The position numbers and the translations under genes are program-made. The notes under the pieces were generated by a model that saw only the letters and a program-made list of their open reading frames with translations, ran no database searches and was not told where the DNA came from. A DNA stretch of 56,656 nt from Methanotrichaceae archaeon (GTDB lineage Archaea; Halobacteriota; Methanosarcinia; Methanotrichales; Methanotrichaceae). Location: the NCBI GenBank assembly GCA_963754945.1, contig CAVWIG010000038.1:1-56656 (forward strand). The letters are read 5' to 3'. This document shows positions 1 through 56,656 of this stretch, piece after piece; the stretch's first letter is position 1; each line of letters begins with the position of its first letter.

Positions 1-753
1 TCTTCGGGTTCAGGTGCATAAGGCCGAAGGAGAATTTTTCATTTACACCATGAGGCTAGGAGATGTCACATCTGCGATGAGCAGTCTGTTCTGGGAGCTT
101 CAGGTTATCAGTCACGACCTAATAGCGGAGGCGGAGCTGTTGGGCTTTCATGTATGTCTAAATGTTAAGGACAGCAGGACATGGTAAGGTACATCAATCG
201 AAGGACCTTCTCAAGGCGTAATAAATTGTTGCACCGGCCCTCGTATTATGGGATTTGCTTTACTTGGATGGCGAGGACTTAACTCAGCTTTCGTACCCAG
301 AAAGATGAAAGCGGCTGGTTGAGATTCTGGGTGAGCCGCTAAAGGGCGCGACATTTACAGGAATCTCGATTGCTGGAGACAGGGGGTCCTGGAGCGGACT
401 AGGTATAGCGATTCCAAATTAACTTAGCAATGAATAACCTTTGAAGCGTGCTTTTTCATTGCACGTCTAATTTGGAAGCTATGCACTAGTGATGTGGTGG
501 AGTATAGCGCCAGAGAAGGCTCGAAGGGACTAATCGCTCGCGACCTGCTCGCGCCTTACAAGCCCGGAAGATTCAGCGATTCCGACCTCTACATCAGAGC
601 TCTTGATAAGAGAGACCCGTGAGAAAGACGAACGCCGATTTGTCGGTGAAGCTATATTATGCACGCTAGATGAAACTTGAGAGTGGGGATATATGCCGAG
701 CTGCTTTAAATCGGGTGTACTGGATTTGGAAGATCGTGCGAAACGTGGTTGAG

Positions 754-1636
754 ATGCTCTTAAGGAAGTTCGCAACCCATGGAATGGCTCTATGTGCACA
801 TGTCCGGGGAAGCTGAGCCTAAATCCTTACACTGGTTGTGCTCATGGTTGTCTGTACTGTTATGCCTCTTCTTACATACCCAAGGTTTTCCTCATATTGC
901 CGACCCAAGATCGGCCTTCTGGAACGTCTTAGGCGCGATGTACGAAGTGTCGAGCCTGGAGTACTGGTTTCGATCGCCAATAGCTCAGATCCGTACCCGC
1001 CGATGGAGATGGATCTGCATCTGACAAGAGGGTGCATCAAGATTCTAAGGGATAGCAGGCTACGACTGCAATTGGTGACCAAATCAGATATCGTCACCAG
1101 GGATATTGACCTCTTGAAGGGGTCATGCCCTGTGTTGTGAGCATCACACTTACCACTATAAGCGATGAATTGTCCAAGCGGCTGGAGCCTGGTGCTCCCC
1201 TGCCAGAATGGCGTTTGCAAGCTATACGAATGCTGCGAAGCAATGAGGTTCCTGGTGCACGGCCAGGCTGGACCCAATAATACCGGGGATTAATGATTCC
1301 GAGATAGAGGATCTAGTGCTTGCGGTTCGCAGAGCGGGGGCCCCCCACATAACATCATCCACTTATAAAGCCAGGCCTGATAGCTGGAAGCGGCTAAAAG
1401 AAGCCTTTCCCGAGGAGTCTGTTGCTTTGTACGCAATGTTTGAGAAAGGATGCCGGACGAGCCGGCTACCGCTAAGTTTTGAGCATTGTTCGGGTTGAGT
1501 CTATGCACAGAAGACAAAGGAGGCGGCTACAGAGAACGGAGCGACCTTCTCCACTTGCCGGGAAGGTTTTTCCAATGAAGATCCGGAATATTTTGCGCTG
1601 AAACTCTCATCTGGCGGAAAAGAAACGGTGATATAA
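754..1636 (+). pseudogene. Radical SAM protein (SPL/photolyase-like archaeal family), multiply frameshifted
   Basis: Stitched frames read MLLRKF..NPWNGSMCTCPGKLSLNPYTGCAHGCLYCYASSYIP (CxxxCxxC motif), then SNSSDPYPP-like, VTKSDIVTRDIDLL, RLDPIIPGIND and FSTCREGF segments in different frames. Confidence 0.8.
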
Positions 1637-1887
1637 AGGTCTTCGCAGCCGGGCCGAAGGTCTCCGTAAGTTTCATCTGTCTTCATTTTAATATCCCCAT
1701 TCTCCGGTTCGCCCAGGTTTCCGATGCTGAAAGAGGTGGTAGGCTGCGGGCGATTTTGTCCGCAGGGGAGGCTACGAAAGTCTATATATATGAAAAATAG
1801 AACTAGACAAATTACAAGTTCTTCTCGAAGGGAGGATGTTAGCCGCAGTCATACGTGTTACGTGCTAGAGGAAAAGGAGGATTCATC

Positions 1888-2797
1888 ATGAGAAAAGTTT
1901 TAGCTGTTATAACTGCCTTAGTGCTTGCAGCAATTGATTAAGTGCCTGCTCATTGGATACTCAATATCGCCCCAAAGGCAGAACAAACTACACTATAAAT
2001 TCGGGCAAGGGTCAACTACACCATCGGAAGTGGGACGCCCGCCCATGAGATGGTCTACAAAGAAGAGATGGCTGGAGCATTACCCGACTTACTCCATCAG
2101 TTCAACGCCAATGCCCTACTCATTCAAATTGGGAGCCACAACCCCGTACTCGATCAACTCTGGGAGCAACCCGAAAAAGGTAGAGACTCTGGGTGGATAC
2201 AAGTCGTCTGCACTCTGGAACCTCTGAAAGGGTGGGAACTGGGCTCAAACTTCCCACAGAGCCGGAGAACGCTACAGAGCAGTCCATTGGACATCCCGTT
2301 CCTGCAAAAAACCAGCTGCCTCGAATGTCATAGATTTGACCAAACCAGCAAACCTAGCAAAGCCAACTAACGCAACCACTCCAACTAACTCAACCACTCC
2401 AACTAACGCAACCACTCCAACTAACCAAACGAATGCGACCGCTCCAGCCCCCGCAGTGGTTAAGTTCTCCATTATGGGGAAAGTCGCTGACGAAAATAAG
2501 ACCGGCTTAGTAGACGTGAAGGTCAACCTAGAGCAGCCAGCGAAAACGGTGATCGCCAACACCACGACCTCCAAGGACGGCAGCTACTCCTTCCCAGGTC
2601 TGATGCCTGGGGATTATGTCGTTGCAGAAGTTCTTCCAGCCACCTGGACCGCTATGACTCCGGCAGACGGAATGGCCAGTGTCACACTCAAGGACAAGGA
2701 CATGACAGTTGACTTTGTCAACAAGATGATGCCAGCGCCCGCACCTGTTTCGGCTATGCCAGCAGGGAACCAGACCAATACAACAGCACCTAAGTGA
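1888..2797 (+). pseudogene. Secreted SdrD B-like/Cna-B domain protein; 5' half frameshifted, C-terminal ORF 2336-2797 intact
   Basis: GGAGG RBS, then ATG 1888 MRKVLAVITALVLAAI (signal peptide) resembling the start of ORF 17598; C-terminal TTTSKDGSYSFPGLMPGDYVVAEVLP is SdrD B-like. Confidence 0.7.
2363..2425 (+). repeat. 18-bp tandem repeat, about 3.5 copies (CCAACTAACGCAACCACT), encoding PTN(A/S)TT
   Basis: Units at 2363, 2381, 2399 and a partial unit at 2417. Confidence 0.9.
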
Positions 2798-2811
2798 TTT
2801 AATCTAAGCTG

Positions 2812-2837
2812 AGAACTTCTGGAGCTCCAGAAGTTCT
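2812..2837. terminator. Perfect 26-bp palindrome followed by a T-rich tract; candidate terminator
   Basis: AGAACTTCTGGAG|CTCCAGAAGTTCT just after the stop at 2797, then TCATCCTATTTTTT. Confidence 0.5.
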
Positions 2838-3174
2838 TCTTCATCCTATTTTTTAGTCCTTCTTGTTGGCCAGAGGGGCCAAAAGCTTGATAAGTTTGAC
2901 TTTGCCATGGGAACTACACTTGATCTGTTTCAAGGCGCGAGGCAAATCACCTTTGCGGGGAAGTGTCTTCTGCCTCTCCATTGCTTCTTATTTGTTTCAA
3001 GACTTTCCAATGGCGATGTGAATCTCAGAGAGCTGCCCAGAAATCCATTCGATCCACAGATCCACTAAGCTTATTACTGAAGCATTCATACACGGAAGTA
3101 AATGCTGCTAATTTCGGGCTCGTCAAAGACAGGTTTATTGATTCAGCATCCATGAGCATGAAGGTTCATCGATC

Positions 3175-3840
3175 ATGAGAATTAGATTATTAATTTTAAC
3201 GTCCTTGATTCTGCTTTCTTTGCTTACCATACAAGCATTCTCCCAATCCCCCAGCCAACCGATAGCAGGATATGATGAGGTCTCCGGATCTTTCAGTACA
3301 GGCGGCGGCAGCCTGTCTGAACAAGCTCAAGCTTCAAGGGCAGCTCAAAATGGACAGCCAGTGAAGGATACCGATATCCCGACCTCTTCAATGGGCACAC
3401 ATTATTACGGAGCTTTGAATCCCCAGCAATCAAGCCCAGTTCAGAACCAGACCCTCGCAGTTAGGTCGGTAGTGGACGTTACTGCGCCCGCCGAGATCTC
3501 GTCCTCTGGAATTGCGAAGGTTTCGGGAAGTTGGTCTTTGAAGCTTGACGATAATACGTCCAGGAAGGCCGATCTGACCCTTTTCCAAAATGGAAATGCC
3601 GTCTATGGGACTGGGAATATGAATCAGGGTACATATACCACACTTCAGGCCGCCGCAAGTGGCACAGTTGCAGGCAACAAGCTAAACCTAAATCTAGTAT
3701 CACTAGGAAAAATAAGCCTGTACCGCTTTTCCCTGACAATAAGTAAAGATTCAGTAACTGGAAGCTATAGTGCTTTGACTCCCGGCGCGCCCCAAATTAC
3801 AGGTACTGCGAAGGGAGGGCGATTCTTACAACTTCCTTAA
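3175..3840 (+). CDS. Secreted hypothetical protein with a predicted all-beta C-terminal domain
   Basis: Signal peptide MRIRLLILTSLILLSLLTIQAFS; Ser/Thr/Gly-rich; C-terminal strands resemble those of ORF 35311-36036. Confidence 0.75.
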   Translation: MRIRLLILTSLILLSLLTIQAFSQSPSQPIAGYDEVSGSFSTGGGSLSEQAQASRAAQNGQPVKDTDIPTSSMGTHYYGALNPQQSSPVQNQTLAVRSVVDVTAPAEISSSGIAKVSGSWSLKLDDNTSRKADLTLFQNGNAVYGTGNMNQGTYTTLQAAASGTVAGNKLNLNLVSLGKISLYRFSLTISKDSVTGSYSALTPGAPQITGTAKGGRFLQLP

Positions 3841-4102
3841 GGGCAGATATCTCCGGGCCCTTTGGAGTCGAGTCGTGTTGTGCAATATCAGACATCAGTA
3901 TACAGTATCCGGAAAGCCATTCCTGGTTAGCGGTTTAAGATAAGGCTTGAACGGTTCTGAGTTCATATTTGGATGATTAGACGAAGGTAGTTTTGCTTGC
4001 GCCTTTGCTCTCCCGAGTACGAATTGCTAAGTGTTGAGATAATGATTACAAATAGAGTTATATAGATAATGGCCATACCTACGCTAAATTGAGGAATTAG
4101 AA

Positions 4103-4297
4103 ATGGTAAATGGAACAGTAAAGTTTTTCAACAGAGTTAAGAGCTTTGGATTCATAGCTGGCGACGATGGAAAAGATTATTTCGTGCACGTTTCGGGTTT
4201 AAATCCCGGTGTCACTATCGATGAGGGGGACAAGGTCACTTTCGAGGTAGTAGAGGGCGAGAAAGGCCCTAAGGCAGAGAAAGTAGCAAAAGTATAG
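4103..4297 (+). CDS. cspA: Cold-shock protein
   Basis: GTVKFFNRVKSFGFI (RNP1) and DYFVHVS (RNP2); GAGG RBS; TTATATA upstream. Confidence 0.95.
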   Translation: MVNGTVKFFNRVKSFGFIAGDDGKDYFVHVSGLNPGVTIDEGDKVTFEVVEGEKGPKAEKVAKV

Positions 4298-4796
4298 ATT
4301 TGTGCTGCTATAAACTTGTAAGGCGAGCGGCTTGCACCTAAACTGCCCTTTATGGCAAATTTTTGGGTGCGGACACCAGACTTAGGTTCAAGAAGTCTGG
4401 ATTGATCCCATTTTTCGTGCATTTATGGATAATGTCGTGAGATTATAAGCCGCAATTTTGCCAACGTTCGCTCACCTGAGCAGTTGGATTCTTAGCTTTC
4501 AAGATCTCCGACTTGCGTTTTATGGTTGGATTTGTAGAATTTTATGTTGCTGCGCTTTTTGTGGTTCTCCATGACCTTATGTTATGCCAGCGCTTCACCT
4601 ATATATTGGTTTAATTATTGGTTAGGTGCGCTAGTGCAACTCAACGGCAGATGATCTACTCGAACAGCCCTGGAGCTGAAATGAGAGCTAAGGACGCGAG
4701 AGAAAACGAAATTAATGAGCGTTTTGGGAGCGCGTGATTGAAATTATTCGGAGTAGCGGGAGAACTTTCAGCCCTTAACAATCCAATGGGAGTATC

Positions 4797-5927
4797 ATGG
4801 GTTCATGTAATTCACAAAGGGCACTGATCTGCATCGTAGCTGGGCTTTTCATGCTTCTGTCGCTGTCTCATTTGACGCAGGGAAGCGAATGCGGAGATCT
4901 AGGTAAATATATAGGAGTGACCTGTTCCACTTCAACCTCAGGTGGATGGGACGCCCAATCCGAGCTGGACAATATGATGGGCACTGGTAATGCAAAACAA
5001 GCACCGCCCCAGTCCCAGTCAGCAATCGAATGGCCAAAGGTCTCCCGTCAATACAGATGGAATCAGTCGGTATCGGGTTTCAACGATTCCAGCTCAACCA
5101 AGGCTGCGGCTGTCGGTCCAGAAGAAACCAGCACAAGCGTAGCATTGCAAGCCAACCAATCAGCTGGCGAATCGTTCAGAAAGCCAGCAGACAGCATCGA
5201 GCCCAATAGGAGCCGCAACTTCTATGATATGGCAGCTCCGCTCTCGAACATCTCCAATTTCGATGTGGTCCTGGATGTCAGCGATGGAGTAACTAAATTC
5301 ATTCCAGGTGCTGTACACATCGATTACTTGGATTTCCAGGACAACGGTAGCCTCCTGCCAGCTCCCGATCTGGCGAGGATTCTTGGTGATGCGGGAATCT
5401 CCCGGAACAGCAGCGTTATGATATATGGAGAGTGCAGGCCCTGCGGCGGAGGACCAACAGTATCCACCTACGCTTACTGGGTAATGCGATATCTAGGGCA
5501 CGACCCGGCAAAGGTTCGAGTCCTGGATGGCGGAATAGAGAACTGGGTGAAAGCTAATCATTCAGTGATCAACGAATCCCAGACCAGACCAAAGGCCGAC
5601 TACGCCTTTCTGCAGAAGCCAGAACTTCTGGCCACCCAAGAAGAGACGAAGAAAGGCGGATTCCAATTAGTGGACGCGAGAAGCTTAGGAGAGTTTGGGG
5701 CTGAATCCATACCCGGTTCTTTCAATATTCCTTATGATAGCGTCATGATCAATGGTCGAATCAAGGATGAGGCTGCGCTGAAGATCCTGTTCTCAGGTAT
5801 TCGAACGGATAAGCCCGTGGTGGTATACACCACTTCCGGCATGAAGGCCTCTTTAGTCTGGTTCGCTCTTGAGATCATGGGCTATGATGCCAAGCTTTCC
5901 ACCTGGCAGGAAATGACTAAAGCCTGA
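4797..5927 (+). CDS. Tandem rhodanese-domain (sulfurtransferase-like) protein with signal peptide
   Basis: IPGAVHIDY, LGDAGISRNSSVMIYG, VRVLDGGIENW, LVDARS..IPGS, PVVVY motifs; hydrophobic N-terminus. Confidence 0.85.
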   Translation: MGSCNSQRALICIVAGLFMLLSLSHLTQGSECGDLGKYIGVTCSTSTSGGWDAQSELDNMMGTGNAKQAPPQSQSAIEWPKVSRQYRWNQSVSGFNDSSSTKAAAVGPEETSTSVALQANQSAGESFRKPADSIEPNRSRNFYDMAAPLSNISNFDVVLDVSDGVTKFIPGAVHIDYLDFQDNGSLLPAPDLARILGDAGISRNSSVMIYGECRPCGGGPTVSTYAYWVMRYLGHDPAKVRVLDGGIENWVKANHSVINESQTRPKADYAFLQKPELLATQEETKKGGFQLVDARSLGEFGAESIPGSFNIPYDSVMINGRIKDEAALKILFSGIRTDKPVVVYTTSGMKASLVWFALEIMGYDAKLSTWQEMTKA

Positions 5928-6192
5928 AGAATCAGTGAGCAGTGAGAAGGTTGGCGGAGTATAAGGTGAATTGAGATCCCTAAGAGATCTCTTCCCATAA
6001 AAAAGGCGAAAGGTCTCTCTAGAGATAAGAGGACTAATCCTAGTTACAGGTAATACGACCGGGTTATGTGGACACTTACAGAACATTGCGGCTCGACGAG
6101 CGAGGGAGCGATGAGTTCATATCCTTCCTATTTACCTGATGAAGTTAATATTTTTGGTGTCGATTTTTTTGAGCGGCACAGGCAATATTATC

Positions 6193-6366
6193 ATGAGAAA
6201 CGACTTCGATATGGCCACATCACGACGCAAAGAGCTTTTGGAGCTTATTGCGGCGGCGGCCGATGAAATTGCATCGATAGACTGCTGTTTACCGATTCTG
6301 TATAGTCAAGCCCTAGAGAACGATCTTCTCCAGAGCGAAGAAAAAGCGCTAGCTCAAACCCACTAG
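6193..6366 (+). CDS. Small hypothetical protein
   Basis: Short ORF MRNDFDMATSRRKELLELIAAAADEIAS with plausible helical composition; no motif recognised. Confidence 0.3.
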   Translation: MRNDFDMATSRRKELLELIAAAADEIASIDCCLPILYSQALENDLLQSEEKALAQTH

Positions 6367-6589
6367 CCTCCACATTTTAAAGCTGATGTTCATAGATAGC
6401 AGCTATGCTTATCGATCATGGGAAGCCCATAACGTATAGGCCAAGGCTAAGCGCGGGTGGTAGTTCTGGAAACGAATCGCCTTGTCAGAGCTCTCATGAT
6501 AAAGCCCTGTGGGATCTGGCTGAGGCCAAAAGAAGGATAAAGTGGTGAAATAGGACGAATGCATGATAGATGAAGCGTGAGGAGCAGCG

Positions 6590-6793
6590 ATGAAGAAACC
6601 ACCATATAACCACCGCGATCGAATTCTCTGGATCTTGGCCCAGAAAGGAGGCACTATAACTCGAACTGAGCTTCGCCGTTCGATTGAAATTAAACTAGAA
6701 AATATGGAGCGCATCTTGGGTGAGTTGGAGAAGGAAGGCAGGATTAAGAGGACCGTTGGCAAGCAGGGCGAATCGATATCGCTGAATGAATAA
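6590..6793 (+). CDS. Small winged-helix DNA-binding protein
   Basis: RILWILAQKGGTITRTELRR..ILGELEKEGRIKR is a wHTH pattern; GAGGAG RBS. Confidence 0.65.
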   Translation: MKKPPYNHRDRILWILAQKGGTITRTELRRSIEIKLENMERILGELEKEGRIKRTVGKQGESISLNE

Positions 6794-7278
6794 TATGAGG
6801 GAACGGCAAAAGTCAATGATGAAGCAATAAGAAGGACGCATGACTTTTGCCTAGATCTGTATTCGACATTCAACGTATAAGTAAACGTGGTATTCGGCAA
6901 CTTATTTTCATAAAGTTTAGAAAATTAATTCTAAAATGACCTTGGCCATGATCTCCTACTTGATGGATCATAGGCGGGGGGGGTCTGGCCAGAGAACGAT
7001 TGCAGTCTGTGGGATAGCACGGCCAGAACAAGGAGCCATCGCGAAGTGGTCCCGTCCTACTATCGACATTAGAGGATCTAAGGCATCAATTACATTTACA
7101 AAGCAATTATGCTAATTGTATCAAGGTAAATCAAGAAAATTCGCGCGAGGCTACGATTATTCTCAGCCGCCTTTTAAGTGCTAATGATAAATTATATCTT
7201 ATTTTTATAGGAATAGGACAGTGTTCAAATACTATACAGCCAAATAGATACTAAAGTTTTCGTCTAAGAGGTGGAAAT

Positions 7279-7935
7279 ACGACACAAGACATACTCGAAA
7301 AGGGAGCCATTATTCAGAGAGATAAGGAAACCTTCGCCATAGCACCTCATATCCCCGGCGGCATAATCGATCCAGCAGGATTGAGAAAGATCGCGGATGT
7401 GGCGGAGAAGTACCATGCCAAGGTCTTGAAGATCACATCTGCCCAGAGGATCGCTATCGTTGGCATCCCTCCGGAGGACATCGACAACGTCTGGAAGGAC
7501 CTTGGGATGAAGCCTGGCGCTGCCATCGGTCTATGCGTTAGGAGCGTGAAGATCTGCCCGGGAACTACCTTCTGCAAAAGGTGACAGCAGGACTCGGTTG
7601 GCGTTGGTCTCAAGCTGGACGAGAAATATCACGGCATGGCGCTTCCCTGGAAGTTTAAAATCGGAGTATCAGGCTGCGGCAACTCGTGCGCCGAGCCGGC
7701 GGTTAAGGACTTGGGTCTGATCGGTACTTCCAAGGGCTGGAGGATTCTGGTAGGCGGATGCAGCGGTTTCAAGCCCAGGATAGGGCAGGTTCTGGCAGAG
7801 AACCTCTCAGACGATGAGGCCATGAACCTGGCAGAGAAAGTCATCAACTACTACAAGGCTCATGCCAAGAAGCAGCGCTTGGGAGAGTACATTGACGAAA
7901 TAGGATTTGACAAGTTCAAAGCCGAAGTCGTCTAA
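7279..7935 (+). pseudogene. Nitrite/sulfite reductase-domain protein (ferredoxin half-domain plus 4Fe-4S/siroheme domain) with in-frame TGA and ACG at the expected start
   Basis: One frame: TQDILEKGAIIQRDKETFAIAPHIPGG..KITSAQRI..VRSVKICPGTTFCKR*QQDS..LPWKFKIGVSGCGNSCAE; TGA at 7582-7584; GAGGTG RBS before ACG 7279. Confidence 0.8.
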
Positions 7936-8048
7936 TTTATTTTATTTTGAATTGGTCAATGCAATCTTTGTGTTTTGCTCGGTTATCTAAGGAGGATCAT
8001 AGCTTGATAGCGCCTCCTAATTCTTTTTTCAAAAGGGACCTCGATAGA

Positions 8049-8513
8049 TCACTTGCTTTTGAGCAAATCCGTTATTTCGTTCAGGTCAGGAAGCTGCTTA
8101 AGGTCATACACCTTGAAAAAGGCTATACTGCCCCTCTGATCCACCAGTATGTTCGCCCTCTCCGAGAACCCTTCCTTCTCTCTCAGGATTCCGTAAAGCT
8201 GTGCCACACCACCGTGAGGCCAGAAGTCAGATAGTAGCGATGTACTCACAATTCCAAGGCTCTCCGCCCAGGCCTTCTTGCAAGGCACTGAGTCAACGCT
8301 GACGCCAACGGCCAGTATGTTCAACGAGTCAAATGTCCTCTTGTTGTCCTCTAAGGCTCTCATCTGCTTGGCGCAGACAGACGTCCACGCCAGAGGGTGG
8401 AAGGAGAGTAGAACCCATTTCCCCAAGTGATCCGAAAGCTTGAACGTCTTCCTGTTCTGGTCTTGTATTGTGAGATCTATTGATCTGTCGCCGACTTTTA
8501 GCTTGTCTACCAT
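8049..8513 (-). CDS. Peroxiredoxin, AhpC/TSA family
   Basis: FHPLAWTSVC (PxxxTxxC), GVSVDS, LLSDFWPHG, ERANILVD. Confidence 0.9.
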   Translation of the reverse strand: MVDKLKVGDRSIDLTIQDQNRKTFKLSDHLGKWVLLSFHPLAWTSVCAKQMRALEDNKRTFDSLNILAVGVSVDSVPCKKAWAESLGIVSTSLLSDFWPHGGVAQLYGILREKEGFSERANILVDQRGSIAFFKVYDLKQLPDLNEITDLLKSK

Positions 8514-9263
8514 CGCCCTAACCTCATAATAAGTGTTCGCTTAAAATATAAAGAGGTTCCCGAAATAACCATCCCTAAGCAGGGTGGCAAAAGACGCCTC
8601 GCTGCTATAAAAGGATGATTCAGACAGATTGTATAATAAGGACAACCTCAGATCCTATGGTTCCTATCTTTTGGCATTCGGCAGGTTTCCTATTTCCTTT
8701 ACCATCTATGGCACGGTACAATCCTGTCGGTCTCAAGTCTCTCTTCACCTGGCAGCATGGTCAGGCTATGGGTGACTGAGATGTGACCTTAGGACGTCAC
8801 CTAACTACGTTTGTCGATCTCCTTTGGTCGTGCTGGAACGTCTCAGGTTCCTTAACCTGTTGTCATTGAAATAATGAGCCGTAGAATGTCTTCCATTCTT
8901 TAAAGGATTGTACGGAGTATGTGGCTAATGGCAAAAAAAGGCGAAGACGCACTGGTGCCACTGCCCCATGTTTATTTCATCCTCCAATCCTTCCTCAAGC
9001 CGGAGCTTCAGAGACTGAAGGGTCTCTGACGAAGGAAAACTCTGTCACACTACACAGTGATGAAATCGGTCGAGTCAAGCCGATCCCATCAGCCGGATAT
9101 GTATCGATGTGAGGACGCCGTTCACAAATTCTTACTACGCGGAGCTATGTCAATAATCTGCGACCATCATCCAGCCACCAATATACTGTCAGAACTCTAG
9201 GTTCGCCTCTGTTGCTGGACCACTACGAGCACTTATTTCGAGGCTTGATCGGGAGTCATAACG

Positions 9264-9617
9264 CTAAATCGATCTGATGAACAGACCGCCCGCTGTCGGT
9301 GATATGGACACTCGGTCTGATTGCAGCAATACGGAAAGGCTTGGTGGCAGGAGGATCTTCCCTATGCCGTTCTCGTTGATATTATATCTCAGCATCCATA
9401 GGTCGTTATGGACAACCGCGTCCTCCAAAGAACTACTATCCTCGTCCGAGGATTTAGTAATTAAGTCCAATTTTTCAGCTAGTTTTCTCCTTTTATTTGC
9501 TCCAGAATTCGCTATTTCAATCTCTGCAAGGTGCACATTTGGGTCCAGTATTTCAGTTTTTGAAGCTGAATTCTTAATTGATTTCTTCTTGCCGCTAACC
9601 TTAGTATTTGACTTCAT
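9264..9617 (-). CDS. Hypothetical protein with basic N-terminus and a possible AbrB-like swapped-hairpin C-terminus
   Basis: GGAG RBS; TTATATAA about 105 bp upstream; C-terminal INENGIGKILLPPSL..DRVSISPTAGGLFIRSI resembles AbrB/SpoVT (by eye). Confidence 0.6.
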   Translation of the reverse strand: MKSNTKVSGKKKSIKNSASKTEILDPNVHLAEIEIANSGANKRRKLAEKLDLITKSSDEDSSSLEDAVVHNDLWMLRYNINENGIGKILLPPSLSVLLQSDRVSISPTAGGLFIRSI

Positions 9618-10487
9618 TTTTCAATCTCCAATAGTCATGGCACAGATTAGATTTCAGAAGATGGACAAATAGGGGAGGGGGGCCTCTTGTCCATCTTCCT
9701 ATGACATTAACCACAGCGTTTTATATAAGGGTTTTATGACACAAAATCGCGAATTATAGCACAAAACGCGAACAATAGGGCGTAGCCACTCAGAGATACC
9801 ACAAAAATGCAGATTGAAATGATTTTTTAAATACCATAAAAATCCTTAAACGGCGTTTTTCCAATCATCGATTTATCTAGCAACTTTTTGATAATCCAAT
9901 TAGACTAATCTTGCTATTAATCTTCAATATAGACATAATAAGCCTTAATCGAAAATGTAATGATATAGTCTTATAGATTATTATCTCATTGAAAGTTAAG
10001 AACATTAAAAAGATTTCGATTGCCCCTCCATAAGTACGAAAGCAAGACAAAAATCTAATCGTATACACACCTCGATTTATCCATGTGAATTTGAGAACAA
10101 CGGATTAAATCGGTTCTTCGCTAATTCATGTGGGTAACCTCAGGATATCGATCGGCAATCTCCTGATGAAACATCTCGTCGTGAGTCCGAACTTTAGGGG
10201 CGATTGATCTTATCATGAACAAATGGTATCCTGTTAATTTGGCGATAACTATGACCAGACTGCAGGACTCAAGCTCACCCACACAAGACAGCGAGGAGCC
10301 ATTAAATCTTTCATCATTTGTCTCATTGGGATGATAACATCTCTTCTTTTCATATTATGTTCATTTGCTTCTAAACAGCTTTTGATGCCCATCTTAGAAC
10401 CAATAGCTTAAGATATAGAATTGATATGGTTAACGTGGAAGAAATCCTTGAATTAAGACATCAAAGAAGTCCGATGATACATCGACT

Positions 10488-12476
10488 ATGAAGGAAAGAG
10501 TTCAATCCTCTGGGCAGGAATGCTGGAATAACATGAAGGAGGGCCCTGTTGAGAATCGAAAGCGGATTTTTGACTATGTTTCAGATAATCCCGGCTCTCA
10601 TCTAAGGAAAATCGCACGGGATCTTGATGTACGTCTCGGTACATTGAGGTACCATTTGGATTATTTGGAGAAAAAGGGATTAATTGTTAGTCAAAAGCAA
10701 AATAATCTAAAAATGTATTTTGTTTCTGGAAAGCTTAACCCACAGGAAAAGACATTGACTCAGTTGCTTCAACAAAAGCACTTTCGCGACATAATCCTCT
10801 TATTAATTGAATCTCCGGATTTGACATTTTCGCAAATAGCTGATAGAGTATCGACGGGTCCTTCGGCTACTTCTAAATATATTAACATCTTGAGAGATAA
10901 AGAAATATTATCTTATAAAAAATTTGGGCGTGAAAAAAAATACCACATAAATGACGAAAAGAGCATTATCGAGCTATTAAAAACGTACAAAAATTTTATG
11001 ACTAATATGAGTTATGAGATTCGCACGCCGATGAATGTGATAATGGGCATGACTAGCCTGCTCCTTGATGAGAATATGACTCCTGAGCAGAAGGATTTCG
11101 TGGAGACTATCAAAATCAGTTCGGATGCCTTAATGGCCATAATAAACGATATCCTCGACTTCTCGAAGATAGATCGGGAGAAAACCGGGCTTGAAATTCA
11201 AACCTTTAACCTCCGCAATTGCATAGAGGAAGCCCTAGAATCCGTCGCAGCAAAGGCTGCCATAAAGAAGCTAGATCTGGCTTATTTAATGGATAAAGTA
11301 TCACCTGATGCAATCATCGGAGATCCACACAGGCTTCGACAAATCCTCGTTGCCCTTCTGGACAATGCTATCAAGGTCACTGAGATGGGTGAGGTAGTCG
11401 TAGCCGTGTCCTCAAGGTATCTTGATCAATTGTACGAGATTCACTTCCAGATTAGGAACACCGGCAGTGGCAATCCTCCGGATAAAATAGATGGACTTTT
11501 CGAAACATCCAGGGTGGTGGATGATTCATCGGCGAAACCTGAAGAAGCTGCCTCTGGCCTACTTCTTTGTAAAAGGTTGGTCGAGCTGATGAGCGGAAGG
11601 ATTTGGGTTGAGAGAATGGCAGGTGAAGGATCGACAGTCCATTTCACGATCCTGACAAAACGCGTTCGAAGCATATCACCCCTGGCAGGAATCCAGTTGC
11701 AGCTCCAAGGAAGGCGAATCCTCATCGCCGAAAGCAATGCAACCATCCGTGGTATCCTTAGCGCTCAAGCCCTGGAATGGGGAATGATACCTATAGCCAC
11801 AGGATCCGGAGATGAAGCTCTGCGATTGGTCCAAGAGGGATCTATGTTCGACATTGCTCTCCTGGATGTGAACATGTCTGCTAGGGCTGGGTTGCCCCTG
11901 GACAGAGTGCTGTGCAAGGCTGATAAGCCTCTTCCTCTGGTGGCGTTGTCATTTGTCGGCCAGCGAGTCAAACAAGGAATGTTTGTCGGCTCCTTGATCA
12001 AGCCTATCAAACAGTCTGATCTTTATAATTGCCTGAGATGTATATTTCCAGGACAATCGATTTCTTCATTCAATCAGAAGCCCGCTAGGGAGAATGCATT
12101 TCTTGACTCCAAACGAGTGCTTCTGGCTGAGGACAATATGTCGAATCAAAAGGTCATTCTTATGATGCTTAAACGGCTGGGATACGAGGTTGACGCAGTT
12201 CCTAACGGAAAAGAGGTTTTAAGCGCCCTGGAGCGCCGCCAATATGATGTAGTTCTAATGGATGTTCGAATGCCCGAGATGGACGGCCTAGAAGCCACTC
12301 GCATAATTCGCGAGCGTTGGGGTAACAAACCGAAGATAATCGCCGTAACTGCCTATGCCCTTCGAGGAGACATGGAGAAATGTCTTGAAGCGGGAATGGA
12401 TTACTACATCAGCAAGCCGATACGGATTGAGGAGCTGGCTCAGGCCCTGAGCAAAATATACGTTGCATCATGTTGA
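10488..12476 (+). CDS. Double wHTH - degenerate HisKA/HATPase - two receiver domains (hybrid pseudokinase regulator)
   Basis: N-terminal RIFDYVSDNPGSHLRKIARDL..YHLDYLEKKGLI; H-box NMSYEIRTPMN; GDPHRLRQIL..NAIK; receiver motifs FDIALLDVNM and VLLAEDN..LMDVRMPEMDG..YISKP. Confidence 0.9.
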   Translation: MKERVQSSGQECWNNMKEGPVENRKRIFDYVSDNPGSHLRKIARDLDVRLGTLRYHLDYLEKKGLIVSQKQNNLKMYFVSGKLNPQEKTLTQLLQQKHFRDIILLLIESPDLTFSQIADRVSTGPSATSKYINILRDKEILSYKKFGREKKYHINDEKSIIELLKTYKNFMTNMSYEIRTPMNVIMGMTSLLLDENMTPEQKDFVETIKISSDALMAIINDILDFSKIDREKTGLEIQTFNLRNCIEEALESVAAKAAIKKLDLAYLMDKVSPDAIIGDPHRLRQILVALLDNAIKVTEMGEVVVAVSSRYLDQLYEIHFQIRNTGSGNPPDKIDGLFETSRVVDDSSAKPEEAASGLLLCKRLVELMSGRIWVERMAGEGSTVHFTILTKRVRSISPLAGIQLQLQGRRILIAESNATIRGILSAQALEWGMIPIATGSGDEALRLVQEGSMFDIALLDVNMSARAGLPLDRVLCKADKPLPLVALSFVGQRVKQGMFVGSLIKPIKQSDLYNCLRCIFPGQSISSFNQKPARENAFLDSKRVLLAEDNMSNQKVILMMLKRLGYEVDAVPNGKEVLSALERRQYDVVLMDVRMPEMDGLEATRIIRERWGNKPKIIAVTAYALRGDMEKCLEAGMDYYISKPIRIEELAQALSKIYVASC

Positions 12477-12690
12477 ATATAATTTAGAGAGATTTATCTG
12501 ATTTCTGTGTGTTGAAACAGATTTTCGCGAAATCAGTGAGTCTTTTCTAATCAATTGAAAAAATCTTCATCTTATCAACTTCATACTCGAATACTTTTAC
12601 CGGTGAACCACGAGAAATAATCTTGGGATTTGAAGGTGCTTTGTTCCTGGTCCAGGGGGTGGAGGATTTCAGGTGTACGTCTTTCCACAC

Positions 12691-13437
12691 TAGTGCACCA
12701 TAACATTAATTTTGCAAATTAATATAATGCCTGTTTAGCTTTAATCTTGCATCATTCTTCGTGAATTTCCATCTTACAGTAGTTTTTTTTGCGTTACGTT
12801 CTTGTGCCCACACCGAAGCCTCTTTGGTTAAAGTATCGATGTCTCCAATCCGACGATCGAGGCATTGCTTCGATAGGGCTGAGAGTTCTATCTCAGCCAT
12901 GTTGAGCCAGCTACCTTTCTTTGGCGTATAATAATATTCGAACTCCTTAGCCAGCTCAAACGCCTCTTCAGGCGCAAAAGCATTATAAAATGAGCCTGAA
13001 GTATGCGTATTGAGATTATCCTGGACCAATCGAATGGATTCTACACCTGGATATTGCTGGGTAAGTTCTTTCATGAAATGGGCGTAGTCCACCCTTGTCC
13101 TGTGCTCCATGACACGAATCATTCTTTTTCCTGCATGAAGATCAAAAGCAATAAGGATGCAACATGTCCCGTTACGGACGTATTCATAATGCACCTTCTT
13201 CGGACTGCCTGGTTTCATGGGTATAGGCACTAAGACATCGCCTATCAGTTGGCATGGCCTCTCGTCGAAACAAACCACAGGATGCCTCGGATCATATGGT
13301 TGCTCGTACAGAGTTAATACATTTTCCATGTTCCAGATATATTCGCTCGTCATGCTCCCTATGCACCATCGCTGTTTGAGCCATGGCTTTATTTCATTTT
13401 TTTTAACGCTCTGCAAACGCTCATTCCTGAGATGAAG
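12691..13437 (-). mobile_element. IS630-family element, 5'-truncated
   Basis: DDE-domain ORF; end at CTAG/TA 12691; only about 15 codons of the upstream ORF (..FISGMSVCRALKKMK*) remain; left limit approximate. Confidence 0.8.
12706..13416 (-). pseudogene. IS630-family transposase, catalytic (orfB) part only
   Basis: KKNEIKPW, VCFDERPCQL, YEYVRNGT, LVQDNLNTH, YTPKKGSWLNMAEIE. Confidence 0.9.
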
Positions 13438-13774
13438 CGACTATGTAGTGAGGCTCGCACTTGAGTGCAAGGTAGTCCACCGTAGGGCTCTCTGCAATCC
13501 TGGGTCTAGGTCTAGCGAAGAGACTGGGGACAATCACATTCAAAGATTGGACTTTAACATGTTAAAGACTTCTGGTGCGTTGCTTTTGAACCGGCTTTCT
13601 CCAGTCCACAGTCCATCTTAATTTGCGGTGCAATTTTTGGTTCAGGGAAATTTATCTCAAGCCCAGGCCCTCGGATTCATTCATTATTCATCTCAACCAG
13701 AAGTTCTGAGTTGAATTCGTCCAAGATAATTCATCTCATACCTAAAAATAGGAGCTGAGGCTACTAAGTTCGTC

Positions 13775-14350
13775 CTAAAAACCAGGCTCGACCCGGAAGT
13801 TTCTTCGGTGTTGCTCCTTCCAGAATCCAAACTCATTTGGGTACAACGATAGCATTTGAATCAGAAACGCGGTGGACCAATTTACCCTCTTGAAACCCCA
13901 GCGAATTAGATCTCTCTCATGGACCCACGGATAGTATATGTAAACAGCCATCAAGTGGTGTACATTCAATTGGTACTTCGCGTCTCCCTTAGCGAGGCTC
14001 TCCCTGAACTTATCGGCGAAGCTAAGATATATTGTCGTTGAAGTCGTTTGACGATACGTAGGCTGCAGTAGCTCGGGAAAAAGAGTTCGAGAGCCGATGT
14101 CCTCAATGATCTGCTGGTTCACATGGCGCTCGTTCAGAATCCCTCTAACATCAATCCCCGCTCCCTTGACGTACTCACTGAACCATTGCGAAACTGGATC
14201 TCTGTTAGCAAGGAATGCCAAAAGCATCGACGAGAACGATATGTCGAAATCTCTTTCGTAATAATGGTTGATTAGCCTGGCTCGAGCTAGCAGGCGCTTC
14301 AATTCCAGCGAACAATTAGATAATCCCGAGGAGATTTCAGCCGGAATCAT
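13775..14350 (-). CDS. Hypothetical protein, possibly a Clp-N-like double helical repeat
   Basis: 191-aa ORF with GTGATG RBS-like motif; two segments resembling Clp-N repeats (LKRLLARA..ISFSSMLLAFL and YLSFADKF..LNVHHLMAV). Confidence 0.65.
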   Translation of the reverse strand: MIPAEISSGLSNCSLELKRLLARARLINHYYERDFDISFSSMLLAFLANRDPVSQWFSEYVKGAGIDVRGILNERHVNQQIIEDIGSRTLFPELLQPTYRQTTSTTIYLSFADKFRESLAKGDAKYQLNVHHLMAVYIYYPWVHERDLIRWGFKRVNWSTAFLIQMLSLYPNEFGFWKEQHRRNFRVEPGF

Positions 14351-14737
14351 TTATCATCACATCACGAGCTTTCTAATATAATTGAAACACTGCGATATGA
14401 AAAAGGTTTCGATAAGCTCCGGGTGTGAGGTCACACAATATTGGTATTGCGTGAAAAATGCGATCGGCTAGGATTGGCTCTACAACCCCAGCTCTAGGGC
14501 TACCTATGATATGCAGGATTCAGCTTTCTCCTTTACACTCGGCCGTAGAGTCGAAGCTCTCGCCCGGCTCTCTGCTAGCTAGATCGATGACTATAGTCTC
14601 TTCTTATTCTCTTCAGCAATGCCAAAAAATATCGGGATTGGAATTATAGTAGCATTGCAGTTTGGTTTTGGGCGTAAGGTCTTTCTCCTTGGCACCCACG
14701 TAGCCCTCCAGCCAGGAAGCCTTTGATCTCCTTTTGC

Positions 14738-14996
14738 TTACCATTTCATTTCAGACCAATAAAGTGTCCGATTAAGCCAGGGCTTCTGGGTTCGGTCCAG
14801 AGATACCACCTGTGATGACCCAGCGATATATGTAAATGTAGACGTAATTGCTCCATTCCCTGCTGTAATACGGTGATACGTGCCATGCCGGAGTGTCGCC
14901 GTAGACCATCTCTTTTGCCATCCAGGATACGAATAGCCAAGATGATTCACACCTAGCCTCCCGTCTTTGGAGGTCATTGCGTATCGTGTACCACAT
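14738..14996 (-). pseudogene. Decayed fragment of a Trp/Tyr-rich secreted-type protein
   Basis: Adjacent frames give LGYSYPGWQKRW and YGDTPAWHVSPYYSREWSNYVYIYI, consistent with a broken beta-rich domain. Confidence 0.35.
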
Positions 14997-15734
14997 TCTT
15001 ATATACGTTGATCGTCGTATAGAATATCAGGGCAAAGGTCGTCCGATCACCTATTTTCCCTCCTACATCACAGAGGCTTTTGCCCTCCCTCCTTATTCAC
15101 TCTTTAGCTTCCACCTGAGGGATTCCGGTCCAGGCTACGAAACAATGGACTAACTATTACTACAATTATTCCTAGTCCGACTATTCCTACTCTATAATCG
15201 CGTCACTGCACTTTAATTAAACTTAAATAGTTTAAAATGCTACTAATTAATCGGGGCCTCCTGAAGTACTCCCTAGAAACCTAGAAGGCACCTTTCATTC
15301 CCTAGCATTGTCCTATATTGCTTTTAGAGATGTCCGTTTCTGCCAGAGGAGCTTCCAAGGACGGACTGTCTTGTCTTAAGCTTCTATAAATGTAATGGTT
15401 ATATAATTATTATAAGCGATATAAACGGGTAAGAACAAGTGAAAATGGCCGGATTCCTATAATAAAGCAGCCGCTGATTATATGCAATTCTATTTTACTT
15501 TTTTCTGGTTTTCGTTCATCACAATTTGGCGATTATATAATCCACTCCCGCCTGAGACAAGCCCTCTGAAGCCATTTTAAGGGGCTTGAGAATTTGATAG
15601 ACTAGATCCATGTGGCCAAAAACTTTCGAGCAAAAAGGTACTAGCAAAAGCAAAATGTAAATGAGGAGAAGCAAACAAAAGGAACGTAGAAAAGTGGTAG
15701 AGCCAGCTCTATGTCTGGCTCACGGTATCGGGGC

Positions 15735-16154
15735 TCAAGCGGTTGTCTTTGTCTTGGCAATGTACTTGATCAGATCCGGGCCAATTTTTGACTTCCTTTG
15801 GATCTGGTTTGCTACATCGTCGGCAGTCGCACCGGAAGCTGCTAGGGTACGAATCTCCTCAATGGTAGCGTCATCGACGGTGTAGTACTCATCCAGGTCC
15901 TTTCTGTGGCCCCACACGTCTCCTTCCAGCAGCTCGATGCCCTGCATGTCCAGGAATACCTGAATGGCATTGGACATAGTCTTCTGATAAGAGTGGGGTA
16001 CCTGAATCGTTCTGAGCCTGGGGCATCTTTGCATCAGGTTGAGGAAGTCAACGTTCGATGCTCTGAAGGCCATATGGACCATCTTTTCGTTGGGATTGAG
16101 ATTGGGTATCTCAATTCTTTGACTGACTACTCTAAGTCTCATATTCTCTGGCAT
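15735..16154 (-). CDS. DUF1699 family protein
   Basis: MRLRVVS..LNPNEKMVHMAFRASN..LLEGDVWGHRKDLDEYY; paralogue at 34872. Confidence 0.9.
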   Translation of the reverse strand: MPENMRLRVVSQRIEIPNLNPNEKMVHMAFRASNVDFLNLMQRCPRLRTIQVPHSYQKTMSNAIQVFLDMQGIELLEGDVWGHRKDLDEYYTVDDATIEEIRTLAASGATADDVANQIQRKSKIGPDLIKYIAKTKTTA

Positions 16155-16790
16155 AACTACTCTTCTTTATATATTTATAGACACTTCCGGTGTACACTTC
16201 TGTACAAATCGCTTCCAGTCGCATATGCGTATAGTGAGTCCTTCGCCCATCATGCCGGTCTTCAGTCGGCAGTGACATGATCGTATTGGAAGCCGTTGCG
16301 AATATTCCAGCGTCGGGCGATGCAGGGGATGGCCGAGAGGACCAATGGCTTTATACAGCGGCGACAATCCTTCATCACGAACAACTTTGCATGTTCAGGA
16401 GCTCCATCGCCTAGCGAGTTTGTGAAGCATATGCAGTAGTAGATCCTGAAGACCCACGCCAGAACCGACCTCACCGTGTTGCAGTTACACCAAGTCTATT
16501 TTAATCTTAATAGAACCTATTACAACCGATCCCGGCGGTCATTGACACAGCGGGGGGGGTGGTCTGGTGGGAAGCTTCGTCCCAACCATCCTGAGCAAGT
16601 ACGACCGCGGGTTGAAGAAATTCTTTTATGCAACAGCGGCGACTCAACAGGAGGATTCCATAATAACACATAACGATGCCCGAAACGATCCGAGTAATAG
16701 TCCGTGACGAAGAGTATTCCAACCAGTCTCTCTAAAAGAGGAACGCAAACGCTTATAACCATTCTCACTAATAAAAGAATGGTGAGTTAG

Positions 16791-17225
16791 TTGCCTAAAA
16801 TTCATAGCACTATTATTCTCGTCCTTGCTGCCTTGGTTCTCTCAATCTCGATTTTTGCTTTGGCTGAAAGTTACACAGTAAAGACTTCCTCGGACAAGTT
16901 CCTAGGCAACTACCTGGTTAACCAGAGTGACTTTACGCTCTATTACTCCCAGAACGATTCAGCGGCCAACGGAGCCAGCACCTGTTATGGCGAATGTGCT
17001 GCCCTATGGACTCCCTTTTATGCATCGAACCTATCTTTGTCTGATAATTTGAGGCAGATCGACTTCGGTGTTATAACTCGGACAGACGGGCGAAAACAGA
17101 CAACCTTCAAGAGCTGGCCATTATACCAATACCACAAGGACATTGGTCCTGGATTTACCAAAGGCAATGGTATTGATGGGATATGGCATGTAATCGATCC
17201 TGATAATCAGCCTCAATTAATCTGA
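16791..17225 (+). CDS. Secreted Y-X4-D repeat protein (Lipoprotein_15/COG4315-like)
   Basis: Signal peptide; FTLYYSQND..STCYGECAALWTPF; ITRTDGRKQTTFKSWPLYQYHKD..GNGIDGIWHVI. Confidence 0.85.
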   Translation: MPKIHSTIILVLAALVLSISIFALAESYTVKTSSDKFLGNYLVNQSDFTLYYSQNDSAANGASTCYGECAALWTPFYASNLSLSDNLRQIDFGVITRTDGRKQTTFKSWPLYQYHKDIGPGFTKGNGIDGIWHVIDPDNQPQLI

Positions 17226-17597
17226 ACTTGGACTGACCTGGGTCGGATCGATGAGTCTGACTATGGTTGAGGGCAAACATAATCACCATTTTGCCCTCCT
17301 CCCTCGCTAGTCTTATCCTCTCGCCTATATGAGTAGCCTGAGTGATGCTGGCTCCATCCGAAGCCTTTGGGAAGAAGATAGCACGCGGATTTTGACTCTA
17401 CTACAAGGCTACGTGGATTCTGGAACTGCGAAAGAGGATCTGTGGACGGAGAGGTTTTGCTCGAGTGAGTAGTTATTGGAAGGACCTTCAGTCCAAGACT
17501 TTAATTAGTTTCTGCCCCATAATTTAGATGTGAACCCTTCCCTTGCCCAATCGAATAACCAGAGAACCATGCGGTGGGAGGATAGAGGTATTTAATC

Positions 17598-18320
17598 ATG
17601 AGAAGAGTTTTTGCAATTACAATAGCCCTTATGTTCGTGGCAATTGTGTTATCGCCGACAATGGGCTACTCAGTCCAGTCAGGTAACCATTCTTATAGCT
17701 TCAAATCTGCAAGGGTTAACTACACGATAGGCATTGAGGCGCCATCACATCAACCTGCTGTAGTGGTCACCAGGGAGCCCAACTCCCTGAAGTACGGAGC
17801 CTTATTCCAGCCCGAAGCAAAGGGAGTTGGAGAGACGGCAAAGAGCAACGTTATCGGCCTATCAACCCCATCTGATGTAGCAATACAGGCACGGACAAAT
17901 ACTCCTGCTGCCCCAAGGGCCGAGCCGAAGTTCTCCATACAGGGCATGGTCTATAGCGACCAAAACGGCAACGGGAAAATGGATTATAATGAGACTGGTC
18001 TAGCAAATTGGGTTGTCAATCTAGAGCAACCCGTGGGGAACGTCGTTTCCAAAGTCGTCACTGATAGAAATGGTGGATATAGCTTCTTTGGTCTGACTCC
18101 CGGAGAGTACGCAGTGGCCGAGGTCTTAGAGATGGGATGGTCATTGACTGCTCCACCGAACGGAAAATATGCAATCAATCTCACCAATAATGCAACCATG
18201 CTGAGTTTCGGCAACGAGATATTGCCCCCATCGATACAGAATGCAACAGCTCCTTCAAACGCAACATCTTCCTCCAATGTTACTTTGGCGGAGAACGCTT
18301 CCTTATCGAAGGTGACTTAA
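17598..18320 (+). CDS. Secreted SdrD B-like domain protein
   Basis: Signal peptide; SIQGMVYSDQNGNGKMDYNETGLANWVVNL..TDRNGGYSFFGLTPGEYAVAE. Confidence 0.85.
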   Translation: MRRVFAITIALMFVAIVLSPTMGYSVQSGNHSYSFKSARVNYTIGIEAPSHQPAVVVTREPNSLKYGALFQPEAKGVGETAKSNVIGLSTPSDVAIQARTNTPAAPRAEPKFSIQGMVYSDQNGNGKMDYNETGLANWVVNLEQPVGNVVSKVVTDRNGGYSFFGLTPGEYAVAEVLEMGWSLTAPPNGKYAINLTNNATMLSFGNEILPPSIQNATAPSNATSSSNVTLAENASLSKVT

Positions 18321-18932
18321 GAGCAGGCACAATTGCCTCTGCTTCAACGATCTCGTCAGAAAAAATAGGACAACTGCCCAAGGAGTGGTAATCAGGTATT
18401 GAAATACATGCAAAATGACGTACATGTAATGATGATCCTTGGTTCACCCTTCGATGCTGTGGGGGCATAAGAATGCTGATAATATATCCCTACTTTAAGA
18501 GCTGAAGAGTTCGATCAGTCGATGCGTGCTTCGTCCCCTCTTCGTCTCTTTACTCCCCAGGTCTTTCAAAGCCCTGGCCCCCAACGAGATGTTTGTCAGG
18601 GCTTCAGCTGAAACCTGAACCTCAGCGGTTTAAGGATTATAACGAGCATAATCTATTGGAGCCTTCGATGATGTTAGCTCCGGTCTTCTGGGAAACTATC
18701 ACATGCGAGTTGCCGATTTGTTTCGAAGGCTCTATAAATCCTTTGCGCCTCTCGAAATCGCTGAATTTAATCCCTTATTCTGCTCTTTCAATCAACAGAA
18801 TTCTCGCAACATCTGCTTTTGGTTTCCTGGTTTTGTCCAAACCTCCATTCTACCCACTTTTGGAGATGGCTACCTTTTCGCCCGTAATGAGACCGAATGA
18901 CAGGGAGCTAACATCTTCGTTAATCCAGACTG

Positions 18933-19313
18933 TTAACTGGAATTACGTGCTAAACCGGGCCAATGAGTGAGTCCAACCTTTGCTACGGTCTTGAAGACTT
19001 TGCTGGCACCTTCGTTTGGGTTGGAATTTAAGAACTTGTTGATGCTCGAAGTATATATATCGCCAGATGACATGCCGTCTGGGTCCTTGCTGAACTCGGC
19101 ATTCTGAAAAATATCGGTACTTAAACCGGAGAGATCAACTGCAAGCGGGTTGATCCAAATGTAATGTGGGTCCATCGGTTTCATCATAGACTCATTAGCA
19201 AGGTGCTCAACACCTTGATCCGTTTCTGCTCCATCTGGCGGTAATTCTGCAATAACAGGTGCTACCAAGGTTATCAGGATGGCTACAATTAGTATATCAG
19301 AAATTTTTTTCAT
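18933..19313 (-). CDS. Secreted hypothetical protein
   Basis: GGAGGTG RBS; signal peptide MKKISDILIVAILITLVAPVIA. Confidence 0.7.
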   Translation of the reverse strand: MKKISDILIVAILITLVAPVIAELPPDGAETDQGVEHLANESMMKPMDPHYIWINPLAVDLSGLSTDIFQNAEFSKDPDGMSSGDIYTSSINKFLNSNPNEGASKVFKTVAKVGLTHWPGLARNSS

Positions 19314-19610
19314 ACAACACCTCCACGATGCACCTTTCGCCTTCTTATTCAGTTATCGACGAAAAGAATGCTAAAGCTTGATCTTAATACATCGGTCCTC
19401 AAACACTCATCGCCGTTTATGTCAACGGCAAATGACGACATGAACTATTAAGCTTATAAACTTTGTGATTGTAATCGGCTGTCTCTATCAATACCTCTCG
19501 TCAGGCGTGATCCGTCTCAGTTCTATCAAATTCATGCCATTCATTTTGGTTTCTCCCTATCTTTTTCGGATATCGCTAATTCGATCGCTAAGGATGTTTT
19601 GCGTTCGTAA

Positions 19611-19714
19611 TGGACCGAGGATTTTCAGCCAATCGCCTCCCTCATCTGCTATGAAGGATGATACCATCCGGAGACGAATTAAGATGCCAAGCGATAAAAT
19701 GAAAGATGGAAATG
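19611..19714 (+). repeat. Dispersed direct repeat, copy 1 (shortest)
   Basis: TGGACCGAG..TTTCAGCC..CGCCTCCCTCATCTGCTATGAA..CCGGAGACGAATT-AAGATGCCAAGCGATAAAATGAAAGATGGAAATG shared with copies at 20373 and 21177. Confidence 0.9.
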
Positions 19715-19731
19715 GAGGCCGAACAATTCAT

Positions 19732-20280
19732 TCAGCCTTGCGCATACTTTGTCCTCACCCTGCGTGGATAATACACAGTGAACATCAAAGCAATTATAAT
19801 TACAAGTGACGATGCTATCTTAAATATAAAATCATGATTGATCGTTTGGTAGATCGCTATTCCAGCATTTGCAAGAAAAGCGATTCCCCAGAAAACGGTC
19901 ATAACCTTGACTGCTCGGATGAATCTCGGATCTTGCCATCGGCTTTCATCGACTTCTTGGCGAGCATATTCCATAACGAAGGGGCGTCCGATTATTATCC
20001 CAATCCATGTAACAGCGGCAAGCGTTACGTAAATCAGAACATTCATCATCTCCAAAATCCACATGTTATTCATAAAAACAACTGTGATCACCAAAAATAT
20101 GAAAAAAGTAAGTGTCGCCCAAGACAAGATTAACCCTGCCCGTAGATCCTTATATCCAAGAATAATGGCTATTGCCAGTGATACAATGATTGCAATCTTC
20201 ACAGTATTCAAAGAGCTGCCAGCAAGCAGCGCAAATACGATCCATGGAGCAAAACCCATCAGCAATTTGATAAAATTCAT
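19732..20280 (-). CDS. Integral membrane protein (about 6 TM), hypothetical
   Basis: MNFIKLLMGFAPWIVFALL..IIGRPFVMEYARQEV..TVFWG; ATG 20280 preferred over the longer ORF start at 20310. Confidence 0.8.
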   Translation of the reverse strand: MNFIKLLMGFAPWIVFALLAGSSLNTVKIAIIVSLAIAIILGYKDLRAGLILSWATLTFFIFLVITVVFMNNMWILEMMNVLIYVTLAAVTWIGIIIGRPFVMEYARQEVDESRWQDPRFIRAVKVMTVFWGIAFLANAGIAIYQTINHDFIFKIASSLVIIIALMFTVYYPRRVRTKYAQG

Positions 20281-20372
20281 AACTTTACATCCAACTCTAA
20301 CGTTCCACACAAGATACTTGAATTTTTCCCAAGGATGAACCGGACTTTACAGTCCCGAATTCATTGATTTTG

Positions 20373-20560
20373 TGGACCGAGTAATTTCAGCCCCCGACCG
20401 CCTCCTCATCTGCCATGAAAGATGATACTAGGCCGGAGACGAATTTAAGATGCCAAGCGATAAAATGAAAAGATGGAAATGATAGCGACAATAAGTGCCG
20501 TGATCCTGGATCAGCAGTAGGATACATGCTGATGATCTCTACGATCCTAGCAGCAATTCC
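20373..20560 (+). repeat. Dispersed direct repeat, copy 2
   Basis: Aligns with copy 1 over about 105 bp and with copy 3 over about 175 bp (..ATAAGTGCCGTGATCCTGGATC.GCAGTAGG.TACA.GCTGATGATCT..). Confidence 0.9.
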
Positions 20561-20569
20561 AAGTCGGGA

Positions 20570-20860
20570 TTAATCATCTCGTTCTATCTCCTCTAAGATC
20601 TCAGCCGCCTTCTGATAGACAAAATTGTGATGATCGACATATAGAAATTGAACTCTATCTCCCCTGATTCGGTAAACCACGACGTAAGGATTTACGTGAG
20701 AGCCACGTGCGTGTTTAAGCCTATGACGTTTTGGAGCGCCGATTGTTGGGTTATCTAGAATCTCGCTGATTTTCTTAAGAAGACGTTCTTCCAGCCCCTT
20801 GTTCTTTCTGGTTAGCTTCAAAAACTGAGTATCGAACTCAGGCGTGGAATCATATTCCAT
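20570..20860 (-). CDS. Type II toxin, RelE/ParE family
   Basis: TPEFDTQFLKL..KKISEILDNPTIGAPKRHRL..VNPYVVVYRI..FLYVDHH. Confidence 0.85.
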   Translation of the reverse strand: MEYDSTPEFDTQFLKLTRKNKGLEERLLKKISEILDNPTIGAPKRHRLKHARGSHVNPYVVVYRIRGDRVQFLYVDHHNFVYQKAAEILEEIERDD

Positions 20861-20865
20861 AGGGC

Positions 20866-21030
20866 TTATTCAAGGTTCTTCAGGTGGTTCAAGAACTCTT
20901 CCTTAGTCTTGAAAGTCCTGACTAATCCAGCATCGGCCTGTTTGATGCTCCTTCGAACGCCCTCCTCAAATTCCTGCAGGGCTGCTTCGTTAGCATCCTG
21001 GATGACGGATTTCTTTGTGGCTCCAGCCAT
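20866..21030 (-). CDS. Putative antitoxin (54 aa, absent from the ORF track)
   Basis: MAGATKKSVIQDANEAALQEFEEGVRRSIKQADAGLVRTFKTKEEFLNHLKNLE; ends 5 bp before the toxin ATG; RelB-like C-terminus. Confidence 0.75.
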   Translation of the reverse strand: MAGATKKSVIQDANEAALQEFEEGVRRSIKQADAGLVRTFKTKEEFLNHLKNLE

Positions 21031-21176
21031 GATAGGTACTCTCCGCTGTTAAGCTATAAGGATTCCGAAAAGGCAGTGAACCTTCCCACAACGTTCCATC
21101 CGCCTCAGGGCAGCCTCATCCTTTTCGGGAAAGGACTTACGACAACACCAAGCCCGTGCATAGGCACCACGTGTTA

Positions 21177-21397
21177 TCAGCCCCCCGACCGCCTCCCTCA
21201 TCTGCTATGAAAGATGATACATGGCCGGAGACGAATTTAAGATGCCTAGCGATAAAATGAAAGATGGAAATGATAGCGATAATAAGTGCCGTGATCCTGG
21301 ATCGGCAGTAGGTTACAAGCTGATGATCTATATGATCGTGGCAGTGATCCTGGTTGCAATAGGACTCACGATCGTGTTGAGCTGGATCTCGAAATAG
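21177..21397 (+). repeat. Dispersed direct repeat, copy 3 (longest; contains an intact small ORF)
   Basis: TCAGCCCCCCGACCGCCTCCCTCATCTGCTATGAAAGATGATAC.. matches copies 1 and 2. Confidence 0.9.
21221..21397 (+). CDS. Putative 58-aa single-pass membrane protein
   Basis: MAGDEFKMPSDKMKDGNDSDNKCRDPGSAVGYKLMIYMIVAVILVAIGLTIVLSWISK*. Confidence 0.55.
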   Translation: MAGDEFKMPSDKMKDGNDSDNKCRDPGSAVGYKLMIYMIVAVILVAIGLTIVLSWISK

Positions 21398-21639
21398 ATC
21401 CGTAAATATTATTGGGACTTCTTCATGGAGATTCGATAAGAAGCGGGAACAATACTGCCATCGGGGCTCCTGCGAGACTTCGATTGTATGGCCGTCCAGG
21501 ACAGGTATATCTAGGCCTCTCTGCAATAGTATGTAACCAATCCTCTACAACGTCAATTCGTAACCTTCATCTGTAATAAAGAAGTCTTCTATTGGAGAGT
21601 AAGATCCATAAAAACGGCCAGACGATTGCGGAAAAAAAT

Positions 21640-22135
21640 CTACATTTTGAAGCGTTTATAACCGCTTCCATGTGGACTTCTTATTATGAATCCTAGAGTA
21701 TTCAATCTGATCAATGAATCTGGGACTCTCCAATCTCCCCGGAGTTTTGGATCGAACTCTGGGTGGGATTCGATGTTTTGTGGATTGATCCACTCCAATC
21801 CCTGATCGTCCCGGAGCTTTCGCATGATCCTAAGAATATTGCGGTCAAACTTTTCCATCCATTTATCCATGTATGAAGTTTGTACCAGGGGCACGGCGTA
21901 AGATTGTCTGTTTGTGTTCGGAATGTCTTTCTCAGTATCCAAGAAGGTAGTCATTAGGGCTTCAAATGCTTGATTTGAGCGATCGAATGTGTCTTCGTCG
22001 AGTCTTGGGGTGAGATGCAGCCTGCAATAAGCGTTAGCTAGTTTAGCGGATGACATCCTGTCTATATTCAGTTCTGCAAAATCCTCGTCCCATTTCGCTC
22101 TTTTGATGACCTTCTGGTAAGAATCTTCTATTTTC
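21640..22135 (-). pseudogene. 3' part of an IS66-disrupted gene (MCM-like lid plus wHTH-like C-terminus)
   Basis: Joins in frame to 24758-25610 after removing the IS and one TSD copy: DNLISKI|EDSYQKVIKRAKWDEDFAELNIDRMSSAKLANAYCRLHL. Confidence 0.8.
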
Positions 22136-23189
22136 GTACTTGCTCAATATTACGTTGAATTCCCCAATCGAGTGAGTGCATGGACCAAAAATTATTAATA
22201 CATATATCTAAAATATTTTGTTTGTGCCAGATATCATACACGAGGCCATAATCAACCTCGATGTAGACAAGATCAACTTCGACGATAAAGAAGCGATGAA
22301 AGAATTGATCCTCCAGCTTCTAAGCACAATAGAGCAATTAGCCCAGTCAAATCAAGAACTCCGCAAAGACAATCAACAGCTAAAGGATGAAATAAACCGG
22401 CTGAAAGGTGAGAAAGGCCGTCCTAAAATACTGCCGGACAATCCTGAATACCAGGCTAATGTGCCGAAGGAAAAACCCAAAAAATGGCATAAAGATAGCA
22501 AGAAACCAAAGATAAAAATCGACAGGACAGAATACATTAAAATTGATAAATCGATTCTTCCACATGATGCCAAGCATAACGGCTATAGACGGGTCATAAA
22601 GCAGAACATAAAATTTGAAACCGACAACGTGGAATATTGGTTGGAACGCTACTATTCGCCGTCCCTGAAAAAGACCTATGAAGCAGAACTTGCCGAGTCC
22701 CTTAAGAACACGGAATTTGGAAGTCATCTGAAAGCATTCATCGCTTACCTCTACTATGCGGGAAGGGTTACTGAGAATAGGATCCACAAGATCCTAGAAG
22801 AGATCGGCATAATAATCTCGGAAGGCGAGATCTCAAACATACTGACCAAGGAAAAGAGCAATGCATATGCGATAGAGAAGCAGGCCTTATTTGAAACTGG
22901 TGTGAATCGGGCTGATTATCTTAACATTGATGAGACAGGCGCGAGGCATAAAGGCAATAACCATTATTTGCACGTTGTCTGCAACAAGTTCTTTAGTGCT
23001 TTCTTTATCAGGCAAACCAAAGGAAGTGATACAATCAGACATTTCTTTGGGCTAAATGATGAGGAGCAGATAGATTTACCCATTATCTCGGATGATGCCG
23101 GGCAGTACATAGATGTATCGTCACACCATGCTCTGTGCTGGATACATGAAATACGACACTACAAAAAGATGAATCCTTTTCTAATTCAT

Positions 23190-24278
23190 TAGGACTTACG
23201 CACTTGGCAGAATCTTCTTATATTGCATGGACTATATTAAGACCTACAAATAAATGGAATAGGGCTGAACTTGAATCCTTCCAAGTGCGATGATCTTGAT
23301 TATATTCACTTTCTGATAGCATCAGTAGATGTTTTTACCTGTACCGAAGCCGCAAGGTGTCAGCCAGTCGGAGAAAATAGTTCATCGCATGATGCATTTA
23401 CCCGTCTTCTACAAAGACAGCCTCCAGATACGGATACGTTGTGGAATGAAGTAAAGAATATTGTTCAGCCTCAAAATGGTTTCTTGGTAATTGACGATAC
23501 GACGTTGGACAAGCCGTATGCCAAAAATATGAGCCTAGTTTATCATCAATGGAGTGGAAAACAGCATCGACTGGTGAATGGAATCAATATTTGTACGTTG
23601 CTGTGGACAGATGGAAACGCCATAATTCCCGTTGATTTCCGAATCTACGATATAGATGTTGACGGCAAGACAAAAAATGATCATTTTCGGGATATGCTTG
23701 CCAAAGCAAAAGAACGAAGTTTTCAGCCCCGTATTGTTCTCTTCGATAGCTGGTACGCCAGTGTAGATAATCTCAAAACCATACGGAAGTCTGGATGGCA
23801 CTGGCTGACCCGATTGAAGAAAAATAGGCTGGTGAATCCAGATAACACAAAAAACATGCAAATCCAGGAGATAGAGATACCGCTGCAAGGCAGGGATGTG
23901 CATTTAAAAGCTTATGGTTTTATAAAAGTATTCAAGATAGTCTCTAATGACGGCGACATAGGATACTGGGCAACTGACGTGCTGGAGATGGACGAAGCTA
24001 AACGCGAAAAAATTGGTGGATATTCCTGGAAGATTGAGGAATATCACAGGGGAATAAAGCAATTCTGTGGAGTCGAAAGCTGTCAAGCAAGAAAAAGTCA
24101 GTCCCAGAGAGCACACATAATGTTCTCCCTGAGAGCGTTTCTCAGATTAGAAGTAGAAAGGCTTAGAATGGGAATGAGTTGGTTCGAATCTAAGCGAAGA
24201 ATTATTCGTGAGGCAATTCGCGAGTATATAAAATATCCTATTTATTCATTGTCGAATGCTTCAACTGCGTAAGTCCTA
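23190..24278 (+). mobile_element. IS701-family element
   Basis: Inverted repeats TAGGACTTACGCA / TGCGTAAGTCCTA; 5-bp TSD TTCAT at 23185-23189 and 24279-24283. Confidence 0.92.
23271..24272 (+). CDS. IS701-family transposase
   Basis: SHDAFTRLL, LVIDDTTLDKPY, KTKNDHFRDML, LFDSWY, WKIEEYHRGIKQFCG. Confidence 0.92.
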   Translation: MNPSKCDDLDYIHFLIASVDVFTCTEAARCQPVGENSSSHDAFTRLLQRQPPDTDTLWNEVKNIVQPQNGFLVIDDTTLDKPYAKNMSLVYHQWSGKQHRLVNGINICTLLWTDGNAIIPVDFRIYDIDVDGKTKNDHFRDMLAKAKERSFQPRIVLFDSWYASVDNLKTIRKSGWHWLTRLKKNRLVNPDNTKNMQIQEIEIPLQGRDVHLKAYGFIKVFKIVSNDGDIGYWATDVLEMDEAKREKIGGYSWKIEEYHRGIKQFCGVESCQARKSQSQRAHIMFSLRAFLRLEVERLRMGMSWFESKRRIIREAIREYIKYPIYSLSNASTA

Positions 24279-24757
24279 TTCATCATAAGTCGGTTCTTAA
24301 TATGTTTTTAACTGAGCTTTGGAAGTTCTATGAATTGCTTACACAATATAAGGAGAATCCTAATAAAATTATGAGTAAGTATGTCCAGGAGAGGTTTGAT
24401 TCGATATTCTCGACAGTAACTGGTTACGGGACGTTGGATGATCGCATTACAAAGACTAAGAAAAAGAAACAAGAGTTGTTGCTGGTGTTGGATTTTCCAA
24501 ATGTTCCGCTTCATAACAATCTCGCAGAGATAGCTGTGCGAGAAGGTGTGATCAAGAGAAAAATCAGTTATGGAACAAGAAGTGAACTCGGCAAGCTTGC
24601 ATGGGAAAACATGCTCTCTATAATCGATACTTGCAGGAAGCTCGGAATAAGCTTTTACAAATATCTTTATGATATATTCTCAGATAGTTATTCTATGCCA
24701 AAGTTATCCGATCTCATTCTCAGTGCTAGTAAAATCAACTGATTATTGAGCAAGTAC

Positions 24758-25610
24758 CTATTTTCGATATCAAGTTGTCTTGGGTGGGTGGGTTGATCAT
24801 TAATGCCGTGAGAAGATACTCAAGAATGTCCTGGTCTGCTTCCTGCAGTGCGCCTGTGTATACCGCATCCTTAATCAGAGTTGGTATCTGAATCTTGTTT
24901 GCTGTGGACTCTGGCGGCAGGTTGAGCAGGAGATTGTATGAAACTTCTGGAATATTGCTGCAGATACGGTATTTTTCAATTTTGTGGTTAGTAGTGGGTG
25001 AATCGATGAAATCGTACATGTACCGATTTGTTCCGTTTCTGAACTCGACAGGAAGTAGGTGCATGATAGTGTTTTTTAGGTCAACCAAGGGTCTTCTCGC
25101 TGTGCCTATATCCGCTAGTGACATTGACCCGATCCCTCCACGACCATAAATTCCTTCCGGGCAGGACAAAATCTGTAAAGCTAACGAGAGGTCGAGCTGA
25201 TCTGCATCAGCATTTTTCCAATAATCACCAATTCGGGCTAGAAATGCGGGTGCGTCCAAGTAGGGTCGTTGCATCAACGCAATTTCGGTTGGATTAAGTT
25301 TTGAGACGGCTGCAACCTGGTATACGTCTTGACAACTAAAATAGAGAGAATTCTTTAAAGGCTTGCCGAATTTTTGTTCATGCCCATCGATTTCTAATGT
25401 CACCAATTCGTTTTCTAATGGTCGCAGCTCTAGGGGAATGACATATTTGACCTTTGACGGCTGCAACTTCCGAAACGGAGATTTTCGCAACTCCAGTTCG
25501 CCTGCATTGTTATAATGAACCCAGCCGGTATGGTCTAGACTAAATAGAGTCCTCTCAATAGCTGTAAATCCGGCGTAAAAGGAGTTTAAGGATTTACTTT
25601 TGCCAACCAT
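24758..25610 (-). pseudogene. 5' part of an IS66-disrupted gene (divergent MCM-like protein)
   Basis: Likely start MVGKSKS at 25610 inside ORF 24735-25898; the frame is cut exactly at the IS66 TSD. Confidence 0.75.
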
Positions 25611-25917
25611 GTTGACGTATATACCGCAGAGGATAAAAAGTTTAGCCTGGAAAGAATAAAAACGATCACAGTGGTCGGCACTGAGGGCGAGTGACGGTAT
25701 TATGGTTTGGAGAGTTCTTGATGATCTATAGGCTCGGTAGATGCAATCGTGTAACTTAACCATGTGATAGAACCAATCGGTTACATAAGAAACATTGCAG
25801 ACCCTCAAAAAGGTAATCGGAGCAATCAAGTTCATCGGCGAATTGTGGATTTCAAAAAGACAGTGTTTATTTGTGCAATAATCTCTTACAATGAGCATTT
25901 TTTTACAGGTAAATATA

Positions 25918-25990
<73 letters not shown>

Positions 25991-25995
25991 AAAAG

Positions 25996-26069
25996 TGGGC
26001 TCGACGCGATTCGAACGCGTGATCTCCGCCATGTCAAGGCGACGTCATAACCACCTAGACCACGAGCCC
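25996..26069 (-). tRNA. tRNA-Val(GAC)
   Basis: GGGCTCGTGGTCTAGGTGGTTATGACGTCGCCTTGACATGGCGGAGATCACGCGTTCGAATCGCGTCGAGCCCA folds as a cloverleaf. Confidence 0.97.
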
Positions 26070-26123
26070 GCGACCACGTTCTTTGTTCGCTTCTTTGAGA
26101 TAAACCCTTCGGTCTGATCGGAG

Positions 26124-26146
26124 CTGGAGGAAGAACTCTCCTCCAG
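26124..26146. terminator. Hairpin between the carB 3' end and the tRNA promoter
   Basis: CTGGAGGA-N7-TCCTCCAG. Confidence 0.35.
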
Positions 26147-26197
26147 AGGTCAGAACTGTTGGGTTCATGTTCGATCTCCGCTTACCTTATTTCGACC

Positions 26198-29100
26198 TCA
26201 GCGGGGTCTGGCGCAGCCGGAAACCTCTTTGTGGTACTCGTCCAGGGCCTTGATGGTTATCCTGTCCTTCTCGGCCATGACGATGGCATCGGCCGAAGCC
26301 TGGGCCGCCTGGACAGTCGTGATGTACGGCACGTGGTAGTCCACAGCGCCGCGCCTGATCTGGGCACCGTCCTTGATGGACTGCTTTGTGGTGGGCGTGT
26401 TTATTATCAGTTTGACCTCGCCCCGTTTCATGTAGTCCAGGACGTTGGGGCTGCCGTTGAAGATCTTGTTCACCCGCTCGACTGCGATCCCCGACTTCTT
26501 CAGGTACTCGGCTGTTCCGTCGGTGGCGATTATCTTCAGGCCCGCGTCTGTAAGCTTCTTGGCGGCCACCGCTACAGCGGCCTTGTCCTCATCCCTCACG
26601 GATATGAAGACAATGCCCTCCAAGGGCAGGCTGTTGTCTGCTGACAGCTCCGCCTTGAAGAAGGCCAGGCCCAGGTTGTAGTCTATGCCCATGACCTCGC
26701 CTGTGGACCTCATCTCTGGCCCGAGAAGGACGTCGGCTCCCGGAAGCCTGTCGAAGGGCAGCAGCACCTCTTTGACTGAGACGTAAGGCACCTTTGGCTC
26801 CTCTGTGCGCCCCTGCTCGGCTAACGAGTGGCCTATCATTACCGCCGCCGCTATCTTGGCCAGCGGCAGGCCTACAGACTTGGATACGAAGGGAATCGTC
26901 CTGCTGGACCTCGGGTTAGCCTCCAGGACGTAGACAGTCCCGTCCTTGTACGCAAGCTGCATGTTCATTATACCTATGACTCCGAGGTTCAGGGCGATCT
27001 TGCGCACATAATCCCTGACCACCTCCAGGACGTACCCGGGCAGGGTCTGGGGCGGGATCATGCAGGCGCTGTCGCCCGAGTGGATTCCTGCCTCCTCGAT
27101 GTGCTCCATGATGGCCCCAATCAGCACATCCTTGCCGTCGCACACGGCGTCCACATCTATCTCGACTGCATTCTGGAGGAAATCGTCTATGAGGATGGGG
27201 TGCTCGTGAGAGACCCGCAACGGCCTCCCGCATGTAGACCTCAAGCCCGGCCTCGTCGTAGACGATTTCCATGGCACGGCCCCCAAGGACGTAACTCGGC
27301 CTGACGATCACAGGATAGCCGATCCTCTTGGCAACGGCCTTTGCCTCCTCTGTTGAGTAGGCAATGCCAGCCTCAGGCTGGGGGATGTTCAGCTTCTTCA
27401 TGAGCAGGTTGAACCTCTCCCTGTCCTCGGCCAGGTCTATGCTGTCTGGCGAGGTTCCCAGGATCTTTGTGGCTAGGCCCCGCCGGGCCAGCTCCTTCTC
27501 CAGCGGAATGGCGAGGTTGATGGCAGTCTGGCCTCCGAACTGCACCATGACGCCGTAGGGCCTCTCCTTCTCGATGATGTTCATTACGTCCTCGAGGGTT
27601 ACAGGCTCGAAGAAGAGCTTGTCCGAGGTATCGTAGTCTGTCGAGACCGTCTCGGGGTTGTTGTTGACGATATGGGTCTCGATGCCGCGCTCCCGGAGTG
27701 CCATGACGGCGTGAACTGTGCAGTAGTCGAACTCAATCCCCTGGCCGATTCTTATAGGCCCGGACCCCAGGATCAGAACCTTCTTGTTCTTTGTGGGGAC
27801 CAGCTCGCACTCTGTGTCGTAGGAAGAGTAGTAGTAAGGAGTGCTGGCAGCGAACTCCGCTGCACAGGTGTCCACCATCTTGTAGGTAGGAATGATTCCC
27901 TGTGCGATCCTGTAGTCGGTTATCTCCTCTCTGGCCTTTCCGGTGATTCCCGCGACGTACTCATCGGTGAACCCAAAGCGCTTGGCCCTTCGAAGGGTGT
28001 CTGGGTTTAGCTCATTCTTGACTTCGTCCTCAACGGCTATGATGTTCTGGATCCTGTAGAGGAAGTAGGGCTCGATCTTTGTGAGGCCCACGATCTCCTC
28101 GACGGACATCCCGCGCCTCAGGGCCTGGTAGATGGCAAATAGCCTCTCGTCCGTTGGATTCTTGAGGATATCCTTGACCTCGTCATCTGTCCAGATGGTG
28201 TACTTTCCGGCGTACCCGAACTCCTTGTCTATGTCCAGAGACCGGATGGCCTTCATCAGGGCCTCCTCGTAGCTCCTTCCAATGGCCATGACCTCGCCGG
28301 TTGACTTCATGGCTGTTGTCAGGACTTTGTTCGCCTTGACGAACTTGTCGAATGGCCAACGGGGGATTTTTATGACAACGTAGTCCACTGTGGGCTCGAA
28401 AGAGGCAGGGGTCTCCTTGGTTACATCGTTCCTGATCTCGTCCAGGGTCATGCCTATTGCGATCTTGGCGGTGACGCGGGCTATCGGGTAGCCTGTGGCT
28501 TTTGAGGCGAGGGCAGAGGATCTTGAGACCCTTGGGTTGACCTCTATCACCCTGTAATCGTCGTTCTTGACTGCAAACTGGATGTTGCAGCCGCCCTCAA
28601 TTCGCAAGGCGCGGATTATGTTTATGGCGGCGCTCCGGAGCCTCTGGATCTGCCGGTCGGAGAGGGTCTGGATGGGGGTCACGACGATGGACTCGCCTGT
28701 GTGGATGCCCATCGGGTCCATGTTCTCCATGTTGCAGATGGTGATGCAGGTGTCTTTTGAATCCCTCATCACCTCGTACTCCAGCTCAGTCCACCCCTCG
28801 ACGCTCTCCTCCAGCAGGACCTGGTGGATGCGCGAGCGTTTCAGCCCAAGCTCGCAGATCTTCGCCAGCTCGTCGCGAGTGTGAGCTATCCCTCCGCCCG
28901 AGCCGCCCAGAGTATAGGCCGGCCTCACAACCAGTGGCAATCCCAGCTCATCAATGGCGGCGAAAGCCTCATCCATCGAGTTTACAGCGACGCTAGCAGG
29001 AACGGGCTCTCCCACTCGCTGCATTGCCTTCTTGAACAGGTCTCTGTCCTCGGCCTCCTGGATGGACAGAACAGAGGTGCCCAGGACTTCGACCTTGTAC

Positions 29101-29429
29101 TTCTCCAGGACTCCCATCTCTGCCAGCTCGCTCGTGAGGTTCAGGCCTGTCTGGCCGCCGATGCCGGCGATTATGCCGTCTGGCCTCTCCTTCTCTATGA
29201 TCTTGGCCAGAATCTCAGGCACCAGGGGCTCGATATAGATCTTCTCCGCCATGTCCGGATCTGTCATAATGGTAGCCGGGTTGGAGTTGACCAGGACCAC
29301 CTCTATCCCCTCCTCCCGGAGGGACTTGCATGCCTGGGACCCCGAGAAGTCGAACTCCGCTGCCTGGCCTATCTGGATTGGCCCCGATCCTATTAGCAGC
29401 ACCTTGTGGATGTCAGAACGTTTTGGCAT
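26198..29429 (-). CDS. carB: Carbamoyl-phosphate synthase large subunit, with one frameshift near 27219 (probable sequence error)
   Basis: [48 protein letters not shown], second [16 protein letters not shown]-terminal MGS domain; removing one base restores [17 protein letters not shown]. Confidence 0.95.
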
Positions 29430-30538
29430 TAGGATCGCCTCCCTACCGCCGGGACCCTGCGCTTCATAGTGCGCTGGACTGTGCTGAAGAAGGGATCTTC
29501 CGTGCACAGCGGTCCGGGATGGGCCTCGGGATGGTACTGGACTGCCAGGATGTCGAGCTTGTCGCTCTTGATCCCCTCAACTGTCTCGTCGTTGGCGTTT
29601 AGCTGAGTTATCTCAAGGTCAGTTCCCTGCACCGAGTCTGCGACCGCCGCAAAGTTGTGGTTCTGGGATGTGATGTAGACAATTCCCTTGGCCAGGTCCT
29701 TGACCGGCTGGTTTCCGCCGTGGTGGCCGAACTTGAGCTTAAAGGTCTGAGCGCCCATGGCGAGGGAGATTATCTGGTGCCCTAGGCAGATCCCGAAGAT
29801 CGGCATCTGGCCTGCGAAGTGCTTGACGGCGTCGATGGCCTCAAACGCCCTCTCTGGGTCTCCAGGTCCGTTGGACAGGAACAGAGCGTCAGGCTCGGCA
29901 GCCTCGATCTCCGACACGCTCGAGTGAGCAGGAAGGACGCTGACCTCAAAACCACGGGCTGACAGGCTGTGGAGGATGTGCCTCTTAATTCCCAGGTCCA
30001 GCATAGCGATTCTTGGTCCTTTGCCGTGAATTGTGTAGGGCCCCGGGCAGGTCACATCTCCCAGGAGGTCCTGTTCAGAGATCGAAGGCTGAGAGCGGGC
30101 CATCTCCACTACGTCTGTGTCGTAGACCTCGGACTTCTCGCCTACGGCCAATGCGGCTCGCATGCACCCCAGCTTTCTCACCTTGACGGTCAGCATCCTG
30201 GTGTCGAGATCGCATATTCCGGGCTTGCCCTCGTCTTCGAGGAACTTGGCAATAGTCCTTGAGGAACGGTAATGAGTAGGGCGGTCCCAGATCTCCCTTG
30301 CAACCATGGCCTTCGGCCACATGTGATCCGACTGAAAATCGTCTCCGGAGATGCCGTAGTTGCCCTCCAGAGGATATGTGAACATCAAAAACTGCCCGTG
30401 GTACGAAGGGTCCGTCAGCGCCTCCTCATAACCGGACATGATTGTGGTGAAAACAAGCTCCCCGGAGACCACGCCAGGGGCACCAAAACCGCGACCTATT
30501 AGACGCGTGCCGTCCTCTAACCCTAAGACCCCAATCAT
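29429..30538 (-). CDS. carA: Carbamoyl-phosphate synthase small subunit
   Basis: [43 protein letters not shown]; TAATG overlap with carB. Confidence 0.97.
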
Positions 30539-30651
30539 AGTATCGCCGACACAAGAAGCTAAGTCACCTAAATACGTTTCGATGCTGTTTTTGCGGAATT
30601 AATCATGATCAGGATCACCATCTTTTTTAATCTTGAGCTTAACCGTAAAGC

Positions 30652-30987
30652 ATGGAAGTTTCAATGGAGATCACCAGGAGCCCTGATTTCAAGCAGGTCT
30701 ACGCCATAGGGGCCATAGGCGGACACAGCCCTTACGACTTCAGGATTGCCTTCTACAACGACTCACCAAAGGTCTTAGTCGATTCCGGCAAGCAGATGAC
30801 GGTTATGGAGAGGGAGATCAAGACAGAGATCATCCTATCTCCTTTGGCTGCAAAGGAGCTGGCTATCTGGTTGGACAGCCACGTAAAAGATTACGAGAAG
30901 CTCTTCGGCGAGATAAAGAAACCGGGAATGCCGGATTCGATCAAGCCAGAGGCGACCAAGTCCACCCAGATTCAGGGTTACATGTAA
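30652..30987 (+). CDS. Conserved hypothetical protein (DUF3467-like)
   Basis: FKQVYAIGAIGGHSPYDFRIAFY..EIILSPLAAKELAIWL..YEKLFGEI. Confidence 0.75.
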   Translation: MEVSMEITRSPDFKQVYAIGAIGGHSPYDFRIAFYNDSPKVLVDSGKQMTVMEREIKTEIILSPLAAKELAIWLDSHVKDYEKLFGEIKKPGMPDSIKPEATKSTQIQGYM

Positions 30988-30997
30988 GGAGTTTCCT

Positions 30998-31480
30998 ATG
31001 ATCGTCAAAGAGAAGGTGCTTATTCACAAGGGAATGGACAAGGTTCGCCAGGGTCTCTACGATGAGGCGATCGAGATCTACGACCGCGTCCTGGCAATGA
31101 ACCCTGAGAACACCCACGCCTGGAACAACCGAGGTGTGGCCTTGTTCAGTGCCGGCCGATCCGAGGAGGCCCTGGAGTGCTACGATCGGTCCATCGAGAT
31201 AGATCCCGAAAACCTGGATGCTCTCAGGAACAGAGGGTATGTGTTGAGGTCCATGGGCCGGATGGATGAGGCCCTGCAGACTTACGAACAGGTCATGGGG
31301 GCAGGAGGAGACGAAACGGACCTGGAGTCCATGGCAACGGTTCTTGTGGGAGTAGGAATGCTCGCGGAAGCCCTAACCTGTTTGAACCAGGCCATGAGCA
31401 TCAATCCAACGGATCGTATTGAGAAAGAGATCATAGCTCTCATGTCCACGATAGAACAAAGAGATAAAGAGGAAAAATAA
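30998..31480 (+). CDS. Tetratricopeptide repeat protein
   Basis: AWNNRGVALFSAGRSEEALECYDRSIEIDP and similar repeats. Confidence 0.92.
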   Translation: MIVKEKVLIHKGMDKVRQGLYDEAIEIYDRVLAMNPENTHAWNNRGVALFSAGRSEEALECYDRSIEIDPENLDALRNRGYVLRSMGRMDEALQTYEQVMGAGGDETDLESMATVLVGVGMLAEALTCLNQAMSINPTDRIEKEIIALMSTIEQRDKEEK

Positions 31481-31670
31481 CCGGAGATCAGATATTTGTA
31501 GGTCAAAGAAAGCAGGAGGCTATAAGTCGGCCTGCTTAAATGACCATAAGGTCAATATACCGGCTGATTCAAAGCCGTTCTGTTGATGAAAGCTCGGGGT
31601 TAACAGACAGAAAGGAAAGGATATATCAGACGAAAGATAATTAATAAAGCTATCACGGAGGTGGTCTCGG

Positions 31671-31904
31671 GTGAAAGGGTTCGTCATGATAAACGTTGAG
31701 CCGGGCGCGGAAAAGTCGGTTTACGATGCACTTGCCAAAGTAAAAGGGGTCCGGGAGGTTGTTCCAGTCTACGGAGAGAGGGACTTCATCGCCATAGCCG
31801 ACGTAGACGGCATATCCGACCTCAATAGGGCAGTCCTGAACATTCGGGAGATCAACGGCGTGACCTACACTCAGACCATCCTCGGCATGGAGCTGAAGTT
31901 CTAG
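31671..31904 (+). CDS. Lrp/AsnC ligand-binding (RAM) domain protein
   Basis: GFVMINVEPG..VYGERDFIA..IREINGVTYTQT; GGAGGTG RBS. Confidence 0.9.
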   Translation: MKGFVMINVEPGAEKSVYDALAKVKGVREVVPVYGERDFIAIADVDGISDLNRAVLNIREINGVTYTQTILGMELKF

Positions 31905-31945
31905 GCTGATCTGATGCTGGTCTGATCAGATCTTGTTATGATGAA

Positions 31946-33151
31946 ATGGATTTAAGAAACTCTGAGGGAAAAGCAGGCTCACTTTTTCCTCTCTACCTCT
32001 CGGTCTTCGTAGCAGTCCTTGGGTTCTCACTGGTTGCACCCATTTTTCCTTTGTACGCCATAGGTCTAGGTGCCTCCTTCACGCTGCTGGGTTTCATAAT
32101 CTCTGTGTACGGAGCAGTCCAATTGATAACCCAGATTCCCATCGGAAGGCTGTCTGACAGAAGAGGCAGAAAGCCGCTGATCATTTTAGGGCTCTTGGCC
32201 TTCACCGTTCTGCCGCCTCTGTACATTTACGCCACTAACGCCTATCTTCTGATCCCCATCAGGATCCTGGGAGGCATCGGGGCCTCTGCGGTTTGGCCGT
32301 TGGCGATGGCCATGATAATCGACAAGGTCGGCAGCGAAAGTCGCGGAGCAGCCATGGGCAGGTACAACGCTGCCTTCTATTCTGCAGTGGCAGTAGGTCC
32401 GTTAATCGGAGGCTTCCTGTACGATCTTTACGGCCTGAGGGCCCCCTTCTATTTCTGGGCGGTTCTGGGACTGGTTTTCAATGATCATAGTTGCGATCAG
32501 AGTCAACGAACCTTCTAAGCACGAAGCTCTATCCACCGCACCCTCAGGCCATCCGAAGGAGGACCTGATTCTTCCCGGCTACTATTGGACCTTCCTGGCC
32601 TGTTGCGGAGTTGTCATGTGGACAGGAATCGTGGGCGGATTCAACCTGACTCTGCTTCCCAGTTATGCATCCCGCTTGGGCATATCCACCACCGAGATCG
32701 GGTTGCTCTACCTGGACTACGCTGGCTTCACAGCTCTTTCCAACATCTACTTCGGAAGGGTCTCCGATCGGGGCAGGCGCAAGTTGCTAGTGTTTGCTGG
32801 ATGTTTGGCCGGCCTTGTTGCATTCATCTTTCTTCCCAAGGCTTACAGCCTCTCCCAGGTTCTAGTTCTTATGGCATTGATCGGTCTAGGCATGGGGGTG
32901 GGCAACCCGGCAGCTGCTGCCCTTATTGCAGACACAACTTGTGTAACTAGGGGGGCGAATCTTTTGGGATATTCAACACTGCCAGGATGTCCGGTGTGGT
33001 GGTTGGTCCGCTTATCGCCGGGCTTGTCGCAGACCTTTATGGTGTGAACGGAAGCCTCCTTGCTTTTGCCGGAATATCCGCAGCGATAACACTTGGAACG
33101 CTTGTAGTAAGGGAGCCAGGGATTGGCCAACCTGCACGGAAAAACAATTGA
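31946..33151 (+). pseudogene. MFS transporter with frameshifts near 32477 and 32960; stop codon formed at the IS5 junction
   Basis: GRLSDRRGRK and GRVSDRGRRK motif-A copies; a third frame gives FGIFNTARMSGVVVGPLIAGLVADLYG..RKNN*. Confidence 0.85.
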
Positions 33152-34434
33152 GAGTTTCGAAAAACTAATCAATCGAAATACTTATATACTATTAATACTA
33201 TAATATAATGCATGAGGACTCTCATTGATTTTGCCATTCGAGCAGAATATGCTCGAGTAAAAGCCCTCGGAGATGATCTATCCGAGATCGGATCGTTGAT
33301 CAATTGGGAGCGTTTCAGATTTTTGGAACCATTGATATACAAAAATAAAACTAGCCGCGGAGGTCGTCCGAACATTGACATCGTGATTATGGTGAAAGCT
33401 CTCGTAATTCAGCATTGGTTTGGTCTAACAGATCCAGAACTGGAGCGACAGGTTGCGGATAGGATCTCTTTTCGTATTTTCCTTGGCACCACTGAAGTAA
33501 TTCCTGATTTCAGCACAGTTTGGCTATTCCGTGAACGTTTGATTAAGTGCGACGTATACGATGATCTTTGGAATGAGCTTCAAAGGCAGCTCGATGAGAT
33601 GGGGTTTACTGTAAAGAATGGCACTATCCAGGATGCAACCTTCATAACTTCGGACCCAGGTCGGAAGAGGAACAAGAAAGACGAGCAAGGCGGGGACAAA
33701 AAGGAAGGTCAAGATTCCGAAGCCACCAGTACGAGCCTGAATCAGGAGTTTGATAAAGAGCTAATTGGTATTTCAAATAATATTATTGATGACAAGGCCA
33801 AACCACAGAGACTCGAAGAAGAGCCAATAAATGAGGGAAGTTGGGCAAAAAAGGGTGTCAAATCCTTTTTCGGATATAAAGGTCATATCTCAATCGATAC
33901 CAATTACCACCTTATCAGATATTTTGAGACTACAACTGCTTCTGTACACGATAGTCAGGTAGATCTTGGAATTGAAGGGCTACCACGTTACGCCGATAAG
34001 GGATATGATGGTGCAAAAACTCGAGGATATGATGCAGCCATGAAAAAAGCTACAAGAGGTCACAAGCTTGGAATCATAGATCTTCTGAGGAATAAGAGAA
34101 TCAGTAAAACGCGATCGCACATCGAAAGATGCTTCGCTGTTATGAAGCGGGGGCATAAGGGAGCACATGTTTATGTAACAACTGTCGCAAGAGCTGGAGT
34201 AAAATTCATGATGAATTCGGTCGTTTACAACCTGGAACAGTTGAAATATTTAGTGCATAAACAAACAGCCTAGCGGAAGCTCTCTAAAAAAGCGCAAAAA
34301 TTAGAAACAACAAGGTAAATTGAAATCTAATAAGCCAATTTAGGGGTGAAATATGCTAAAAAACCACTATAAAGATTGAAAATATTAACGCAAGAATTTA
34401 AGGCTTCATTAACCAACACTAAATCGAAACCCTC
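33150..34434 (+). mobile_element. IS5-family element
   Basis: Inverted repeats GAGAGTTTCGA / TCGAAACCCTC; 4-bp TSD AATT at 33146-33149 and 34435-34438. Confidence 0.88.
33212..34273 (+). CDS. IS5-family transposase
   Basis: GGRP, LTDPELERQVADRISFRIFLG, PDFSTVWLFRE, QDATFI, FGYKGH, ASVHDSQ, YADKGY, RSHIERCF. Confidence 0.93.
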   Translation: MRTLIDFAIRAEYARVKALGDDLSEIGSLINWERFRFLEPLIYKNKTSRGGRPNIDIVIMVKALVIQHWFGLTDPELERQVADRISFRIFLGTTEVIPDFSTVWLFRERLIKCDVYDDLWNELQRQLDEMGFTVKNGTIQDATFITSDPGRKRNKKDEQGGDKKEGQDSEATSTSLNQEFDKELIGISNNIIDDKAKPQRLEEEPINEGSWAKKGVKSFFGYKGHISIDTNYHLIRYFETTTASVHDSQVDLGIEGLPRYADKGYDGAKTRGYDAAMKKATRGHKLGIIDLLRNKRISKTRSHIERCFAVMKRGHKGAHVYVTTVARAGVKFMMNSVVYNLEQLKYLVHKQTA

Positions 34435-34871
34435 AATTTTAAAACCCATAGGAATGCAACACTGCGGCAGCATTCGGACGATGCAGTTCAACACCCCACC
34501 AACTCATTGACAATTTCGTCAATCTAGGATGAATGCGCCAACAAGATAGAGCAGCTATGCTCAGATCCGCAGAGTAAGTGAATCGAGTTACGAGACAATC
34601 AGTTCTGTAGTTCAGCAAACTCGTGGACGGATCTACCGGAAGCAGTTCTTTTTGTACAGTTATGTAATCTACGGCGATTCAAGGATGGAGTCGGTATTCA
34701 TAGATTCTGAGATTTGCCTGAAGTTCTACCCTGAAACAATGATTCCTCTGAGATTTAGGATCGGTCGAGTCGAATTTTTAGTCGCTTCATACGTCGATTG
34801 TCTTAACAGGAAAAATTTATATACGTTGAATGCCGTAATAGTAAATTACAATATTAAAAAGGTGATATGTC

Positions 34872-35279
34872 ATGAAAATCAGAGTTATCAGTTACAGAGA
34901 TGAGATAGGTTCGTTAATGACGAATGAGAAGATCGTCCACCTGGCATTCAGAGCATCCAACGTGGACTTCCTAAATCTGATGCAGAGATGCCCGAGGCTG
35001 AGAGCGGTTCAGATCCCTCCTTCATACCAGAAGACCATGTCCAATGCTATACGGGGATTCTTGAAAATGCAAGGCATAGAACTGCTTGAAGGAGACGTCT
35101 GGGGCCACAGGAAGGACATCAACGAGTACTTCACAGTTCCTGATGAGGCAGTGGACGCCATTAAGTCGATGAACGAAAGTGATAACAACCCTGAGGAGAT
35201 AGAGAGGCAAGTTCAAAGGACTGGCAAGCTGGGATCAGACCTCGTAAGGTACATTGCCAAGGCAAAGACGATGGCTTGA
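34872..35279 (+). CDS. DUF1699 family protein
   Basis: MKIRVIS..NEKIVHLAFRASN..LLEGDVWGHRKDINEY; paralogue of 15735-16154. Confidence 0.9.
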   Translation: MKIRVISYRDEIGSLMTNEKIVHLAFRASNVDFLNLMQRCPRLRAVQIPPSYQKTMSNAIRGFLKMQGIELLEGDVWGHRKDINEYFTVPDEAVDAIKSMNESDNNPEEIERQVQRTGKLGSDLVRYIAKAKTMA

Positions 35280-35310
35280 ACCGACTCCTCAACACTTTCC
35301 AATCCGCTTT

Positions 35311-36036
35311 TTATCCCATTCCAATAGGTATCTGGCTTATATCTCCGACCCCTGTCTGGATTCTATCCGCATCCTGGTGTACATCGTGGAACCTGGACTT
35401 TGGCTGAGATGCCTGCTGATATGTCTGATTTGTGGCCGATGGAGAGGAAACATTGGTTGAAGGAACGGGCATCTTTGGCTCTAGCTCGTTGACCTTTGCT
35501 GGAACATAGCTTGATAAATCTGGATTTATCCACACGGCGTTAAACTCGCCGCTGCCGGAGATCCTGCCCTCGTTCGTCTGGAAGAATTCGCCACTGATGG
35601 CTCCATCCGCGAGAATGCCATCCAACACGGTCGAGACTTTCTCCTTGCCTTTCATTGCAGCTATGGCAAGATGTACCCGATTTTCAGAGACGGACCCCGC
35701 AACAACACCGTTCCAAGGCTCGCCCTTCTCTGGCTCGTACTTGGCCTTGCCGAATAGGTCGTTGCCCTCCTGGTCCAGGGCCATTGTAATTTGATCTTTC
35801 TCGATGCCTGATACCGCCCAGATGTACTTCAAGTTCGCGGCAGTTGTATTAACAGTAGTGAAGTTCGCGGTAGAAGTCAAATCCTGATGGTTGGACATGT
35901 TCACATGAAAAGCCGCTGCAGGGCTCTCCTTGGTCGATCCATTGTTCTCGGGGCTGGAGGCTTCAAGACACAGGGACTGGCTCGTAGCGAAAAGGAATAA
36001 GAACAATATCAGGACAAACACACGTCTCTTGCTCAA
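35311..36036 (-). CDS. Secreted hypothetical protein
   Basis: Signal peptide; NxT/S sequons; beta-rich domain similar to ORF 3175. Confidence 0.75.
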   Translation of the reverse strand: MSKRRVFVLILFLFLFATSQSLCLEASSPENNGSTKESPAAAFHVNMSNHQDLTSTANFTTVNTTAANLKYIWAVSGIEKDQITMALDQEGNDLFGKAKYEPEKGEPWNGVVAGSVSENRVHLAIAAMKGKEKVSTVLDGILADGAISGEFFQTNEGRISGSGEFNAVWINPDLSSYVPAKVNELEPKMPVPSTNVSSPSATNQTYQQASQPKSRFHDVHQDADRIQTGVGDISQIPIGMG

Positions 36037-36331
36037 GCATACCTCTTAATTCAATCTCTCTCGTGGAGTATCGTCGATTGCCTAATAGTTATCTCACCAA
36101 TCTGTGCCTTTATAAACTTTTCACACGCGATCTACTGAAGTAGGTCATAATTGGCAGGATACAAACAGAATAATACTGCCGAAATTGGGAATATTTTGAG
36201 AAGATACGAGCGGTAAACACAAACGGAATGCTTAACCTTCTGAAAAGAAGGGAGGATAAGATGGATATTCTAAAAGTGCATTTCAGATACATGGAAGAGC
36301 TAATGAAGTGTTTGCTTGAGGGCATGAAGAC

Positions 36332-36538
36332 ATGACCAAAAATGAAGATAAGAGGCTCATTCCGCGTGAATCAGATAACCCTATGGTCGAAGAGTACAAA
36401 GAAGATCTCCTGCGGAAACCGTCATCTGCTGTGCGTGACGAGGAACGACTTATCTGTTTGGAGGGCCTGGTGAGCGATCTCATCGGCAAGGTCGATTCTC
36501 TGGAGCGGAGAGTCCGGACCCTTGAAGAGAAGAAATGA
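36332..36538 (+). CDS. Small coiled-coil hypothetical protein
   Basis: LEGLVSDLIGKVDSLERRVRTLEEKK heptad pattern. Confidence 0.5.
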   Translation: MTKNEDKRLIPRESDNPMVEEYKEDLLRKPSSAVRDEERLICLEGLVSDLIGKVDSLERRVRTLEEKK

Positions 36539-36748
36539 TGAAGTCGAGGGTCGAATTGCGGATTTTGTAGTCAGATATTCTGACCGGTCAAAAGGTTGAA
36601 CCAGTAGCTCAGTCACCGAAAATTGAAATAATGTTCTAACTGGATCGCTATCCTCTCAGAGCGCCCCTCACATACCGGAAAAAAGGATGTGTCAATGCTC
36701 AATGGTAGGACATCCCGCGATAGGATGGCCCCACGATATGACAGATCC

Positions 36749-38251
36749 TCACAAGAACCTGATACCCTTCGGCATCTCCCCAAACCTCTTCCTGAAAGCT
36801 TCAGGCCAATTCTCCATGTCCAGGCCCTTCTGGCTCAGGAAGGCGCTTGTCCAGCGTTCCAGGCCTACGCCGCTGCAGCCGCTCCACAATGGCTCTCCCG
36901 ACTGTGCCTTCACGGTGAAGCCCTTTGGGTACTTCTCGCCATTTACAGAGAGGTTCTGGAACTCGATCCAGTTTCCGTTATATGGCAGCACGGCCTCGTA
37001 GTCCACCGTACCCGCGCCGGACATCTCCGCCAATCCGGTCTTGCCCTCCTGGGCCATGAACCAGGGAGTTACCCAGGCCATCCTCCAGCGCAGCTCCAGG
37101 ATATCCTCAAAGATGTGCTTGTAGCATGCCTTCAGCTTCTCTGCCTCAGCTAGGGCCTGCTCACGGGTGCCCAGCCACACGATCTCGATTCGATGAAACT
37201 CGTCCACACGCTCTATGCCGTGGATTCCGCCCGATTCGTACCTGTGACTGGTGCCAGAGCGGTCAAAGACCCTGATTGGCAGCTCCTCATTGGCAAGTGT
37301 CATTCCCTGGAGGAATCCCCAGAACGTTGGGCACTGCGCGTAGCACATGCCTCCTATGGGTAAGTCGATCTTCTCCTTTACCAGCTCAAGGGGCACCTCG
37401 TGCGTGACCTTGTAGTAGTCCATGACCTCTTCCCAGAACGCAGGGTCGCGGGTCTTAGGCGGGCAGACAAAGTAGATCTCCGGATAGACACCCTGCGCGT
37501 GCCCTGACTTCTTCCAGACATCCCAGGTGTCCAGCTTGGGAAAGATCATCTCGCTGTAGCCCAAGGGTCCGATGATCTCATCGAGCACTATCTGCTCAAA
37601 GGTGCGGAAGATGTGCGTAGCCTCGGGCCCGTAGATCCACTGGCCCCGGCTGGAGCCGTGCTTGATCCAGCCGCTTTTCAGCATCTCCTCTGTGGGGTCG
37701 CGGTTGAACTTCGGCTCGCGTTCTGCGCTCTCCCAGAGCAGCTCCCAGTGCTCTCCTTTCCCACCGTATGATGACTGGAGCTTCTCCTCCAGGAGATTCA
37801 CTATCCTGTCAGGTATGCGGTTCTCAATCTCGGATTGACCGAGGGTTCCTTCGGGACCAACGTCCAGATCGAGCTTGAGAAGGCAGTTCTCAAACTTGAT
37901 CTCCCGGACGTAAGGAATCTTGTGCTCTATTGCCCGTTCGGATTCGACCTCTATCTCGAACTTGCTTATATCCAGGCCGCGCACGCCTATGTGGTACTTC
38001 TTACCCAAGATCTCCGCCAGGGGCTTCCGCAAACGTAGGACGGCATCATGGGCACGCACGTACCTGTCGCTCTCGATGGTCAGATCTATCCTGTTTCCGA
38101 TCAGTTTCCACTGGGATATCTCAGCCCCGTGTCCCTCTGGAGCGCCCTTCTGCATGATGGGGCCGGCTTCTGCAAAGAATTGGGCGATCGCTTCCTGGGC
38201 CATAGATGCATCAGCGCTCAGCCGGAAGCTCGCCTCCAAATGAAATCTCAT
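36749..38251 (-). CDS. serS: Serine--tRNA ligase, methanogen type (SerRS2)
   Basis: [61 protein letters not shown]; ATGA overlap with pcc1. Confidence 0.95.
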
Positions 38252-38469
38252 CTCTCCTCCCCGCATACCAAAGTTTCTTCAGCTATCTTTAAGTTCATCA
38301 ATAAATCGTCAAGGGTGGCCAGCATGGTTCCTATCTTCTGGACTGAGAACTCGAACTTCAGGTGTTCCCCTTCAGCGTTCATGACCATCTCGGGAAGGTT
38401 GTCGGGACCTATTGCCCGTCCCAGAGCTTCTGAATCCTTCCCCTGGAAGGTCAGCGTTGCTCTCATCAT
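38248..38469 (-). CDS. pcc1: KEOPS complex subunit Pcc1
   Basis: [24 protein letters not shown]; position downstream of rps15-DHH. Confidence 0.85.
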
Positions 38470-39770
38470 GCTTTTGCCTCTCCGGCTGGCTCGCGCAACT
38501 GCTCCCCCACGATCCTGTCGACATAGGCAAGGAACTTCTCCTCTGAACCAGGGGGAATGGATGCACCGCTGGCTATTGTGTGGCCGCCACCAACTCCTCC
38601 CACCGATTCGGCTGCCTTTCGAAGAGCCATGGACAGGTCCAACCCTCGCGATATCAGAAGCTTGTTCCCACGGGCGGAGACCTTGACCACATCACCCTTG
38701 TGGTTTATCGTTATGAGAGGCATGTCAGCATACAGGTACCTTATCCCTAGACCAGCCACAACCGCTCCCGCTTCCATGTCCTTTACGACCAGGTACCTTA
38801 TGCTCTTCATCTCCTTGTGCTGTTCCTGGAGGATCTTGATCTCAGCGAGGATGTTGTTCCTGTACTCGGCTGCCATCTTTTTGGCCTGGTCGAGGGCCGA
38901 CCGGTCCCTTAGGCACAGTGTCAACCCAAGCCCAGGTAGATCTCTGTTTCCGCAGGCGTTCAGCAGCTGAACGAACTCCAAAGAGTTCTCTACCAACTCC
39001 TTTTTCAGACGGATCACCTCTCCGATGATGGAGTCAGCTGCAAAGCTGCCCTGCATCAACAGCTTTAGGGTCAGGGCCGTGGACAGCTTGTTTAGGTCGT
39101 CACGGTCGAGGCTCTGGATATCGCCCTTTATATGAAGCGCTTGGAGGAAGTCCCTGGTCTTCTCGGGATCTCCGGTAAAATCCAGCAGAGGTTCTATTGC
39201 CTGCTCGAAGACCTCTTCGATAGGTCCATCCGCAGACATCTTCAGCCCCGGCCAGGTTTGCACGGCACCAGAGGAAATCGCTTCCTCAAGGATGGAGTGG
39301 TTAGCGCCAATCATAGCCTGCCTGTCGCCTAGGGCCCCAGCGATCGCCAGCCCGGCCAGGTCTGAGTTATCCCCCATCCTCCGAACCACGGAGTACACCG
39401 TACCAGAGGCGCTCAGCTCGAAGGCTCCGTCTATTCCAAAGTTGTGGGGGTTAAGGTGCATACAATCCAGAGTTCCCACCGGCTTGTGATGATCCAGAAC
39501 GAAAACATCCCCTTTTATCCTGGAGATCAGATCCGGCTTGCCGCTGCCCATATCGCAGAAGACCACAGGACCAATAATGGATTCTATGATCGTTTCGTCT
39601 AGCCTGTTTACAAGAGTGGCGTGAAAGGGTATTCCCGCCCTTTTAAGGGCGTTGCAGACCAGCCCTGCCGATGTGATCCCATCGGCATCGTTGTGGGAGA
39701 TCACACGCATGCGGTCGCAACGCAAAATCGACCTTGATATGGATTCTGCGGCTTTGTCCAACCTTTTCAT
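38466..39770 (-). CDS. DHH family phosphoesterase (RecJ-like, DHHA1 domain)
   Basis: SHNDADG, CDMGSG, LDHH, GALGD, SARG, GGGHTIASGA. Confidence 0.92.
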   Translation of the reverse strand: MKRLDKAAESISRSILRCDRMRVISHNDADGITSAGLVCNALKRAGIPFHATLVNRLDETIIESIIGPVVFCDMGSGKPDLISRIKGDVFVLDHHKPVGTLDCMHLNPHNFGIDGAFELSASGTVYSVVRRMGDNSDLAGLAIAGALGDRQAMIGANHSILEEAISSGAVQTWPGLKMSADGPIEEVFEQAIEPLLDFTGDPEKTRDFLQALHIKGDIQSLDRDDLNKLSTALTLKLLMQGSFAADSIIGEVIRLKKELVENSLEFVQLLNACGNRDLPGLGLTLCLRDRSALDQAKKMAAEYRNNILAEIKILQEQHKEMKSIRYLVVKDMEAGAVVAGLGIRYLYADMPLITINHKGDVVKVSARGNKLLISRGLDLSMALRKAAESVGGVGGGHTIASGASIPPGSEEKFLAYVDRIVGEQLREPAGEAKA

Positions 39771-40222
39771 GTCACAAGCATCTCAACTGTCTCCGGCTTG
39801 TACTCCCAGCTCCGTGCCATCCTGCCCGAATCGTGGTAGTATTTGACAAGCCGTCTGATCTTGTTCTCCATGAGCTGGAGGGCCCTCTTGTTGTGCACAT
39901 CCTTGGCGTTGGTCTTGAGGTGCTTCCTTACTTGAAGGGAATGCCTCATCAGGTTGCTCAAGTCTTCCGGTATCTCCGGGATGGAGGAGTTCTCCTTGAG
40001 GAACCTGTTCATGTTCTTGCCTAGTACCAGCCTTACACTGGGTACACCGTACTGATCTCTGAGCGTCAAACCAATCTTGGTTGACGGCAGACCACTTTCA
40101 TGAAGCTTTATTACGAGCTTTTCAAGCTCTTCTTTGGATACATCCGACCAGTCCGGCACCTTTTCCACGGTAGGCGGCCTTGATCTGGATGCTCCCTTCT
40201 TTCTGCTGTGCATTCTGGCCAT
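39767..40222 (-). CDS. rps15: 30S ribosomal protein S15 (uS15)
   Basis: MARMHSRKKGASRS..IGLTLRDQYGVP..PEDL..ENKIRRLVKYY. Confidence 0.97.
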   Translation of the reverse strand: MARMHSRKKGASRSRPPTVEKVPDWSDVSKEELEKLVIKLHESGLPSTKIGLTLRDQYGVPSVRLVLGKNMNRFLKENSSIPEIPEDLSNLMRHSLQVRKHLKTNAKDVHNKRALQLMENKIRRLVKYYHDSGRMARSWEYKPETVEMLVT

Positions 40223-40347
40223 AACAAATCCTCGTTAAATTCATAAATGCGAAGGCATAAACCTCCTTGCTACATGGGATAAAAATCTTTCCCCGGCAGG
40301 AACCTCCCCCTGCATAGTTTAATAAGCGGTGATGCACAACTCCGACT

Positions 40348-41001
40348 ATGCTCGTGGAGTACATGGACACGATCTTCTATCTCCTGGGAAAGGGGGTGGT
40401 GATCCTGGCCCTGATTATCCTTGCGGTATCTATTTTAGGGGCCGTCTTAATCCTATATTCCTTCAAAACCGGCCACTTCTTTGCAGCCAGGCTTATGCTC
40501 ATCAGCATCAGCCTTCTGGAGAGCGTCATCAAGGCCTTGTTCTTGTTGGCCAGAGCAGATGGTTCCATTGTGGACGATGTAGGCGTTCGCCTCAGGAACT
40601 ACATCAACCGCAAGAAGTTCCTGCGCATACCACACGACGGCCGCTTCATTTTCATACCCCAGTGTGTCCGCAGCGTCGATTGCCCTGCTAAGCTGACCCC
40701 CGAGGGGGTAAAGTGCGTTGGTTGTGGCCGCTGCAATGTGGGCGAAGCCAAGAAGTTCGCAGAAGGGCTAGGATATCGGTTTTTCGTAGTATCAGGTTCC
40801 AGCTTTATAAAGCGCATCATCAAGAAATACCGGCCAGAGGCTATAATCGGTGTGGGCTGCCAATTGGAGATAAAGGAGGGATTGGACCTGTGTCACAGCC
40901 ATGACATACCAGCTATAGGCATACCTCTGACCCGTGCCGGGTGTGTCTCCACCACCCTGGATTGGAAAAAGCTCTACGATGAGATATCTGATCGTACATG
41001 A
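40348..41001 (+). CDS. DUF116 domain membrane protein
   Basis: N-terminal TM helices; FIPQCVR..CPAKL..CVGCGRC..GSSFIKRII..IIGVGC..GCVST. Confidence 0.88.
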   Translation: MLVEYMDTIFYLLGKGVVILALIILAVSILGAVLILYSFKTGHFFAARLMLISISLLESVIKALFLLARADGSIVDDVGVRLRNYINRKKFLRIPHDGRFIFIPQCVRSVDCPAKLTPEGVKCVGCGRCNVGEAKKFAEGLGYRFFVVSGSSFIKRIIKKYRPEAIIGVGCQLEIKEGLDLCHSHDIPAIGIPLTRAGCVSTTLDWKKLYDEISDRT

Positions 41002-41115
41002 GCTACCATAAAATTGCATGCTAAATTAGAAATTGCAATCTCAATAAATAAAATTGCGCATTAATATAAAAAACGAACAACAAAAAATTTGGAAAAAGGC
41101 TACAGTAAGCTGTAG

Positions 41116-41292
41116 CTACTCGACGCTGATGGCCTCAGATGGGCAGGCCTCAACGCAGGTTTTGCACTCGGTACACTTCTCGGCGTTCACTGTAGCTATC
41201 TCTTGGTCGTCCAGAGTAATGGCTTCTTCTGGGCACTCCTCGACGCACGTTCCGCAGCTTACGCACTCTTCTCTGTTGACTACTGCTGGCAT
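41116..41292 (-). CDS. 2[4Fe-4S] ferredoxin
   Basis: CVSCGTCVEECP and CTECKTCVEACP; GGAGG RBS before MPAVV. Confidence 0.95.
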   Translation of the reverse strand: MPAVVNREECVSCGTCVEECPEEAITLDDQEIATVNAEKCTECKTCVEACPSEAISVE

Positions 41293-41371
41293 TATGAAAT
41301 CCTCCAATATTGCCGCTCTCGGGCAAACTTAACCAGTCCGCAGGGACGATATATACCTTTCGTTTTTCCGG

Positions 41372-43648
41372 CTAAGCAAGATCGTTGTACCTCTTCCTGT
41401 CCTTGAGCTCCTGCCTCTTGGCGCTGTTCCAGCCACTAACGGCCTGGAGGTATCCTGTGATTCTGCTTATGTGCTCCACGTCGTCGGAATCGCATGCAGG
41501 GCACTTATCCTTAAGCCCAGAGGATACCTTGTAGCATCCTAGGCAGACAGTCATGTCCTTGGTGAATGTGAAGTACCCAATCTGAGTGCTCTTCGCCAGT
41601 CTCATCCCGAAGTCCATCAGGCCCTGAGGATCGGGCGTGGCTTCTCCCATGAAGACGTGGAATATGTTTCCACCGTCGACTATCGGGAAGAAGACGTGCT
41701 CCAGCTTGGCCCTCTCAAATATGGATACGTCTGCGCTCGGCGGAAGGTGAGTGCCATTGGTGTAGTAGACGGGCAGGTCGCGGGTCTTGATGCTGTTGGC
41801 CTTTGCAGCTTTTAGGTCTCCTTTTACCACTCTCTCGGCGCAATCCCTGAACTCCTCGTGGAGTAAGTCGGAGACGGCAAATCGCTGGGCTGTTGTCTCT
41901 GCGGGCGTCCTGGCGAGGGCTATGGTCATTCCATGGTGCCCGGACAGCTTTTTGGCGTACATCTCCATCTCTGTCATGGCCCGAACCGCCAGCTTCCACG
42001 CCTCCTTGGACTCGTGCATCTGCTTGCCGGTATGGAACTGGACCATCTCGTTCACCCCGACAACGCCTATGGTGTAGACAAGGCTCTCCAGGTCCACGGC
42101 CACCGTTCCTTTCTCGTCCGTGCCAGGATCGCGGGGCTGCTGAGTGGCAAAGGGCATACGGTGATTCCTGATTATCTGATTCATCCACTCCCGCTTGACC
42201 TTGAAGACCTCTACGGAGGTGTCCATGAGTTCTCTGAGGTACTCAAAGAGTAGGTCGTCATCCCCTCTGGCCAGGTAGGCGGCCCTAGGGCAGTTCAGCG
42301 ACACCACCTGCCAGGAGCCCATGGAGAAGTGCTTTCCATCGATGAAGTGCAGCTTGTCTTCGAACTGGCTATCACTGTCGTAGGTAGCGGCAAACTGGTA
42401 CGCACAGCACTGGTAACACGATATTCCCTTGCCAGAACCCCGGTAGGCTGGAAGCTGGTTATCGAAATAGGGCGTGCCGTACTCTGCGGCCAGCTTGAAC
42501 GTTAGCAGGTACAGGTCATTATATGTAGGCAGATCGGGGTGTGCGGCGTTGAATTCATCATCTTCCGCCATGAAATCCGGCTCAATGCTAATCTCCGGCT
42601 TGGGGAAGTTGAAGGGCTTGCCCCAGTGGTCGCCGGCCAACATGACCTCCATCAGAGCCTTGAACGCCAGACGGACCTCTCTCTCGAACTGGCCGTAGGT
42701 GCGCTTGGTCGAGCCCTCGCTCTCACCGTTCCACACCTTGCCGGCGTAGACGGCCGGCTTGTCTCGCCAGAGAGTTGGCACTCCGGGCGTTAGCTGGACG
42801 GACGAGAACACGAGCTGCCCTCCTCTGGCTACCATCATCTGGGTCATCTCGTAGACGAACATCTGCATTAACTGCTTGATATTCTCGTACTCTAGGCCCT
42901 CAAAGTAGGGTGCAATGAACGTAAGGAAGTTGTAGAAGCCCTGGCCGCCTGCGAAGTTAGTTTGGGCGCTGCCCAGAGCCTTGACAGCGTGGAGGATGGC
43001 CACCTCTGGCTTCTTGGCAGGGCCTGCAACGCTTGCCTTGGTACCCAGTCCATCCGGCATCAGCCCGTAATAGAAGAAGTACCTCAGGTCCCAGTCCTGG
43101 CAGAATGGCCTTGTCCCGAAGTACTCAAGATCGTGGATGTGAAGGTCTCCGGCCAGGTGGTGATCGGCCAGATGAGGAGGAAGCAAGAGAAGGTATTGCT
43201 CCTTGCTGATCTTGTCCGCTTTCTTCTTGTGGCTTGTCTCGGCGTTCTCCTGCAGATTTGCATTTTCCTTGGCCTCGAAGCCTGTTCCGATGTCGATCAG
43301 GTGGGCGTCGTAGACAGGCGTGCCCACGCGGGTGCAGATGTTTCTCCACTCCGGATGGTGCCTTTCCAGAAGGATTACGTTCATTATTTCCCTTACAAGA
43401 GGGCCACTTAGGTAGTTCACATCCATCCATCTGATCCTGCGTTCCACCTCTCTGGCTACCTCGTTGGCTTCTTCCTCTGAGATGCCCGGTTTACCATAAA
43501 ATTTTTCTGATAGTTTTGTTTCCTTCAGGAGCTGCTTGGCTATCGAGTCCCTATTCCAATCAAGCAAATGGCCATCGGTAGTTCTAACCTTTGGCATCGT
43601 TGATACTAAGACTCCGGTCAACGTTAGCTGTTTATCTTTTCCATTCAA
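41372..43648 (-). CDS. nrdD: Anaerobic (class III) ribonucleoside-triphosphate reductase with ATP cone
   Basis: ATP-cone N-terminus; HIHDLEY, QTNFAGGQ, TPAET, YYTNGTH; zinc ribbon CLGC..CPAC; RITGYL glycyl-radical motif. Confidence 0.96.
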   Translation of the reverse strand: MNGKDKQLTLTGVLVSTMPKVRTTDGHLLDWNRDSIAKQLLKETKLSEKFYGKPGISEEEANEVAREVERRIRWMDVNYLSGPLVREIMNVILLERHHPEWRNICTRVGTPVYDAHLIDIGTGFEAKENANLQENAETSHKKKADKISKEQYLLLLPPHLADHHLAGDLHIHDLEYFGTRPFCQDWDLRYFFYYGLMPDGLGTKASVAGPAKKPEVAILHAVKALGSAQTNFAGGQGFYNFLTFIAPYFEGLEYENIKQLMQMFVYEMTQMMVARGGQLVFSSVQLTPGVPTLWRDKPAVYAGKVWNGESEGSTKRTYGQFEREVRLAFKALMEVMLAGDHWGKPFNFPKPEISIEPDFMAEDDEFNAAHPDLPTYNDLYLLTFKLAAEYGTPYFDNQLPAYRGSGKGISCYQCCAYQFAATYDSDSQFEDKLHFIDGKHFSMGSWQVVSLNCPRAAYLARGDDDLLFEYLRELMDTSVEVFKVKREWMNQIIRNHRMPFATQQPRDPGTDEKGTVAVDLESLVYTIGVVGVNEMVQFHTGKQMHESKEAWKLAVRAMTEMEMYAKKLSGHHGMTIALARTPAETTAQRFAVSDLLHEEFRDCAERVVKGDLKAAKANSIKTRDLPVYYTNGTHLPPSADVSIFERAKLEHVFFPIVDGGNIFHVFMGEATPDPQGLMDFGMRLAKSTQIGYFTFTKDMTVCLGCYKVSSGLKDKCPACDSDDVEHISRITGYLQAVSGWNSAKRQELKDRKRYNDLA

Positions 43649-44096
43649 AGCAGCCCACTCCTGAAGAAATGCATTATATTAATCCTCCAATCCAACGACC
43701 AATCTTAATTCCATTTCATGAACTCTGGAAAATATTTACTACATATAAGACGACAACCCAGTAATAAAGGATGCGCCTGTAGGGTGAATGTATTCAAATT
43801 CGTGATGCTAGCTTATAAATAAGATGGTACGATTGCGCGACGCTCGATGAATGTGGGATCATCTTCTAGTTTCATCTTATTTCTATTTCTTCACAGGGTG
43901 ATCTCGCAAAGCACTTAAGAAAGTTAACTCAGATATGTATATTTTAAAATTACCATATATTATATAAACAAGCCCATGTGGCTATCTATACTTTGGAGAA
44001 ACGCCGTCGCATGAGATCTGTTACGGCTAGATGGCATCCAGAGAAAAGTTGTCTTGCGAGACGCTGTAGTAACTAAATAATTATAAAGTGATAGTT

Positions 44097-44117
44097 GGGC
44101 TAAAAATGTTTTAGCCC
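44097..44117. terminator. Hairpin downstream of sod
   Basis: GGGCTAAAA-ATG-TTTTAGCCC. Confidence 0.35.
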
Positions 44118-44152
44118 GCATTCACAAAAATTTCTGTGGGCTGGAGCCCTTT

Positions 44153-44770
44153 CTACTTCTTCAGCAATATCTCCAGCCTTCTATCCACCTCGTCCCAGTT
44201 TACGATATTCCAGAAGGCCTCCACATACTTCGCCCTCTCGTTCTTGTAGTCCAGGTAGTATGCGTGCTCCCAGACGTCCAGGACCATTAGGATCTTTTCG
44301 TTGGGGGCGACGTTCACGTTATGCTTCTCGATCTGCATTATCAGGGGCCTGAGAGTCTGACCACACAGTCCAAGGACCGCCCAACCCGAGCCCTCGGTGC
44401 TGACGGCAGCCGTTGTGAACTCCTTTTTGAACCTCTCAAAGCTTCCGAACTCATTCTTCAGGGCATCGGCCAGGGTGCCTGCCAGCTCCTTGGTAGTCTT
44501 AGCCGCCGGAGCCATGTTCTTCCAGAAGAGGCCGTGCAGAGTGTGGCCGCCTACCTGGAAGGAGAGCTCCTTCAGGGTGGCCTTTATGTCCACGTCCGTG
44601 CCAGCCTGCCTGGCCTTGTCCAGCCTCTCAAGGATGGCGTTTGCACCGTTGACGTAGGCGGCGTGGTGCTTGTCGTGATGAATCTTCAACTGCGTCTCAG
44701 ATATATACGGCTCAAGAGCGTTGTAGGCGTAGGGCAAATCCGGTAGGGAGTAAAATTTCTTATCAGCCAA
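44153..44770 (-). CDS. sod: Fe/Mn superoxide dismutase
   Basis: [35 protein letters not shown]; TTG start after GAGGTGA RBS (the ORF track starts at 44779). Confidence 0.96.
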
Positions 44771-44931
44771 ATTTCTCACCTCTAAGAAAAACTAATACAA
44801 GGTTATCTAATGCAATCTATTTAGCTTTTTTTATGATGGATACGATTGTGCTGCCGCGAATGATGATGATAATAATACCGAATAACTGCGATGATTTTTC
44901 CTCGCCAAAAGATATTCAAGCCAGTCTGCGG

Positions 44932-45153
44932 TTATAAGCCAAAAAATTGTGAATCACCAACATCCGTCAAATCACGTTCTGTTAGCTTATAAAATACGTG
45001 CCCCCAGTTAGGGCCCACTTCGAATGTAAGGCTATTGTTCTCGATTTGCGGTTGCCAACTGCCGTTGTATCCGCTGAGCAGATCAGTCCATAGCCCATTT
45101 TCCGGGAAACCCACCGTTACCTGCTGGAGGGAGTCGGAGAAGTTGAGAACTAT
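44932..45153 (-). pseudogene. C-terminal remnant of a GH13 / glucan branching enzyme-like gene
   Basis: IVLNFSDSLQQVTVGFPENGLWTDLLS..VGPNWGHVF resembles the GH13 C-terminal beta domain; no upstream part present. Confidence 0.5.
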
Positions 45154-45305
45154 GCGATGAGGCTAGACTTGCCGCAATAAGGCGATCGAAATTGTTATGT
45201 TGTCTAGGTAGGCTTCTCCATAAGTTAGCGCTGAGTTGTGGCAAGGAGTTCTCTTGCTAGGGCAATATCGGAGGAGGTAAAATTAAATTAGATGATAGTA
45301 ATACA

Positions 45306-45806
45306 ATGACAACTATGGACTATAGGCTTGAACCCGTCTCTGTCGAGGACGGCGATCAAATAATCAATATCTTCAACTACTACGTGGCGAACAGTTTTGC
45401 CGCCTATCCTGAGAACAAGGTTCCCAACGAGTTCTTCCAATCCTTCTTGAATTTGACCCAGGGCTATCCTTTCCTCGTAGCCAAAGATATGCGCGGCAAA
45501 GTCGTCGGCTTTGGATGTCTGCGCCCTTACAGCCCATTTCCAACTTTTTCCGGGGCGGCGGAGATCACCAATTTCATCTCTCCAGAGCACACCGGAATAG
45601 GAATCGGCCAACAAATTCTGGACAGCCTCCTGGACCAGGCCAGGTGTATGGGAATTGTCACCATCCTGGCCAGTATATCCTCTCTCAACCCGGCCAGCCT
45701 GGGCTTCCACAAGAAGAACGGATTTGTGGAGTGCGGACGTTTTGTAGGGATCGGGCGAAATATGGGGCAGACGTTCGACGTGGTCTGGATGCATAGGACT
45801 GTATGA
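45306..45806 (+). CDS. GNAT N-acetyltransferase (phosphinothricin acetyltransferase/YncA-like)
   Basis: IINIFNYYV, PEHTGIGIG, NPASLGFHKKNGFVECG..FDVVWM. Confidence 0.92.
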   Translation: MTTMDYRLEPVSVEDGDQIINIFNYYVANSFAAYPENKVPNEFFQSFLNLTQGYPFLVAKDMRGKVVGFGCLRPYSPFPTFSGAAEITNFISPEHTGIGIGQQILDSLLDQARCMGIVTILASISSLNPASLGFHKKNGFVECGRFVGIGRNMGQTFDVVWMHRTV

Positions 45807-45958
45807 TATCCGCCAGACCGCGAGGAGTATATTGGCGCAAAAGATGCTTACGGGTCTGATCGATGAACTCTGCTGGATTGAATCGGGCTGTAACCAACTA
45901 CGCCAATTTTGGTTTCCGTATTTTAAGTCAAAGAAATTATATAAAAAATTAATAAAAT

Positions 45959-46417
45959 TTACTCTATCTTCACACTGGTTGGATTTATCACCACTAACTT
46001 TGGCAGGCGAACCTCCAGTATACCGTTCTCGTAAGAGGCTTTGACCTGCTCGGGCTTGATCTCAGCTGGTAGCTTCAGATCTCTCTTGAACCCTAACGGG
46101 CTGGTTTCGCGTCTCAGGTACTTGCCCTCCACGGGAGTCGCTCTGGCATCCACAGAGATGCTGTCCTCGGTTACCCGCAGGTCTATCTTCTCTTTGGACA
46201 CTCCTGGAAGAGCCACCCTGACTATGATCTCCTGGTTTGTTTCGATGAGATCGACTGCGGGAAGGTCGTAGCCCTTTGCTTCGGCCATGTCTCCCGTCAT
46301 CTCGCTCAGTATCCTTTTGGCTGCTCGGCTGGCCTGTCCTGACATCCTGGCAGCCTCAACAACAGCCTTCCCGACCTTCCGCTCGACATCGCTTGGACCT
46401 TGAGATTCAGAATTCAT
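45959..46417 (-). CDS. Small heat-shock protein (Hsp20/alpha-crystallin)
   Basis: PAVDLIET..ALPGVSKEKI..LPAEIKPEQVKASYENGILEVRLPK; start placed at MNSESQ. Confidence 0.92.
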   Translation of the reverse strand: MNSESQGPSDVERKVGKAVVEAARMSGQASRAAKRILSEMTGDMAEAKGYDLPAVDLIETNQEIIVRVALPGVSKEKIDLRVTEDSISVDARATPVEGKYLRRETSPLGFKRDLKLPAEIKPEQVKASYENGILEVRLPKLVVINPTSVKIE

Positions 46418-46576
46418 AGTTGTATACAAGGCGCCTTTCTGATAAAGATTTTTCGTCACGGCCGTTATCACAACTTATCAAATTGATTATGTAGGGCGTT
46501 TTCGTGGCAGGCTGAAGTCCTGGCTAAGTTCGCTCGACTCCAGGGCTACAAAGAGTCTATTGGAAAACGATCGGGG

Positions 46577-47253
46577 CTACCAAATGAAAGGCTCCAAGCG
46601 ATATTTTACCTTTTTTTGGTATTCCAAATAGCCGACAAGGTTCTTCGCGAGGAATTTTTCTTCATCCAGCAACCGCCAAACAACCGCTGCCACCATCGGA
46701 ACCACCGCGAGCAACCCCCAACACGAACCCAGCGCCAACGGCACGCCGAGAAGCATGACAAAGGCACCAGCATACATGGGATGGCGCACGATCGCGTATG
46801 GCCCGGTAGAGATTACCTTTTGTGCCGCGCCAACTTCAATGGTCGCCGAGGTATAGCTGTTCTCTTTGAACACCAAAAAAACGGCAAACAGCCCAAGGAC
46901 AACCAAGACATCTCCGGCGGCAACCGCGTAAATCGGGACCACCGACCACCCAAAACGATGATCTAGCGCTGAAACTATGAACAACGCGATAAACGCCAGC
47001 GACGCCAGTGATTGGATAACCTTTTGGCGTTTTTCCTTTTCGGCGCCCGGGCCGGCGTTAATTCGCGTTCTAAAAGCTCGGGATCGTTTTTCATCAAGTA
47101 AACGGTGATCACCAGTGTCGTCACAAAAAACACGCACAGAAAAACCCACGCCTGCCAATAATCGATGGCTCCTGTCGAAATGAACAACAGCGCCGCCAGA
47201 GCGGAGGTGAGAAAAATGAGCCCACCAAACGATTTTTTGTTCAGATCGTTCAC
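46577..47253 (-). pseudogene. Isoprenylcysteine carboxylmethyltransferase-family membrane protein with one frameshift near 47066
   Basis: YWQAWVFL..KNDPELLER then, in another frame, RINAGPGAEKE..ENSYTS..QKVISTGPYAIVRHPMY..EEKFL..GYLEY. Confidence 0.85.
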
Positions 47254-47437
47254 GACTGATGATAGTACTTCGTCTGATTAAAAATCTATCTTTTTATCGA
47301 ATTAAGAGGGCAATGCAGTCGTAAAGAAATCTAAATCGCCTGACGCTACCACCTCAAGGAAAAAGGTCGGCAATTGGCGAACCTGGCTAAGACCTTCAAA
47401 AAGATACGTAAATAGTGGGGGGGCCGACTAAACCTAG

Positions 47438-48718
47438 TCACGCCCTGGCCTGGAAGCGGCCATAGCCCGGCCGAACCTCGAGGTCTCCGTCAAAGACCAC
47501 AGTCCCTCGAACTAGAGTTGCTTTGGGGAATATGGCCGCTCTTCCCTCGTAGGGCGTCCATTCCGCCCTGCTGTGAAGTCGATCTGCGTTTATCCTGGTT
47601 ATTGCCTTAGTGTCCACCAGCACCAGGTCTGCGTCTTTTCCCGGCGCGATCTGGCCTTTAGACTGCAATCCGAAGATCTCGGCAGGCCTTGCCGCCATGG
47701 CGGACACAAGCCGGTCAAGGGTTAGGAGATTGGACCGGACGGCCATGAGCATCAATGGCAGCATGGTCTCTACGCCTGGGACCCCAGCAGGAGCCTCCCA
47801 GATTCCCTGTTTCTTCTCCTCTGGCAGGTGGGGTGCATGGTCGGAGGCAACTATGTCGATGGATCCGTCCCTCAGGCCGGCCCATAGTGCCTCGTTGTCG
47901 GATGGGTCGCGCAGTGGCGGGTTCATCTTAAGAAAAGACCCTTGTTTGCGGTAGTCGTTCCTGTTGAAGAGCAGGTGGTGAGGGCAAACCTCGCAGCTAA
48001 CTTTCTTCCCAGCCTTCCTGGCACCTTTTACCAGATCCAGCCCTTGGAAGGTGCTGAGGTGACAGATGTGGGCTCTTTGGACCTTGGACAGTACTTTTTC
48101 CACCGCGGTGGCCTCAGCCATCTTGGGCCTAGCTGTGGAGTAGACCTCGGGATCGACTTCTGCCTGAAGCTTTTCGGTTTCTTCTTTGATGATCTGGCCA
48201 TCCTCAGCATGGACGGTTGGAAGGGCCCTGGCTTCCTCCACCTCCTTCAGCAGCTTCTCAAGCTGAGTATCGGTATGCTCGTAGGTGAAGATCTCGCCGA
48301 TGGCTGCCACGCCCAGCTTGACAAGCCCTTTGATCTTTCCGGGCCCCCCATTTATGCAGAAGTCTACCACAGAATGGTTCTTGGCCCGATCGAGCTTCAG
48401 CTCGAAGGATCGTGCGTCAAGGGTCCTGGGATCGGTGTTGGGCTGGTCGACGACTGTGGTTACGCCCCCCGCGGCCGCTGAGAGGGGGCCGCTCTCCCAG
48501 TCTTCCTTGTAGGTGGGTCCTGGGTCTCTGAAGTGGACGTGAGCGTCGATGACACCGGGCAGAACCAGCATGCTGCTGGCATCTATCTCCTCGTCCGCCC
48601 TATGGGGTCCTCCCAGAGCTGCCACCTTCCCATCCGTTATCCAGATGTCGAAGTCTTTTAGACCCCGGGGCGTGTACACGCGCCCGTTCTTCACCACCAG
48701 GTCAAAGTTTATACCCAA
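47438..48718 (-). CDS. pyrC: Dihydroorotase
   Basis: PGVIDAHVHFRDPG, HAED, HICHLST, EVCPHHL, KMNPPLR, ASDHAPH. Confidence 0.93.
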   Translation of the reverse strand: MGINFDLVVKNGRVYTPRGLKDFDIWITDGKVAALGGPHRADEEIDASSMLVLPGVIDAHVHFRDPGPTYKEDWESGPLSAAAGGVTTVVDQPNTDPRTLDARSFELKLDRAKNHSVVDFCINGGPGKIKGLVKLGVAAIGEIFTYEHTDTQLEKLLKEVEEARALPTVHAEDGQIIKEETEKLQAEVDPEVYSTARPKMAEATAVEKVLSKVQRAHICHLSTFQGLDLVKGARKAGKKVSCEVCPHHLLFNRNDYRKQGSFLKMNPPLRDPSDNEALWAGLRDGSIDIVASDHAPHLPEEKKQGIWEAPAGVPGVETMLPLMLMAVRSNLLTLDRLVSAMAARPAEIFGLQSKGQIAPGKDADLVLVDTKAITRINADRLHSRAEWTPYEGRAAIFPKATLVRGTVVFDGDLEVRPGYGRFQARA

Positions 48719-49193
48719 ACCTCCTCAGCAAAGCGCGCCTCTCCACGACCTTTTCCTTCGTCTCCACCCCTTTGGGCGAGAAGCCGTCGATGACGCCAAT
48801 TATGCCCCGCCCAAGCTCCGTCTCGGCCACAACGACCTCCAGGGGATTGGCAGTAGCGCAGAAGATGCCGCAGACCTCTTGAATTCCCTTTATGGAATTT
48901 AGAACGTTTATCGGAAAGGCACCCGTCATTAGCACCGCGAAAGTATGGCCGCATCCTAGAGCTAGAGAGTTCTGCTTTGCAGCCTCGATTAAGGCAGGAT
49001 CGTTTCCCTCCAGTCGGACCAGACAGTCGCCGCTGGCCTCGGAGAAGGCTATACCGAACTTAGCTGCCGGAGCCGTTCCTGTCATGGCCTCATAGATATC
49101 CTCGGCGGTCTTGATGAAATGGCTTTGGCCAAGGATCAGGTTCGAGCCCTCCGGGATGTTCATTCTTACGACTCTCAGATTCATGTCAACCAT
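48702..49193 (-). CDS. Adenosine-specific kinase family protein (DUF355)
   Basis: NLILGQSHFIKT, FSEASG, GHTF, FCATANP, GRGIIGVIDG. Confidence 0.88.
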   Translation of the reverse strand: MVDMNLRVVRMNIPEGSNLILGQSHFIKTAEDIYEAMTGTAPAAKFGIAFSEASGDCLVRLEGNDPALIEAAKQNSLALGCGHTFAVLMTGAFPINVLNSIKGIQEVCGIFCATANPLEVVVAETELGRGIIGVIDGFSPKGVETKEKVVERRALLRRFGYKL

Positions 49194-49283
49194 CGGAAGC
49201 GAAAAGGGCGGATGAAGACTTATATTTTGGCCCGACCGCTTGGAAAAAATTTTCGTGAAAATGTGGTACAGCCGGAAAATGAC

Positions 49284-49568
49284 CTACTTGCCCCTTAAAC
49301 CCTTCTTCGGTCCCTTAGCTCGCGTTCCTGCCTGCATGTTCTTTCTCATGATGACGATGGTGGCAAAGTAGTAAACTACCATGAATATGATCGTATTGTA
49401 CATCGACTCGCGGGCAGCCTCCAGCGGTTTCAGGCCCGCTACCAAAGAAGCGTACAGCTCATATACTACGAAGAGGATCAAACCCGCCACAACCGTCTGC
49501 TGGAAGGGGAGCATCTGCCTGAAACGAATCAACAGGTCACTTGGGTTCATCAAATCCATTCTCTGCAC
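49284..49568 (-). CDS. Small membrane protein, hypothetical
   Basis: Two hydrophobic segments and a basic C-terminal tail; lies in the same-strand gene string. Confidence 0.65.
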   Translation of the reverse strand: MQRMDLMNPSDLLIRFRQMLPFQQTVVAGLILFVVYELYASLVAGLKPLEAARESMYNTIIFMVVYYFATIVIMRKNMQAGTRAKGPKKGLRGK

Positions 49569-50427
49569 CTTCCTCGTATAGCCTCTTTCCGGTCCTGCTC
49601 ATGTACAGCCTGGTCCACCAGACATTGGCCAGAGGCGCAATCACCAACACGTTCACCACTGATACAAGGATTGACAGTGCTCCCTGCACGGCCTCAGCTC
49701 CGGCCGCCGAGGCGGTACTCACCACCATCTGCAGCCCAAGGGATATCGCGACTACGATTAGCCATAATATGAAGACATCGAACTTGTTGTAGTTGAAGAA
49801 ATTGATGCTGGCTTTGACGGCACCGATCGGACCCAGGACATCGACCACTAAGGCATATGGGACTGTGGCCAGCACCAGGGACATCACCAGCAGGTAAAGG
49901 ACAAGGAAGATGGCACCCAGAGCAACCAAGCCTATTGCATTGGGATGCGCCTGTATATTCTTCAACTCGCCGAAGGAAAGCGATAGGAATCCTGGCAGCA
50001 GGAAGATCAATCCGGCTAACATGATAAGGCCCATGAGGATCGATGCGACAAACATGTCCCGAAAGTGCCTCTTTCCGGCCGACCACATGACTTTAGTGCT
50101 GGTTTTTCCCTCCATTACAGCCTGTTCGGCCATAGCAATGCCTCCTGCGGTGAAGTAGGAGTTGACTAGGTAGATCACAAGGATGAACAGCAGGAATGCT
50201 GCGGCGAAGCCGGGCAGCTCAGAACCAAATCTGGAGATGAACTCTTCCGGAGATGTGATGGATTCTATGTTTTGCGTCGATCCAAAAATGACTGCCGCGA
50301 GCGCAACTAGGGGGACTATCGCCAGCAGTGAGAATACAATGGCCAGCAGGAAAGGAACACACAGGTTCAGGTTTCTTCTCCAGATGCCAAAACCCTCGCC
50401 GATTAGCTTTCCTATGTCCTCGTACAT
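49537..50427 (-). CDS. Multi-pass membrane protein, hypothetical
   Basis: About 6 TM segments; YFTAGGIAMA, PYALVVD..GAVKAS. Confidence 0.8.
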   Translation of the reverse strand: MYEDIGKLIGEGFGIWRRNLNLCVPFLLAIVFSLLAIVPLVALAAVIFGSTQNIESITSPEEFISRFGSELPGFAAAFLLFILVIYLVNSYFTAGGIAMAEQAVMEGKTSTKVMWSAGKRHFRDMFVASILMGLIMLAGLIFLLPGFLSLSFGELKNIQAHPNAIGLVALGAIFLVLYLLVMSLVLATVPYALVVDVLGPIGAVKASINFFNYNKFDVFILWLIVVAISLGLQMVVSTASAAGAEAVQGALSILVSVVNVLVIAPLANVWWTRLYMSRTGKRLYEEGAENGFDEPK

Positions 50428-50500
50428 CCGATGCTTATTTCCTCTCAGGCGTTAATAACTCTTCGGGCGTCTAATCGGTACATCTAAAGCCTTTCCGTGC

Positions 50501-51288
<788 letters not shown>

Positions 51289-51299
51289 GGGTGTTCTAG

Positions 51300-51470
51300 A
51301 TGACTAAAGGTACTCCATCAATGGGCAAGCGCCATAAGGGGTCGCACATAAGGTGTAGAAGGTGCGGCAGCATTTCGTTTAACTTCAAGAGAAAAATTTG
51401 CGTTTCTTGTGGTTTCGGCAAGACTCCGAGGATTAGAAGCTACAAGTGGATGAGAAAGGCCGACTATTAA
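51300..51470 (+). CDS. rpl37e: 50S ribosomal protein L37e (absent from the ORF track)
   Basis: [50 protein letters not shown]; conserved position after LSm. Confidence 0.96.
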
Positions 51471-51482
51471 GGGAGGCCGGGT

Positions 51483-52901
51483 TTGCACGACGCCTGCGGC
51501 GTAGTCGGAATATCCCTCAAAGACGAATACTGCAATGTAGCTACATCGATTTACTTTGCCCTTTTTGCTCTGCAGCACCGGGGGCAGGAGGCGGCCGGGA
51601 TCTCCGTCCACGACGGTCGGGCTACTCGTACCCACCGGGGTAGGGGATTGGTCTTCGAGGTCTTCGACGATGCCCAGATCTCTCTTCTGCGAGGATCTGT
51701 AGGCATAGGTCATGTGCGTTATCCGACAACCGGCGGAGCTTGCTTAGAGAACTGCCAGCCTTTCTTAGTTAAGTACAAAGATGGTGCCGTTGCTGTAGCT
51801 CACAACGGCAACCTGGTTAATTCCGCACAGCTCAGAGAGCAGCTGGAGCAGTCCGGAGATATATTTCACTCAACCTCGGACACCGAGGTGATCGCCCATC
51901 TGCTGGTTAGGGAGCTGCTTAAGAGCGACCTTCAGGAGGCGGTCAAGGCAGTCATGCGAAAGATCGTTGGCTCTTATTCTCTGGTGGTGCTGATAGGGGA
52001 CACGGTTCTTGCAATCCGCGACCCCCTGGGCATTAAACCCCTTTGCATAGGCCAGCTAGAGACGGGATTGGTAGTTGCCTCGGAGAGCGCTGCAATAGAT
52101 ACCCTCAACGGCACGCTGATAAGGGACGTTCGGCCCGGAGAGATGGTGGTCCTTCGTCAGGGCGAGATGAAGAGCTATCAGTTGACAAGGCTACACAACC
52201 CATCCCACTGCGTATTCGAGTACATCTATTTTGCTCGGCCGGACAGCATAATGGACGGCAAGCTGATCTACGATGTCCGGGTCAACATCGGAGCCCAGCT
52301 GGCAGAAGAGCACCCGGCTGATGCCGATACTGTGTCTCCAGTGCCCGACTCCGGCATTACCTTGGCCGTCGGCTACCATCAGCGATCTGGCATAAACTAC
52401 CTTGAGTGCCTGATGAAGAACAGGTACATCGGCCGGACCTTCATCATGCCCGACCAGACCATGAGGGAGACGGCCGTTCGACTGAAGATGAACCCCATTC
52501 GGCCGCACATCGAAGGACACGAGCTCGTCTTGGTGGACGACAGCATAGTTCGCGGCACCACAAGCAGAAGAATAGTGGATCTTGTCAGAAGAGCTGGAGC
52601 CAAAAAGGTTCACGTCAGGATAGGGAGCCCGCCCATCATCGCTCCTTGCTACCTGGGAATAGACATGGCCAGCAGGGAAGAGCTGATAGCAGCATACAAG
52701 ACCATCCCTGGTGTGGAGGCCGTGATCAACGCCGATTCTCTGGGTTACGTTAGCCACGAGGGACTGATCAAGGCCATTGGCCTACCTGAAGAACACCTGT
52801 GTATGGGCTGTCTCACCGGCGTCTACCCCCTGGAGATACCGGGCGAGAAGTGCATCATGGCCCAGACGAAGCTGACCGAGTATTTAGCCCAGCCATCATA
52901 A
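51483..52901 (+). CDS. purF: Amidophosphoribosyltransferase
   Basis: CGVVG, LQHRGQE, GHVRY, AHNGNL, SDTEV, CVFEYIYFARPDS, VDDSIVRGTT. Confidence 0.97.
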   Translation: MHDACGVVGISLKDEYCNVATSIYFALFALQHRGQEAAGISVHDGRATRTHRGRGLVFEVFDDAQISLLRGSVGIGHVRYPTTGGACLENCQPFLVKYKDGAVAVAHNGNLVNSAQLREQLEQSGDIFHSTSDTEVIAHLLVRELLKSDLQEAVKAVMRKIVGSYSLVVLIGDTVLAIRDPLGIKPLCIGQLETGLVVASESAAIDTLNGTLIRDVRPGEMVVLRQGEMKSYQLTRLHNPSHCVFEYIYFARPDSIMDGKLIYDVRVNIGAQLAEEHPADADTVSPVPDSGITLAVGYHQRSGINYLECLMKNRYIGRTFIMPDQTMRETAVRLKMNPIRPHIEGHELVLVDDSIVRGTTSRRIVDLVRRAGAKKVHVRIGSPPIIAPCYLGIDMASREELIAAYKTIPGVEAVINADSLGYVSHEGLIKAIGLPEEHLCMGCLTGVYPLEIPGEKCIMAQTKLTEYLAQPS

Positions 52902-52993
52902 GCATAGCTCTCATAAGCGTCTAATAGATACTTTATCGATATATTTCAAAAATTAATTTGATGTAATCTACATTCAAACAGTTCGATTGGTCC

Positions 52994-55408
52994 TCATCTC
53001 CCAATCATTTTCTCTGTCTCCAGAACCTTTAGTGTGATCTTCATCACCGAGTCCGGGTTAATGGATATGGAGTCTATTCCCTCCTTTACCAGGAACTCAG
53101 CAAACTCGGGGTAATCACTGGGTGCCTGGCCGCACAGTCCGCTATGTCTGTTGTTCCGTTTGGTTCCCTGGATGGCGAGGGAAACCATCTTCTTGACAGC
53201 TGGATCTCTTTCGTCGAACTCCTTGGCAAGCAGTTCGGAATCCCTGTCGATTCCCAGGGTTAGCTGGGTCAGATCGTTGGAGCCTATGGACATACCGTCT
53301 ACCAGCTGACAGAACTCATCCACCATAATAACATTGCTGGGGATCTCGCACATGAGATACACTTTTAGTCCGTTATCGCCGCTCTTCAGGCCGTTCTTCT
53401 CCATCTCTGCCAATACTTTCTTGGCTTCATCCACTCGACGGCAGAATGGTATCATTACTATCACGTTGTCGAGACTCATAACTTCTCGGACACGTTTGAG
53501 GGCAGCACACTCCATGGCAAAACCCTCTCTGTACCGCTCATTGTAGTATCGAGAGGCTCCTCGGAACCCTAGCATCGGGTTATTTTCCTCTAGCTCGAAG
53601 TCCTTGCCACCGATTAGGTTGGCGTATTCGTTCGACTTGAAATCGCTGAGACGAACTACGACCGGTCGAGGGTAAAAGGCAGCGGCTAAGGTTCCTATTC
53701 CCTGGGAGAGCTTCTCCACGAAGTATTCCTTTTTGTCATCATAGCCAAAAGTCAGATCCTCGATTTCCTTCCTCGTGGCTTCGTCCTTGACCATTTCAGG
53801 ATGGATCAACGCCATTGGATGGACTTTGATGTAGCTACTTATTATGAACTCCAGGCGAGCCAGACCAACGCCGTCATTAGGGATCATGGATGTGGAGAAG
53901 GCCACCTCGGGATTGCCCAGGTTTATCATAACCTCTGTCTTGGGCCGAGATAGGTTCTTTAAGTCGATCTTCTCAACATTAAAAGGCAATTTTCCCTCGA
54001 ATACTACGCCCACATCGCCTTCTGCACAGCTTACCGTTACTTCTTGGCCAGTCTTGATCTTCTCAGTGGCCCCATCTGCTCCCACCACGGCAGGTATCCC
54101 GAACTCTCGGCTGACTATGGCCGCATGGCTGGTCCTTCCGCCCAAGTTGGTCACTACGGCAGCAGCTTTTTTCATAACCGGCTCCCAGTCTGGGGTAGTG
54201 GTATCGGAGATCAACACCTCTCCTGCCTGGAAAGAGGAAAGTTGAGACGGGTCAGCTATTATTCTGGCCTTGCCGCTGGCGATTTTCTCACCGATACTCC
54301 GGCCAGTGACAATTACCGGACCTTTCTCCTCTAATTGATAGGTCTCAAGAACGTCCTTGGCTCTTTGGGATTGCACAGTCTCTGGCCTTGCCTGGACTAT
54401 GAAGAGTTCTCCAGTTTTCCCGTCCTTGGCCCATTCGATGTCCATGGGCCGTTCCTTTCCAAGCTTCTTCGAGTAATGATCCTCGATTATTATCGCATAG
54501 TTAGCCAGAGTCAGAACTTCCTCGTCGGATAAGCAGAACTTTTTGCGGTCTGTTTCAGACACATCCACATTATAAGTCAGGGCCTTTTCCTTGCCTGTGC
54601 CGTAGATCATTTTTATTTTCTTGTCCCCGAGGGTCTTTCGAATGATGGGTTTGAACCCCTTTTTAAAAGTGGTCTTGAAAACGTAGAATTCGTCAGGGTT
54701 AACAGCCCCCTGGACTATGTTCTCCCCCAAACCATAAGAACCGGTTATGAAGACAACGTCCCTAAAGCCCGATTCTGTATCCAGTGTGAAAATAACCCCG
54801 CTGGCGGCTAGGTCCGACCTAACCATCTTCATGATGCCTATCGAGAGGGCTACCTTGAATTGATCAAAATCATTGTCTATGCGGTAGGAGATTGCCCTGT
54901 CTGTGAAGAGTGACGCGTAGCATTTGATGCAGGCATCCTTCAACTCTTCGTATCCTCGCACGTTCAGGAAGGTCTCCTGCTGGCCGGCGAAGGACGCTGT
55001 TGGCAGATCCTCGGCTGTCGCAGAGCTGCGCACGGCCACGTCTGTGTCTTTCCCGTATTGTTCGCCTAAATTATCGTAGGAAGTCCTTATCTCTGCCCAG
55101 AGGTCTTCCGGGATCTTGGCTCCCAGTATAAGCTCACGAGCCCTTTTGCCTTTCGCTGCAAGCTCCTCCACGTTGCTCTTCTTATCGAGTCCTGCCAAAG
55201 CTTCCTTGAGCTTGTCTAAAATTCCCGCAGCCTCCAGCAGGTGCCAGTAGGCATCTGAAGTTGTGGCAAATCCGTTGGGAATCTTGACCCCTTTAGATGT
55301 GAGATCCTGGTACATTTCCCCTAAAGAGGCATTCTTTCCACCTACCGACGGCACATCCTCGATACGTATCTCATCAAACCAGAGCGTGAATTTACTTTCT
55401 TGTGACAT
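52994..55408 (-). CDS. ppsA: Phosphoenolpyruvate synthase
   Basis: VGGKNASLGEM, AVRSSATAEDLP, QARPETV, GGRTSHAAIVSRE, SIGSNDLTQL. Confidence 0.97.
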   Translation of the reverse strand: MSQESKFTLWFDEIRIEDVPSVGGKNASLGEMYQDLTSKGVKIPNGFATTSDAYWHLLEAAGILDKLKEALAGLDKKSNVEELAAKGKRARELILGAKIPEDLWAEIRTSYDNLGEQYGKDTDVAVRSSATAEDLPTASFAGQQETFLNVRGYEELKDACIKCYASLFTDRAISYRIDNDFDQFKVALSIGIMKMVRSDLAASGVIFTLDTESGFRDVVFITGSYGLGENIVQGAVNPDEFYVFKTTFKKGFKPIIRKTLGDKKIKMIYGTGKEKALTYNVDVSETDRKKFCLSDEEVLTLANYAIIIEDHYSKKLGKERPMDIEWAKDGKTGELFIVQARPETVQSQRAKDVLETYQLEEKGPVIVTGRSIGEKIASGKARIIADPSQLSSFQAGEVLISDTTTPDWEPVMKKAAAVVTNLGGRTSHAAIVSREFGIPAVVGADGATEKIKTGQEVTVSCAEGDVGVVFEGKLPFNVEKIDLKNLSRPKTEVMINLGNPEVAFSTSMIPNDGVGLARLEFIISSYIKVHPMALIHPEMVKDEATRKEIEDLTFGYDDKKEYFVEKLSQGIGTLAAAFYPRPVVVRLSDFKSNEYANLIGGKDFELEENNPMLGFRGASRYYNERYREGFAMECAALKRVREVMSLDNVIVMIPFCRRVDEAKKVLAEMEKNGLKSGDNGLKVYLMCEIPSNVIMVDEFCQLVDGMSIGSNDLTQLTLGIDRDSELLAKEFDERDPAVKKMVSLAIQGTKRNNRHSGLCGQAPSDYPEFAEFLVKEGIDSISINPDSVMKITLKVLETEKMIGR

Positions 55409-55447
55409 AGTTCCTCAAATACAAAACAAAGTTGATCGAGAGTTCGA

Positions 55448-56596
55448 TCAGGACAGTTTATCCGGCCACACTCCGTGGACCACTCCCAGTGCCCTGTCCA
55501 CAGAACTGTGAACCCTGTCCACCGGAAATCCGCAGAACAGGAGGTAAGCCTCGGCGTAATTTGGCACGGGGAGGGACATCTGTTCTACGAGCATGACAGT
55601 CTGCATTATTGTATAATCGCCTAGCTTAAAGGGTATTATTGCATCCGAAAAAAGCAGCTCGAAGATCTCGGGGCTTATCGGCCGCTCAAATGCTGAGACA
55701 AAGGCCTCCAGGATCTCGCTCGTCCAGTCGTGCTTCCTTCCGGTGTCATTGTAGGGAACTACCACAACACGTCTGGTGTTGGAGAGACTCTCAAGCAGCA
55801 TCTCGGGCTCTTGTTCTCCATCAAAAACGAGGTTCAGTTGATGTACGTGTGGCATGGTAATCGGAACTTTGCTGGCCCTGACCGAGAACTTAACGTCCTT
55901 AAAAACAGTCCCTGCATCCTTTCCCTGATGCCCCACACCGCTCCCGAACTGGATGGCGTTTGGAGATACCTTGACGATGTTGTGCGGGTCCCCGCTTCTG
56001 CGATCGAGGTTTCCGAGGACAGCCCGAAGGCCTAATGGTCTCACTGCCAGGACGGCCCTGCAGAGGGCTGTCGTGTTGCAGCTTGTGCATTGTATCAACT
56101 TTGGAGCAGCCTTCTGAAATCGTTCATAGTTCTCCAGGCCGAAGAAGAACTCTCTTCCCAGATCCTCTTTGATCTTATCGGATATCTCAACCTTTTTCTC
56201 ATCGAGACCGTTAAGTATCTCGCCTCTGTGAGCCCCTCCCATCAACAAGGTATTGCATTCGTGGGCTATGCTCGCCTCGACATAAGGCAGTTCCTGGCCC
56301 TCTGGAGTCCCCACCACTATTAAATCAGATTCTTCGAAGAAATCATCGTTGTTGCCTTCAATCCTGGCCCCGACTCTCTCCCAACCGGCCCTGTCTTTCT
56401 CATCCGTCAAGAAGGCTCTTACACTGTACATCCTCGTGAATTTACTGAGCATGCTCTTAGCCCTGGCATGAGTGGTGCGAAGCAGCACGTTCAAATCACC
56501 TTCAAGTCCTTCAGCTTCCTTTACTTGGTGAATAGCAGGAATGGCCCTCTTGCTCTCCGTCCCATCAAAGCCTACAAAACCGACATTTAATTTCAT
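55448..56596 (-). CDS. Divergent archaeal-type (type II) glyceraldehyde-3-phosphate dehydrogenase homologue
   Basis: SCNTTALCR catalytic motif; RRSGDP; KVPITMPHVH; atypical N-terminal GFDGTESKR. Confidence 0.75.
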   Translation of the reverse strand: MKLNVGFVGFDGTESKRAIPAIHQVKEAEGLEGDLNVLLRTTHARAKSMLSKFTRMYSVRAFLTDEKDRAGWERVGARIEGNNDDFFEESDLIVVGTPEGQELPYVEASIAHECNTLLMGGAHRGEILNGLDEKKVEISDKIKEDLGREFFFGLENYERFQKAAPKLIQCTSCNTTALCRAVLAVRPLGLRAVLGNLDRRSGDPHNIVKVSPNAIQFGSGVGHQGKDAGTVFKDVKFSVRASKVPITMPHVHQLNLVFDGEQEPEMLLESLSNTRRVVVVPYNDTGRKHDWTSEILEAFVSAFERPISPEIFELLFSDAIIPFKLGDYTIMQTVMLVEQMSLPVPNYAEAYLLFCGFPVDRVHSSVDRALGVVHGVWPDKLS

Positions 56597-56656
56597 AGAA
56601 CAACCACTTAGAGTATCTTATACGTCAGGAAGATATTTCAAATTTTCTATAATAGT

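Follow-up and report, generated by a model that had tools for sequence, protein, structure and literature searches.

Displacement arrays, integrons and islands at gene ends

Little is understood, above all in archaea, of how toxin-antitoxin (TA) and defence genes enter chromosomal islands devoid of mobility genes. The displacement of rhs C-termini and orphan CDI modules are reportedly precedents for displacement within a locus. We know of no demonstration in archaea of homology-facilitated illegitimate recombination, the process to which such displacement might be traced. In bacteria it is documented (PMC3240628, PMC5361080), and a displacement model with the same geometry as the locus described here has been published for bacterial T6SS, rhs and CDI loci (PMC5361080). 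The present locus lies in a window of 56,656 nucleotides from a Methanotrichaceae archaeon, in which a sequence-only reading had seen cargo genes separated by three repeats and had proposed an undescribed system of gene capture.

In the T6SS EI, rhs and CDI arrays a conserved anchor lies beside a variable module that matches the modules of other strains, an incoming module takes the anchor-side position and pushes the old one outwards, the displaced module keeps a variably cut anchor fragment, intermediates occur in other strains, and one-ended homologous plus illegitimate recombination, with no integrase, has been proposed as the cause (Kirchberger et al., 2017, PMC5361080). From our point of view the window array has all of this in common with them, but it differs in its archaeal host, in its cargo (type II TA pairs and a membrane protein instead of secreted-toxin tips with immunity genes), in its anchor (a separate, divergently transcribed small gene instead of the conserved part of the toxin gene) and in its displaced fragments, which are 5' stubs including a leader. 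Because the anchor is a separate gene and the cargo consists of TA pairs and a membrane protein, the locus works like the displacement arrays without being a member of them; it would be a first-seen archaeal, TA-cassette variant. Homology-facilitated illegitimate recombination, in which one end is anchored by homology and the other is joined without it, fits the variable stub ends (PMC3240628). As far as we know, however, the experiments come only from bacteria and usually deleted recipient DNA, whereas in the window a joint inside the anchor would have duplicated part of that anchor.

In integrons and CALINs, including archaeal ones, small cassettes likewise alternate with an element that recurs, TA cassettes are frequent and arrays can form without an adjacent integrase (Ghaly et al., 2022, PMC9668308). 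The window differs from them in that it has no attC (neither R''/R' pairs nor a conserved hairpin) and no IntI, and in that what recurs between its cassettes is a gene stub whose length varies; its cassettes bring their own promoters and lie on either strand in related loci, whereas those of integrons are described as mostly promoterless and of one orientation. In the islands at the 5' end of dusA, the insert supplies a new 5' end so that the target stays intact, and at the far border a fragment of the gene, its original 5' end, is left behind (Farrugia et al., 2015, PMC4482086). Both traits recur here, but those islands measure tens of kb and carry their own DusA-specific integrase at the junction, whereas the inserts in question are 0.6-1.4 kb long and have no integrase. 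Lastly, tandem accretion of ICEs, IMEs and CIMEs also yields decayed elements without integration genes, yet it depends on fixed att cores and on an integrase from at least one partner (Guedon et al., 2017, PMC5704250), while the ends in our array vary and no integrase-bearing partner was seen.

Anatomy of the array and of its conserved block

The array was compared with 15 related metagenome loci (numbered with L below), mostly contigs of 1-10 kb, which sample one community since nine of the 15 bear one record prefix. Three direct repeats in the same orientation are present at 19611-19714, 20373-20553 and 21166-21397, as first reported, with spacings of 762-766 and 790-792 nt. The earlier reading had missed a small plus-strand gene here: what is repeated is no spacer but the leader of this gene together with the 5' part of its coding sequence, copy 3 being the intact gene and copies 1 and 2 its decaying 5' stubs. 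The features are as follows.

18933..19313, minus strand: 126-aa protein whose N-terminus has a hydrophobic, signal-like stretch, beyond copy 1
19562..19610, plus strand: HicB-downstream intergenic remnant ('alpha' flank), the HicAB genes themselves being absent here
19611..19714, plus strand: stub 1 (copy 1), the oldest relic, with leader and first ~10-14 codons of the small gene
19732..20310, minus strand: cargo 1, multi-pass membrane protein of 182-192 aa; matches the NCBIfam VC0807 family weakly, with a score under the cut-off
20373..20553, plus strand: stub 2 (copy 2), with leader and ~35 codons of the small gene
20570..20860, minus strand: cargo 2 toxin, ParE/RelE-superfamily type II, 96 aa; Pfam ParE_toxin, E 8e-9, above cut-off
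20866..21030, minus strand: cargo 2 presumed antitoxin, 54 aa, ending 5 nt upstream of ParE; no family match
21074..21147, minus strand: DUF3800-X RNA motif (Rfam RF02984), full-length match below the gathering score
21166..21241, plus strand: leader and promoter-proximal region of the intact copy, from an alignment of 19 copies
21242..21397, plus strand: intact small gene, single-pass membrane protein of 51 aa (46 aa from an invariant Met at 21257)
21437..21544, minus strand: remnant of a HicB-like antitoxin gene, C-terminal ~25 codons; 10/21 residues identical to the HicB of L008, E 7e-5
21640..22056, minus strand: 138-aa C-terminal piece of a ~475-aa gene without family assignment; 66% identity with residues 337-474 of homologue P0027, E 2e-65
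22136..24757, plus strand: IS66-like element interrupting the ~475-aa gene; its inverted repeats lie at 22136-22161 and at 24732-24757
Inverted repeats 23190-23206 and 24262-24278: IS4-like element nested inside the IS66-like element; DDE_5 and DDE_Tnp_1 on 23271-24272
24735..25898, minus strand: N-terminal piece of the ~475-aa gene, 387 aa as an open reading frame; likely source of the earlier 'MCM-like' label
25917..26069, minus strand: tRNA-Phe(GAA) and tRNA-Val(GAC), conserved right border of the variable slot

When the 232-nt copy 3 was searched against the whole assembly (2,968,897 bases in 54 contigs, 87.7% complete), it matched only itself and its two partner copies (91% identity, E 3e-60; 93% identity, E 2e-26). 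These E-values exclude chance, and since the matches are confined to the three array copies, the repeat is not scattered singly around the genome. The minus-strand order of antitoxin, ParE toxin, membrane protein and 126-aa protein, with the copies between them, was described correctly before, but the 'MCM-like' label of their neighbour is not supported; this neighbour is the C-terminal piece of the split ~475-aa gene and matches no family. The ParE and membrane-protein stop codons lie, again as noted earlier, at most 17 nt from the next repeat copy. These two cargo joints are tidier than random illegitimate joints would predict, a point against illegitimate joining, although a deletion bias could have trimmed them.

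The toxin domain and the small partner upstream of it, arranged in one operon, make a predicted type II TA system. Besides its Pfam match the toxin shows weak NCBIfam matches to YafQ and RelE_StbE and is 68% identical over 93 aa to the ParE of L014, the presumed antitoxin has a TATA-like CTTATAGC ~27 nt before its start codon, and homologous open reading frames (cluster CL2) precede ParE in L007, L014 and L020. Homologues of the membrane protein (29-52% identity) were found in 8 of the 104 other genomes of the family, and in L010 its gene directly adjoins the intact small gene. The DUF3800-X motif, situated between the antitoxin promoter and copy 3, scores 34.6 bits in the window against a gathering score of 38.2, while at the same place L007, L008 and L020 all score above threshold (46.1, 45.3 and 42.9 bits). 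It abuts a DUF3800 gene in 16 of the 23 loci examined in the family; no DUF3800 gene was found in the present genome.

Together with the HicB-like remnant, which makes up its right-hand part, the intact copy belongs to a conserved block of ~400-450 nt (21166-21558 in the window, with its end near 21558) that is 75-97% identical across the 15 related loci and is the only sequence common to all strains inside a hypervariable TA/defence island next to tRNA-Phe. The leader is strongly conserved from the TCAG-CCCCCG point onwards in the 19 aligned copies. The protein itself has a charged N-terminus and a single hydrophobic helix, and its 26 homologues (75-98% identity) mostly measure 50-51 aa; the reading frame is open in 17/17 full copies, and a 3-nt indel keeps the frame. 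Contigs from an RNA library span 21244-21425, a weak hint that the gene is expressed. Elsewhere, the protein was found in only one of 104 other genomes of the family and order, at 47% identity and with neither synteny nor repeats there, and its matches in the ESM Atlas were unnamed small-protein clusters with scores below 0.9. The DNA of the block matched nothing in 60 relatives, nor in viral contigs, GTDB genome contigs, plasmids or phages. The small membrane protein is genus-restricted and always kept intact amid the turnover of everything around it. A leader hairpin with compensatory changes was considered and rejected, as RNAalifold on the 19 copies returned six invariant pairs, no covariation and -4 kcal/mol. 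An Rfam scan of 18500-22500 at E<=1 placed nothing over the repeats, its sole match being the DUF3800-X motif beside copy 3.

One could speculate that the stubs are kept because they function: read on the minus strand, where they would form the 3' ends of the cargo transcripts, they might terminate transcription or supply RNA antisense to the 5' end of the mRNA for the small membrane protein, a control resembling that of type I TA systems. The small protein, which we take to be like type I toxins in its size and its one hydrophobic helix, would suit such a role, and the stubs do lie directly 3' of minus-strand genes, are T-rich on the minus strand and cover the region of the start codon. Yet the stub-less loci L011, L012, L013, L017 and L021 keep an intact gene as far as their contigs reach, and neither the lengths nor the sequences of the stubs are conserved, which makes us regard a function of this kind as extremely improbable.

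To the right of the block, the ~475-aa gene occupies a variable slot that extends to tRNA-Phe, and within the IS66-like element that splits it, Pfam DDE_Tnp_IS66 falls on 22218-23192 and 24302-24742. An identity as MCM helicase is not supported, since neither the pieces nor the full-length homologues have a sequence match in Pfam, NCBIfam, PADLOC or PDB; a fold model of the gene product built from five sequences was of too low quality for a structure search (mean pLDDT 50, pTM 0.28). At the tRNA border the G+C content climbs from ~0.44 to ~0.58. The distance from the repeat to tRNA-Phe is 4.5 kb in the window and 1.3-2.2 kb in five related loci.

Related loci and successive states of the array

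Upstream of the block, the related loci carry ParE, two types of HicAB, HepT/MNT, MazF, the membrane protein or no cassette at all, and downstream of it, up to tRNA-Phe, they carry NsnA-like, NsnB-like, TIR, Avs-like or DpdF-like genes or unknowns. At least nine kinds of left neighbour were counted among the 16 intact copies with a visible left flank, which bears out the earlier suggestion of a hotspot of insertion and gene turnover. A Pfam scan that covered 60 of the 113 non-overlapping open reading frames of the 15 loci matched both HicA and HicB in L008, L009, L015, L018 and L020, where these cassettes lie on the opposite strand.

From these loci a series of states can be read. L009 consists of HicAB followed by the intact gene; L010 has an L009-type flank, a stub cut at unit position ~215, the membrane-protein gene and the intact gene; and compared with L010, the window has stub 2 and the ParE cassette in addition. 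Window positions 19562-19714, i.e. the HicB-downstream remnant and stub 1, match L009:1087-1243 at 84% and L010 (from 154) at 87%. A contig from sequencing run X2 joins 20371 to 21184 and thereby has the L010 form, and at the core-gene border where L019 and L020 have an MNT cassette, L021 has none. Different cargo between the copies and forms in which a given cassette is missing (L010, L021 and the X2 contig), for which the first reading had proposed a search, are both present. The same modules are met in both positions: the membrane-protein gene holds the main position in L010 and is displaced in the window, and HicAB holds it in L009 and is displaced in L008, L010 and L020. The four sequencing runs were available as contigs, and parts that these do not cover carry no meaning. 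The near-identical contigs of run X1 possibly share their source with the window and do not count as independent.

A different way to build such a series would be site-specific accretion, in which the leader and the 5' part of the small gene form an attachment site and small integrase-less cassettes of the CIME-like or integron-like kind, each bringing a replacement 5' end, are moved by a tyrosine recombinase acting in trans. The layout resembles that of islands which restore the 5' end of their target and leave the old one at the outer border (PMC4482086), and it resembles tandem accretion with decayed elements (PMC5704250). From the TCAG-CCCCCG point onwards a common core is present in every copy, the cassettes are discrete units of small size (0.6-1.4 kb), the left end of the ParE cassette is the same in the window and in L020, and any of the 14 PF00589 matches in the genome could act in trans. 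However, all 14 lie elsewhere than on the window contig, the co-occurring recombinase for which the sequence-only reading had proposed a search was found neither there nor among the 60 tested open reading frames of the 15 loci (in five of these loci the contig covers everything between block and tRNA), and no resolvase is linked to the array. No attP-bearing element with the block turned up in viral contigs, GTDB genomes, plasmids or phages, and the leader has neither an inverted-repeat core nor a conserved structure. The homology edges vary on both sides, the stubs diverge in the fashion of relics, and some cassettes abut with no stub between them (MNT/HicBA in L008, MNT/ParE in L020). Taken together, we consider accretion of this kind unlikely. 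The earlier conclusion that the array is not an integron stands, as a motif search on both strands of 19000-22000 found no attC-like R''/R' pair 50-150 nt apart and the window contig has no integrase. Likewise, no partial tRNA copy was found at the array, and no 'go-back' joint indicating a circle is listed in the assembled contigs of the four runs, where rare joints are invisible.

Scars, joints and the origin of the array

The sequences of the stubs diverge like those of unconstrained relics. In the leader that all three copies share, stub 1 has only 79-85% identity with copies 2 and 3, with weak similarity extending to about 19727 (unit position ~215); stub 2 contains a 1-nt insertion, hence a frameshift, as well as one internal TGA; and identity between the orthologous stubs of the window and L010 is down to 83%. 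Within the array the copies are 79-88% identical, whereas copy 3 shares 93-97% with the intact copies of other strains. The joints are variable too. In the window and the related loci, stubs end at unit positions ~164, 170, 215, 238, 280-300 (stub 2, cut at the ParE stop codon) and 461, the last being the case of L014 with its two intact genes, and on the flank side the flank types share ~10-14, 20-23, 30-47, 75 or 112 nt adjoining the block. Thus, the claim that the copies are cut to different lengths at one end holds, but the end they were said to share is not one site, since the shared stretch ranges from 10 to 112 nt. Given this relic-like evolution and the variable joints on both sides, recombination scars fit the repeats better than recombination sites do.

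Allele markers group copy 2 with the unit of L010 and copy 3 with those of L007, L008 and L020, which have the same flank as copy 3, so each copy of the unit carries the allele that is linked to the cargo on its left. A reciprocal-crossover signature between copies 2 and 3 is too weak to use, as there is only one informative site on each side. The alleles bear on a further explanation, namely that the copies arose in situ by tandem duplication (slippage or unequal crossing-over), with unrelated genes inserted between them later and the extra copies left to decay. In its favour, 0.95 kb separates the two intact copies of L014, the spacings in the window are similar, and local direct repeats are common in this genome (63 pairs). 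But copies 2 and 3 carry different alleles, each tied to its own flank elsewhere, every pair of copies has cargo between, one intermediate state differs from the next by precisely 'cargo plus stub', and copy 3 is closer to the copies of other strains than the array's copies are to one another. A duplication in place is, in our judgement, very improbable.

We consider it moderately likely that sequential displacement by homology-anchored illegitimate recombination produced the array. DNA of another strain, one whose block has a different cassette beside it, presumably received by exchange between strains, would recombine here with the block as homologous anchor, and the non-homologous end of the incoming DNA would be joined illegitimately. 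A joint upstream of the resident block would simply replace the old neighbour, while a joint inside it would let the front part of the block survive as a stub that is displaced one place outwards together with the old neighbour. Two such rounds would give the observed order, i.e. the HicAB remnant, stub 1, the membrane-protein gene, stub 2, ParE with its antitoxin and the intact gene, and the stubs would decay afterwards. One-ended linear integration and homologous Campbell-type integration of a circularised fragment, which are indistinguishable here, could both serve as the route. It is also plausible that the TA pair protects the array from being lost through recombination among its repeats. 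No cargo type lies more than ~110 nt from the block, a closeness that speaks against the displacement reading but may reflect selection on the promoter of the small gene. No native context of the cargo was found in which the joints could be compared for microhomology.

The hotspot is real, and ordinary recombination is probably a better explanation for it than a new enzyme system. A dedicated undescribed system, as first proposed, is not needed where the repeats are relic-like stubs of the neighbouring gene with variable joints. Its most developed form would make the leader the docking site of an integrase-less cassette-capture platform with a recombinase elsewhere, possibly with the stubs acting in addition as antisense regulators of a type I toxin-like peptide. 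Such a platform would be an archaeal, non-attC analogue of the integron for TA and defence cassettes; we find it distinctly unlikely.

If the displacement reading is right, a process known from the polymorphic-toxin loci of bacteria also shapes the TA/defence islands of methanogens, and cassette-like arrays separated by gene stubs are explained without a new enzyme. The locus is a readable record of three successive states of one array in related strains; on this reading, its scars tell the homology-anchored end of the incoming DNA from the end that was joined illegitimately. The 450-nt block next to tRNA-Phe offers a defined anchor for studying DNA uptake and one-ended recombination in a methanogen. 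Our search of the literature on toxin-antitoxin systems, illegitimate recombination and direct repeats, which was not exhaustive, returned no archaeal arrays of this kind. Within the present genome, however, the stub-array signature recurs with other anchor genes: on contig C15 two partial 3' copies of an Exo_endo_phos gene come after the gene itself, and VapB-like and MazF-like cargo lies in between, and C30 has a partial copy of a DUF433 antitoxin gene.

The repeat and the small gene within it

The sequence-only reading had described a cassette-like array with three copies of a repeat, and sequence comparison recovered the three direct copies, which are listed below with their neighbouring features.

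Features of the array and its surroundings (forward-strand positions)
19611-19714, direct copy, repeat copy 1 (sequence comparison)
20373-20553, direct copy, repeat copy 2 (sequence comparison)
21166-21397, direct copy, repeat copy 3 (sequence comparison)
21221-21397, plus strand, small-gene open reading frame in copy 3
between copies, minus strand, ParE-family toxin gene (Pfam, E 8e-9)
between copies, minus strand, presumed antitoxin of 54 aa preceding the toxin gene (ORF)
between copies, minus strand, multi-pass membrane protein of 182-192 aa (ORF)
beyond copy 1, 126-aa protein with a signal-like N-terminus (ORF)
21640-22056 and 24735-25898, minus strand, two pieces of a ~475-aa gene (138-aa and 387-aa ORFs)
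22136-24757, IS66-like element with a nested IS4-like element, terminal inverted repeats recognisable on both
25917-26069, tRNA-Phe and tRNA-Val

With copy 3 as query against the whole assembly (2.97 Mb, 54 contigs, 87.7% complete), the only matches were the three copies themselves, the partial ones with E-values of 3e-60 and 2e-26. The repeat is thus real and local, and the concern that it might be a MITE scattered singly over the genome fell away, as no further site appeared in this assembly. The ParE gene is full length, and both cargo joints in the window lie within 17 nt of stop codons, which is neater than random joints would predict. At the tRNA genes, the G+C content climbs from ~0.44 to ~0.58.

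The protein encoded in copy 3 has 26 homologues among public metagenome proteins (75-98% identity), mostly of 50-51 aa and starting at the Met encoded at 21242, and it combines a charged N-terminus with a single hydrophobic helix. Its frame is open in all 17 full copies from the window and 15 related metagenome loci, one copy being 5 codons shorter; the copies differ by an in-frame indel of 3 nt, and variation is lowest at the second codon position. Since the first ATG is lost in one locus, the true start may be the Met at 21257, which is invariant and would give a 46-aa product. Copy 2 comprises the leader and ~35 codons of this gene with a 1-nt insertion, and copy 1 the leader and ~10-14 codons. 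As the frame is open in copy 3 and the other two copies are partial, the "repeat" is one intact small gene plus two 5' stubs, oriented away from the cargo genes. The small gene is restricted to this genus; among 104 further genomes of the family, which is at the same time the order here, one encodes a protein with 47% identity, at a non-syntenic locus without repeats.

A common block with changing neighbours

All 15 related loci, nine of which carry one record prefix and hence sample one community, have in common a block of ~400-450 nt (window 21166-21558) that comprises the leader, the small gene and, on the opposite strand, the final ~25 codons of a HicB-like gene. The surroundings of this block differ throughout. 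Relatives carry different cargo, in that a ParE/antitoxin pair, two kinds of HicAB, HepT/MNT, MazF plus HicB, the membrane protein or unique sequence can be found upstream of intact copies, or else a core periplasmic-binding-protein gene without any cassette. Downstream of the block, a slot visible as far as tRNA-Phe in five loci (L008, L011, L012, L013 and L017) is occupied by NsnA-like and HEPN genes, an NsnB-like ATPase, a TIR protein, an Avs-like STAND NTPase, a DpdF-like helicase or unknowns. All cargoes adjoin the block within ~110 nt, a closeness that we attribute to putative selection on the small gene's promoter. In a read run represented by contigs only (X2), summed contig depth, which does not equal copy number, was 240-400 over the block vs 13-75 over either cassette, in keeping with a common block and strain-specific flanks.

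In the window, the downstream slot contains the single ~475-aa gene, split by the IS66-like element that carries the IS4-like element. It has no Pfam, NCBIfam, PADLOC or PDB match, only four homologues (446-475 aa) were found, and its fold model was too poor for structure search; the label "MCM-like" given to this neighbour on first reading found no support in the gene pieces.

Probable scars of recombination rather than recombination sites

Several observations point to the repeats being scars and not recombination sites. The stub ends vary with the cargo (unit positions ~164, 170, 215, 238, 280-300 and 461), and the sequence next to the block that flank-type pairs have in common amounts to ~10-14, 20-23, 30-47, 75 or 112 nt, so that the single shared end initially ascribed to the copies has to be given up. 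Similarity among the window copies over the leader is only 79-88%, whereas intact copies from other strains match copy 3 at 93-97% identity. At 83%, the orthologous stubs of the window and locus L010 resemble each other no more than the neighbouring gene does (87%). Copy 2 has allele markers in common with the intact unit of L010, and copy 3 has markers in common with the units of three loci that share its flank (L007, L008 and L020). Each unit copy is thus linked to the cargo on its left, and the ParE cassette arrived together with its own unit.

Intermediate states can be ordered into a series. In L009, HicAB is followed by the intact gene; L010 has the HicB-side flank of L009, a stub cut at ~215, the membrane-protein gene and the intact gene; and the window repeats the L010 arrangement, but there the unit after the membrane gene is cut at ~280-300, and the ParE cassette and then the intact gene come next. 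This series fits with three further findings, namely that (i) an X2 contig joins 20371 to 21184 and so represents the L010 form; (ii) the intact gene directly follows a core gene in L021, at a point where L019 and L020 carry a decayed HepT/MNT cassette whose left side may bear a very degenerate stub; and (iii) modules adjoining the intact gene in one strain occupy a displaced position in another. Partial copies upstream of intact ones are also present in L008, L009, L010 and L020, and L014 has two intact small genes (3015-3374 and 3963-4355) that are separated by a ParE/antitoxin pair, and downstream of these a DpdF-like helicase gene of 1310 aa. On a single 7-kb contig, L020 combines an intact unit (3120-3531) and, 1.7 kb on, a second run (5217-6871) of HicB, stub, HepT/MNT, ParE/antitoxin and partial unit, so arrays can be long or duplicated within one genome.

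As the sequence-only reading had stated, there is neither an integrase beside the array nor an attC: no tyrosine recombinase is encoded on the window's contig, no recombinase was seen among 60 of the 113 non-overlapping ORFs of the related loci, and attC-like end pairs and partial tRNA copies were not found. The leader showed no covarying structure, the genome has no resolvase or PF16795 match, and the block was not found on any virus, plasmid or other genome. Elsewhere in the assembly there are 14 tyrosine-recombinase (PF00589) matches on eight contigs, with several in clusters on C15 and C18, which is many for a 3-Mb methanogen assembly.

One could imagine that a recombinase acting in trans serves the array. 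The locus would then resemble islands at the dusA 5' end (PMC4482086), accretions of decayed elements (PMC5704250) or, in a looser sense, integron arrays without an integrase; such arrays do occur in archaea, though built on attC sites (PMC9668308). For the window locus, the tests that define integrons and integrase-borne accretion came out negative, and we regard it as improbable that the block is a docking platform served in trans or that the stubs are antisense regulators.

From our point of view, a displacement process is the best explanation of the scars, held with moderate confidence. Incoming DNA consisting of a new cassette plus block would pair with the resident block, and its free end would be joined illegitimately. 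A joint upstream of the block would swap the neighbour, as might be exemplified by HicBA in L008 vs ParE in L020, each bordered by the same MNT cassette on one side and by the same DUF3800-X motif on the other, and a joint inside the block would leave a stub behind. A circularised fragment integrating by homologous recombination would yield the same product, and the two routes are indistinguishable here. The TA pair might then stabilise the duplication against loop-out.

One-ended homologous plus illegitimate recombination is the route proposed for orphan modules of rhs and CDI loci and for effector-immunity arrays of the T6SS (PMC5361080; definition in PMC3240628). Like those arrays, the locus has a conserved anchor, variable neighbour modules with matches in other strains, displaced modules that retain a piece of the anchor with variable cut points, observable intermediates and no integrase. 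The locus works like a displacement array, yet it falls outside that family: a separate gene serves as anchor, and TA pairs are the cargo. A non-exhaustive literature search turned up no account of arrays of this kind, be it from archaea or with TA cassettes.

The same signature with different anchor genes is present at two further sites of the assembly, on contigs C15 and C30, which argues for a general recombination process and not a locus-specific machine. In the C15 array (42414-42672, 43794-44007 and 44695-44951), two partial copies of the 3' part of an Exo_endo_phos nuclease gene come after that gene, which is frameshifted. A VapB-like gene and a 144-aa ORF separate the first pair of copies, a MazF-like fragment separates the second, and an IS256-family transposase gene follows this array. 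On C30, a DUF433 antitoxin gene has its 5' part repeated as a 229-nt partial copy (92% identity, 34266-34494 vs 35774-35996), which lies 1.5 kb upstream of the intact DUF433/DUF5615 pair, with other small genes between and a HicAB pair beside.

The DUF3800-X motif and other window features

Between the antitoxin promoter and copy 3, the window carries a DUF3800-X RNA motif (Rfam RF02984; 21074-21147, minus strand) that scores 34.6 bits, below the gathering score, and L007, L008 and L020 have it above that score at the same place. The motif occurs in 40 of 105 genomes of the family and adjoins a DUF3800 gene in 16 of the 23 loci examined; this assembly has no such gene, and the orphan motif adjoins TA promoters. 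A strong second copy of the motif (75 bits; C51:1935-2009, plus strand) lies just before a TATA-like box and a small ORF, in the neighbourhood of an antitoxin-like pseudogene, a Fic/Doc gene and a split tyrosine-recombinase gene.

Beside the tRNA genes, the large subunit of carbamoyl-phosphate synthase is encoded by two overlapping ORFs in different frames (26198-27286 and 26916-29507, minus strand), which suggests a frameshift or an assembly error. An MFS transporter is likewise split into two overlapping ORFs (31946-32518 and 32481-33047, plus strand) and is followed by an IS5-like transposase gene (33212-34273). DUF1699 paralogues flank the tRNA pair (15735-16154, minus strand; 34872-35279, plus strand), and SdrD_B-like secreted proteins are encoded at 2336-2797 and 17598-18320.
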